NCBI GenBank assembly: GCA_000388065.2
Contig: KB932201.1
DNA: 64,000 nt
Direction: 5' to 3' (one strand)
DNA from: Fonticula alba ATCC 38817
Taxonomy: Eukaryota; Protista; Nucleariida
Both the position numbers and the translations under genes were made by a program. Shown piece by piece: positions 1-64,000 of the stretch (position 1 is the first letter of the stretch; each line of letters begins with the position of its first letter). The notes under the pieces were generated by a model. The model searched no databases and had not been told where the DNA came from. It was given only the letters and a program-made list of their open reading frames with translations.

Positions 1-1
1 C

Positions 2-139
2 CAGTTCCTGGAGATGTTCTACCCGAATGCCGTGAAGAACTTCGCCTACAACTGGATCGGCGTCAGCGGCTTCCTGGTCGTTATCTCGGCCATCGCCGTC
101 TTCTTGGTCGCCTTCGACCGGACGAGGGTCACCAGCTAG
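2..139 (+). CDS. 3' end of a membrane protein that begins upstream of the window
   Basis: Frame 2 reads QFLEMFYPNAVKNFAYNWIGVSGFLVVISAIAVFLVAFDRTRVTS then TAG (137-139). It has a hydrophobic TM-like helix and C/G-ending codons typical of the other genes here. Confidence 0.6.
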   Translation, partial: QFLEMFYPNAVKNFAYNWIGVSGFLVVISAIAVFLVAFDRTRVTS

Positions 140-1082
140 TTGTGTGCCTCCCCGCGATGCGAGGGGGTGTCCCGGGAAACGGGGCGATATTATGGTCCCA
201 GTTTACCTGGCGTCAAACCCGCGTACCATCCTCCCGCCGGCTCTTTCTTTCGCGCGCGCACCGTCTTGCTATGTCCCTCGGGTGGCATGTTGCACACGCC
301 GGTAGGGGTGAGGAAGACCGGGGGGGGGGGGGTGGAGGAGGGGAGACGCCTCACATCCCGATTTTCCAGAGGGGGGGACCCCCCATAGATTGATTGCCGG
401 CGCCGCCCCTCCCACCCCCCCACCCCCCCCTCCCCCCTGGCATGACAAAATGCGAACCTATGCGGGTGATTGCCCCATTCCCAGGGCACGCAGTCGGCCA
501 CGCGGGACATTGTGCCGGATGCCGTCAGAAGCGCACGCCATCACACCACGAGGAACAGCGCGAAGAGCCTCATGATGATCTCATGATAGCCAACAGAATT
601 TTTGTGTAGATCTACCACTATAGAAAGCGATGCAAGAGGAGGAGTCTGAGAAAAGCCAGGGCGTAGCGGGGGGGAGGAAGGAGGAGAGCGGCCGTGTGCC
701 CGCGAGCATGCATTAGGTGTGTTAGGCAGGCGAGAAGGGTGCAATGCAAGCGACATGCACTGGCCTCAAGGGAATCCCTCGTCATATGGCCCCACCGCAA
801 TAGACCTCTTCCTTCTCTCCAGATGTGTGTGCCCGTAAACTTCACCAAAAGGAAGCATGGTCGCATTCCATCGTCGACAGACATTGGAAGGCACCGGAGG
901 AGAAGGAAGATCAACAAAGAAAGTCCAGGGAAATGTGTCCTGAGCAGGGCTTGCAATAGATACTCGAGCGCCGCTTTGGTCCTGCACCGGAACTGATGGG
1001 GCTGGTGGGGACGGAGATAGAAGAGGACATGAGAGGGATGGTGCGGGAAAAAGGAAAGGGGGTGGGGGGAAGAGGAAAGGAA

Positions 1083-1083
<1 letters not shown>

Positions 1084-1147
<64 letters not shown>
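1084..1147 (+). repeat. (TG)n-(GA)n compound microsatellite
   Basis: Directly visible dinucleotide runs. Confidence 0.9.
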
Positions 1148-1150
<3 letters not shown>

Positions 1151-1401
1151 ACACACACATGGAGCATAGGCCCTCCTCAATGGGTGCCATGATTGATGAG
1201 AGAAAGATCGCCCGAATAGCGGGCATTTAGCCCACATGCACGGCCACACATGCCAACGAAAGAGGCGCCAATCGAACACAGCAACCCCCGAACTGCGTCC
1301 GACCCCTCTGGCCTTTCGGCGCGCACCGAATTGGATAGGACCCTCTGTGCGGCCGCGTGTCTGCATGTTCGTGTGCGAGTGCGTGGGGGGGGGGCGGGAC
1401 A

Positions 1402-1402
<1 letters not shown>

Positions 1403-1477
<75 letters not shown>
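1403..1477 (+). repeat. Poly-G homopolymer of about 75 nt
   Basis: Uninterrupted G run upstream of the RBM5/10-like gene; the exact length may be unreliable. Confidence 0.85.
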
Positions 1478-1479
<2 letters not shown>

Positions 1480-1710
1480 GCACAGCCTGCAAGGCGACTA
1501 GCACGGCAGCCCATGTTCAGAGGAGCAGATGCGAAGCCACCCCCTCATCAGGGCCCACGGCGTCGAGGGCGCATCACAGGAACCACCCCAATTACCGCCC
1601 TCCCCACATTCGTCCCCCTCCCTCCCCCGACCACCTGTGCCTTTCTTCGCCAACCCCCTAATCGCCCCCTTGACGGTCAGCCATTCGCCTCACCGAGTCC
1701 ACATTTCGGG

Positions 1711-4431
1711 ATGCCATACCCCGTCGATCTCCGCGACAAGTATCGGCCCCTGCCGGAGCATGACTCCCCGCGCCGGCTCGGGCGCCGCAGGGACGGCGGC
1801 TCCCGTGGGCGGCGGGGAGAATCGCCGTCGCCGGACCGCCGTGACCGATCGTGGTCTCGCTCGCGCTCGCGCTCGCGCTCTCGCAACCGTTCCCGGTCAA
1901 GATCCTGGTCTCCCTCTCGGCGTCGGTCCCGGTCTCGGTCCCGGTCCCGGTCCCGGTGTCGCTCGCGTTCTTGGTCCCGCTCGCGCTCCCGGTCCCGGTC
2001 CAGGTCCTGGTCGCCACGCCGGTACAGACGTCGGGACTATTCACGGTCGCCATCGCGGTCGCCATCGCCCGAGCGCGGCCGCCGGTATCGGGGCCCGTCT
2101 CGGCGATACCATCGCTACCGGTCACCTACTCCGCCGCCACTGGTACATGATTTGCCATGCGCCCCGTCACTGGCCGTGGGCCGCTCGCTGACCATCTCGC
2201 CTTTCCCTTGATGGGCCCCCATCCCGCGGGTTCAGTTCAAGAGCTTGAATTCGCGGAGCATGCTCCTGATCGGGCTGCCCGCCATGTGGGAGGAGGAACA
2301 GGTTCGTCAGGACTGCCCATCGCCCACCGGCCAATATGTTTGCTGTTTTCTCACCTACGCACACACACACACACACACAGGTTGCCTATCATTTGAACTC
2401 CCTGGGCGTGTCTGATTGGGTGGACCTGATCGTTGAGCGCACGCTTGTTGGTATGCTGCCGCCATTTTGCCCGGAACCGACCCCCCCCCCCCCCCTCGAC
2501 CCATGCTTCCTGGCACACTAACGCGCATTCAGGTGTCCCTACCGGACGAGCTGTCTTGCACATGCGCTCTGTCCACCAGGCCCAGGATTTGTATGATGCC
2601 TGGGCCGATTCGGGGGCCCTCGGCCCCGACTGGGTTTTCCGCCAAATTGACGCCATCTCGCCCGACTCCAAGCTGTACCACATGTCCTCGGAGGACTTCC
2701 CCTCCGAACCGTGGCGCTGCTTCCGGGTGCGTGACAGGCTCCCCGGGCCGTGACCGGTGGGGCGGCAGGACCACAAGCACACCATCCAAGCCATGACTGA
2801 CTGCTCACCCACTGGCTCCATCTCCCACAGTGTAGCACCCAAAACATCCGCTGGGCCCAAGCTTGCGTCAACTGCCTTACAACTCTGCAGCAAAGCAACA
2901 TCGAGCGAGCCGCCTCCAACCAGGAGGCCATGCTGGCTCTCGATGACCGAGGCGCCCACGGCGGCGCGGATGTCCTCATCAACGACGGGTCTCGCGACGC
3001 CTGGCCCGAGCCCACCTCCTTTGTCCTGCTCATGGGCCTGGATGTTTTGTCAACCCAGGAACAGGTACTTTGCCAGCTCGGTCCTCGCGGCAGGGTCGGG
3101 CATGCTCGAGAGGGAAAGAAAAAGCCCCGACCCTGGGGCAACATGCTGGCCCTTTGGCGTGCGAATCTGACCCCGTCTCAACTGTCGCCCAGATCTGCGA
3201 GTCCCTGCGCCCCTTCAACATCCCAGTCAAGGCGGTTTTCCTGGCGCTCGACATTACCACTCGGACATCAGCTGGCTTTGCCGTTGTGGAGTTCCCCTCG
3301 GTTGATGTGCGCTGGGTTTTGTTGGGGGCTTTTTTTCTGCTCTTTTCCGGCTCTTCCTCCTCACTCACCCATCGCGCTCTGCCTGCCTCCACTGACTCTG
3401 ATGATGGACTCCCCCTGCCCTTCTAGCATGCCTCGGGACTCATTTCTCAGACACATAGCCTGGATATCAGCGGGAAGTCTGTCAGCCTTTACTTTGCCAA
3501 TCCCCAGTGCGTCCTGCCGATTGCCGTCCTCCTTCCAACTCGCTCCTTCTTTGTCTCCCCCCGCCCGCCGGTCAGGGCCACTTTGCTGACTCTCTGCACA
3601 ACCTCGCCCCGGCTGCTCGAGCATAGATTTGCCTTTTGCTCGGAAGGCGGCCAATACTGGGACCCATCGCTGGTGATGGAGCCCTTCCGTCCACTGACCT
3701 CCAGTGTCATGGCCGCCGACCCGGGGGCAGCGGCTATCGCGGCCGATCCGGCGCCCGGCTTCACCAATACCCCAGCCCAGGGGTCGGTCTTGCCCGAGGA
3801 CACGGCCTCGGCTGCGACCGACGGCCAGGCTGCCGGGGGTGCCCACGATTTCGAGGCCGACTTTGCCCTCCTTTGCGCGGACTTGGAGTCCAATCTGCCA
3901 CTGCTGACTGAAGGGGCTGCCAGCCACGAACTTGCCCCTAGGCCCGACTTGGAGCCCGAACCCGAGCCCGAGCCCGAGCCGGAGTCCGAGCCGGAGCCCG
4001 AAGACTTGGAGGAGCTCGAACGCCTTTCCGAGCCTTGTGCCAGCTATTCCGTGCGTTGACTTTTGACTCCTCTCTGGTGGCCCTCTGCTCTTCCCGCCCC
4101 GCTCACCCTCTCATCCTCTTGGTGCCCCTCTCCTGACTGCTCAACTCATCTGCCTCCTCTGTTGCCAAAGGCCCTGCCACCGGACCCCTTCGACTTTATC
4201 GATGCCCAACGGGCCATATGTTGGCTTTGTCGGACATCCTTTGTCCAGGAGCTGCCCGAGGATCTGGACACCTTTGAGGCGCCCGAGGAGGTTTGGCCGA
4301 GGCTGGTGGAGCACGTCCGTCATAGCCGCCTTCATCGGGAACGTTTCCAGGAGTTCACCCAAATCGCGCACGGCCTCGCCCTCAGCGGTGGGATAGCCAT
4401 GCGCGTCGGCCCGCCAAAGGGATCGTCATGA
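1711..4431 (+). CDS. RBM5/RBM10: RBM5/RBM10-like splicing regulator (RS domain, RRM1, RanBP2 zinc finger, RRM2, C2H2-like finger); multi-exon
   Basis: ATG at 1711 is followed by an RS-repeat exon (donor 2143). The spliced product gives RRM1 (SRSMLLIGLP...PTGRAVLHM). A RanBP2 finger W-R-C-F-R-C-STQ-N-IRWAQA-C-VN-C is split by an intron. Then INDGSRDA..PTSFVLLMGLD and RRM2 RNP1 SAGFAVVEF. A C-terminal finger FIDAQRAICWLCRTSF...HVRHSRLH resembles the RBM5 LACLLCRRQF...H...S.LH finger. Stop at 4429-4431. Confidence 0.85.
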
Positions 4432-4673
4432 TGCTGCTGTGCCACCCTCGAAAGGGGTTTCTAGAAATGTGTCAAATGTACACGTGTCTTGTGCAATCCT
4501 CCTTCGCTCCGTAACGGGAGGACCCAGCAGGAGGCGACAGGCCAGCCCCATGAGCAGAAGGGAGGTACACTTACAAGGGGAGGGGGAGGGAGGCGGGGGA
4601 AAGGGGGAGAGAGAGAGAGAGAGAAAGCGACATCGAGAGGCATGGGCGAAGAGGGTGACGCTCCATGTGGCGG

Positions 4674-6544
4674 CTAGCCAAATAGGCTGGCCATGCTTTG
4701 ACCGGCATCCTGCTGATCAGCCTGCTCGAGCAGGTGGTCCGACAGCTCGCGAGCGGCCAGACGTGCGGTTCGAATGAAAAGCTTCTCCGGCAGGGCAGTG
4801 ATCTTGGCATTCGCGCGGAACATCTCACTCATCTCGCGCCCGACCATGGGGGCGAAGAATTGCCGAACGGCGGTGCGCTGCCGGGGCTTCGAGGCAGCCG
4901 CCCGGCGGAGGGCCTCCTCCAGGTCAGGCAGAGAGAGGGACACCCCGGCGGCCATCGCCGCGGCGGACACCGTCTGACGGCAAGTATCCAACAGCAAGCC
5001 GTCATCAGGCCCGGCGGCGACGCCGGCCGCGTAGACGCTCGTCAGCAAGGCCACGGCGTCCGTTTGGTTTGGCACCAGGAAGGGGTTATGAAGGGTGCTG
5101 AGCGCCGCTTGGATGAGCCCCTGAGCGATGCCAGGCCAATAGGGCGGTCGGTGCGCCTGACACCATGAGACCAAGGCCTCCAGGGAATTGAGGCACACCT
5201 TTGAGCAGCGGCCATCTCGCCACTCGGCACACCCGGCAATCAGGCAAGTGACCACCGCCCTCGAGGCGGCCGGATCCGACAGCAGCATGCGTGCCATCTC
5301 GGCCGGGGAAGCCGGGGCTGAACATTGCCCCAAGCCAGCGGGGAAGAGACCGGGGGGGGGGGGGCGAGGGGCAACCGTTAGTAGGGAACTACAAGCAGGC
5401 ATGGCGATGGAGGAAGGGGCTGAGGCGAGACAACAAGACGGTGCCATGTCATACCATGGGGCGCAGGGGCCGACTCCGGCGCAGAAACAGCGCCCGGTCC
5501 GATGAGTGAGGCCATCCACTCGACAAAGGCCCGGCTCAAATTGACGACGATTTTGAGCTCGATCACCGTGTCAGACAGATTCCCAAGATCCACGTCTTCC
5601 GGGAAGTCCCCCTGACCGGCATCATCCAGGAAGCTCATGTCGTCGCTGCATCCGGCAAGAGGCAAAGGTTAGCGGGGGGGGGGACGGGGGCTGGGGGCGA
5701 GGGAAGACGGGAGGGGGACGGGGGCTGGGGGCGAGCCGGCCGAAGGGCCACAAGAAAGCTGGCCGGGCGGCAGTGGATGGGCAGCCGACGCACCCCTCAG
5801 TAACCGAGGGCAGAGCCGGGCTTAGGCGCTGCCAGTCGCTGGTGATTCGCCCCCCGATGAAGGTGACGAACGGGCCCAGGGAGGGGAGGGCCACCTGGCG
5901 CAATTGCTCACTGGATGGCGCCTGCTGGAGGAAGCCCCGCGCAAAGAGCAGGATCATATGCCGGAGGAAGCGTCCATCCAGATGCTGGAGCAGGTCCGGC
6001 CGGAAGATGTATTCATGCATCCCTTGCACCAGCATCGGCGTGTCATAGAATATGGATCCGGTGCCAACGAGCTGCGCCAGGAAGTTGTAGCTGCGCAGGT
6101 GCCGCGAGTCAGCATCGGGCAGGGCGAGTCGCAAGTGGGGTGAGAAACGACACGGGCCGGGCGTACCACAGTAGCGGCTTGTGAGAGGTCAGCAGTCGGA
6201 CCGAGTCGACCAGATTCTCGAAAAGATACCGGCGGCCCTGGTAATCATCATCCTTGTACTCGGACACGGTCGAGTGGCCTGAGTGTGAGCGGGCCAAAAG
6301 AGAAGCGAAGTAAAGGAGGGGGGCGGAGGCCGATGTCAGGGGACACATTGGGCGCATTGAAGGGGCGCTGGAAGAGGAAGGAAGGCTTTGGACAAACCCA
6401 TCAATTGAGATTTTTCAAGTTCGCTCAGCTGGAGGATCGGATCGCGGATAGCCGGTGCGATCGCCTCCCAGGAAGCCGGATCACGGATGGCGTGGAGACA
6501 CCTGCAGGCCATGTCAGCGGAGAAAAGCATGCACGGGGGGGATG

Positions 6545-6598
<54 letters not shown>

Positions 6599-9500
6599 AC
6601 GGATGTGTTGACATTCGTGATGCAAGAAACCAGGGGATCCACGAACCGGACCAGGGAGAAGAGCGGCGGAATCATAGCTGGAATCCAGGACGCCAGTGGG
6701 TGAGCGGATCCGGGAGGAGCGTTCTTGTTGACGGGGGCGGAGGCGGGTCACGACTTGTGTCAGAAAGCAACAGGAGAGGGGGAAAAGCAGGGCGCAAGGC
6801 CTGCCAAAGAAGGAACAAAGGCAGGTACCCTGACGAAGGAGGACTCATTGACTCGGCGAAGAATGGACGTCAATAGCGACAGAGAGAGGAACACCCGCCG
6901 ACGCTCGGCGACAAGCTTCTGCCAAGAACGCTGGATGGAGGGATCTGTCTCGGCGGATTGTGCCGTTCCGGTTGCAACTGATCCAAAGTGGTCAGTAAAG
7001 GGGGGGTGGGGGGGGAGAAAAACAAACGACAGCGGCAAGTGGCGAGGAGGAAAGGGACACACCCAGACCGTTGAGGAAGGAAATGCCCAGGAATGTGAAG
7101 AAGCTTTCGGTCGAGGAGAGATGCGCGCCGGTGGTTGGGCTGGTCCAGATTGCCAGCTGGTCCTGCAGCAGCGAGCCAATCAGGGCGCCGAATTGCGCAC
7201 GATCGGGGTGGTGCAGGCTGTCCAGGAAGCGGGCCGATGACGGGAGGAAAGATCACGACCCAGGAGGCAAGGCGGAGGGGGAGGTCAATGTGACTGAAGA
7301 GACCAAACAAATGCAAGCCCGGAGGCAGGAGCAAAGAGCAGGCACACACCCGATGACAATGATAGACTCGGTCAGGAGAGTCTGCTCGGCATCATTGACC
7401 AGCTGCTGGCTGACAAGCCGACCAACCTGATCGAGCAGCGATCCAAAGAGGGGCTGCCGTTTGAAACATCGAGGAGGAGCAGAGCGAAGAAGCAGGGCGG
7501 GGGAAGAAAGGGAAGGAGAGTTAATGAGGACCCACCGCGAACGACCGCTTCCGGAAGAGCACTTTGGAGATCGGAGGAGGGGAAGGACACGGGGGAACGA
7601 GGAAAGGCACACACCACCAACGACATGGGGATATCAAGGGCCAAGCGGAGGAGAGAGCTGCAGGCCTTTCGGCGGACAGCCAACACATCCTCCGACACAC
7701 GCCAGTCATCGGTGGCAATGGCACCGGTCTCATCGCCCCGAGCAAAGGTCACCATTTCGAAGAACTATCCCGCCCCCGGAGCCAACGGCGCGAGGCCGCG
7801 GTTAGATGGTGATGTCGGCGTGGGACAAGGGAAGGGCAGGAGGGGGACAAGCGGGCGGGCGCGGGAAAGCAAAGCAAAAAGGCGCACATAATTCAACACC
7901 GGCGGCAGCATCGCCGCATCCAGGGCCAGCAGACGGTGGAAGGGCGGGTGCAGGCCCAACAAACGAGTGAGAATGTGAGGGCAGCGGGTTTGGAGACGGA
8001 GAGCCGCTTGGTGCTGGGAAGTCAACAAAGACCGGCACCCGGCCCGGATGTCAGCCGACAAGGAAACGCCAACCGGCGGCTGGACGAAGTGCGACTCACT
8101 CAGGGGAGTCATCGGCAGGTGGATAATTTGCCCGGGCTCATCCTTGACAGCGGAGGAGCCATCCTGGAAGATGGCCGGGCTCAGGCCCAAGACACAGGTT
8201 TCCAAAAAGGAAGAATACCCCTCCCACATGATGGGATCCGGCGTGTAGAGGCCAAGGGTGGGATCTATATCCCGCGGGCCAGGGAGAAAGAGAGAGAGAG
8301 AGAGAGAGAAGGAGGGAAGGAGGGAAGGAGCAGGAGGAGGAGGAGGGGGAGATGAGGGTAAGTAATGAATCATCACCGTGTCGGAGCGGCATACAGGGCT
8401 CGAAGTACCAGCAAGATTCGTCCGGGCCAGGCGGTCAAGGATTTCGCCACACACCTGGATAGTGGACATGGGCTAGATCGGGCAGGGGGGGTTAGAAAGC
8501 ATCCGGGCGCGCGCCGCCAACAGGACAGGCGAAGCGAGAAAAGAGGCCAGGGACACGGGGACAAAGAGGACGCACTGTCACCTGGGACAGGGTGCGGATG
8601 ATATCGTGCACCGACTGCCGGTAGACCGAGAAGAAGCTCTGGAACTCGGAAGTCGAGTCGAAGTCCGCATCTGAGTAGGCGGTTGCCAGGCACCAGTCCC
8701 GGTGCAATGTGGTCGGCGCCAGGCCAGTCCCCGGGACCAGGACAGGGAAGAGACAGCTTCCGCTGAAGGGATTTGGTGCGGCCAAAGCCCCGGTGGCATC
8801 CGGGACATTGGCATCCGGGTCGCCAATCTGTGGGACAATGCATGCGTACAGCCTGTCAGGGGGGCGACAAAGCGGGGCAGGGAGCGGAGAGGCAAATGGC
8901 GCGGCAAGAGAGGAGGGGCGAGAGGGCGGGGAGGGGGGGGGGAGGGGGAGTCGGCCAAAAGGAGCATCTTCGAGCGCAAAAGAAAGGAAGAGCCCGAACC
9001 TTGAAAACCTTGTCAGCAGCGCCACAAGCCAGGCCCGGCAGGAGGGGGGTGATTCTGCCAATGACCGTGACCACCGACGGCGACAGAACGGGGCCCTGGC
9101 CGCCGAGGGCCTGGGCCAGGGCTCGCAACGCAGCCAGCCAATACTGAGAAAGCATGGACGACACCAGCCGGCTCGGGTGCGCGAACAGATCAAGGGCCAA
9201 AAGGTGGAACTCGTCGATACGCGAGCTGGTCAACGCGCTGGACGAGGGGGCCGGCGCCGGGGGCAGATCAACCGACGACTTGACCAGGAGATGGTTGAGG
9301 CCGAAATTGCACAGGACCTGCGGGCGAATGGACGGGGCCGTGTCAGCAGACAGCGCCGGACGAGGTCCCGAAAGCAGGGCCAACGAAGGGAAGCAAAGCC
9401 AAGTGGGCGCATGATGGATGACATACCATGGCGATGCGCTTCTCAAACAGGTAGCCCGGGCTATCGGGGTCGGTGGCTCCGCCGGCGCGATAGATGGCCA

Positions 9501-11170
9501 GACACTGGCGCAAAAGTGGAAGCTCGTCCAGCAAGCGGAGGAAGCCATGACGTGCGTCCTCACCCGGATGCAGGAGAGCCGCCTGGTCGGGCGTGACGCT
9601 GGGCGACAATTTGCGCGTCGACAGCAAGAGGAGAACATCGGTGGCGGCCTTCCAGGAGCATGGAGAAAGACAGGTGGGAAGGTGAGGCTGCGTCAGCATG
9701 AGGCACAGGGGGGAAAGGGAGGCACATCGACAGGCGGGGAGGGCAAACGCACCCGGCTGAGGCTGGTCTCCTGTGTCGAGGCGAGGATGGTGGACGTGGA
9801 GATGTCAGCCGCAAGGACCAGGGCTCGGCAAATGAGCCCGACAATGTTTTCCGGCCGGGGGTGCTTGTTGTCGGGCCCGGCGGGCCGCGAGTCAGCCAGA
9901 TCCCGGAAGAGCAGCGGCGAGGGCACCCAGGGGGCATAGGCGGCCAGAACCCCGAGCAGGGCAAGCGCCATGCGATAGTGCGTGTCGGCGGTGGCGCGGA
10001 GGTCCGGGGTTGTGCCAAGTGGACCGGCAGCCAAGATCCCGGCATATGCGGACAGATGATTGCTCAGCATGCCTCCAAGCGAGCTCATCACCCGGTCGGC
10101 GGTGGCAATCTGCGCCGTGCATCTGGGGTTAGTGGAGGCAAGCGGCGACGGCGACAGCGGCGGCTTAAGGGACTGGTTGGGCGGGAACACACCATGCCCT
10201 GCATGAGATCGCGCCGACGGCTGGCATCGATGGAGGCCAGGGCCGAGGACGCCCCCTCGTATGTATCAAAAACATCTTGGCCCATGCAGCGGAGGACGCC
10301 GAGCGACAGCTCGGCTTGGGTGGGCTAACAAGCGCCCAAGTGAGCAGGAGCCCAGGTGAACATGGCCAGCAGAAAGTCAACATCAAAGGGCAGGGCAAGC
10401 AGCGAGCAGGTGGTGGTCACATACGCCCAAGGCAAAAAGCTCCTCCAATTGGGGGAAAAGATCGGGCCAGCTCTGGGGCCATTGACGCCGGGCCAGGTCC
10501 GCCGCGCATTGGACCAGCTTTTCCCGGATGTAGGCAGGCTCCTCCAGAAGAGGTGCGGTTCCCTGGACATTGGTTCGATCGGCCAGGGTGGTTAATACGG
10601 GCCACGAAAGCATCGGAAGGAGAAAGTGCGCGCACGGGGGGAGGAGGGCGAGGGCAGAAGTGAGAAGAGTAACACACCGAACGCATCAGCGACAGAACGC
10701 CAGCTTGTAGGGCTCCGCGCTCGGCATCGGTCAGGCTCGTCCAGCGGTCACTTCGAATGGCCGACTCGAGAATGTGCAAGCCGAAGTGCCGGAGGTGCAG
10801 ATTGGACGCCAGCCCGGAGAAGGCCGCGAAGGCTAGGGCCTGGTCGAGGGGCGCCGTGCGCTGGTATTGGTCCAGAAACTGGACAGCGGGCGACAAGTTG
10901 ACGGCAACATCAGCGGATGGTCAGACGGGGATGTGACACCCCGGCAAAAGGGGGAGAGCATCACGAACAAAGAAGGGGGGAGGGGCGCACCTCGTTGGCC
11001 GCACGCCGGTCAGTGTTCGACGATGTCGGGGCATAGACCACCGTAAGAGCCGCGCAGATTTCTGGTCCTGAGTTAGATGCAAGGAATGTGCGTGCGCGCG
11101 TGCGTGCGCGCGTGCACGTGCGAAGAAATAGGTGCGGGACACCGGCGAACGCACGATCGGTGATGCTCAT
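4674..11170 (-). CDS. XPO5: Exportin-5 / Msn5-like karyopherin; multi-exon
   Basis: N-terminal exons read EICAALTVVYAPTSSNTDRRAANE and LHLRHFGLHILESAIRSDRWTSL (IBN_N-like). Next is EPAYIREKLVQCAADLARRQWPQSWPDLF (Xpo1 domain), then a helical HEAT-like body. The C-terminus FFAPMVGREMSEMFRANAKITALPEKLF...MASLFG* matches the XPO5 tail pattern. Start ATG at 11170 is inferred. Confidence 0.85.
6549..6597 (+). repeat. (TG)n microsatellite in an XPO5 intron
   Basis: About 24 TG units. Confidence 0.9.
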
Positions 11171-11978
11171 CTTGCTTCCTCGATGTCTCCCTGGGTGTGG
11201 GGAAGCAGGCTATCCCGGCGGCGGGGTGGCGAGAGCGTAGGAGAGGGACCGGGGCAGGGAAGCACGGAAAGAAGCGGGACGGCGAGGTGGCCTGGGCGAG
11301 GGGTCCCCCGTAGGCGAGAGCACAGCAAGAAGGATGACAGAAAGCACAAAGGGGGGGGAGAGGGGGAACAGTATGGCCGAATGGGGGCGCCGGGCTTCAA
11401 GAGGGCCAAGGGGGGTGTCTAAAAAGAGGCCAGTGCGATCTACATCCAGACTGCCTAGACCCGCGCCACAATCCACCAAAAGTCACACGGACAATGCCTG
11501 TCCCCCGTTCTCTGTGCCTCTCTCTCTCTCGCTCTCTCGCGGCGCGCGTTGTCTCCTCGCCCGAGCGGGGGGACGTGCGCTCAGGCCGGGTCGGATCGCG
11601 CCGATGCCCGATCCGTGAAAAGCGGCGACATGGCCGCCGACACGTGTGTCGCAATGCGTGAGTGTGATCGCGACGTGATCACTGCCCCAATATACGCGTG
11701 GGGTTCGTGGCATCTTCCCTTCGCTGGCAGGGGCTCGTTACTTCCCACCATTCTCCGGCGGGGCGGGGGGTTGCTCCGTGAACCGGCCAGCCGGCGGGCG
11801 TGCGGGGCAAGGGGGGGGGGGGGGGCGGGGAGAGAGGCCGAGGCGCGGCGCGTCTCCTTGGCCCGGCTCCGCGAGAGGGCGGTAAAAATGGTCGCCTCCG
11901 CGGCACTGGGCGCCGAGGCCCCCGGCCTTTCTCTTGCGCTGGGAGGGAAGGCGGGAAATATGGACCGATCGGAGGCCG

Positions 11979-12468
11979 NNNNNNNNNNNNNNNNNNNNNN
12001 NNNNNNNNNNNNNNNNNNNNNNNNNNNNNNNNNNNNNNNNNNNNNNNNNNNNNNNNNNNNNNNNNNNNNNNNNNNNNNNNNNNNNNNNNNNNNNNNNNNN
12101 NNNNNNNNNNNNNNNNNNNNNNNNNNNNNNNNNNNNNNNNNNNNNNNNNNNNNNNNNNNNNNNNNNNNNNNNNNNNNNNNNNNNNNNNNNNNNNNNNNNN
12201 NNNNNNNNNNNNNNNNNNNNNNNNNNNNNNNNNNNNNNNNNNNNNNNNNNNNNNNNNNNNNNNNNNNNNNNNNNNNNNNNNNNNNNNNNNNNNNNNNNNN
12301 NNNNNNNNNNNNNNNNNNNNNNNNNNNNNNNNNNNNNNNNNNNNNNNNNNNNNNNNNNNNNNNNNNNNNNNNNNNNNNNNNNNNNNNNNNNNNNNNNNNN
12401 NNNNNNNNNNNNNNNNNNNNNNNNNNNNNNNNNNNNNNNNNNNNNNNNNNNNNNNNNNNNNNNNNNNN
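11979..12468. other. Assembly gap (one of seven; others about 18669-18871, 20160-20548, 24979-25123, 41295-41349, 48884-48994, 63722-63841)
   Basis: N runs, nearly all bordered by G or C homopolymers. Confidence 0.99.
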
Positions 12469-13138
12469 CCCCCCGGACACCCGGCCCACGCCTCCGCCGT
12501 GTCCAGCCTCGGGGCTCCCCCGGGGCGCATCTTTGGGCGGACCGAGATGAGGCGTCTTTGGTGGACTCCGGCCCATCGGCATATTCACGGGGGCGCGGAG
12601 GCCGAAACGCGACCGCCCGCCCCGCACCGGGGGGAAGAGGGGCCGCGAACCGGGCGAGGGAGCTCTCCTCCCCCCCCCCCTCCCCCCCCCGAGCCTTGGT
12701 TACTGCGGGGCTGGCTCATCATCCTGAAGCCGGAAAAGTGCCAGCAGCGATGAGCGTCTCCCGGAGCGCTCGGCCAGCCGCGCGGACTTGGTCCGTGCCA
12801 AGATGTCTTCGGAGGGCAGACGTGGAGGGGGCGAACACGATCTCCCTTTGTGTCGTGTGCTGTCCTGTGTGAGGCCCGCGTCGAGGACCATGGGTCCGGG
12901 GCGGCAGCGGGGAGAGGGGGGGGGGGGGGCCGGCAGCGGGGGGAGGGGAGCCCAAGGCCCCGAAGCTCCGGAGGGCCGAGAGATATATCAGCCGCCGGGA
13001 TCACTCCCAGCTCTCATCGGGCTGATGGCATCCTCCCTTACTGGCAGGCACCCCTCCTCCTCCTCCTTGCTTCTCTCCCCCTGCATCGACCCCTCGCGTG
13101 TTCCTCCCATTCGTCCGGATTGGGCGTCAGGCGCTCCC

Positions 13139-15423
13139 ATGTCCTACTCGCATAACCACCACTCGCGCGGAAGCGCCGACTACTACCCCTCCAGCGGTCA
13201 GCAGCCGCGTAGCTCCCTGCACGACCCGTACTCCGGTACCGGCGGGCATCTGCCCTATGATGACGATGCCGAGATGGGTGCCTCGCATTACGACCGCGAG
13301 CGCCAGGACCTCGAGCACCCGCCCCACCACCATCACCACCACCACCAGCAGGATGGCACGTATTACTCGGCCGAGAAGTCTCTTCTCGGTGGCGGCGAGG
13401 CTGCTCCCTCGGGCCCGGCTGGAGGCCCGGCCAACCCTGACATTGAGCCCGAGGCCAAGGGCCATCTGACCTTCCCTCTGCTGGTGTCTGTTTGTGCGTT
13501 CCCCCCTCCCCTTTTTTTTCGCCCCCCCCCCTGGCTCCTGCGCCGAAGGCTCCTTCTCCCTCTCGCCTGCCCTCCTCTCTGACCGTCCTTCCGTTTCGCC
13601 CCCCCCCCTCCCTCCCGCCGCCGCCGCCGCCGCCGCCCTCATCCACAACAGTCATTGCTGTGATTGGTGCCTTTAGCAACGGCTTCCACACCTCCGTCCT
13701 CAACACCTCGGGTGGTACCTTCCGCCATTGTGACCTGCTTGATGCGTCAAGCGCCGCCTCCAGTGTGGCCTCCAGTGCTGCCTCCAGTGTGGCCTCCAGC
13801 CTGGCCAGCTCCGCCGGTTTCGGCACCCTCGGCGAGATCCGAATCATTTTGCCAGATTGCTTCTACATGACCGATGGCATTTGGGGCACGATCATCGGCA
13901 TCTTTTCGATTGGTGGTCTGCTTGGCAGGTGCGCGCTCCCGGAAGCTTCCCCCTCCTGCGCTCCGCCCGCTCTCTCTCTCTCTCGCTCTGCGCCTTGGGG
14001 CGGTCCTCCGGCCCAGCTGGATACTTACCCTGTGTCCTGTTTGGCCCTCCTGTCGCCAGTCTCACGGCGGGTTACCTGTCCGACAAGTTCGGTCGCCGCC
14101 GCATGATGCTTTACAACACCGCCATCTCGGCCATCGGCACGGCCCTCATGGCCATCTCCTTCAATGAGCTGATGTTCGGCTTCGGGCGCTTCTTCGCCGG
14201 TTTCGGTGCCGGTGTCACCATCGTCGTGGTCCCCACTTACATTGGTGAGATGGCCCCGGTCCACCTCCGTGGTACTCTTGGTGTGATGAACCAGGTACGC
14301 CCGCGCGCCTCCCCCTGATGAGCGCGACTGCCCTCTCGGCCGCCCACATGTGCACACACTCGCGCCTGGTGCTCCCATGGACGCTGACCCTGCCCCCCCC
14401 CCCCCCCCCCCCCATCGGTGTGCGCGCGTCTAGCTGTCCATCACTTTCGGCATTCTCTTCGCCAACACCCTGTCCCTGTTCATGTCCACCCCGGAGCTCT
14501 GGCGGTGGCTCATCTCCTTCGGCATCTACATCCCCATCATCCAGGCCATGCTGCTGCCCTTCGCCCACGAGTCTCCCAAGTGGCTGTACATGAAGAAGCG
14601 CTTCCACGAGTCGCGCGAGACCATGTCCCTCATCCGTGGCATTCCCCTGTCCAACGATGAGGACCCCACTGCCATGCTCTCTGACGGCGACCTCAACGAC
14701 CTGGATCCGGACTCCCTGCCCTCCGAGCGCCCGGGCAAGGCCGCCCCCCGGCGCCGCATCACGGTCTTCGAGATTGCCAACGACAAGACCCTGTTCTTCC
14801 CGCTGCTTGTGACCGTTGTCCTGCTGGTGGCCCAGCAGTTCTCCGGCATCAACGCCATCTTCTTCTACTCGACCGGCATCTTCTCCGACGCCTTCCCCAA
14901 CAAGGCCGGCCACATTACCGTCGCCGTGTCGGCCTTCAATGTTTTCATGACGATCTTCGCCTCGTCGGTCATCGATCGCCTGGGCCGGCGTTTCCTGCTC
15001 CTGGTGTGCCATATCGGCATGATCGTCATGGGTGTCATCTTCACCGCGGCCTATGTCAGCAATGTCGACTGGCTGGAGGTCCTGTCGGTCTTCCTGTTTG
15101 TGGCCTTCTTTGCCGTGTCTCTCGGCCCGATCCCGGTTATCCTTCTGTCGGAGGTCTTCCCCACGCATGCCCTGTCGGCCGCCTCCTCGGTGGCTCTGGC
15201 CTTCAACTGGATCTCCACCTACACCATTGCCCAGACTTTCCCCCTGGTGTCGGGTGCCATCTCGGGCTACGCCTTCCTGCCCTTCGTCGTGGCCTTGGTC
15301 CTGTCTCTGATCTTCACTTGGCGCTTTGTGCCCGAGACTCGTGGCCGCCCGGTCAATGTCAACCACGCCGCCCTGCAGTCCGCCTCGTCGGCCTGGGCCG
15401 CCATTCAGGAGGGCAGCAAGTAG
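13139..15423 (+). CDS. MFS sugar porter (GLUT/SLC2A-like hexose transporter); multi-exon
   Basis: Sugar porter motifs DKFGRR, YIGEMAPVHLRG, HESPKWL, QQFSGINAIFFYS, DRLGRR, GPIP..LSEVFP and VPETRGR, with about 12 hydrophobic segments. His-rich N-terminal extension. Stop TAG at 15421-15423. Confidence 0.95.
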
Positions 15424-15820
15424 GACATCTTCGGCTGCTCTGGCACGCGCCTCTCCAGCCATGCGCCATCATTGGTGCGCCTGCGCGCCTGTTTGCGCGC
15501 ACACGCACGCGCGCATGCCCACTTCCCCCTTTCCCCGCTTCTTCAAATACACTACAAATACTCCAGATTGCCCCGGCTCCGCCAGTAAATCCCATCTTTC
15601 TCTCCTTCTCTCGGCTCTTCGCTGCCTCTCCTTGCGCGACATGCAGTGCATCTGGCCTCAAATGCATGGGATGGGTGGGCACACACGCCTATGTGCGTGC
15701 ATTCACACCCACACATACACCCACACACACCCACAACATGCACGCGCATAGCGACTCTATTGACCTTCAAAGATCGGCGCCACACAGGAAAGACGGGCGA
15801 AGATGGCATCTACTTGCCTA

Positions 15821-18346
15821 TCAGTTGCGCTTGTTATCCATCCTCTCCAGCGATCGGAGGTAATCGGAGTCCGTGAAAAGCGTCTCAGCCATCCGCCGAC
15901 GGTAGTAACGTGCCCGAACCAGGACACGTGGGTCCAGGTGGGCCTCCAGCCGGGCCAGTGCCTCGGGCGAGGGGGCATCCCTCGGGGTAAGCTGCTCCTG
16001 GCGCAGCTCCGCCGCCAGCGGATCCAACGACGGGCTGATATACCGACAGGAGAGGTACACAGAGCCCAGGTCGTGACCGTGGGCATGGAAGCCACGGCCA
16101 TCATCACTGGAATCCGCGGCCAACAGAGTCAGGTAATCCAAGAAGAGCGGGTCCTCGGCCTGATAGTGCGGATCTTCGGCCAAACGCGGACGAGCCGGGT
16201 CTGCCCGGGGGTGATCTTTGAGGGAGTACCGCCGACGGTCGGTTACAAAGAGGTGCGGGTCGGCATCCGGATCGGCATCCGACCGACGGACGAGCGTCTC
16301 CCCGTCGGCCCCCTCGCCGGCCGGCCGAATCATCCATCCGTCGCCGGAAAGTGAGGCAGCATAGAACGGCAGTGCCATGATCAGGGCAGCCACATTCAGC
16401 TCGCCAAAGCGCATGGTGTCCCCTCGGAGAATGGCCTGAATCAGGCGATGCAAGTGCGTCGGCGTGAGGAAGGCCTTGGCTCGACGGCCGGACCGGGTGT
16501 CCTGCAGACACGCGCGCTGATTTGTGCGCCGAGAGGACAGGCGCAGGATGGGCATCGACCCGCGACGGATCAGGTGTCCGCGCAGCGGGGCCACGGCCGA
16601 GCGACCGGACTGCTCGGGTGCCAGGCCGACAGGGAATTCCGGCATGGCTGCCGTGTTGTCTTCGGAGGTGTCGGCGGCCGGCTGCAAGCCTGGCGGCTGC
16701 GTTGCGGCAGCCTCCGCGGCCGCAGCGGCTTCGGCCTCGGCCGCGTGCTGCGCCGCGCGGAGCTGCAATGCCACAAGGGGACTCATGTGTCGGGTGGCCG
16801 CGGCTTCGAGAGCGGCCGGCGGGAGCTTCGGCTCGGCAGCCAATTCCTCAAGCGTGGGGATGGCCGGCGGCGGAGCATTGGGATCGAAGCTGCTTCCGTC
16901 TTCCCACTCGGCCTCGGAGCCGGAATCCGGCTCCTCCAGGTCCGAATGCTGGGGGGTGTCCTCCTTGGCGGGGGCCATTCCGCTGGCCGCGAGTGCGGTT
17001 GCTTGGGACATGCCCTGGCGCTGGCGGCGGAACCGCTGCCGGAGACTAGCGTCCAGCATGTTATGCAGGCCATTCGGCGTGTGGTTGATCGTTGTGCCAA
17101 AGCCAATGAACAGCAGCCGGGGGTGAACCGTGCGCTTCCAGCGCTCCAGCGGGTCGGCCAGGTGCCGGCTTCGCCAGGCGGCTGTCAGCTCCTCCGGCGT
17201 CGGGGGCACGGTCGGACTCACGGGCGGAGCCCCGGCAGCCGCCGCACGAACCCGATGCAGGCTCGTCTCCAGCAGGCGCAAGTCCGGCGAGTCGGCTCCC
17301 AGGTAGTCCAGGATTTGACGAACTCGATCCAGATGGTGGATGGCCGGTCGGCCGGTCTGTGGGCAAACTTGCGCGTCGAGACCCAACTGCACCTCTTGAC
17401 TGCTCCAGTCCAGGCCGTAGAGCGGCCGGCGGGCATAGCGCTCTGGCGACATGGCCAGGCGCTGGATCAGCAAGGGTGGCAGTGGAACCACCAGCGGAAT
17501 GTGGGACACCATTTCAATCACCACAGTGTAGCTCCAGTTCAGTTTCTGACAAAGCTCATCGTCGTTCGCGAGGTGAAGGCGCTGCATTTGCCAGGGAAAC
17601 CGGGGAAGGAGGAGGGAAGGCGGGGACGTTGTCAGGCCAGGCATCTCGCTTTGCGTGTGGCGGCCGGGGAAGCCGGGACCAAGGGATGATCGATGTGTGC
17701 GAGAGAAAGAGAAAGAGAGAGAGAAGGAGTGGCTGCTGCTTGGATGGGTGCTCGATGCCGGGAGACGCACGTTCAGGAGCATTTCCGCCAGCCGACGAAG
17801 GCGCCGCTTGATGTGGGGCTTCTTGCAGCAGCGCGCCAGGAAGAACATGTACTGCGCACAGTCAGATGCAACGGACAGGAGCTCGGGCTTCGGGGTGGGA
17901 GGATTCCCGGGATGGGAGGCGCCACGCGGCCTCGCGAGCGGGCTCCGCCGGCTGAAAACCGAGGCGAGGGCAATTTTCTCCAAAGCCTGAGGCAGCGAAG
18001 GCCGCAGAGAAATGGCTCCGACATCCACGGCGGCGACCGTGGCCGCCAACTGGGCCGAATGCTCAGCATGGTAGTTGTGGTGCGCCAAGAAGTCGGCCGG
18101 CGTGAGAGCCGGCAAGGTAGGCCGGCCCACCCGCCGACTGAAAGGGTGTGGTAGCTCCAGCGTCATTCCGGGCTGGGGATACACCCGCGTGTATCCGCGC
18201 TGTGGAGGATGGCGGCACCGCTGCTGCTGCTGCTGCTGCTGCTGATGGTGGTGATGGCTGGTGACGGTGGCGGCGGTCATTGGTGCAACACGCCAGAAGG
18301 CCGGCGGCCGGGTGCCGCAGCGGCCGAGAGCCACCATCAGAGACAT
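15821..18346 (-). CDS. Fe/Mn-SOD-fold-like protein with a mitochondrial-type presequence; probably catalytically inactive (mS42/mS43-like?)
   Basis: ATG 18346 and one 189-nt GT-AG intron (17582-17770) give about 778 aa. The N-terminus is Arg-rich and acid-free, ending QRGY. SOD N-domain-like segments are TLELPHPF...LTPADFLAHHNYH and LLSVASDCAQYMFFL. C-domain-like segments are LIQAIL...LSGDGWMI and RYY...DYLRSL. Confidence 0.6.
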   Translation of the reverse strand: MSLMVALGRCGTRPPAFWRVAPMTAATVTSHHHHQQQQQQQQRCRHPPQRGYTRVYPQPGMTLELPHPFSRRVGRPTLPALTPADFLAHHNYHAEHSAQLAATVAAVDVGAISLRPSLPQALEKIALASVFSRRSPLARPRGASHPGNPPTPKPELLSVASDCAQYMFFLARCCKKPHIKRRLRRLAEMLLNVRLPASSTHPSSSHSFSLSFSFSRTHRSSLGPGFPGRHTQSEMPGLTTSPPSLLLPRFPWQMQRLHLANDDELCQKLNWSYTVVIEMVSHIPLVVPLPPLLIQRLAMSPERYARRPLYGLDWSSQEVQLGLDAQVCPQTGRPAIHHLDRVRQILDYLGADSPDLRLLETSLHRVRAAAAGAPPVSPTVPPTPEELTAAWRSRHLADPLERWKRTVHPRLLFIGFGTTINHTPNGLHNMLDASLRQRFRRQRQGMSQATALAASGMAPAKEDTPQHSDLEEPDSGSEAEWEDGSSFDPNAPPPAIPTLEELAAEPKLPPAALEAAATRHMSPLVALQLRAAQHAAEAEAAAAAEAAATQPPGLQPAADTSEDNTAAMPEFPVGLAPEQSGRSAVAPLRGHLIRRGSMPILRLSSRRTNQRACLQDTRSGRRAKAFLTPTHLHRLIQAILRGDTMRFGELNVAALIMALPFYAASLSGDGWMIRPAGEGADGETLVRRSDADPDADPHLFVTDRRRYSLKDHPRADPARPRLAEDPHYQAEDPLFLDYLTLLAADSSDDGRGFHAHGHDLGSVYLSCRYISPSLDPLAAELRQEQLTPRDAPSPEALARLEAHLDPRVLVRARYYRRRMAETLFTDSDYLRSLERMDNKRN

Positions 18347-19077
18347 GACGGGGAAGTTCGCGGCCAGGGAGAGGGGGAAGAGGAGAAAGACAGGAAGGGG
18401 AAGAGGGGGGCGGGAGGGGGAGGGATGGGAGGAGCAAAGAGGAGAGCAAGCAAAGGGGGGGGCCGGGGGTGCACTCGCCACTGGTGGAAAGAGGGTCGCG
18501 CTGCACGCGGCTTTTGTACCGAAGGGGGATCGCCTAAAGCCCCGACCGGATCCCCACGCACGCCGGCCCCTCCCCGGACGTCGATCTCTTGCCAGGTGGG
18601 GCGGCGCAAGAGGGCCCAAGCTGCCACCGGTCGGATGGGCCTCGTGAACGCGCGGGGGGGGGGGGGGGNNNNNNNNNNNNNNNNNNNNNNNNNNNNNNNN
18701 NNNNNNNNNNNNNNNNNNNNNNNNNNNNNNNNNNNNNNNNNNNNNNNNNNNNNNNNNNNNNNNNNNNNNNNNNNNNNNNNNNNNNNNNNNNNNNNNNNNN
18801 NNNNNNNNNNNNNNNNNNNNNNNNNNNNNNNNNNNNNNNNNNNNNNNNNNNNNNNNNNNNNNNNNNNNNNNCGGAGGAGACACCGTCTTGGCAAGCGGGG
18901 GGGGGGGGGGTCCTCGTTTGTGGTATTTCAAATGTTTATTGGTTATGGACCGGGTTTTCCGCCGGTGCGCTGGGCAGGGAGCAGTGCGGGGGAGAGGCGT
19001 GCGGCACGCAGATTGGCGGGGCAGCCCCCGGGGAGGACACACACACACACACACACATACGCACACACGTACGCGAC

Positions 19078-20635
19078 CTAGCCCTTCTTGCTGGCACGCA
19101 TGGCCGACTTGACCGCCTTGCGGATGGCCCGCTCGGCGTCCTTGGTCTTGGGCTTCTGCTTGTCACGCTTCTTCTCGGCCTTCTCCTGCTTCTTCTGCTT
19201 CTTGCTCTCGGCCTTGGCAGCGGCCTTGGCAGCGGCCTTGGCAGCGGCCTTCTGCTCCTTCTTGGCCAGCTTCTTGTCAGCAGAGGAGGAGGAAGAGGAA
19301 GAGGAGGACTTCGACCGCTTGGGGGCCGGGGCCTCAGGGGCCTCGGTCTCCTGCTGGTCGTCACTCTCATCATCGGTGGAGCGGGCGCGCTTTGCCCGGG
19401 ACTCAGGAGCCGCACGACCCTCGGCCTCGGCGGCGCGCTGCTTGAAATAATCGAACATCGACACCGACTGGGTGATGGTCTTCACCCCGCCGAGGGTCTC
19501 AGAGTCCGAGTCGTCCGAGTCATCGGAATCCGACCCACCTCCCAGGCCCATTCCGCCGAAGCCCAGCCCGCTGCCGGAGTCCTCGTTGTTGGAATCCCCA
19601 TTGGCATCGCGCTTCTTGCTCTTCTTGGTCACGGACATCCGGCTGGAAGCGAAGATGGCATCCATGTCCTTCTTCTCGTAGGTGGACAGGTCCTTGCTCT
19701 GGACAAAGCGCCGGTACAGCAGGTTGCGCCGGGTCTGCGACCGAGCCGGGGCGGGCTGCTCGGACGCCGCTTCGCCCTCGGTCGAGGGGTTGGCAAAAGC
19801 GCTGTTCAGGTCAGCCAACACATCATTGAAGGCCATGGCATTCTCCAGCCAGTTGTCGCCAGTGTTACGGTCCGCGCCGATGCCTGCGCCCAGGGGCAAG
19901 CGAGAGAGGGAGAAAGGCAGGCAGTAGGAGGTAGGCAAGTCAGCATGGATGGGCAGCGAGCCGCAGGCGGGGGGGGGGGGGGGGGGGGGAAAGCATCAAC
20001 ACGTTGCGAACATACCGCGGTTATCCGTGCGCATGGTCACCTTGATGTGGGATGTGAGGCCCTGGCGCTGACGTCCAAGACCATCGCCGGTGTTCCAGCC
20101 CATGGACTTCAGCATCCGATGTCCATAACCAGTCTCATCTGTGCGCGTGCGGGGGGGGNNNNNNNNNNNNNNNNNNNNNNNNNNNNNNNNNNNNNNNNNN
20201 NNNNNNNNNNNNNNNNNNNNNNNNNNNNNNNNNNNNNNNNNNNNNNNNNNNNNNNNNNNNNNNNNNNNNNNNNNNNNNNNNNNNNNNNNNNNNNNNNNNN
20301 NNNNNNNNNNNNNNNNNNNNNNNNNNNNNNNNNNNNNNNNNNNNNNNNNNNNNNNNNNNNNNNNNNNNNNNNNNNNNNNNNNNNNNNNNNNNNNNNNNNN
20401 NNNNNNNNNNNNNNNNNNNNNNNNNNNNNNNNNNNNNNNNNNNNNNNNNNNNNNNNNNNNNNNNNNNNNNNNNNNNNNNNNNNNNNNNNNNNNNNNNNNN
20501 NNNNNNNNNNNNNNNNNNNNNNNNNNNNNNNNNNNNNNNNNNNNNNNNGGGGGGGGGTGGGGGGGGGGCGAAAAGAACGCACGCTGCTGTGGGAAGGATC
20601 GACAAGGCTAGTGCCAACGTATCTGGTCCTCGAGG
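19078..20635 (-). CDS. PINX1: PINX1/Pxr1(Gno1) G-patch protein; 5' exons partly hidden in a gap, start codon not located
   Basis: G-patch GYGHRMLKSMGWNTGDGLGRQRQGLTSHIKV, then GIGADRNTGDNWLENAMAFNDVLADLN. Conserved central motif LYRRFVQSKDLSTYEKKDMDAIF and a KKE/A-rich tail. A putative upstream exon at 20583-20635 reads SRTRYVGTSLVDPSHSS. Confidence 0.9.
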
Positions 20636-21350
20636 CTAAATCCGAAGAACGGCATTCGGGGGATCAGAGGGCGCATGCTGTCCATGGAGATCTGGGCATT
20701 AGCAATTCAGATCGATGATCCACGCAATCCCGCGGGCCGGGGACGGGGACAACGGGGGGGGGGGGGGGGCACAAGAAGGGCCGCGCGTGGCTTGGATGCT
20801 GCTTATATGTGTGTGGGGGCTCTTGGTCAGCCTGTACTGGGCACGGGTGGCTGCCCGGCAACATGCCCCTTTTTGCCCAGGAAGCGGCGCAAACAGGGGA
20901 AGAGATATGCCCCCTCATGCGGGGGCGGGTGAGGGGGGGGGGGGACGCCACGAGACCCAGGCTGGTCCAGGGCATTTCCGGAGATCCCTCCGCCCTTTTC
21001 TCCTTCTCGGGGATGGATCCCCCGGCCGGATGCTGAAGAGGCACTCGAAGAAGAGGCCCGAGGCGCACCCGCACCCCCGCCCCCTCCACCCACCCCCAAC
21101 CAGCTTTCCTCCTGTCTGCTCCCTGCCATACATTTCCTCCCTCCCCCCTCCCTCCTCGTATTACCTCCTCTCCTCCCTCGCCGCCAGTTCACGTACCTCC
21201 CCACCGACTCGACGATCACTCGCTCCATTCCCTCCTCGCTCCCCCTCTGTCTGCGCTGCGCTGCGCTGCGCTGCGCTGCACTGCGCTGAACTGACCGAAT
21301 GATGCTTCCTCCACCCGCCCCTGCCTCATGAAGCCCCTGCCCCTCGCTAA

Positions 21351-22460
21351 ATGTCCCATCGCAAGCTCGCCCAGCAGTCCGGTCTCGGCCGCGCCCTGCG
21401 CCGTGACCGCGGTCTGAACCGTCGCCAGGTCAATGGCGACCCGTATCTCCACAGCACCGAGATGGATGATGGCCCGAACTGGATGAAGATGCAGTCGATT
21501 ACCGACCGCGGTGTATGTGCAAACCCCCCATTGCCCGCCTGCCTCCCCGCTCTCCTTCACACTTCCCTCTGGCTCCACCTCTCCGGTCTTTCTGCTCTCT
21601 GACACACACCGACGCACACATACGCGCACGCTCATGCGTCCAGGATCTCGAGGAGTTCCTGAACGTAGCTCAGCTGGCCGACAAGGAGTTCACCGCCGAA
21701 CGCCGGAACATCACCGTCATCATGGGCGACCACCGGAACATGCTGGAGTCCAACCTTGATGACGAGGCCCTGACCCATGAGCTGGTCATCCGAAGCAAGG
21801 ATGAGCTGAGTGTTCCCCGGCGCCCGGCCTGGTCTCGGACCATGACTCGTGAGGAGCTCGACAAGATGGAGCGCGACGCCTTCCTCGAGTGGCGCCGCTC
21901 CCTGGCCAGGTGCGTGGCGTCTGTCCCCCTCCGGCCTCCTGGTTCCCGGTGTTTCCCTTCGCCCACTCACCACCTTCCCCCCTTTGCCCTGTGTTTCCCC
22001 CGACCGCCAACACAGCATCCAGGACACGGAGAAGATCCACATGACGCCCTTCGAGCGTAACATCGAGGTTTGGCGCCAGCTGTGGCGCGTGGTTGATCGT
22101 TCGTGCGTGCCCTTCGCCCTCGCCGATTTCCCCCCTCCGCCGCCCTCTGTGCCCTCCGTTCTTGCGGGCGTGTTCCACTGACCTGCCTGCCTCCCTCCCT
22201 CCCTTGGCCGGCCGATCCCCCCCAGTCACGTTCTTGTTCAGATCGTGGACGCTCGTAACCCGGAGCTCTTCCGCTGCCCGGACCTGGAGCGCTATGTCCT
22301 GGAGGTTGGCGCCTCCAAGAAAAACCTTCTGCTGGTCAACAAGTCGGATCTCCTGACCCCCGAGCAGCGGTACGCCCTGGCCCCGATCCCCCCCCCCCCC
22401 TCTGATCTTTCGGTGCCCCTCTCCCGCTTTCGGCCCTTGAGGCTAACCCACTCGCTCTCC

Positions 22461-22537
<77 letters not shown>

Positions 22538-24466
22538 TGGCCAGGGCAGCCCCCCCCCCTTGCCCCCTCCCCTTTCCGAGGCCCCCCCCCCCCCCCCCCC
22601 CCCCCCCCTCCCTTCGGCCCTCGCCCTCCCTCTCTTTCCTTCTCGCTCTCGCCTCCTGTAGCTACGCCTGGGCCGAGTACCTGGACAGCAAGGGCATCGA
22701 ATTCGTCTTCTGGAGTGCCACTGAGGCCCAGCTTTTGATCGATGCCGAGCTCGAGGCTCTGGAGCAGGCTGGCGAGGCGGACCAGCACCATGACCGGCCG
22801 ACCGTGGTCGCTCCCTCGGCGGCCGACACCGCGGCCGTGACGCAGACCCCGATCGACCCTGATACCCTGCTGAAGGAGGCCTTCGGCAAGCCGACCAACC
22901 CGGACTTGGCCTATCGGTCGCGAATTGTCTCGCGTAACGAACTTTTCGCCATGTTCCATGAGCTGGGCTCGGATGTCCTGACCTCCGGGGCCCTCGGTCC
23001 CGATGGCCGGAAGCAGCAGCTGGTTGTCGGCCTGGTTGGCTATCCCAACGTCGGTAAGTCCAGTACGACCAACGTCCTGTGCGGCAAGAAGCGCGTGGCC
23101 GTGGCCGCCACCCCTGGTAAGACCAAGCACTTCCAGGTATGTCTTCAATGAGTGCCGGCCTCCGGCCGAGCCTTTGGCACATTTTCCCTTTCCCCCTTGG
23201 CCTCGCGCTGTTGCTGCACCCGGCTAATCGTCGCCCTCCCTTCTCCTGGCGGCTGCTTCGCCCACGGCAGACCATCATCCTGAGCCCCGATCTGATGATC
23301 TGTGATTGCCCGGGTCTGGTGTTCCCCTCGTTTGCGGCCCTCCGTGAGGACCTCGTGTGCAACGGCATCCTGCCGATTGACCAGCTTCGCGAGGCCATTT
23401 CCCCGACCCAGCTCGTCTGCCAGCGTATCCCTCGGCTGTTGATTGAGTCCATTTATGGCATTGTCCTGCCGCAGCCGGCCCTTGGCGAGCCGGCCGACCG
23501 GGCGCCGACGGCCACCGAGCTGCTTGGAGCCTTCGCCATTGCTCGTGGCTTCATGCGCAAGGGCCATGGTAATGCCGACGAGATGCGCGCCGCGCGTGTC
23601 ATCCTCAAGGATTATGTGGCTGTACGTGCTGCCTTGTCCACTCCTCCCGCCTCCCTCCTCTCGCTGTCTTCCCTTCATGCTCTCTCTCGCTCTCTCTCTC
23701 GCTCTCTCTCTTCCTCGAGAAAGAGAGAGAGCGAGAGGGAGCGAGAGAGAAAAAAAACTCGCCCCCAACAACATCCCACTCACTTACACCTGCATCTCCC
23801 CCTTCCCCTCCCCTCCCACCTTCTCATGTGTATCTAGGGCAAGCTCCTGTATGCTCATCCCCCGCCCACCATTGAGGGCAAGCTCTTCAACACTGCCTCG
23901 CACCTGGCCACCATCCAGGACCTTCAGGAGCGCAAGGCGCATCTCTTCCGTCACGAGACCAAGGTTTCTTCAGATGGCCAGCAGACTGACGTCCTGGTCC
24001 GCCGGTCGGCCCGCCAGCAGGTACGTCTCGTGGCTTTCTCTCATTCCGGGAACTGGGGGCCGAGATTGGGTGTTCTTCGTTTGCCTTCCCCTTTTCCTTG
24101 GTGGTCCTTTTTACTAACCTGGCCTCCCCGGCTCCGTGATGCTCCGGTGGGGTTTTTTTTTTCTTCATCCTCTGCATTCAGCCTCAGAACAGCGTTCAGG
24201 CTGAGATCGACCGCGACTTCTTCGCCCAGTCCAATGTGGGCGTCGGCTATAAGAACAAGAACCTTTCTTCCATCAACAAGGGTGTACGTCAAGTTGCCGT
24301 CTGCCTGCCTCCTGCCTTCCTCTGCTCTGCCCTGTGCCGATCTGCTGCTGACCTCCCCCGAACCAACCACCAGCACCTCGAGGCCCAGGAGCCGGGGCTT
24401 CCCGGGAAGAAGGGCCACAAGTCCAAGAAGGTAAAGGCTCGCAACCTGTACAAGGCCACCAACTAG
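21351..24466 (+). CDS. LSG1: Large-subunit GTPase 1 (circularly permuted 60S maturation GTPase); multi-exon
   Basis: SGLGRAL, MQSIT..DLEEFL, VPRRPAW, ERDAFLEWRRSLA, TPFERNIEVWRQLWRV, VDARNP. G4 NKSD precedes G1 GYPNVGKSS; then TPGKTKHFQT and G3 DCPGLVFP. Basic tail GKKGHKSKK. Confidence 0.95.
22461..22616 (+). repeat. Poly-C tracts in an LSG1 intron
   Basis: Near-continuous C runs between the exon ending EQR and the exon starting YAWAEY. Confidence 0.85.
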
Positions 24467-25310
24467 CCAGGGTGCAGACTGTCCCCTCCCCTCCCCCCTG
24501 CCCAGTCGGCGGCGGGGCCTCTCCCTTCCGAATGCGTCTGTCCATGATTCATCCTCTCCTGGCGATGCTATCACACCTGCAGCCTTGCACACGTAGGTGC
24601 GTGTGCACGCGCGCGGTGCTCGTACCCGCCCTGATGGAGGATCGCGGCGCGGAGTGCCGCGCATCCTGTCCTTGTCTCGTTTTGCAACACACAGCATGTT
24701 GGCCCCATCTCCTCCCCCCCCCCCCCCTCCCTACCCCCATATCTTCTCCCTTCTGCCCGCTCCCTGGCCGCCAGGCACACCCATCGACTGCCGCGCCTGG
24801 CACGCTTGTGCATTCTGGATCCTGGGCATCCAAATGTAGATTAAACGCAATATGCTGTCTCCCTGTTGTCCGGTGAAAGTGTGGCCCATGTGTGTGCTGA
24901 GGGTGCAAGAGATACTTGTATTTCGTGTTTGATGAGTGTTTCGGCCCACCCTTGACTGGAAGGGGAGAGGTGGAGGGGNNNNNNNNNNNNNNNNNNNNNN
25001 NNNNNNNNNNNNNNNNNNNNNNNNNNNNNNNNNNNNNNNNNNNNNNNNNNNNNNNNNNNNNNNNNNNNNNNNNNNNNNNNNNNNNNNNNNNNNNNNNNNN
25101 NNNNNNNNNNNNNNNNNNNNNNNGGGGGGGGACAGAGGAGGGGGAGGAGGAGGGGGAGGAGGAGAAGGGACGACAAAGGAAGACAACCAAGAGAGATGCT
25201 CTCCGTGTGATGCCTCGGTCCATGTGTCCTCCCCTGGTCCTACCCCATTGAGTGACTCCGATTCTCGCGCCTCTTCATCCCGACTCCCAGTGAGGAACAG
25301 ATCTGCAGCC

Positions 25311-25928
25311 TCACCGGAGGAGGCGCGCCGTATCGCCAGCATCCTCATCGTCATCTTCATCGTCCTGGAAGGAGGAATGGTAGTCGTGGTGATTGTAGGA
25401 GGTGTTGGTGATGTCGGACGAGGAGAAGAGCGACAGCTGATTCAGGCGACCGGCCTGCGGGTTGGCGGCCGTCACAGGCACATTGGTGGCAGCAGAGCCA
25501 GCATCCTGCGCATTGGCCGAGGGCGATCTAAGCTCCTGCATCTCCACCTGGACGTCCTGTCGGGGGCTAGTGACGCGGCTTGTCCCCGTTGAGCGTGACC
25601 AAATGCTACTGGTGCCAGTTACCGAGGGTGATGTCGAAGTCGAGGCCGAAATTGTCGCCGGCTGACGGGCACCCTGCTGGCGGAAGGTCGCGGCCGAAGC
25701 AGTGCCCGAGTGACCATCCTGATCCAGGTCAAAGATTCCGTCCGACTCAACCGACGGCTGGGCCGCTGTCCCGCCGTGCTCGTTCTCCGGCCGGCGCATC
25801 ATGGTCTTCAGCTTGCCCAGAGAGTCTGCACTCGCATGAGACGGGAGGAGCGGTTGTGAAAGGATGAGAGAGAGAGATGGGATTAGCAACACGGCACGAA
25901 ATGGAAGACTTTGAAATGGAGCAGGAAT

Positions 25929-25964
<36 letters not shown>

Positions 25965-26949
25965 GGGGAGGAGCTAAACGTACGTGAGAAGAACCCAGAC
26001 ACGTTGTCAACAAACTTGTCCAGGGCATCATCTTCATCGTCATCGGAATCATACTCGTAGGTGTTACGCGAGGGCCGGGAGGCAGGCTGGGCAGGTGCAG
26101 CCGGAAGCCGATGCTCAGACACCATGGAGAGAGACGACGAGAAGTTGGGCACAGCTCCGGGCGGAAGAGGCCCCCGACCATGGGCGCCAGGGCCATGCCC
26201 CATGTGGCTGTGGCTCGCGGCAGCCAGACGCCGATATTCGTCGATTTCAATTTGTTTCTACCGATCGGGAAGGGCACATGAACAGGCGTTAGGCTCAAGG
26301 ACTGGAAGGGGAAGGGAGGGGGGAACCAGCAAGGCAGGAAGAGGCAGGGCCTGGAACAAAGCAACGCGGCATACCGAAATCTCCATGGCTCGGGGGAGGA
26401 GAGAATCATCGTCAGCGGGCCTTGCCGGCTCCTGTGCCGTGGCTGACTGCTCGGCGGCATCCTCAGCCATATCAGACGCCAGAATGGCCATCAGGGTCTG
26501 CAGTGTATCTTCATCCAGATCGGCCAGTGCCTCCTCGGTCACCATGCCGGACTGGACCAAGCGCTGGCGATCAATGGCACCAGGCGCGATGACGGCCTCG
26601 GCCGGCGCCGGCGCCGGCGCCGGAGCCGGAGCCGGAGCCGACGTCGAGCTCGGTCCATTGGAGTCACCGACCTCAACCAAGGCAGCAGGCTCGGTGCCTG
26701 AGACATCGGACTCGGTGACAGGCCCAGTGGTAGGCTCGGCAGCAGGCTCGGCGGCAGGCTCGGCAGGAGGCTCGGGCTCCGGCTCGGAGCTAAGAAGATT
26801 CTCCACGGCCTGGTCCGGGTTATTCCCATTGTGGTAGAGAGCCGTGACAATTTGCTTGATCGAGTAGTCTGGCAGCATGGTCTTCACTTCGAGGGCCGAA
26901 AGGGCACGCTGGAGTGAACATGTATGCATGCGCATGTGTGTGTGAGGAG

Positions 26950-26986
<37 letters not shown>

Positions 26987-28516
26987 GAGGTGGAGATGTA
27001 AGTCGGGCATTTGAGAAGGGAGGGCAAATGTGGACGTCTGGGATCGACAACACGACGAGGACAGGAGTGTGGAAAAAGGGAGGAACTTCCGACGAGGGAG
27101 GAGGTGTGGTAGGTAGAGCCAGGAGGGGGGGGGGGGGGGCAGACGCACGTTCAGGATGATCTCCTCACGGCTTTCGAGGAAGCCCTCTGGCAGGGCGACA
27201 GATGCCGGAGTCATCAGGCGCTGCTGCTGCGCGCCAGCGCCGGCATACTGATGCTGCAGCTGGGAATTGGCCATGTACTGCTGGTACAGCGAGGCATTGG
27301 TTGCAGTCAGCTCGTCGTTGATGGCATTGAACAGCTCAATGAAGTGCGTGAGGTCCTCCTCCAGGTCGAAGCGAATCTCCACCATGACCGTCTCGGAGTC
27401 CTCACGGAAGAGGCGCAGCGGGGCCCGATGGATGAAGGACGCGTGCGACCGAAGCCCGATGACCTGGGGGTCATCCCGATGCCGGAAGAGCTGCGAGTTC
27501 TGGGCGTCCATCAGCAGCACGACATTCGACTGGCCATCGCCCTCAGACCCGAAGGAGACAGCAGTCAGAACCAGCGGACTGGACAGCATCAGCACACACT
27601 GGAGAGGCTGGCGACGGCGGCGCCGTTGGAAGATCTCCACTTTGCAGTTCATCAGCGCCTTGTCGGTATCAACATTGGTGAGTACGCCACCATTGGAGCT
27701 CGGAGTCGGGACCGTGGGAGCGGCATGAGGCCTCGACCGGGCGGGGGCCATCCCAGGGCTGCCATATGCCGGGTAGCCACCATGGAAAGCCGGAGCCGGA
27801 GCCATGCCACTGGGATGGTAGCCACCAAATCCGGGCATCGGGTGATAGCTGGTGCTCGGGTAGCCGCCCAAGGGAGAGGCAGGCGCCATGTGGGGAGAGG
27901 TCCATGTGGGAGCCGGGGCAGTGGCTGCGGCTGCGGTTGCGGCTGCCGGTGTCGAGGGACTGGCCGCCACATCGGGCACTGAGACAGCACCGGCTGGGGT
28001 GCCAGCCGAGGCAGGTGCCACCGCCGCCGATGACTGCGGCAGCGGCTGCGGCTGGGCCTGGGGCTGGGGCTGGGGCTGGTGGCCAGAGGGAGGAGAGGAG
28101 GGTGTAGCACGAGCATCCGGCCCCGGCTGGCTGTAGGCGCCATACGCTCCAGGGCCCTGGTAGTAGGGACCGCGCGAGTCGTGGTGATGCGCCGCAGGAC
28201 CAGGCATCCGCGCCTGGCTTTGAAGATGCGGCGGGGGCTCATACGATGAGGGGGTATGTGCGATGGGCATGCTGGCGAAAGGATCGCCCGGGGCCGAGGA
28301 GCCGGTGTGCTCGGCAAACGACATGTCCGCGAAGGGATCGGTCGAGGTTAGGCCGCCACCGGTGGCCGGCGCGGATGCCCCATCGTCCGGAGAGGTGAGA
28401 GATACATCCTCCAGTCGCTCCGACAGGGGATCGAACTCGAGGAACAGATCTCGATCAAGTGACTGCGCCGGCGCCGAGGCCGGAGACGCCGGATTGGAGT
28501 TGGGCGGCAAAGACAT
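25311..28516 (-). CDS. Adaptor-like protein: FDPL/DPF motifs, PH-like domain, CUE domain, UIM; 3' end uncertain
   Basis: Introns at 26909-27148 and about 26259-26374 plus a later one. CUE-like ALEVKTMLPDYSIKQIVTALYHNGNNPDQAVENLL. UIM-like DDDSLLPRAMEISKQIE across a splice junction. A beta-rich globular segment (NCKVEIFQ...VEIRFDLEEDLTHFIELFN) is compatible with a PH-like fold. Confidence 0.7.
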
Positions 28517-29936
28517 GATCCTGTCTGGGCGCAGGGAAAGGGGGGAGAAGGGGGGCTTTGGAGGGTGGCCGGGAGGTGGGGCGGGGGGCGAGAGCCAGAA
28601 GCGGGGGGAAGGGGGGGGAGGGGGGTCAGCGGGCGATGGGATGCAGATGAAACGGGGAGGAGAAGCATTGTCGGGGGCGACAGACGGGGGATGTACATCG
28701 GCGGTGAGAGGTAAAAGGAAGGCACGACAATGAGCGAAGGAGCGAGGATAGGGGAGGGGAGGAATGGGGGGGGGGGTGATTCAGCCATATACGAAAATCC
28801 CTCAGGGGGGCTGGAGAAGAACGCACCGAAGACGATCCCTCACTCGCAGCACAGACAAACTACACACATACATGCACATACACACGGGCCCAGGCCGACA
28901 AACACCCCCCTTCCCCGGGCTGCTCACACCTGGAGACAAAAAACGCCAGGCCCCCGGACAGACTGGCACGACCCGCAGCCGGTCAGGCCCCTGCCCCGCC
29001 CAGGCGATCGGACCCGACAGTCGCGGATCCCTGGGGACCTGCGCTCGCATGCCTGGAGCATTCTCGGCCGGGCGGGAATAAATTCACGCCACCCCGCCTC
29101 TCTTGCCGCTAGCCATTGCGTATGCGGTCCCGGGGTCAGCCGACAGCAATCTCCTTCGCTTGGGCACAAGGGCCCCCCGGCCTGGTGGTGGGTGTGTCGC
29201 CAGCACTGAGGGCCGGGGGCGAGGCGGGCCTGGCATCGAGGACGGGGGGACCTCCGGCACAGGTTCACAAGGCACAACACACAACAGCCGGAGGCGGGGA
29301 CCAGCCCGCGGCGACAGAATAGGTGGTCACGTGAGCATCCGGCTCAATCGGGCAGCAGCCCGGCGACTTCCACTCTGGGCGCTGTGTGCGAGACGCACGG
29401 AGGGGTGGGGGGGGCGGGGGGTGGTGGGGAGTGGCGAGCGTCTATTGGATGACGACAGACGGGCCGGGCCACCGCACCTGCCCAGGGCAGGGGGCGGCTG
29501 CCCGGGCACTTTTTCTGGCGGTCCCCTGACAGCAGGGATACCGCCGGCTTCGAGACGTTGGCGTACATGAGCTTCTTGTTTGAGGGTCACTTGCCTGGGG
29601 GGGAGGGCTGTGCCTCCTGTGCGGCTCATATTTTGGGCCGTAGGTCTGTTTCCGCGCCCCCCCCCCCTCCCTCTTGCCTGGCCGTCTTCTCGGCATCCAC
29701 AATCACCACGCACCCAGCGAAGGGAAATATGTGCACGGACAAACGAAATATTTGGGAAAAAATCGAACCCGCACATTCATGCGCGGGGCCCGAGAAAAAG
29801 ATTATATTTATGTCGAAAGGAGGGGGGAAGGAGTCGTCCACCTCTCGCCTTCTTCGCTGCCATGTGGAGGAAAAAGGAAGAGGAAGCAGGGAGGAGAAGA
29901 GAAGCAGACACACATGCACACACGCGGCCGAGGAAA

Positions 29937-32900
29937 CTACTCCTCACTGGCCGCGGTGATGTCCTTGTGGAGGAAGGTCCGGCGCCCGGCGGAGAAGTCC
30001 CCGGCGGTGTGCCCTGTCCCGCGCAGGAGCCAGCGCGTGGTCAGCAGCCCGCGCACGCCGACCGGGCCACGGGCGTGAATGCGCCCGGTGCTGACACCAA
30101 CCTCGGCCCCGAGGCCCATGCGATAGCCGTCGGAGAAGCGTGTCGAGGCATTATGGAAGACACAGGCCGCATCCACGCGGGCCAGGAAGTCCCGCGCGGT
30201 GGCCTGGTCCTCGGTGATGATGGCCTCCGTATGGGCACTCCCGTGGAGGCGAATGTGCTCCATGGCACTGTCCGCGTCGGCAACCACCTCCACCGTGACC
30301 GCCAGCGAGCCGTACTCGGTGGACAGATCCACGGCGTCCGGGCCGCACCCGGTGATCGGGACGCCGGACCGGTCGAAGTGCTGCCGGGCCACCGGGCCCA
30401 AATGCACCACAACGCCGGCATTCTGCAGAGCCGCGATCAGACGGCGGCCCAGGCCGGCCCGCTGCTGCTGGTCATCGCCATCGGCCCCGGCGGCCGGGCC
30501 ACAAATGCCCTGGTGCAGGAGAACCGACTCGACCGCATTGCAAGCCGAGGGATAGTGCGTCTTGGCGTCAAGGACAATGGTCTCCGCCATGGCGGGGCAG
30601 GCTGCCACATCGACGAAAATGTGGCACATCCCGGCCGCATGACCGAGAACCGGAATGCGGGTGTTCTGCTGGATGTGGCTCACCAGCTGATTGGACCCAC
30701 GAGGGATGACCAGGTCGATGTGCTGGTCCAAAGCCAACAGCCGGCTGACGCCGGTGCGAGTCTCCACCAGGCCCACCAGTCGGGCGGCCGCCGGGCCAAG
30801 AACATCACCCAGGGCCCGGGCCACCAGGCCATGCAGCAGGGCACAAGAAGCCGTCGCCTCGCGGCCGCCCTTCAGCAACAGCCCATTGCCGGAGCGGATG
30901 GCCAGCGCCGCAATTTGCGGCAGGGCATCGGGCCGAGACTCGAAGATGACCAGCAGCACACCGATCGGGACTTGGGTTTGCTCCAGCACCAGGCCCTCGC
31001 TCAGGAGCGTACGCTGAAGGACCGAATCCACCGGGTCCACATCGTTGGCCAGCTGGCGCACACCCTCGGCCAGGGTGCCAATCTTCTCCGGGGTCAGGCG
31101 CAGACGCTGGAGGTTGGCGGCCGACAGGCGCGACTGCTGGTCATCGGTCGGGTTGTTGGCGGCCGCCTGCGCCCGCGCCATGTCCAGATCGTTGGCCTGG
31201 AGGATGGCCTCCTGCTGCTCTTCCAGCAGGTCAGCCAACCGGGCCAGAACCGCCGACCGGTCAGCGGCCGACGCACAACGGACCAAGTTCGAAGCCAATC
31301 GAGCTGCCTGGGCCATGCGCTCCTCCTCTTCGGTGCTGCCGGGAGTAGTGGACCCGGGGCTCGGGGTGCCGCTGCTGCCGACCGACAGGGCCCGAGCACG
31401 GGCCTCCGCCTGAATGGCATCATGGACATCAGCCGGAGCAACCCCCAGGGCGGCCAGGTTCACCTGGCGCGGGTCGTCCGCCAGGACCAGCGTCCCGACA
31501 CGCTCGCCGGAGATGACGCGCGTGGCCACGAGGTTCGCATGGCCAGAGGCGATGACCGCCCGAACACCGCCCATCTGGGCGGCCAGCATGGCCGACTCGA
31601 GCTTGCTCTGCATGCCACCGCGACCGCGTGCCCCGGCCGCGCCGAAGGTGACCGCCACGCCGGGATGCATGACATCCAGCAGCCGGGCACCATCGCTACC
31701 GGGCGGGCCGGACCACACACCCTCGGTGTCGGTCAGCAGGAGAAGCAGATGCGCCCGCACGGCCACCGCCAGGAGCGCCGCCAGGCGATCATTATCCTGG
31801 AAGGTCTCATCGGGGTTGTGCTCCATGACGCCGGCGGCGGCGGCGGCCGCCACCGCGGCCGCCGTGTCCGACAGCGAAGCGTCCGGAGTGAGCCCCGGCG
31901 TGGGGAGCATATGCTGATGGTGGAGGTGATGATCCGGGCCATGCTGAAGGGCCGCCGTGGCGGCTGCGGCCGCCGAGCAGGGCGGGCTCGCGGCCCCGGA
32001 CCCGGCTCCCAGGAAGCCCAAATCCCCGGACGGGCTGGCCCCGGTCACTGACTCCGGCGTGTAGCCCTCACTCAGGAGCACAGCGTCATTCTCATTGATA
32101 ATGGGCACAACATTGTAGGACAGAAGCAGCTCGATCGAGTGGACCAGGCGAGTTTTGGCCGCCGCATCCCGGAAGAAGGTGCTGGTCAGGAGCATCTGCG
32201 CGGTGGTGATGTCCAGAGCCCCCAGCAGGTTGTCATAGAGTGCCATGAGGGAGGACTGTCCGGTGGCGGCGCAGGCCCGGCGGATGGCCTCCTCCTGCTG
32301 CCGGCACTTGAGGGCCTCCTCCGCGCCCGGGGTATACTGCGAGTGGAGGTGGTGGCTCGGCTGCCCGGTCAACGGATCGAGGGTCTCAGGGACGGTGGGC
32401 TCCGGACCCGGGGCCTCGGGCCCGGCATTCCCCCGGAGGTGGATATTCCGCAGGCTGGAATTCAGCAGCTGCTGGAAGCGCAGGCGCTGACGACCCAGGC
32501 CCACGGCCCCGGAAGTGACCAGGATCACCTGGTGGCCCTGTTGCTGGATGGCCGCAATCTGTTCACACAGGCTGCCAATGCGGCCGAGAGACAGGTATCC
32601 CGAGTTCTGAGTGACGACTTGGGTGCCGACCTTTGGGCAGAAACAGTTGTGGAAAGGGATGAGCAGGAGGGGAGAGGGGGGTGATGGGGGGGGGGATTAG
32701 AAGCCCGGTCCGGGAGACGGTGAGCTGTGCCTCTGCCAAAATGCCCGATGGCAGATGGGAGAGAGAGAGAGAGACAGAAGAGGCAGGAGGGGGGACCGGA
32801 TCAATCGCGCACCTTGATGACGACACGCCGGCAGTAGCGCAGTTTCGAGCGGATGGCATCGCCGATGGCTGTAAGCGCTTCGGCCGGAAGGGGGGCCAGA

Positions 32901-33010
32901 TTGTCCGTGGCGAGCATGCTGGCAATGGGATCGAAGTCCTGGGCGACCGGAGGATTATCCGAGTGCATGGTAGAATTATGGTCCGCGTGAGATACAGTCA
33001 GAGGGGACAT
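29937..33010 (-). CDS. P5CS: Bifunctional delta-1-pyrroline-5-carboxylate synthase (glutamate 5-kinase + gamma-glutamyl phosphate reductase)
   Basis: Exons 32813-33010 and 29937-32630. G5K motifs VVIKVGT, VILVTSGAV, AATGQ, VPIINENDAV, DNDRLAA and GRGGMQSK. GPR motifs VPIGVLLVIFESRPD, LVIPRGS, catalytic SACNAVES and NASTRFSDG...GAEVGVSTGRIHARGPVG. Confidence 0.97.
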
Positions 33011-33643
33011 ATTTCTCTCTTTCGCTTTCTTTCTTGGAGGACCGGGGGAAGGGGGGGGGGGGGAGGAGGGGACTCGACACAACACTCGACACGGCACAGG
33101 GACACCAGGGGAGGGGGAGGGCGGGAGGGGAGCGTTTGTGTGCGTGTGTGGTAGGAGATACCGTAATGGGGGCCAAGAACCGGTAGAAGAGGGTAGGTGC
33201 TCAATGGGACCTGGAGGATGATGGAAATGCCCAACTACCGAGAAGAGGCGGGAGAATGGCGCCGTCCGAGTCGGTGTGGTTTGTCAAATCCCTTGGGAGA
33301 TTTGAGATATCGTGGAGGAAGGTATCTAGGGGAGCCGGGGGGGGGGGGGGGGGAGAGACGGTAAGAAGACTGGTGCACATGCGAGTGGCATTTTGGGGTG
33401 CCGGCGAGGGGGCGAAATATAGGGGAAAAAAAAAGAAGCAGGAAGCCCGAGCAAGGGAGGAAAGTCATCGAGCCATATGACGCACAGATGGGATTTCCTG
33501 CACACAACAGGAGGAGAGTGACTGCACGAGGGGAAGGGAAACACGCAACGGGCAGGGGACCAAGCTAAATGATGAAGAGGGGCGTGGGGCAAGTCGAGGG
33601 GAATTGGGGGAGGCGCCTACGCCAAGGGGGGCCTCCCTTCAGC

Positions 33644-33651
33644 CTTATATA
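33644..33651 (-). promoter_or_regulatory. Putative TATA box upstream of P5CS
   Basis: TATATAAG on the minus strand in otherwise GC-rich DNA, about 630 bp upstream of the P5CS ATG. No transcript evidence. Confidence 0.3.
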
Positions 33652-35576
33652 CTTCGACTGGAGTGATGTTTCCTTGGTCTCCCCCGCGGAGTCTGCCGCG
33701 GACAACGCCACGGGGGGGGGGGGCAGGAGAGGGCAGGAGAGGCCCGGAAAGGGCAGGAGAGGGCAAGGGAGGCAAGGCATGGGGCGAATGTAGACCAGCA
33801 GGAGAGAAGCAGCACACCAACAGGCCACAGGACTTGGTCTTGCCAACACACCCCCTCCCTCAGCCCCCGGGGCCTCGCCTCCGTGCCCTCTTCCCCACTC
33901 ATCCGGGGTGGCATCCGCGCGCGCGCGCGCGCGCGCGTGTGTGTGTGTCTGTGTGTGTGTTTGTGTGATCGACAGCACGCGTGCTCCTGCCCGGCTGCCC
34001 GCGGTCGGTCCTCTTCCCAGGAGACATGTCCCCCCTGGTCGGGGTGCACAACACGCCGTTGTTCAAGGGGTGTCTATACCCCCAGGAGCGCAGGACCCGG
34101 CCGCGCATGCCAGCCTGTCTCCTACGCCAAGCCAGCGGCGACGGCATTCCCCCGACGAACTTTCCCGCCACCCCTCCCCACCCCCCACATCTGCCCAGGC
34201 GATCCGGGGAAATGTCTCTCGTATGACTGGCGTTCAATTTGACTGGAGGGGGGTCTTGCTGCGCCGGAACCCCACGCCCGGATGATCACTAGCATCCCCG
34301 GCGTGCCGGAACGGTAGGGAAACGAAAGCCCCCGAGCAGGGCCACTGGGGGGGGGGGGGGGGGGGGGGGGGCGAGGCCAGAGGCTAGATCGCGCAGCCGG
34401 ATCCGGCAGTCGCACCCAGGGCAAGACGAGGCACGACGCAGGGGGCAGGGGGCAGGGGGGGGGGGGCCACATCGTGGCGACGCCAAGTGGGCACCTCCGG
34501 ACAGTGGTCAGGCGCAGATGTCCTCCCGGGCAGGAGCCCCGAAGGGCCGGGTCAGAACGCGTACGAAACGCGTCGAAGGCGGGGCGCGATCTGGTGGCGC
34601 ATTCTGCGCGGCCAATCGCTGAGCCCGGGGCATATTGTGGGCAAACATGGTGATCGCTTCCAAGTCATCAGACGGGGGTTTGGGCTACGTAGGAATTCAT
34701 GACTAGGATTTTTGGCAACTGCCGCCTGGGTAGGGGGGATATCCCCCCCCCCCCCCCTGCCTCCCCAATCGCGAGTGGGCCAGCCCCCCAAAGAGGATTG
34801 CGCCCTCGCGCCAGCCACGCATACACCAAAAAGCAGGCTGAATGTTGGCCGACAAAAAGGGCCACGAGGGGGTTAAAGAATGGAAGGGCGCTGAAAGGCG
34901 CTGAAAAGGCCCAAATAAGCCTGAAAGGGGCTGAACGAGGCCCTGCGCCCTCGGAGCCGGAAGGGTTCTCACGGGCCCGGGGCATGCTGGCGTGCGGACC
35001 ACCGTCAGATGTTGGGGTGGGCCGAGGCATCCGACGTCCGACGTCCGGCGGAGCGCGCACGCCCGCACCCCCCCCCCCCCCCCCGGAAGGGGTACCGAAG
35101 AAGATGGCCGGGTGTGTTTTTAATGGCGCGCGGGGTACTTTCACACGCCATTCGGTCTGTCGTGTGATCTGCTCTTGGTCAGGTGGGCCCATTCGGAGTG
35201 GAGATCTGTGACTTTCTCCACGTGCCCATGGCATTCATCCAAGGCCCCGGGGCCTTTTGATGCTTCGAGCTGGGTGCCGGAAACAAATGCCAATAGGCAG
35301 CCTTGGCCGTACGCCAGGGGAAGAGTGTGTCACTGGAAAAAATGTTCAGCTCTAAATGTCGGTATATTACTTTTGCTACTTTTCCCGGCCGCAGGAAGCT
35401 CGCCAACAAAAGGGGCTATGATCGGTGGAGATTCACACTGCCAGGAGAGGGAGGGGGGGGTTGAGGACCCCCCGTGTGACAAGGGGAAAAAAGATTCTCT
35501 CCAGTATGCGATGCTGGCCTCCTCTGTGAGTACGTGCGTGGGTGAGGGGGGGGAGGGGGGGGGGGGGGGAACCCAC

Positions 35577-38500
35577 TCAAGTTGGCAGAAGGTTCTCCAT
35601 GGCCATCAGCTGGCGCATCATATTCCCCATGCGAGCTTCATTCTCCGATGGGGCCATGGTGGCGTCGGTTCCGGAGGAGCCGACCGAGGTGCCGCCACCC
35701 CGGCGAGAACCCCCCACGCGGCCGGCCGCCAAGGCTCCGGCCATCTGCCCAAGCTGCATGATTTGGTTGACATACTTCACACAGAAGACCAGCCAGATGG
35801 CAATGTCGTCGGCCCCGGTGCCGCGTGTGGGAGACAGGAGCCGGTGCTGCTGGGCGAAAGACCCCGCCGGGGGATTTGTCACGAACTCGCAAAGTCGCAG
35901 GCAGGAATCCGTCATGGCCGAGGAGAAGGTCTCAATCATCTGGCTGAGCCCCGGCCCGGCGGTCAACCAATTCACATCGGCATCCTCGTCCTCACTTTCA
36001 ATGTGCGGGCCGGGGAGCTGAAGCAAACGCACGGCCATGTCACCACAAGAACCGGCCAACAGTCGCGTTAGCAGGGCAAAGGTGTCGGCCCCGCCGCAGG
36101 CCTCATCCCCGGCATCGGGGCCGGCGGTGCCGGTACACAGGCCATTCCGGCCGCAGCATGCCTCGCCGTCAGATGTGGCGCTGGTGGTTGACCATCCGGA
36201 GCAACAGCCAGCCGCCTCGAGAGTGGCAGCCGGATTGTCGCGCCCGCGCAGGAGCGCCAGAGTTCCTGGACAATCAACATGCCAGCCGGCCACCGCGGTC
36301 CCGGGGCCAACCCCATCGAGCCAAGGCTTGCACACCTGGCGGATGGGGGCCAGCATGCGAAGGATCTGGTCAAAGTGCGCCATCACTCGGGCGGTGTTTC
36401 CACGCAGGGCGATGTGTCGATCGAAGAGGGCCAGCGACAGGCGCATATGTGAAATGGCGAACCCCAGCAGGTAATGGCAAACCGCAGCCGACGGGGCACC
36501 CACCAATTGGTGATACTTCTGCCCGACATCGCTGATGATGTTGGCCAAAAGCTGCAGGAGCTGTAGTTCCGGAAGCCGAGGATAGGGGGGGGAGGGCAAG
36601 TCCATCGGGAAGACGATGGGATATGCTGATGAGAACGAGGGTGACCGAGAGAAACCCCGAGAAGGGAGGCAGCAGGGTGGGGAGTGTTCAGGGGGATGGG
36701 AAATACCTCATTGCAGCGCCGCTGCAGGTGCACATCGATCTTCGGGAGACCGGGCGAAGCGAGCCGGGTAACGCCCCCCGGTGGTGGAGGAGTGGCCAGA
36801 GGGTCGAAGCCGCCGCCGCCGCCGCCGCCGCCGGAGCCGGGTGCGGGGCTGGCTATGGCGAGCTGCGCCAGGACACCAGGCCCGGCGGTCGATCCATGCA
36901 GCACGCGCGCCGCATGGCCGGCCAGCTGCTCCAGGCACCCGATGACAACGCTGTCGACACTGAGGCGTGTGAGTGACAGAGAAGAGCAAGCCACCGGGAG
37001 CTGCTTGTCGCGCCAGGCCGCGGCGGAGGTGGCCAATGCATCGCCCCAGCGCTGGATCTTGGCCGTCAACACTGTCCAGGGAATTGGGGGAGAGAGAGAG
37101 AGAGAGAGAAGAGGGGAAGGAGCGAATCGAAAGGTTAGGTGAACGGGTTGGAGAGGGCAACGGTTGTAGGGAGGCCATTTGCACGCACGAGAGGAAAGGC
37201 GCGACAGGTCGGCGCCGGGATTGGCGCTGCTGGCAGGGGCGCCACCGGAGCCGGGAGCCGTGCCAAAGGAGCCAGCCGACAGAGTGTACAGTGCGCCACT
37301 GAATCCCGCACTCTCGGTGCTGACCATGAGCGACTCCCCGCCAAGTGAGGATCCGCCAAGGATTGACTGCACGAAGGCCTGCATGTCGCTGGACACCTGG
37401 ATGAACTGCGACAGGTCGTCCAGGCGCGACTCGATCTTGGCCCAGCCAGGGACAACAGTCTGACATTTGAATTCCACCAGAGGGTGGTGTTAGTATCGGA
37501 GCCAGGACCAAGCAGGGAAAGTAATAAAAGCAGCACAGGGTCGCACTGCAAGTTCGCGCGAGCCGCCGGCAAACCAGCTGGATGCTGACTGCAAGACCAA
37601 TACCAGCTCGGAGAGGCGGGGCAGACCGACAGACGACGGGTTGAACTTCTCGTCGCGTAGAATTGTGGCCGCCGAGAAGACCTAGGATCGGTGTAGGCGC
37701 ATGTTTTCGTGTAAGTGTGTGAATGTGTGTGTATGTGAAAGAGAGAGGGCGGGGGGGGGGGGAGAGAAAGAGGTCGCGCAAGTGACCCAGAGAGCCCACG
37801 AGATGTCAAAGAGGGGGATGGAGACACGACCGAGACAACCATGGGGAGGAACACGTACATGTGAGCGCTCGGCCTGGGCCATTTCCTCGAAGGCTTCGAT
37901 GGAGATCTTCCGCCCGCGGGACTGGATCTCCACCCAATTGCGGTACTTTGCTTCGTCGCCATTATCCACCTCATCGGCATTCCTATTCAAGAGCAATGGG
38001 TCAGGGGGGAGGGGGGGGGGAGGGAAGCAGCTTCAGAGGGGAGAGAGAGAGAGAGAGAGGAATGGTGGTGGAAAGGGGCGCACCGGTTGGAAGAACGTGC
38101 CAAGCGCCGGGCCATACGTGCATTCAGACGCTGCTGCAAGCGCTTCATCATAAGCACGGAATTCTGCGAATCCAAACCCGGGGACATGGGCATCGTGACC
38201 CCGCCAAGCCCAGGGGGCGGCGGAGGCGGCGGAGGCGGAGGCGGAGGCGGCGGCGGTGGCGGCGGCGGTGGCGGTGGCGGTGGCGGCGGAGCCGGGGCAC
38301 CTGCCGCGGGAGAAGCTGGAGCAGTCAAGGCGGGGGGCTTACTGGCCATTGGCTCGAAAAGTGGAGCCGGCTGATGTGTGACCGGGCCGGCCTCTGCCCC
38401 TGGGGGCTGCCGGCAGGGGAGGGGCGAAGAAAAGTCAATCAGCATATCGGACCCGGTGGGGAAGGCACCGGATGCCATTGGAGCCGAGCTGGTCGAACTC

Positions 38501-39533
38501 GTTGAGAAGACATCCGCCAATTGCAGCAGATCGGACGAGACGCTGGGCGCCGAGCTGGCCGAGGTGATCGGATCAAAGAGACCCATTGAGGGGGACATGG
38601 GCCCGGCAGAGGGCGGGAATGCCACCGACCGGGTGTTGAGCATCGGCGAGAAGCTCAGCAGGCATTGGTCGGTCCGCGGGGCGGACGGGGCAAGGGCCGG
38701 GGCTGGGGCCGGAGCCGGGGCGGCCAGCGGGCCAGGTGGCGGGCGGCGGGCCAGACGCCGGCTGCGCGCGCGCTGGTTGATTTGGGCCATGCGCAGGCCG
38801 AGGGCCTCATCATCGAGCAGGCCCCGCGCGGCCAGATCGAGCGTCTCTTGCAGCGCGAAGTCGATGGAAAAGTCGTCCAGATCATCATCCGAGTCGTCAT
38901 CCGAGTCGGCAGGACCCATGGTCGAGATGGCCGTGCCGGTGATGGCGGCACTGCCAGCGACATCAGTGGCGATGGTGGTGCCCCTGTCAAAGGACAGCAG
39001 ACGCCGAGTGAAACCCAGCCCCGGGAGCCCATGCAGATGAAGGGAAGACCCGCCGGCGGGATCGGTGCTGCGGGAGGGGGCTCCGGAGGAGGTGGGGGCG
39101 ACGCCCAGGCCGACCGGGTGCCCGGCCGAGGGAGTTAGCCCCCCACCGACGGCCGCCAGCGAGTGTGTGATGTGCCGTGACAGGCGCGAGAGGCGTGACT
39201 GTGGCCGAGAGGAGCCGGTGCGACCGGCGGACGTTGTGTCCTGATTGCGCTGACGCTTCGCTGGTGATGCCAGGATCAGGTCATCGGTCAGGCGGTCAGG
39301 GCGGCTGGGGCTGGCGGGCAGTTGCGCGGAGCCGGTGCCGGTATTCATGCCGGTGCCTGCATTGGGCATCGGCGAGTAGTGTAGGTCCAACAGGGTGCCA
39401 GTGACCGGACCGGCAGCCTCAACATCGACAGTCTCGGCAAAGTCCCGCTTTCCAGCATTGAACAGACCTGCCAGGTGGACAGGCATATCAGAAGGCGGTC
39501 AACATGAGCACATGCCATGGGGGGAGGAGCAGG

Positions 39534-39578
<45 letters not shown>

Positions 39579-40110
39579 AGCTGGCCCATGATAGGATGGG
39601 CAGGCCAAGAGGCCAAGACATACGCTGACTGGTGGAGCTGACGATGAACTGTGGTGCGTGGACAATGTTGCCGATTAGGCTGGTGCTTTGCCGACGCATT
39701 GACCGGAAGAAGGCCCGGCTACGGCCCGGTGCTGTCTCGGAGCCGTCATCCTCGGATAGTTCGCCACTGGACGAGGCGCCCGACTGCGGGTGCAGGGCCA
39801 GGCTAGACAGGCCGACGGATGGCGATCCGGGTGAGAGGGACAAGCTGGACACACGAGGCTCGAACCCAGGGGCACCCGGGGCCAGGGGCGGTCGACCGGC
39901 GGGTCGAGGCGATCCCGAGGCCGCCGGGTCCAGCGTTGCGACATTTTCCAAAGCCGACATCAAGGTCGACACCATGCCACGCCAGACATTGGAGGTGGAG
40001 GCATTGGAGTCGGACTCGGCGCCGGGCACCGCCGGGCGGGAGGCCTCCTGCGCCGGGCGCCGCCGCGGTGCGTGCACGGACGCGGGCGGGGGTGGCACAC
40101 GAAAGGCCAT
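35577..40110 (-). CDS. Uncharacterised large protein: disordered N-half, polyproline tract, helical C-half; multi-exon
   Basis: Coding-like ORF blocks (39499-40110, 37987-39486, about 37860-37990, 36383-37477, 35577-36605) separated by CT/C-rich GT-AG introns. A polyproline run is encoded by mixed codons at about 38216-38290. No recognisable family motif. Confidence 0.65.
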
Positions 40111-41019
40111 CCTCGGTGGGTGCCTCGAACAGAAGGGGGGAGCACGGGGGCAGGCGCGTACGGCGGAGGGGGAGAGGGCGCCGGGCGCGCGGGCAAGGCA
40201 ACAAGCGAGAGGCGATGGGGCAAGGAGAGTGGGGGGGGGGAGACGGGGGAGGTGCGAGGTGCGAGGGGAGGGGGCGGGCCCACGGTGGCAAGCATGTGGG
40301 GCGCAGGTTGCATCGGCTTGCTGGCCGAAAAAAAAAAAAGACAACATCCCCCGGCATCCAGTTCTCGACACATGCCTCTGGGGGTGTCCGCCCCAGAAAG
40401 GCGAGGGCAGGGGGTGGGGGGGGGGCCTATGCAAGGGGCCATGGTCAGAGAGATCTCACGGGGTGCTTGCGCCTCGCGGACGCTGTCCGGCAGGGCTGGC
40501 TGCGGGCGCGGGAGCTCGGTGCCGGCTGGCCACGCCGCCCGTCTCTCAGTGCCGACGCCGGCGAGGCTGAGAGGCCGGCCGGCGCTCTTCCCGGCGATGG
40601 TCGGGGGGGACCATTCAAAAAGCCAGGCCGTTAGCTTGGGGAGAGCTGCCAATGATTCCCGACCGCCCAGGGTTTGAGGATCCTGCCTGTCCGCGGGGGA
40701 CATTCACTATGGGGGGGGGGGGGATTGTGGCTCGCTTGGCCGCGTCCCTGGGGGGCGACCAGCGCGAGAACGCCCCCCCACATTGGCAAGGCACCGGGCA
40801 CTTCGTCCAAGCCGCGTCAGCACCACCCGAGACATATGTTGTAGGAGGCCCCCACCGCGTGGGGGGTCTCTACCGGGCGGGGAGTGCCAGTGGCCTGGCC
40901 CCACGGACGCACACAGTTGGGAAGAACTTTCGGACGCGGTGGGAGCCGGGGATTTTGGCCGCCGCGCAGACAGGTATCAGAGGATTTATGCCGAATCGGA
41001 TGTTCAAAACCCATCTGAA

Positions 41020-41098
41020 GGTTGGATGGCCGAGTGGTTAAGGCGCCAGTTTAAGGCACTGGTGGGAAACCGCGTGGGTTCGAGTCCCACTCCAATCA
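41020..41098 (+). tRNA. tRNA-Leu(AAG)
   Basis: Cloverleaf: acceptor GGTTGGA/TCCAATC plus discriminator A; D arm GCC-GAGTGGTTAA-GGC; anticodon stem CCAGT/ACTGG with loop TTAAGGC; class II variable arm; T arm GTGGG-TTCGAGT-CCCAC. Confidence 0.95.
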
Positions 41099-41101
41099 AA
41101 C

Positions 41102-41106
41102 TTTTT
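41102..41106 (+). terminator. Pol III oligo-T terminator of the tRNA gene
   Basis: TTTTT three bases after the tRNA 3' end. Confidence 0.7.
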
Positions 41107-41473
41107 GATCTTTCGCTGTCCCGATCGTGGGCGTGTCCGTCTCGCCAGAATCTCTTGTTCCTTTTTTCCCCTCCCCCCCCCCCTCCGACCAGCTCCGCAG
41201 CAGTGCACACCGGCAAATGTGTGCTCGCCGAATAAGGCAATACCATCACCTTTTGCCTGGCCAGGGGGCGGATTCTTTGAGCCCCTCGCATATGNNNNNN
41301 NNNNNNNNNNNNNNNNNNNNNNNNNNNNNNNNNNNNNNNNNNNNNNNNNGGGGGGGGGGGGGGGGGCGGGGGGGGAAGGCAGTAAGGGAGAGCGCGGAAG
41401 AGGGGAAGAAGAAGTACATACACACATCTTTGCCAATGTGCTGGCGATCTAGCAAGTGGGGGAAGTGGGATAT

Positions 41474-42249
41474 TTACATGATATAGGGCATGCGGCCATC
41501 GACTGACTCGCCGGTGGCCGCGATGCCAGATGACAAGCTGGGGTCCAGGCGGCCAAGCAGGAAGGCTAGGTCTTGGTCGACCGGGTCATCGGGACGGGAC
41601 ACCGTGGACGCCATATTCCCGGGGGCTGACCGGGTAAACACACGCCCCCCGCTGTCGGCACATCGCCTCCGGCACCCGCACAAATGCCCGGGAGCCGGAG
41701 TCGCGGCGATGGTGGGCGAGGCCAGGGTCGATGGGCCGGCCGGTTGGATGTAGCACACACACTGGGAGGAGATCATCGGTGGGAGGAGACGTGGCGCGTG
41801 GTGTCCATGGCCGTTTGCCCCGGCGGAGATCGTCGCAGGGAAGGAAGGACCACCGGTTGGCGAAACGTCACCCGCGTCAGAGGCAAAGGAGTTTGGCTGG
41901 CGAGAAGTAGCACGGAGGGTGATCGGTGAGTAAAGGAGTGCACATGGAGAAAGAACGTGGCACGAAGGGGGAGAGAGAGAGGGGGAGAGAGGGAGGGGGA
42001 AAAAAAAGGAAAGAGGGGGAGGGGACACACGAGAAAGGGCGACTGAAGGGGTGCCACGCCCGGACGCGGTGCCCCGCCCGATGCGGCAGGTGCGCCGGAT
42101 GCGGAGGCTTCGCTCAGAGTAAATGAGGATAAGCTGTTGGCCAAGAGGGAGGGTCCCACCTCGCCACACATGGTGACAGGTGACCCTCCGGGGGGGGACC
42201 TAGCCACAAGGAAGGGCCCGGGTTGGCTGGGGTGGGTCGGCAAGGACAT
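41474..42249 (-). CDS. Possible small hypothetical protein (low complexity, S/P/G/A-rich)
   Basis: Two overlapping ORFs (41773-42249, 41474-42169) are bridged by a CT-rich intron-like tract. The end reads VDQDLAFLLGRLDPSLSSG...MPYIM*. No family motif. Confidence 0.3.
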
Positions 42250-42269
42250 GGTGGGAGGCGGGGCATGTG

Positions 42270-42306
<37 letters not shown>

Positions 42307-42649
42307 TGCGTATGTGTATGGGCGTGTGCGCGTGCGTGTGTTTGTCTTACACCAGAGTGTGTGGGTGAAATAGGGGGAGAGGGGGGCAAGGGCAGGAAAG
42401 GTAGGCGGAGGGGGAGGAAGAGCGTGCTTGATTTTGGTAGATAAAGGGAACCCCTTGCGGGAGTGTTTTCTCTCTCAGGCAGATCTCACCGGGTGGGGGG
42501 GGGGGCGGAATGGGCAGGCGCCACCTGGGGGAGGGGGCGCTCCGAACAGCCACCGAACGCGAGAGCTGGACCAGGATATGGTCGGAGTGGGGAGCGCATG
42601 TCTGAGAAGGCCATATCGAGAACGAGAGCGCGAGTGAGCGCGAGAGAGC

Positions 42650-42689
<40 letters not shown>

Positions 42690-45483
42690 GGAATATGAAA
42701 GGAGTGTCGGGGAGCACCAGTCCTCGTGTTGCCCATCCGGAGAGAGCCCGAAGCCGCCTCGGAGTCGTCCGGGACACGGGGGGGGGGGGAGGGGGTAGGT
42801 CAACGCGGGGACACCGGCCGGATCACCTCTGCTTGCCATCGAGGGCGCGGGCTCACGCTCGCCCCCCCCCTTGATGCAAGGGATGATCGATTCCGACGTG
42901 GCAACAGATGTGCGCCCCAGCGAAACAGGGGGCGATCTGGGTCCACCCTGGGGGAGAACGGAAGGCGGGGGGGGGGGGGGGGGCACAGCCTCGCGCCAAA
43001 GCACCTTCTCGTAGACCAGTCCTTTATTGGAGGAAGGCGGGTCGGCTGCCAGGTACCTCGCTCTCAGCCTGCTGCTGCAACCTGCGCCGGGGACCGAAAA
43101 AGAAGAGGGGCAGGCTCAAGCAGTGGGACAAGAGCGAGCAGGCGCCCCCTCTCCCCCGAGGGGAGGAGTGATTGAGCGAGCAAAACAGCCCATGGGGCAT
43201 ACCTAGATCACATCGTCCGCGCATGTGCCCATAGAGCGGTAAGCACGTGCGACCCCGTGGGGAGAGGCGAAAGAGGGTTCAAATCCCGGGCCCCGGCCTC
43301 GGGCCCTCGACAGTCGGGCCATCTTCCATCCCAGCGGTCCTGCTGTGCCCGCCAGAAACGGGCTCCAACGGCGGGTGAACCGAACGAGAGAACAAGAAAG
43401 AGGAGGGAAAAGCAGGAGGGAGACAGAGGAGACTCCATACGCCGGCGTCCCATGCCTCGTCCCCCCCCCCTCCCCGACATCAGGGCGGTCGGAGCCCTCA
43501 AAGGTGGGTAAATATTGGCTGGTGAATTATAAAAAGCCAAATAAAGCCCATCTGCCTGGAGGATAACGGGTCTATTAAACTGAGCTCACACGGCTCTTGG
43601 TGTACCCTCGCCTGCTGAGAACCCCCGACTCTCGCAGGACGCCTGGGGAGAACGGCATGTCAACTGTTCGTCGGGGCATGACCCGGCCCGGGGGAGGGGG
43701 TCAAGCGGTGTGAAGAGGCACGGCGCGGGAAGCACCTCCCCTTCGAAGGCGGGCTGTCCCTGCCCGGCCTCCTGACGCTGCTGGCCTGCGCGCACATCGA
43801 GGAGCGAATGCTCCAGACCACACGTGTTGGCGGTTGAGCGTTTTTGCCGGTGCGCCCTGACCCCCACCCCCGTCCCCCCCCCTCCCCATCCCCGAACTGC
43901 GGCCCTGGTCATTTTCCATGGACCCAACGTTCTTGCTGAGCTGCCCGTCTTCGTGCCCACCCGCACCCGGAGACATAGCTGCCTGTTGAAAAGCCCTCGG
44001 TCCCACGCTGGTCAATGGCCTGGGGCAGGGTCTCGTGCAGGGGGCGGTGTGCGCGTGCGCGTGCGCGTGCATGTGTGCGAGCGAGGCGAGAGCGCCGCGG
44101 CGAGGCAGAGCGAGAGCGCCCATGCGCGACAGACCGATGGGACTGATCTACGAGCGGGGACCGGAGCGGAGACGTGTCATTGACACGGGGCCTAAGGCGC
44201 TCTGGGCGGAGGGCAGGGTCGCCCAGAAGCCATGGCAAATGTCCGTCTCTCCCCCGGAGGGCGGCGCGCCCGCGCAACATGGTCTCACTATCCTGCCTTC
44301 CGTCGCCTCGGGCCGCATGCTGCAACTCGGCTGGGCAGGCAGTCTCACACCAATTGCGAGCGCGTCGGACTTGGGGCAACTCCGCCACTCTTGTCAGGGG
44401 GCCAGCACCTGTGCTTTGTCTGCCGCGACCCGTCCGCCAGCGCGGCCCCCGCCCCCCCCCCCCGCCCCCACCCGCGCGTTGCCTGCATTTACTCCGACCT
44501 TTGTTCCCCAAGCTTTCCCCAGCACCTCGGCTGCTGGTGGACACATATCCGGGGCGCGGGACCGCACCACAGACCGGAGTAGTGCACTGAACCCCCCCCT
44601 TCTCGCCCTTGCCTGTCCTGCTGCTCCCTTCTTCCGGCCCCTTCCTCGCCGTCGCCCCTCAGGCATGCCCAAGTGCCGCCCCCCCCCCCCCCCCCCCTCT
44701 GGGCGGGCCTCCGCCCGTGTCTCTCCCGCCCTTTCCCGCCGGTCCGGGGGCAAGAGGTTGTGAGCAAGGGTGGGGGAGGGGGCGGCGGCACGCGCCAGCT
44801 CGCGCATTCGCGCGCGTTTCCCGCCCGGAAAGCCCGCCCGATCCGTCCAAGGGTGTTTCATCGACCTTTATTTTTTGGCATACCTGCCCCCGGATTCGGC
44901 CCCCCCCCCCCGCCCCACTGTTGCCGGCTGGCTTCCCAGGCGCTACGTCGTCTTCCGGGCCCCGCTCGCGCGTGCTCACCCAGACACGCAAGCGTAGGCA
45001 ACATGCTTGCGAAACGTTGGAAGGCCTTGCCAGCAAGCAGGTCAACGCGAGATATCAAGCGAATAAACCGGCGGGCAGGCGCGAGAAAGACACGAAGCCG
45101 AGGTTCGGCCGGTGCAAAGGGAACATGGTTCCTCCCACCTCCCCCCATTCGCCCCCCTCCCCCCCCCCCCCCCCCCCCCCCTATACACTGTGCTCTCAGC
45201 TTCTTTCTCTCTCCCGCCTCTCTTTTCCTTGTGGGTGTGGAGCACATGCGTTGGCAGTGTGCGACGGTTACCGCCGCCGAGCTCGGGTGTGGTCCCAACC
45301 GGGGGCGCAATCCGGCGGAAGGTGAGGCTGGAACGTGGGCGGAACGGCTCGGGGGGCAGGACGCTCATCTTCTAGATGCTAGCTGCTTCTCCCCTCCGGC
45401 GGGGGGGGGGGGGGCCGTGACACATGGGCCTCATAGACTGGCTTGTGGCCTTTCGAGGATGTGTCCACTCCCCTCATCGGCCA

Positions 45484-45563
45484 CCCCTCCCCAGCTTGGA
45501 CTTGACGTGCCACCAAGCTCCCCCCCTCCTAACTCCCTCCTGCCCCATTCCCTCGTCCTTGTG
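45484..45563 (+). repeat. 80-bp direct repeat, copy 1 (identical to 48995-49074)
   Basis: CCCCTCCCCAGCTTGGACTTGACGTGCCACCAAGCT...CCTCGTCCTTGTG is identical in both copies by eye. Confidence 0.9.
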
Positions 45564-46009
45564 GGCACAGCAGGGGCGGGCGGGCCCCCCCGCATATGCC
45601 CAGGAATCTGGCAGAGTCAGTCACCAACAGGTCTCTCTCTCAGACTCTCCTCCTCTTGGCCCCCTTCGTCCCCGGCCTGCCAGCAACGGCTGGAAGGAGC
45701 CACAGCCCCGCCGGATCGCCTTCTTCGGCCACCGACCCCTGCTTTTTCCCGGCCTGCCGGCCCGCATCATCCTTCTCCTCCTCCCCATCCCACTCCTAGC
45801 CCCCTCCCCCTTCCTCGCCTCTCTCTCTCTCTCTCTCTCCTTTCCTCCTTTCTCCTCCTTCCTCCTCCTCGGCGTCTCTCTCCACTCTCTTGCGCCATCG
45901 CAAAGCCCTTGGGTGTGGGTTCCGTTCCTTTGCCGCCCGCCGCACGGCCAACGACCCCCACCCTTCCCTCCGCGGCTGTGACTTCTCCACTTCTTCCTCC
46001 CTGATCGCC

Positions 46010-48739
46010 ATGAGCTCCCCACCCTCCTCGCCCATGCCGATGGAGGATGATGACGGCATGTCATCGGCCCACGGCTCGCCCGCCGCCGGTACCCCCCCTC
46101 CCACTCGTACCCGGTGCGCGGCCTGCCTTCCTTTCTCTCTCTCTCTCCCTCTCTCTCGCTCTCACTGGCCGCCCCACAGCTTGACATCCGCCCTACCTCG
46201 CCACTAACCTCCTGTATCCCCCCTCCCTCCCTTTGTCCTTCTTCATCTCTCCCTCTCCTTCCGACACACGCCCACACGCTCACACATCACGTCAACGCAC
46301 ATACACACACACACGGACACGCACACGCCAACGTACTCCGAATTCTCGCCGACAGCAAGAAGCGCGCCAATCACAATGAGCTCGAGCGCCGTCGGCGTAT
46401 GTTTCAAAAGACTCGCCTGGATGACCTGCGTCAGGCGATCCCCCACCTGCGTGTTGAGCGCCCATCCACCGTGCTTGTGGTCACCAAGGCCAAGGAGTAC
46501 ATCACCCATCTGCTGAGCACCCTGCGCGATCGGCACATGGAGCTTTCCAAATTCTGCCTCGCTCGTGGGCTCGCCCCGCCCCCTGCCTTCAACCCCGACA
46601 ATTACTCCCCCGTCAGCCCGAAGCAGCTTGGCTCGGGGCGAACCCCCACCCCGCAACCCTCCTCGGACAAGGGCTCTCCCGCCGAGTCAACCGACCTTAC
46701 TGCACGCATGGCGGCAGGTGCGACTCTCTCTCTCCCTCTCTCCCTCTCTCTCTCCCTCTCTCCCGCCCACCTTCCGCCGCCTTGCGTCTTCTCTCGCACC
46801 CGCCCCGGCACTTCCCCTCCTTCCCCGACCCTAACTATGTGCCCTTGCATCGCACGTCCCGAACCCCATGCCGCCTCCAGACCTTCAACTTCTCCAAGCC
46901 GAAGAGACAGCCTTGCGAAGCGAAATCGCCACGCTGGAGCAGCGCCTTGAGCGGCACCCGAAGCGCCAGCGTCACTCGCCGGCCGAGCCCTCGATACCGC
47001 CCATCAAGCGCGAGCCACGTGTCAGCATCAGCTCCCTCCTATCAGACCCGGAGCCCGCCGACCAGCATCATCACCATCACCATCACCATTACAACTTCCA
47101 CCAATCGGCCCCACCGCAGGTGGCTCCGCCGCAGCCGACCCCCTCGCGCCGCCCGAGTCTGGTGGAGCTGAGTGAGGTCTCGGTGGCCGTGATGGCTGTG
47201 GCCCAGGCCCAGCGCTCGGGCGCCTCCCAGGGGCTCGGCCTGCCGCAGACTGGCGGGGATTACGCTGCAATTGCCGCTGTGCTGCCCTCCCTGCCGGCCG
47301 TAGTGCCGGACAGCGAGGTCATGGAACGGGCAGCTGCTACGGCCGCCGCCGCCGCCGCCGCCGCCGGGGCTGCTGCAGCCGGGACCAATGCCCTTCCCAA
47401 CAATTTCACCTTCCCAGACCCGGAGCCCTCGGCCGATCCCGAAGCCCTGACCGCCCCGATCAGCTCATCCTCCAGCGCCTCAGGCCTCGGTGGAATTGGG
47501 GCCCTGGCTGGCGGCGGGTCGTCACCCTTGTCACGCAGTGGCTCCCCGGCTCCCGGATCCATGACCTCCGGAGGGATCGAAGACTCCCTGAGTTCCAGCC
47601 AGCTGGTCGACGAGAATGCCTTCATGTCACCCTTTTCGCCGGCAGCTCTGCTGGCCAATCCTGCACTTCATCGCTTGCAAAGTGGCGAAAGCAAATTCTC
47701 CGAGCGCAAGGACCACGCAGATCGATCCTTCGAGCTGCTCAAAGCCGAGTGCCACCGGCGTCGTGGCAGCGTGATGAACCCATCGGATGTGGCGGCCGCC
47801 GGTCCGGGCGGGGCCCTCGCGCATTCCATCGGCTCCGATGTCGGTGCCGGCATCAACAGCGATGGCCTGGCCGGTGGGCCTCTTTCTCCTCCGGCTGGTG
47901 GATCGGTCATCGTCCGGCGAGGCGGCCTCTCGGTGCAGGCGTCCCCGGCCGCGATGCTTTCCATCCCAGCAGCCATGGGTTCGACATGCGGCCTGGGTGC
48001 TGCTGCCTCGCCGGCGGCGCCATCCCCCCCCGCGCCTCTGGCTTCCCCTTCACCGGCAGTGACTCCATCTTCGGGTTTGTCAGTGCCAGCCCCCACCGGC
48101 GTGGCATCCCTCCTTGCCGCCAGCACGCCGGGGCTCGTGCACCCGGAGTCCGGGACATTCCATCTGCTGCCCCAGCTGCGCGAGGAGGGGCCACCCGGCG
48201 GAGGGCCAGACATTTCCGGAACCTCTGCCTCTCGTCTGGCGTCCTCGTCAGCTCCTCACAACCAGCTGCCCTCCGACGGGGTGATGAGCGGACCGTCGCC
48301 CGGGTCGATCGGCTCCGGCAGCCTGCCCGGGTTACCGGCGCTCGGAACCACCGTCCTGCCCAGTGCCAGGCTTCTCCTGGCTGGCGGGAGTGGCTCCGCC
48401 GAACTGGAGACATCGGCCGCCCCGGGTGAGTTCGTCGCTCCGGCGACCGGCATGGCCTCTCCCGTTGCTGCTGCTACCCTTGTCGCCGCCACTGCCCCGA
48501 CCACCGCTGCTCCGCCACCAGCTCGTAGCGGGCAGGTCGAAAATGGTGCCATCATCCTGGCCCAGTTTGCCGAGCATGCTCGGCGTCTCAGTTGTCCGAG
48601 CATTCAGCTGGAGGAGGAGTGCGTGGCGGCCGCGGCGGCCGCAGCCGCGGCAATCGCTGCGGCTGCTGACTCCTCAGGCATTGTCGATCGCAGTGGCCCC
48701 TCCGTCCTTGAATCAGCATCCGGCAGTTCTAGTGTCTGA
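46010..48739 (+). CDS. bHLH(-ZIP) transcription factor of the Myc/Max/Mad/Mlx-like type
   Basis: Exons 46010-46113, 46356-46717 and 46881-48739. Basic region KKRANHNELERRRR carries the His/Glu/Arg triad. HLH reads LDDLRQAIPHL...PSTVLVVTKAKEYI. A heptad segment LQAEETALRSEIATLEQRL is followed by a long low-complexity tail. Confidence 0.85.
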
Positions 48740-48994
48740 TTATATGCGTGCTCCACAACCTTTCCCCTCTCCCTCCTGTGTCCTCCCTCTCCCTCTCTCC
48801 CTCTCTTTCCTGTCCCCTTTGTGGTTTGCGCATAGTGTGTGCCATCCGTTGCTTTGTGCCCATTCCTCCCTCCCCCCCCCCCCNNNNNNNNNNNNNNNNN
48901 NNNNNNNNNNNNNNNNNNNNNNNNNNNNNNNNNNNNNNNNNNNNNNNNNNNNNNNNNNNNNNNNNNNNNNNNNNNNNNNNNNNNNNNNNNNNNN

Positions 48995-49074
48995 CCCCTC
49001 CCCAGCTTGGACTTGACGTGCCACCAAGCTCCCCCCCTCCTAACTCCCTCCTGCCCCATTCCCTCGTCCTTGTG
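48995..49074 (+). repeat. 80-bp direct repeat, copy 2 (starts at a gap edge)
   Basis: Identical to 45484-45563 and begins at the first base after the N run. Confidence 0.9.
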
Positions 49075-49197
49075 CCCCCTTTGTCGGCCCCCGCCTCACC
49101 TCCTACCGATACCGGCTTTCGTCCCACTCTTCTCTCTCTCTCCCCCCCCCCCCCCCCCCCACATCCCTAGCATCCGCACCCTGTTCTCAGGTCAGCC

Positions 49198-50444
49198 ATG
49201 GAGGACCTCCCCTCCGGCGCGAATGCTGCGGCTGCGGCCGCCTCACTACAGGCTGCCATCGAACACCTCGAGCAGGCCGAAGCCATGAGCCGGCATGAGG
49301 ACTCCCTCTCCCCGAAGTCGGTCAACTATCACCGGCCGTCGGACGGCTATCAGATCGTCGCCCCGCCGCCCCTAATCACCGAGGCTCCCTATGACTTCAG
49401 CCTTTCGCATTGTGCGTGCTTTGCTCAGCACCCGGACCCCGGCCGTCCACGCTTATGCCTCCGTCTGGCGTCACACATCTCACACCTCCTTCCGTCACTT
49501 TCGTCCCCCCCCCCCCCTCTCCCTTCTCCTCCTCTCGGCCTTTCTCCCGTGCCTGCTGATAGTCACATACCGATCGATCATTCGTGTGCTTACTGAGGTC
49601 CCGGTGGCTCTGCTGACCATGCTCAGCACAGCCATCTCCTCGACCAAGTACCTGCTGTACCTGTTGGTTAATGTGTCCTACACCGCGATCATCACTTGTA
49701 TTACCTTTACCTGGCATCTATTCGCCATCATCGGTGTCGCGTTTTGGGTATGTGACTTCCCCATCCACTTGCAGACATTGTGCCACTTCCGGCCATCCTT
49801 GGTCCTTTGCATCTTCTCCGGTAGAGCATTCATCCCCTTGCTGACCCCTCTCCTTCTCCGCCTCCGCTCCCGCCCCCTACCGCCGTCTCCTCCTCCTCCT
49901 CCTCATCCTCCTCTCCCCCTCTGTCCGCAGCGCTTCATCCAGTCTCTCCGCTCATTCTCTCGGACCGCGTACCATTTCTCCCGGTCGCCGATGGGTGTCA
50001 TCTCGGTCATCCTTGTCCTGATGGTCGCCCTGTCCGCCAATTCCGGGCACCATATTCCCTCTGGGGCCGGCGGCGTTGCTGCCCTCTTCAGCGGTCCAGT
50101 GGGCATGGCCCTGACCGAGCCCCTTGTCGTGGTTCGGGACTCGGTGCAGACGGCCCTGGCTCAAGCGGCCGATCGCATCCCGATGGGCCAGTCCATTGCC
50201 GCGGTGAAAGTTCTCTCGGAGCAGGCACAGGCGTCCATTGGTCAGGTGTATACAGGTGTGACGGCCCTCCCGCAGTCCTTCCTGGCCTGGTTGCGGCAGC
50301 TGGTCGACTCGTCGGTGGCTCTGTTGCCGGCCGCATCGTCGCTGCCCTCGGTTTCCCTGCCCTCCTTGTCCCTCCCGGCGCTCCCCACGGCTGGGGACTT
50401 CCTGCCGACCGGGCTCTTTGCCGTGCGCAAGCCCCTGCCCAAGT

Positions 50445-50481
<37 letters not shown>

Positions 50482-51558
50482 CGTCCGGCCAACGCGCGAC
50501 CCTCGCAGCACCTGGTCCCTTCGCCAGCTGCTTGATTGGCTGCGTGCTCTTCTAAACAGCATGGTCCCAGGGTTCCTGCGTCTTGATGCGGCCTCCGGCC
50601 CCGGCTCTCCCGGCGGTGCTGGTCCCTTCGTGCCAGTGCCGACTCCAGCCCGGCCGACGATCCCCTCGACCGTTGTCGCGCCCGTGGGTGACCTTGACGT
50701 CGGCCTGGCCGAGCAGCTGACCAATGAGCTGTTGGCCCTGAAGTCGGAGCTTGCGCGTGTGTCGCGCGAGTGCACCGCAGCCCGGGCCCATGCCTCCGAA
50801 GCACTCATTGTTTCAAAGAATGTGGCCGCCGCCGAGCAGCCGGTCGTCCCTGCGGCGCCAGTCATCGCCGAGGTGGATCCGGTGCAGCTGCAGGACTTTG
50901 TTCGCAGTGCCGATCTCGACAGCATCATCTCGGCGTCCGGATCTCGGCTGCTGGCCGACCTGCTTGCTGACAAGTATCTGCCGGACTTGCGTGCCGAGGT
51001 GGCTTCGCAGATCGAGGAGTACGTATTCGTCTTTGCCCGTTCTTCATCTCGGCTCTGTCTGGCCATCGGATTGCCCATCCCAAGAGTGCCTTCCCTCGTC
51101 CGCCCTTCACTCCCTCTCTCTCTCTCTCCCTCTGCTTCTCTAACAATTGACAAACACCAAACACCGGGAAACATCCACCCAGGCTCGCCCAGCGCTTCGA
51201 TACCATTGCCCAAAAGGAGGCCAGCATCTTGGCCCAGCTGGAGGGCGTCCGCGACTCGGCCGACCGGGTGGCCATCCTCGAGGCCCTCTATGCTGGGGTG
51301 GAGGAGTCGCCCGCCCTGTCGCCCCTGTATGCTGGCCTGTCTAAGCTTGGCACCTCGGTGGATGACCTGGCCGGGCAGTTGTCTGATGAGGTGGACTTCA
51401 TTCGCAAGGCCGTGCCGCGGGTTGAGCGGTCAGCCGCCGATGCGGAGGAGCATGCGCGCATGGCACGCGCTAGCCGAACCGACATCCCGGCCCTCGTAGG
51501 CCAGGCTCTCCTGGATGCTGATCTCCAGGGTCTGGTTGATCGCGCTATTGCGGCCAGC

Positions 51559-51596
<38 letters not shown>

Positions 51597-52973
51597 AGAG
51601 CCAGCTGCCGGCGGTGTGGACCCCAAGGAGGTGGTCCTGCTCGGCAAGGCCCTGCGGTCGATGAACGAGTCGCTGGAGAGCCACTCCGAGCGTCTGACTG
51701 ATCTGTCCCTGCGCATCGACCTGATGGAGCAGAATGATCGCCAATTGGAGGGCAAGACCATCAAGATGGAGAATGACCTCCGCCAGGAGCTGGCCCAGCA
51801 GGCGGACAGCCTCTTCGACCAGGGACAGCAGCTGGCCGTGCTGGAGTCGGCTCATCGCGAGTCAAGTGTCATGTGCGTGTTTGGGGCGTTGGTCTCTTGC
51901 CCTTCCGATGGTCGTCCATCTACCATTTGCCCCTCGGGTGTTGGCTGACCTTTCGTCTTCCCCATTCCCGTGCTCATGTGTTTGCCCTTTTGTGCTTCGT
52001 ACACTGTCTGCCCGTGTCCCCTCGTCTCGGTTCAGCATCCGGCAGATTGCCGAACGGCCGGCGGCGGCCAGCCCGGCGCAGACGCCACCCACCCTGACCG
52101 ATGGTCATCTTTCCCCCCTGAAGGATTACATTGGTCAGGTGGACCACGCTCTTCAATCGGCCGGTGCCTCGATCTACTACCCGATGACCACGGCGCCGCG
52201 AATGCTGGCCCGCCCGACGGATGCCAGTGCCGACCGTCAGTCGCTCATCGGTCGTCTGTTTAGCAACCGCAAGAAGACCCGGCCCACCTTCCTCCCTAGC
52301 CCGGAGACTGTCCTCCGTGTGCGTGGCTCTTCCCATCTCGCCTGATCCCCCACCCGCACCTCGTTATTCGAAGCTAACAGCACTCTCTCTCTCTCTCTCT
52401 CTTTTCTTCACACACACACACACACACTCATGCGTTTCTCTCGTCCCCCCGTGTTTTCTGGCAGAGCTACTATGAGCGCGGATGGTGCTACGAGTTCGGC
52501 GCACAGGAGGGCGCCATCGGCATTCGCCTGCCGTACCCAATCATCGTGTCTGGCTTCACCATTGATCACATTGATCCGGCCATCGCTCCGAGCTCCGGCT
52601 CTGCTCCCAAGCGTGTCTCCCTTAATGTCCGTCCATGCACTGCCTCATGGCCCCTTGGCCTCCCCTCTCCCCCTCGCCCCTCCTCCCTCCCTTCCCTTTG
52701 CCTGTCTGGTTCCTGACCCACTCTGCTGCCCATGCCTCCACTTCGCAGGCTTACGACCCCCTGACCGAGTCCAGCGTTCAGGTCGCGCGAGGCATCTTCA
52801 AGGTTGGCGAGGGCCACTCCTCGATCCAGACCTTCGACGTTCTGCCCATGTTCCAGACGTCCACCATCGCGCACCAGATCTTTGTCCTGCGTGTCTTCGA
52901 CAACCACTCGACTCCGGAGAAGCCCGAGTCGACCTGCCTCTACCGCGTGCGCATTCACGGCCAGCGTGTCTGA
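49198..52973 (+). CDS. SUN-domain (Sad1/UNC-84) inner nuclear membrane protein; multi-exon
   Basis: Hydrophobic TM segments near the N-terminus, coiled-coil and polyQ middle. The C-terminal SUN domain reads VDHALQSAGASI, GWCYEFGAQEGAIGIRLPYPIIVSGFTIDHI..SAPK, IQTF and TCLYRVRIHG. Confidence 0.92.
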
Positions 52974-53832
52974 GGGCCCCGCACTCCGGCTCCCTCGTAT
53001 CTTTCACATTCCTGTGCCCTCCTTTTCCGGAAAAGGGGGCTCAAACATTGAAAAAAAAAAAAAAGCAACTCCCAACAACGACAATAGCAGACTGTCCTCC
53101 TCCTTGACCTCTTCCTGCTCCCCTCCGAATGGGATTTGCCCTGGCAGGTTTATCTTCTTGCTTCGTGTTACTGCCACACACATGGTCACAAAACACGGAG
53201 GAGGCAAGTGGTCGGCCACCAAAATCAACAATAAACAAAGCTGCATCCCATCCAGACGCGCGCGTTTGAACACATCGCCCCTCCGGAGGGCGGGCATGGG
53301 CCTGTGCGTGCGCGCGCGCGCGCACACGCGCGTGCGTGCCCGTGCGCCTGGGGACACAATGATACTCTCAGGCCCAAGCAACAGGCCCCTCGAAATGGTG
53401 GATTAAGTTCCGATTAAGAAGCACTATCACAGCGCATAGCCGAGCGGAGCGTTGGCTGTACTGAATGAACAGATGTTGGTCCGAGAGTGATGGCCTACCG
53501 TGGGAATCGACCGGGGGTGTGAGTCGTTCTCGGGCGGGTTTCCGGCCCCCCGCCCCTCCCCGTCTGGTGGTCTTCTTCGCGCGTTCGGCTCCGTGCCCGG
53601 CTCCTCTCCGGCTTCCTTGTCATCACCGACACCATCACAAACACACATTTTCACGGTCACCTGCTAACCTGTCTCAAAAGTGCGTCCAAAGATGCACCCA
53701 GGCTTCCCGCCTGGGGGTCCATCCCCAAGTCCCCTCCCCCCTGCCCTGCCTTGTCCTGCCGCCTTTCCTTGCTTGTTCGCTCTCCCACTCCCTCTCTCTC
53801 TCTCTCTCTCTCTCGCCACCTGCCATTCCACC

Positions 53833-55447
53833 ATGCTGCGGTCACTCTGGGGCGTGGCCGTGAAGGCCAGCCTCCCAGTTGCCATCGGGGCCTGGTGTGT
53901 TGTTGGCGCGCAACTTGCTCTCGACAGCTACAGCACCGCGCAGAAGAACCGTAAGGAGCTATCTCATCGCCAATCGACGTGCGTCCCGGGTGAGGGCCTT
54001 TTCCTTCTTTGATTGGGCTTTCACCTCGCGGCTGTGGTTCCCTGACCGTCTTCCGCTCCCAGTCTTGATGCCGCGCTCAAATTGAGCCATTCCATTTGGC
54101 TTCAGACTGCCAAGAACCTGTGTCAACTGGTGACACGCACGGTGTCCGTGGACACACGCAAGGTTTGTTTTGCCACCCACTCGCCTGCTAGAGGGCGCCC
54201 TGATGTGCCAAGGTGGGACCTCCGACTGACTCGCTTCCCCGTGTATAGGCTCTCTCGGAGATCGCCGCCAAGCGCGAGCAACATGCCATCGACCGAGAGG
54301 AGGTTCTCAATCAGATGCTTGCCATTCTCACCTCCTGTGCGTAGTCTCTTCGAAATCTCCTTCCCCCCCCCCCTCACCAAGGCCCGCCCCTAACCACAGG
54401 GCATTTGTGGATCGTGCACCTGGCCTTCCCTCCCCCCTATTCACCTTTCCCCTCGCCCTCCCCTGCATTGAACCTGCTCGCGTGCGGCAACTTGCAGGCG
54501 TGGAAAGCATTGCCTTGTCGGTGTTGCTTTTTTCCATGATCAGCGCCCGGTCACGGTTGGTTTTGTCACTGGTGTCGCGCGAGCGCTACCTCCGAGCCAT
54601 TGCCCCGTCAGAGTCCGGCCGCTGTGCCACCGGGTCCGATGATGCGCCTGCCTCCGGGTCCAGTCTGCCGGCCGAGGAGTCGGACGAGCCGCTGACGCAG
54701 TCGCTTCTGCGCATGGCCATGTCCAGCACCACGAGCCCGGAATCGGCCGAGTGGCGCCAGCTGGCTGCCATGGTGTCGCGTCAGGTCCGAGTGGCCGGGG
54801 CCCAGGCCATTCCACTTCCAACTCCGGAGGCTGCCGGCTTGCAGGGCTCGGACCCGGTCGGGGCCCCGCAGCCGCCAGCGCTCTCGCTATCCATCGAGAG
54901 CCTGACCCAAAGGGTGACCCCGCTGCAGCTGGCACACTGGCTGCAGGCAATTTGCACCCAGGCGGTCAGTCGGGTGTTGGAGTCCTTCCGGTTGGCGAGC
55001 ACCGGGCCTTCTGACTCCGGGTCACCCTTTGAAGGGTGCGATATGCGCATGCGGCTGGCTGACGAATTCGCCGATCTCCTGGAATCGCCCATCTTCCAGC
55101 ATGCCATTGAGGCTTCGGTGGCGGCCATGATCCCGGCCATTCTGCCCGCCCTGCAGCAAGACACCACGGTGGTCGAGGAGTGGCGTGGGGCCAGCGGCAG
55201 CGGGTCCTCGGGCTCGTCATCCGGGTCTTCATCGCTTGGGCTGGTGTCTCCCGGCACAGGGCCGGCAGCCGCCACCAAGGGCAACCCGCTGAGCATTTGG
55301 CTGCACAACATTTCCCTGGTGCCGTCCCTGCTGGCTGGGGCCTTCTTCCAGGAGTCGTCGACCGGGGTGTCCGCAGCGTCGACGGCCACCGAGCCGCTCG
55401 TGGACGCCGCCTTCGCCACAACCTGGCTCAGTCGACAGATGGACTAG
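53833..55447 (+). CDS. PEX3: Peroxin-3-like peroxisomal membrane biogenesis protein (divergent); multi-exon
   Basis: N-terminus MLRSLW plus a TM helix. SIALSVLLFSMISARSRLVLSLVSRERYL resembles the PEX3 RVQLNIIGGYIYL helix. EFADLLESPIFQHAIEASV resembles PEX3 ETRDMLESPDFSTVL. NPLSIWL resembles LPLAKII. Confidence 0.7.
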
Positions 55448-56043
55448 TCGTGCTGCCAGCCTCCTTCGGGGGGTCGGAAAATACAAGCAACACCATTTCT
55501 CCTGGCCCCCTCTTTCCCTTTTCCTCTCTCCCCTTTGGTGTGTATCTACCCTCCCTCCTCTCTGCCGACCACCCTTCGGCCAGTCTGATTTAGGAGCCTC
55601 TTCTCCTGGAAAAAAGGGGCGAGGGGGGGTCTATTTCCGTGTCTGCCTCGCCCTCGCCCCTGCATTCGGCTTTGATTGGCTGCCCAGGTGGGCCTTGTCA
55701 ACCCCCTGTCGAATTCCGTGCCCGGATACGTGTCCCACGCAGACTCGCGGCGGGGCATTCATTCGTAGTACATTGGGCTGAGGTGCGCCGGAAAAGCAGC
55801 AGCAAGTGGCACAAAGGGCAGGCGTGGGAAAATACACGCGCGAAAGTCCTGGCAAAACTACCGCCAGGCCGGCGGCCGCCCGTTTGCCTCGCTCAGAACA
55901 TAGTGCCACCTACGCGTGGTACCATGTGTCCGTCTGCCTGTCGGCCTGGCCCTCGCCCCTCCTTCACTCTGCTAGGTCTCTCTCGTGGCCGCTCATTCGC
56001 TCGCCTGTCGGTGAAGGCTCCTGCCCTTGAGCCTCTCGTGGCC

Positions 56044-58835
56044 CTACAGCTCCGAGCGATGGTTCATAATCAAGGGGTTGTCCTCATCGTACTCCTGGAT
56101 GCTGTCCCGCCGAGAGAGGGACCCTGGGGAATTGGGAGACCCCACGCCCCCAGGGCGTGGGCTTAGCCCGACGGTGGAGCTCCGCCGCCGACTCCACATG
56201 TACTGCGACGTGGGGGACAGGCTGGCCCCGGCGCCGGTGACCGACAGCCGGCGCTGGTTGGCCGCCGATGCCGCGGCGGCCGCCGACTCCTGGGCCTCCT
56301 CGCGTGCGCGAATCCAGCTGACCAGCAGGGTGCCGGCGGCCACGAGAGCCGCCCCGACGATGTCCGTCCACTGGAGAATGTACCCCAAGACCAGGGCCGA
56401 CAGGGCGGCCGAGGCCACCGGCTGGATGGGCCAGAAGGCGGTCACCCCGGCGGCCGAAACGCCCCCCTTGCCCGAGGCCCAGGATACAATGCCAAATCCC
56501 AGGGCCGAGCATCCGACCGCCCCATAGAGGATGGCATACCAGGCCTCGGTGGGAATGGCCCAACGGACCGAGGTGCAATAGTCCCCAAGTCCGGGCGGGC
56601 AGCCAAGCAGCGCAATGCACATGAGCAGCGTGGCGAAGCCGTACGCCCAGGCGGTGGTGATGATCGGCGCCGGGCCGGCATCGATGTCCTCGCGCAGGGC
56701 CTGGCAAAGGCCCGGCTCAACGACATTCAGCAGGAAGCAACTGCAAGTGGTCCGACCGGCGGCCTGGTGCCCGCCGTGTCCATGGTGGTACGGCGAGTGC
56801 CGGGCAAAGCCGAAAGACCCGGCCGGGGAGTAGTTCGGGGGCAGGGCCGGCGAGAGGCCGGTCCCTGTGCGCCCGGTGCCGGTGCCGGTGCCGGTGCCAG
56901 TGCCGCCGGGAGCATTGATGCTCACGGCAAGCCCATTGAGGCCCGAGGGACTGGCCGCCGGGTGGTAGGCCGATGTCGCCGGCGGTGGGGGGATGCCCAC
57001 CACGGCATCCAGGTCCAAGTAGCTGGCCGGGGCCGAGCCGGACACCTGGATGTGCATGCGCGGGCTGCCGATCGCCACCGGGGACCCGGGCGCCGGGGCC
57101 TGATCGGACCCGGGCGCCGGGGCACCTGGCAGCTCGATGCCCACCGGGCGAATGGTGATCGACGTGCCGACGGCATTGAGGTCGATGATCGAATGGCGCC
57201 GAGCGCCGGAGGGATACCGGCTGCCAGGTGCCCCGGCCGCTGGACCGGCCGCGGTCAGGGCCATTTCCTCCTCCACCCGCCGGGTCACTTGGGCCCGGCG
57301 CATCGGGCGACTCTTCATGAAGCCGGCCAGGTACAATGCATACAGGGACATGGCCGTGGTGTTGACCAGCAGGAAGATGCTCCCGAGCACCAGATCGTAG
57401 GTGGTCTCGGTGAAGGGCCGCATCGGGGCCGGGTCGAGTTCGCGATCCAGGCTGGCGACCGAGACCAGGCCGGACCGGGCCAAGTGCGAACGCAGGGTGC
57501 GCGCCGCCGAGTCAGGCCGGGCCGACATGCCGCGCAGCCACTCGAGCGTTTGCTCGGTGGCATTGCGAATGATGCGGCCAATGGGCCCGGAGCCGGAGTC
57601 CGGCCCATCGAAGCCTCCATCACCGCCGGGCGTCCCGTCGGCCGAGCTACCCCCACCGAGGCTGCTTTCCTCCCAGGAGGGGAAATCCTCGGTCGGGAAG
57701 TCGATGTCCCCCTCGCCGGGGATGGTGTCGCCCGAGTCCGGGATGATGAGCGGCCCGAGGGCCACCAGCAGGGCCCCGGCCGCGGCGCACGCGGTGCCGG
57801 CAAAGCGCAAGGCCCAGCCCATCCACGAGCGGGCTCGCTCGGCGCCAATGCTACAGGCGATGGCCATGGTGATGACCGGCACCGCTGGCTGAAGGGCGGC
57901 CACATGCACGGCCGACACCCGGGCCAGGGCCAAGGCATAGCACAGTTGGTTGAGCACCAGGCAGCCGCCCAGCAGGAGCAGGCCGAAGATGCTCTCCCGG
58001 TCGGGGAGTGGCCACTGGGTGGGGATGCCGGCCGGGGGCTGGCGCCGAATGGCCGAAGCCCCGGGGCTGGCCCGGCCGCTGGACTTGGGCATGGCCGGCG
58101 AGTAGCCCCCCCGGGCCGGGGGGCCCGGGCTGCCGGGCGAGCTGCCGCCCGAGGCGCCGGACGTCTGACTGAGCATCTCGCAAACGCCGCTGCACTTGAA
58201 GAGCCGGTGGTCCAGCATGTCCAGGTCGTGGTCAACCGAGGGCAGGTGCATTCGACCGGGGCCCGGGCCATCGGTCGAGCTTCCGGCCGCGCCGCCATTG
58301 ATGCTGGCCCCATTGTGGGCACCGGGGGCGTGGCTGTTGGAATGGCTGCCCCGCAGGCCGCCGTACGATCGGATGTCAGCCTCGTTGACCGGGATCGACA
58401 GGTCCAAGACCGGCTGATCTGGAGCCCAGGCCCGCTGGACCAGCTCCACGGCCCGACGCCAGCGCTGGTGCCGGGGACGGGACTCCATCAGCCACCCGGC
58501 AAGCAGGAGCAGGGGCACCGCGAAGAAGTCCCGCAGGACGGCCATCACCACGGCATCGGTGTCCTTCTCCAGGGCCACCTTCGCAATGACGGAGTAGCCC
58601 CCGAAGACGCACTGCACGTGGGGCCACCGTCGATGCGTCGGCGCCGGGACCCAGGTCGGAGGATGGTGTGAGCAAGGGGCGATGCGTCGGGGCTTGGGGC
58701 CAGGCGCGCGCGTACCATGGTGGCTACCAGGACCGGGAAAACAACCCACTTTTGCCAGCCGGCCTTGTTGGCTGCCCCGGGCGGGGGCGGCTCAGGCACG
58801 CTGGGCAGGCTGAGGCTGCTGCTGTGTTGCGACAT
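56044..58835 (-). CDS. EamA/DMT-superfamily transporter, WAT1/UMAMIT (MtN21)-like, with greatly expanded loops
   Basis: Exons 58716-58835 and 56044-58611, about 895 aa. CVFGGYSVIAKVAL...VLRDFFAVPLLL.AGWLME, LNQLCYALAL.....VAALQPAVPVIT...GAER, LGSIFLLVNTTAMSLY, AILYGAVGCSALGF and FWPIQPV...LG are the two EamA repeats. Confidence 0.88.
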
Positions 58836-60147
58836 GGCTGCGCGTGTGGCAGGGCCGCTTTGCGAGGGAAGGTGCCACAGAGACGCGTGGGAGGGAAGTG
58901 CAAGGCCAAAGGCCGAACAGGCTGTTCCTGGAAATGCAGGCAAGCCGGGCTGTTTGCAGGCAAAGACCAAGCTCCGGGCGGTGGGGCTACGAGAGCCTGG
59001 TGAGAACAGGCGTTTGGAAGGTGGTTGTGAGAGGAACCAAGTGGCGTGGAGGGGAAGTATGTGCGGAGGAGAGGGGGGAGGGGGGAGGGGGGAATTGAAA
59101 GTGGATCAAAAAGGGAAGACCAAAAGGGGGAGAAGGGACAAAAAAAAAAAAATTTACAAAACGACACCCCAAAAGCCCCACCAACCACCCCACACAGACA
59201 AGGGGACCCCCCCCCCCCCCGCTCTTCGCGCGATCCCGGCTCGCTGCGATCTCTGGCGGGAAATGCCATGCGCTCTCGGAAAGGGCGCTCGGGTGAGAGG
59301 TGAGGAATTAATGTTCCAGTCAGGATCGATCTGACGCCATGCAGCCGGGGGCTCGAGAAAGGGGGGCAGCTGAGGGAGAACGACGGATGCCCAAGAGCCA
59401 CCCACTCAGACGGTGGGTCATTAATTCCGGCCCCTTGGAGACGCGGTCCGATGCCGATGCCGGTACAAACCTGAGAGGAGGCGGAGCCGAGCCTTCGGGC
59501 ATGGACTCAAAAAGGCCCCCCAAGAATGTCCCACCGAGGGGGAATGCATGCTCCAGGGGCCGAGTTGATCAGGCACTCTCGGTGCCCCCGGCCACCGAAG
59601 GCGCGACCTCCGCTTCGCCCCTCGCCCCCCTCGCCCCCCTCGCCCCCTCGCCCCCCGCGTCCCCGCGCCCAGGTCTGCTGTTCGCCTGTCTCCAGGACCG
59701 GCGTGCCTTCGTGCGCCTTCAACCACCAGGGCGGGTATGCCTGCCTTCGTGCCCCAAGCATGCGTACAGGGTCCTTCGTGTTGGTGACCGGGAACATACA
59801 GGCCCACCGGCCCTGGACACCCCGGATGGAATCCGCCAGGCGCCTCGGTCGATGCGGGAATCCGCCGACCCCTTCAGGGAACCAAGACACTGGGCACCTG
59901 CCTCAATGGGACGTGGCCTTGGTAGCGGGGACCCTCGTAGCCAGGCAGAATTGCCTGAGGCACGAGCAGGCAGGTAGTGGGTGGCGCCCCGAGGTGCAAA
60001 GAGCCAGAGCCACTCACGGGTGGCGATCCAGGGCCTGTGGCCCATGCTTCGGGGAGCCTTCTCCCGAAGAGTCGGAAAGGAACCACCTGTCCGGTCGGCG
60101 GTGGCATGCCGTGCCCCTCGGCACCCACCCTCGCTCCCTGGACGCCT

Positions 60148-60193
60148 TCGGTCGCACTCGGTCGCACTCGGCCGCACTCGGCCGCATTCGGCC
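60148..60193 (+). repeat. 10-bp tandem repeat TCGG(T/C)CGCA(C/T), about 4.6 copies
   Basis: tcggtcgcac tcggtcgcac tcggccgcac tcggccgcat tcggcc. Confidence 0.85.
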
Positions 60194-62162
60194 CTGCTGG
60201 CGGTGCGGCCCGCCAAGTGGTCGGTCGGTCGGTCGGAATGGGATCCAGTGCAATTGTGGGTTGATAACTCCTGGATGGAGGGGCACAGATGGTCCACAAT
60301 TTGTTTGCCCGTCGTACACCCTGTGGGCTCCTCGCAGGCGGGCGGGCATACTGGCAGGCCTGTCTTTGGGATGGGATAGGGGGGTCGATCTGGTGGAGCC
60401 CATAGGAATACTATTATGGAGTGGCGCTCCGGCGGCAGTTGGCCCAGTGTCGCTGAAGCAGGCCAGCCGCCAGCCAAATGAATCGGCCCCGCTGGCCTAA
60501 TCAGGGGGCGCAGGGTCCCCCTGCTGAGCCGGAAACAAGGGGGTGGGGACGCTCCAGGAGTTGCTGACGCCTGTTGCACAAGAAAATGCGCACAAACTAC
60601 GGGGACAGAGAATTTCCCGCTGTAGCAGGGTTCTCGCGGATCCAGCCTTACGTTAAAGGTGTGGAGCTTTGGCGGAAGCCATGCCGGGGATCTTGCCACA
60701 GGCTGGGGGTCACTCCCGGCTAAAAGGAGGACGCACCGAACAGGGGGGGGGGGGGGGGGGGACAGTGTTACTTGGGAAGGGAGAGCGGTAACAGGACCGG
60801 AGGGCGAGTTAGCGGGCGGGCAGACAAAGCAACTCGTGCAACAAAAGGAGTTCGAGAGACGGCCTTAGAACAGATATGTTCACGGGCTGGGCGGAGTCTT
60901 CAAAGGGGATGCTTTCTCATCCTCTCCGATAAACACAATCGTCGGCCTCCACAGTGTTCACTCTCAGGAGGCTTTCCCCATGGGAGTCCCCCGTTTCGAC
61001 CTTGGGTAGGTCGCGGGGTGGGCCGGAGAACCCCGCGTACACGAGTGTGTGCCCTCCCTTCCCTTGGGTCCCCGCCAGCGGCCCTGCACTCAGCGGCCTC
61101 TCGTCCGTTGTCCGGTGCGCATTCCTTCTACAATGACATTCATTTCTAATATTATGTCACGGGACCGGAGATTGTGACCTGCGGTCCAACCAGTGATTCC
61201 GGTCGTGGGGGTTTGGGGGACGCTGCCTGAGCAGGCGCCCGCGCCGGAGGGGCCGGTCGGGGGGCACCTGGCTCGGATGTTCCCGCCGTGTGTCTGGGAA
61301 GGCTCCCTGCCTCGGTGGGGAGACCCCTTTTCCTGGTGGCAACAACGGCATCAGGCCATCGGTGCATCTGGGCTGGTGGGGCGGCGGTTTCTCCTGGCCT
61401 TCGGGCGTCTGGGCTGGCGAAAGGGGGGGGGGGGGACGGACAAGGTGGCCATCCCCCCACCCCGGAGGAGCCCAAATTCGTCGGGGACGGCAACAGCCTC
61501 CCTGGGAGAAGTACCCTCCCCCCGAGGGGGACACCCCGGCCGTGGCAAACCACCAACCAGCAGGGCCGGAGAGCATGGGGTTGTGGCTGTGCATGCCAGG
61601 AGGGGGGGAGAGGCGTAGTGGCGCGATCGCTTGAGGCACGGTGTGGCGTGATGCCGGCAAGTGCCTTGTCCCCGAGTCTATGTGTGTGAACTCCCTCGGG
61701 GGCTTTCCGCGCCACATAGGGATCGGGCCAGCTAAGACGCAGTGCGCAGCGTGTGCAAGGGGGCCGGGAGGCCGGCGGTCGCCCCTTCCACGCGGGTGAT
61801 CGCAAGCTTGGCCACACACTCGTCAAGGAGACGGGGGGGGGGGGGGGGGGGGGGGAGGGGGGGACGGGGGACGATGTCAGCGCCGAGAGGGGGAATCCCC
61901 CCCCGCAGGGAGGAGGGCATGGTCGGGACAGGGCCAGCAGGCGCACCTCTGCACGATCTGCCGGATGCGGCTGGAAACCATGGCGGCGCTTGGCCTGTAT
62001 GCCACGCGGGGCCGGGGGGGGGGGGGGGGGGGGGCAAAGAGGACAGAGAACTATTTGAGCCCCAAGCGGGCACCTTGGGTGTCCACCCTCCACATCCACA
62101 CGGCCCTTCCCCTCCCCTCCTCCGACTTGGCTGTCCCTCCCCCCCCCCCTCCTTGCCGCACC

Positions 62163-63175
62163 ATGTCCGACTCCGTCGCCCAGAAGTTCGCGGACTTCTT
62201 CCCCACCCTGTCCAATGACATTCTGGCTCACCTGAAGACCATCAGTGCGTTGCTGCCTCCTCCCTGTTGCCGCACACCCGCACGCGCCAGTGCCCGCACA
62301 CCAGACTGCGCACATGTCTGCAATCGGCCCTGACCTCTGTTCCATCCTGCTCCTGCTCCTCCTCCTCCGCGCGTGTGCGCGCGTGCCTCCAGACATCCCC
62401 GTTGATGCCTTCAACTGGCTCGACCGCATGATGAACTACAATGTTCCCGGTGGCAAGATGAACCGTGGTCTGTCGGTTCACGACACCTACGCCGCCCTGG
62501 TCGGCCGCCCCCTGACCGAGGACGAGGTGACCAAGGCCTTCGTCCTTGGCTGGACCGTCGAGTGGCTGCAGGCCTTCTTCCTGGTCGCTGATGATATCAT
62601 GGACCGCTCCATCACCCGCCGTGGTCAGCCCTGCTGGTACAAGGTGCGCAAGAATGTCTCCGCCCCCTCCCCAGGCCACTTCCTCTCTCTCGCTCTCGCT
62701 CTCTCGATGCCATCTGCTCCCTTTTTCTCCCTACCCCGAGCCCCTGCCGATGCCTGCTCTAACGGCAGCGACCGAAAAAACAACACACCATCCCGCAGAA
62801 CCCCGAGGTCGGCAACTTCGCCATCAATGACTCCTTCGCCCTGGAGTCGGCCATCTACATCCTGCTGAAGAAGTACTTCCGCACCGAGGCCTACTATGTC
62901 GACCTGCTTGAGCTCATGCTGGAGGTCACCTCTCAGACTGTCTTTGGCCAGCTGGTCGACCTGATCACTGCCCCGGAGGACAACCACAACATCGAGCTCT
63001 TCTCCATGGAGCGCTACCAGTGGATCATCCAGTACAAGACCGCCTACTACTCCTTCTACCTGCCGGTGGCCTTTGCCATGCTCATGAACGGCATGTCTCC
63101 CGGTATGTCTCCGCCTCTTGGGCCATCCTCTCTGTCTCGCGCACACGCATACACACACAATTCGATCGTGTATGT

Positions 63176-63214
<39 letters not shown>

Positions 63215-63665
63215 CATTACTTGTATCTGGTGAGTTCGTTGCCCTGACACCTTAGTCCGCCCGCTCCACCAGACAACCCCGCCTTCAAGATCGCCGAGAA
63301 GATCCTGCTCGAGATGGGCCAGTACTTCCAGGCCACCGATGACTATCTCGACTGCTACGCCGACCCCGAGGTCCTTGGCAAGATCGGTACCGACATCCAG
63401 GACAACAAGTGGTACATACCAGATGGACAGCCCACCGCCCTGCCTCTCCCCCTCCACATACACATACATACACACACGCACACCCATCCCAAGGTGTCTC
63501 CTGCTGCTCCACCAGCAAACTTGCCCCGTACTTACATGCTACGCCTGCCCCGTTCCAGCTCTTGGCTCGCCAACCGTGCCCTCCAGCTCTTCACTCCCGA
63601 GCAGAAGGAGCGCTTCGCCGCCGACTACGGCAAGAACGACCCCGAGGCTATTGCCCGCGTCAAGG
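62163..63665 (+). CDS. FDPS/ERG20: Farnesyl diphosphate synthase (partial; last exon in or beyond the gap)
   Basis: [11 protein letters not shown], first Asp-rich motif [46 protein letters not shown], second motif [10 protein letters not shown] and [11 protein letters not shown]. Confidence 0.97.
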
Positions 63666-64000
63666 GTCCGTCCCGTCATTATTTTGCCCTTCTCTGCTGA
63701 ACCTGCTTTTGCTCCCCCCCCNNNNNNNNNNNNNNNNNNNNNNNNNNNNNNNNNNNNNNNNNNNNNNNNNNNNNNNNNNNNNNNNNNNNNNNNNNNNNNN
63801 NNNNNNNNNNNNNNNNNNNNNNNNNNNNNNNNNNNNNNNNNAAGCAGGCAACAGAGCGCAAGTGCCCCAACGGCTGGGACCAGGCATATGTATGTGCGCA
63901 AGGTCGCGCGCCCACGGCCCCGGCACAGGGAGAGGGAGATCTGCCCCGATGTTTTTGGGTGCGTGCTCTTGCTCATTTCCCGGTTCCTCCCCCCCCCTCG

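Follow-up and report, generated by a model that had tools for sequence, protein, structure and literature searches.

A 64,000-nt stretch of Fonticula alba ATCC 38817 (contig KB932201.1), referred to here as the window, carries on its minus strand a four-exon gene (25311–28516) whose predicted 896-aa product is, judged from sequence, a lineage-restricted, mostly disordered orphan CUE protein. The CUE domain is, as far as profile searches of the predicted protein go, its sole profile-confirmed module. A function as a ubiquitin-cargo adaptor for a vesicle coat or for endosomal sorting is plausible, with a probability of roughly 40%, based on short motifs. The solid result is narrower, namely an orphan protein in which a single ubiquitin-binding domain can be recognised and whose central domain has no detectable relatives among 1.84 billion representative proteins, and this orphan status is worth recording but unsurprising for a fast-evolving low-complexity protein from an under-sampled genome.

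Gene structure

The gene was modelled from open reading frames and predicted splice sites as exons 1–4 at 28516–27149, 26908–26375, 26257–25984, and 25825–25311 (stop included; minus strand), joined in frame by three GT..AG introns to give 896 codons. Intron 1 (26909–27148, minus strand; 240 nt, GTGCGT..CAG) has a C14 run along with a (CA)n repeat, intron 2 (26258–26374, minus strand; 117 nt, GTATGC..TAG) has a CTAAC about 36 nt before the acceptor, and intron 3 (25826–25983, minus strand; 158 nt, GTACGT..CAG) contains (CT)n repeats, such that the introns consist of C/T-rich microsatellite sequence. By codon log-odds, with the neighbouring P5CS gene as the training set, all four exons scored positive in the frame of the model (0.39, 0.65, 0.25, and 0.62 for exons 1–4), while the other exon frames and every intron frame were negative. 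The in-frame GT..AG introns and these codon statistics bear out the single spliced gene proposed in the preliminary description, and the locus is, by its sequence, a genuine gene with a predicted four-exon model in a GC-rich genome. The neighbouring gene itself encodes a fused glutamate-5-kinase/GPR (P5CS), which fungi are not known to have, and a fungal origin was rejected for that reason; the closest matches to this P5CS, from green algae, an oomycete, and bacteria, reached identities of only 54–59%.

An intron-free, trypanosomatid-like reading was rejected because gaps of 117 and 158 nt are too small for intergenic spacers and GT..AG junctions connect the frames. A wrong gene model, with exons 3–4, or exon 1 versus exon 2, on different transcripts or with an intron retained, would turn the UIM-like motif and the combined architecture described below into prediction artefacts. 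All of the splice sites are predictions from sequence with no homologue found to back any of them, exon 3 has the lowest coding score (0.25 compared to −0.06 in a second open frame), the adjacent P5CS gene is apparently intronless over 2.7 kb, and intron 1 keeps the reading frame open, such that a 752-aa ORF could run straight through it. Intron 1 is nevertheless not coding-like (46% C and 11% G, with negative log-odds in every frame), and a wrong model is improbable given that the exons are coding-like solely in those frames linked by GT..AG junctions, that 3/3 introns are non-coding in every frame and rich in microsatellite and C/T sequence, that the two shorter gaps could not be intergenic, and that the CUE profile starts right at the exon 2 acceptor.

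The CUE domain and homologue searches

The CUE domain (aa 457–498; 26783–26908, minus strand) matched Pfam PF02845 at aa 463–496 with scores above the gathering cut-off of 21.1 bits, both in the whole protein (25.2 bits) and as a fragment (30.6 bits). The expected contact motifs are present as T-M-L-P-D at the end of helix 1 (aa 466–470) and E-N-L-L in helix 3 (aa 492–495), and with the profile score they confirm the CUE-like domain noted previously. In CUE domains, the FP-type motif that closes helix 1 contacts the hydrophobic patch of ubiquitin (PMC7226360); the corresponding M-L-P has Leu where the MFP-type has Phe. Within Pfam, the region scored far higher as CUE than as UBA (30.6 vs. 11.9 bits), though the closest solved sequence in the PDB was UBA1 of Rad23 (E = 0.0045). 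Both are three-helix folds of the UBA/CUE superfamily with a common NNPxxAVExLL helix 3, but the helix 1 loop is M-G-Y (UBA-type) in Rad23 and M-L-P (CUE-type) in the 896-aa protein, which also lacks the UBL and XPC-binding domains.

This three-helix family was all that was recovered from the PDB and from the 1.84 billion representatives. Pfam searches of the whole 896-aa protein returned CUE only, plus a sub-threshold HBS1_N, and recognised no membrane-binding, lipid-binding, or coat domain. Word-index searches for homologues of the whole spliced protein and of aa 275–497 found no relative, and an exhaustive phmmer search of the 1.84 billion representative proteins with the 752-aa ORF (exon 1, intron 1, and exon 2) found no homologue, the sole match being a synthetic 4x construct of Rad23 UBA, whose alignment lay over the CUE region. 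A scan of prokaryotic genome contigs returned nothing and two metagenome scans returned nothing or a spurious match; this metagenome match (L001) was rejected, as it aligned at ‘VEVGDSNG’ alone and contained a stop codon. No exact record was found for the products of three ORFs from the window. The earlier suggestion that the architecture belongs to no named family agrees with these searches, in which Pfam recovered the CUE domain alone and no homologue appeared.

The central block

Upstream of the CUE domain lies a block that is not of low complexity (aa ~283–425; 27242–27670, minus strand), delimited by composition and by a low-confidence secondary structure prediction. It looks folded in the models, with several β-strands followed by a helix of ~36 residues. 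Single-sequence AlphaFold models of aa 265–456 and aa 280–430 had 5–6 strands and a long helix at low confidence (pLDDT, 39.2 and 44.5, respectively). Foldseek comparison of both models to the PDB gave nothing better than E = 0.1, with the best matches at E = 0.1–0.2 and TM < 0.3, and PH-like entries occurred solely within this noise. The PH-like fold is a seven-stranded β-sandwich with a C-terminal helix as its cap. For the block itself there was no Pfam match at E ≤ 10 and nothing relevant in the PDB by phmmer, and the earlier label ‘PH-like’ is not confirmed.

Short motifs in the disordered N-terminus

Three exact strings named in the preliminary description were found in the minus-strand translation, specifically LFLEFDPL (aa 24–31; 28424–28447), with a DPL motif that by regular expression also fits the F-x-x-L Atg8-interaction pattern, STDPFAD (aa 58–64; 28325–28345), and PGDPFAS (aa 76–82; 28271–28291), the latter two holding the DPF motifs identified by motif scan. 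The two DPFs and the DPL lie within 55 residues of an acidic, disordered N-terminus, and both DPFs sit in an internal repeat of ~18 aa (DPFA[DS]MxxA) that is apparent on reading the protein sequence. As in accessory proteins of the DP[FW] class, which bind the AP-2 appendage, multiple motifs (DPF at positions 60 and 78) occur in a disordered region. By shuffling, in tests chosen post hoc, the two DP[FW] motifs modestly exceeded expectation for aa 1–95 (P = 0.002) and for the whole protein (P = 0.015), and DP[FWL] motifs were likewise enriched (P = 0.0007). A motif scan of the whole protein for FxDxF, WxxF, NPF, the clathrin box, and PPxY found none alongside the DPFs. Besides the AP-2 ear, the DPF motif is a documented ligand of the SGIP1/FCHo μ-homology domain (PMC4731787) and of the POB1 EH domain (PMC2238750).

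The N-terminus is followed by a P/A/G/Y/Q-rich low-complexity linker that is predicted to be disordered (aa ~90–275; 27692–28249, minus strand) and includes PMPGF at aa 226–230; its composition matches the P/Y/G-rich linker reported ahead of the compact block.

Candidate ubiquitin-binding segments downstream of the CUE domain

A UIM-like motif, DDDSLLPRAMEIS-KQIE (aa 622–638; 26246–26413, minus strand), spans intron 2 and is followed by DEYRRL (aa 640–645). Its core (L627-P-R-A630-M-E-I-S634) fits the pattern hydrophobic-x-x-A-x-x-x-S and becomes continuous once intron 2 is removed at the predicted exon 2/3 splice, so that LPRAMEIS is indeed visible only after splicing, as had been claimed. 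Pfam found no family, UIM included, for a 35-aa fragment at E ≤ 10; HMMER filters may lose matches that are very short and weak. Compared to the UIM consensus e-e-e-x-Φ-x-x-A-x-x-x-S-x-x-e (PMC1865050), the acidic flanks (D622–624 and E638) are each off by one position and a Pro occupies position −2, within the presumed helix. On an ad hoc UIM matrix, for which the training UIMs themselves score 28–38 bits, the site reached 11.1 bits (shuffle P = 0.009) and was the top-scoring site in the 896-aa protein, while matches to the bare core expression were not above chance (shuffle P for at least two matches = 0.67).

The segment VTEEALADLDEDTLQTLMAIL (aa 579–599; 26480–26542, minus strand) is, from its sequence, a candidate acidic amphipathic helix, for which the earlier label ‘UBM-like’ finds no support. 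The UBM of Y-family polymerases has two short helices with a signature Leu-Pro dipeptide between them (PMC8468184); VTEEALADLDEDTLQTLMAIL reads L-D at the aligned position, the pattern [FLIV]xxLPxx[ILV] is absent from the whole 896-aa protein, and aa 571–613 returned nothing from Pfam beyond a sub-threshold DUF5795. The same segment was rejected as a second UIM (−2.1 bits on the UIM matrix). The ‘up to three’ ubiquitin-binding modules previously counted thus comprise one that is confirmed (CUE), a UIM that is a weak candidate, and a UBM-like element that is not supported.

Further downstream, DDALDKFVDNVSGFFS (aa 710–725; 25985–26032, minus strand) combines an acidic run with a sequence-based candidate for an amphipathic helix. 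The peptide is present as first described, except for its final R, which came from unspliced read-through and is H when the GT donor is used. The protein ends in DTARLLR (aa 890–896; 25314–25334, minus strand), which follows DDEDDDED and fits the acidic dileucine expression [DE]xxxL[LI].

Proposed function and alternatives

The protein would be a largely disordered scaffold with two folded modules, a β-rich block ending in a long helix and the CUE domain. We infer that the CUE domain engages ubiquitin at its Ile44 patch, perhaps with help from the weak UIM-like helix ~125 residues downstream; combinations of several weak modules are common among ubiquitin receptors (PMC7226360). The DPF/DPL cluster at the N-terminus, together with further short motifs of the disordered arms, may dock onto sorting machinery, with the AP-2 appendage, μ-homology domains of the FCHo/Syp1 type, and EH domains as candidate partners. 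Ubiquitinated cargo would thereby be connected with a coat or with a step of endosomal sorting in the manner of Eps15/Ede1, epsin, or Tollip, though outside those families. A more specific version, a lineage-specific endocytic or endosomal ubiquitin receptor in which a new β-rich membrane- or cargo-binding fold sits between AP-2/FCHo-binding DPFs and a CUE plus UIM, and which would have arrived independently at the Eps15/epsin/Tollip solution in a sparsely sampled lineage of eukaryotes, has a small chance of being correct.

Proteins of ERAD, DNA repair, transcription, and autophagy carry CUE domains as well, which means that the domain alone does not point to trafficking, and Def1, Cue1–4, ASCC2, and AUP1 are CUE proteins that act outside of coats. 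The protein could be a ubiquitin-binding scaffold of that kind, for instance for protein quality control, ERAD-like extraction, or nuclear or transcription-coupled degradation, in which DPF and DPL arose by chance in a disordered N-terminus containing D, P, and F. Such a role is somewhat less likely than the adaptor role, though the CUE domain being the sole profile-supported module, the modest whole-protein shuffle value for the DPFs (0.015, from a post hoc choice), the lack of any other endocytic motif class or of a lipid-binding or coat domain among those searched, and the long low-complexity regions rich in P, Y, G, and Q, as are typical of many scaffolds without a trafficking role, are all consistent with it. 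Chance occurrence is harder to reconcile with the duplicated DPFA[DS]M context of both DPFs in a short acidic disordered segment, the usual setting of functional appendage-binding motifs, and no transmembrane, nuclear, or catalytic domain favours a specific alternative. A selective-autophagy receptor of the CUET type, comparable to yeast Cue5 or animal Tollip, in which ubiquitinated substrates captured by the CUE domain would be tethered to the phagophore through an Atg8-interacting motif, is less probable again. The combination of a CUE domain with an Atg8-interaction motif is reportedly the CUET design (Lu et al. 2014), and the protein pairs its CUE domain with matches to [DE][DEST][WFY]xx[ILV] at aa 640 (DEYRRL) and to an acidic F-x-x-L at aa 27–31 (EFDPL). 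Such patterns are, however, very common by chance, arginines at the x-positions (two in DEYRRL) and proline (EFDPL) are unfavourable for Atg8-interaction motifs, and neither a C2 domain nor any similarity to the sequences of Cue5 and Tollip was found in the protein.

Relation to known adaptors

If the adaptor reading based on the motifs is true, a distant eukaryotic lineage would have made a ubiquitin-cargo adaptor from other parts (DPF, an unknown fold, CUE, and UIM), which would inform the evolution of ubiquitin-dependent sorting beyond animals and fungi. Eps15 and Ede1 are comparable as long disordered endocytic scaffolds with DPF motifs that bind coat or pioneer proteins (Eps15) and C-terminal ubiquitin modules (UIMs in Eps15, a UBA in Ede1), and the shared logic would be the bridging of ubiquitinated cargo to AP-2/FCHo. 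The 896-aa protein differs in having no N-terminal EH domains or coiled coil by Pfam and no detected sequence similarity to either, and it has two DPFs compared to ~15 in Eps15, a reversed order with the DPFs N-terminal, and a CUE as its ubiquitin module. Epsins (Ent1–2) likewise join ubiquitin-binding motifs to AP-2-binding motifs of the DPW/DPF type in a disordered tail and a lipid-binding folded domain, but the 896-aa protein has no ENTH domain, clathrin box, or NPF by Pfam and motif scan, and its confirmed CUE contrasts with the tandem UIMs of epsin. Cue5 resembles it as a disordered protein with a CUE domain and candidate Atg8-interaction motifs, though those of the 896-aa protein are regular-expression matches with unfavourable residues, and the protein is much larger, has an extra folded domain, and has no detected homology to Cue5.

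Tollip, a ubiquitin adaptor of endosomes and autophagy (PMC4482507 and PMC10690474), has a similar order of parts, with an N-terminal disordered partner-binding segment, a β-rich domain of ~120–140 aa, a linker of ~40 residues, and a CUE domain. The C2 domain that Tollip has between its Tom1-binding segment and its CUE domain was not found by Pfam at E ≤ 10 in the whole protein or in the isolated central domain, however, and a long helix, absent from C2 domains, is predicted at the end of the central block; the 896-aa protein is also ~3x longer, with a C-terminal extension of ~400 aa, and has no detected homology to Tollip.

Lysine makes up 0.9% of the protein, a candidate lysine desert that was rejected as peculiar to a ubiquitin receptor because the neighbouring P5CS and EamA proteins are equally low in lysine.

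CUE domain and relatives

The minus-strand gene at 25311–28516 is best read as encoding a lineage-restricted, mostly disordered CUE-domain protein and predicted ubiquitin binder. CUE is the sole Pfam domain in the protein (PF02845, aa 463–496; whole protein, E = 1.3e-5; CUE fragment, E = 2.5e-7, 30.6 bits) and the match exceeds the gathering score of 21.1, confirming the CUE-like domain of the preliminary description; the same residues gave 11.9 bits for UBA. Among solved structures, Rad23 UBA1 domains came closest in sequence (E = 0.0045), and the ubiquitin-contacting CUE features appear as M-L-P and N-L-L (for the role of the FP motif, see PMC7226360). The protein probably binds ubiquitin.

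Two word-index searches returned no relatives, and metagenome scans yielded nothing real; phmmer, run exhaustively against 1.84 billion representative proteins, matched a single synthetic tandem-UBA construct, with the alignment falling on the CUE region. The neighboring P5CS gene (a fused glutamate-5-kinase/gamma-glutamyl-phosphate reductase) has best database identities of only 54–59%, with proteins of green algae, an oomycete, and bacteria. The lineage of the host is thus sparsely covered, and sampling accounts for part of the failure to find homologues. A fused P5CS speaks against a fungal host.

Gene structure

The locus contains a 752-aa open reading frame (28516–26258) followed by two more open frames in other phases. 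Joining these at canonical GT..AG sites produced 2691 nt of coding sequence (896 aa) in four exons (28516–27149, 26908–26375, 26257–25984, and 25825–25311), with introns of 240, 117, and 158 nt. The model was assessed with a codon log-odds table trained on the conserved part of P5CS. Exons 1–4 scored 0.39, 0.65, 0.25, and 0.62 bits per codon, positive only in the splice-connected frames, while the other exon frames and all three frames of each intron were negative. The introns are C/T-rich (C, 40–46%; G, 11–21%) and full of C-runs and of (CA)n and (CT)n repeats; in intron 2, CTAAC lies ~36 nt upstream of the acceptor, and six residues separate the exon 2 acceptor from the start of the Pfam CUE alignment. 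Exon 3 is the least secure, since another frame (−0.06) is open there as well. The four-exon model, predicted from sequence, is likely but unproven. All peptides quoted in the preliminary description were found at their mapped positions except for one terminal residue, the ‘R’ of its amphipathic helix, which is read-through of the intron 3 donor (H after splicing).

An extended donor context, AAC|GTGCGTCT(G/C)CC, occurs at intron 1 (27138–27148, −) and recurs at 17760–17770 (−) inside the long ORF 15824–19162, where it is translated as ‘..LLNVRLP..’; the recurrence could point to the organism having a strong 5′ splice-site consensus.

Short motifs and candidate domains

The N-terminal DPF motifs (aa 60 and 78) and DPL (aa 29) noted earlier are present. 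Two DP[FW] within aa 1–95 arose in 0.2% of composition-preserving shuffles, or 1.5% when the whole protein was shuffled, in a post hoc test, and the extended context common to both DPFs, DPFA[DS]MxxA, suggests a small internal repeat. In addition to the AP-2 ear, documented partners of DPF motifs include the SGIP1/FCHo mu-homology domain (PMC4731787) and the POB1 EH domain (PMC2238750). A regular-expression scan also recovered a single PxPGF (aa 226), putative Atg8-interaction matches (aa 27 and 640), and a C-terminal [DE]xxxL[LI]; FxDxF, WxxF, NPF, clathrin box, PPxY, and P[ST]AP were all absent.

The proposed UIM (aa 622–638, spanning intron 2) has the core L-P-R-A-M-E-I-S with acidic residues nearby and so approximates the published eeexΦxxAxxxSxxe consensus (PMC1865050), but its flanks are one residue out of register, a proline lies within the presumed helix, and the isolated fragment had no Pfam match at E ≤ 10. 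On a position matrix built from a set of UIMs, a lead and not a test, it scored 11.1 bits, higher than anywhere else in the protein (shuffle P = 0.009), compared to 28–38 bits for the training set. The UBM label for aa 579–599 was dropped, as this stretch has neither the signature Leu-Pro (PMC8468184) nor profile support.

The central domain (aa ~283–425), described as PH-like, is sharply unlike the rest of the protein in composition, with 30–48% order-promoting residues per 40-residue block compared to 8–22% in the linker. Two single-sequence AlphaFold runs concur on strands at ~aa 305–312, 367–373, and 376–384, then a helix at ~aa 385–421, at low confidence (pLDDT, 39.2 and 44.5; pTM, 0.34 and 0.43). 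Pfam (E ≤ 10) and PDB phmmer returned nothing relevant, and the best Foldseek match to the PDB reached only E = 0.1 (TM < 0.3). By these low-confidence models and searches, a PH-like fold is neither confirmed nor excluded, and a C2 identity is not supported.

Functional interpretation

The preliminary description assembled these features into an adaptor for trafficking ubiquitinated cargo; its observations are largely real, its interpretation only partly supported. A coat-linked adaptor is the leading mechanism and is plausible (probability roughly 0.4), given the two DPF tripeptides and the weak UIM. Motif-based architectures of this kind are common among disordered proteins, and beyond CUE no feature is open to computational validation; a CUE scaffold acting outside trafficking, which would share the ubiquitin-binding module, is a somewhat doubtful alternative. 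An autophagy receptor of the CUET type seems quite improbable. An artefact of the gene model affecting the C-terminal half, which overlaps the other readings, is unlikely.

The protein falls outside the Tollip, Eps15/Ede1, and epsin families because the defining domain of each was tested for and is absent, though it could still work like them. What is new is how domain and motifs are arranged in this orphan protein around a ubiquitin-binding module that is itself known.

Neighboring genes and genome features

P5CS (29940–32696, −) is apparently intronless over ~2.7 kb, its conserved domains are interrupted by long Ala/His/Pro-rich low-complexity insertions, and A occupies only 2% of its third codon positions. 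The other genes or fragments recognized include a sugar/MFS transporter (Sugar_tr, E = 2.5e-63; 14434–15420, +), the first part of a GTPase domain of MMR_HSR1 type (22447–23148, +), an EamA-like transporter (56047–58749, −), and a polyprenyl synthetase fragment (62763–63188, +). One tRNA-Leu(AAG) (41020–41098, +) lies at a divergent strand switch between minus-strand ORFs (~24–41 kb) and plus-strand ORFs (~44–56 kb).

A specific ‘lysine desert’ in the CUE-domain protein was ruled out because the P5CS (29940–32633, −) and EamA (56047–58749, −) proteins are equally lysine-poor (all three, 0.8–0.9% lysine and 5–7% arginine). Extremely low lysine appears to be a trait of several proteins in the genome; the other ORFs of the window range from 2% to 11.5%. 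At 19081–19995 (−) lies an open frame with a strong coding score, no Pfam or PDB match, and a very Lys/Ser/Asp-rich C-terminal half (11.5% K); its product may be similar to the tail end of nucleolar proteins of the PinX1/Pxr1 type. Long ORFs at 15824–19162 (−), 37990–39498 (−), 46835–48736 (+), and 49376–51496 (+) have positive coding scores and no Pfam domain, consistent with a genome in which lineage-specific, low-complexity proteins abound.

Window GC is 57–69%. GC and AT skew (4-kb bins) change sign with gene orientation throughout, and the pyrimidine excess of the coding strand (C>G, T>A) is alike in exons, introns, and upstream regions. Seven N runs occur (11979–12468, 18669–18871, 20159–20548, 24979–25123, 41295–41349, 48884–48994, and 63722–63841); the one examined, 24979–25123, is flanked by G-rich, purine-rich tracts and looks like a draft-assembly gap at homopolymer or low-complexity sequence.
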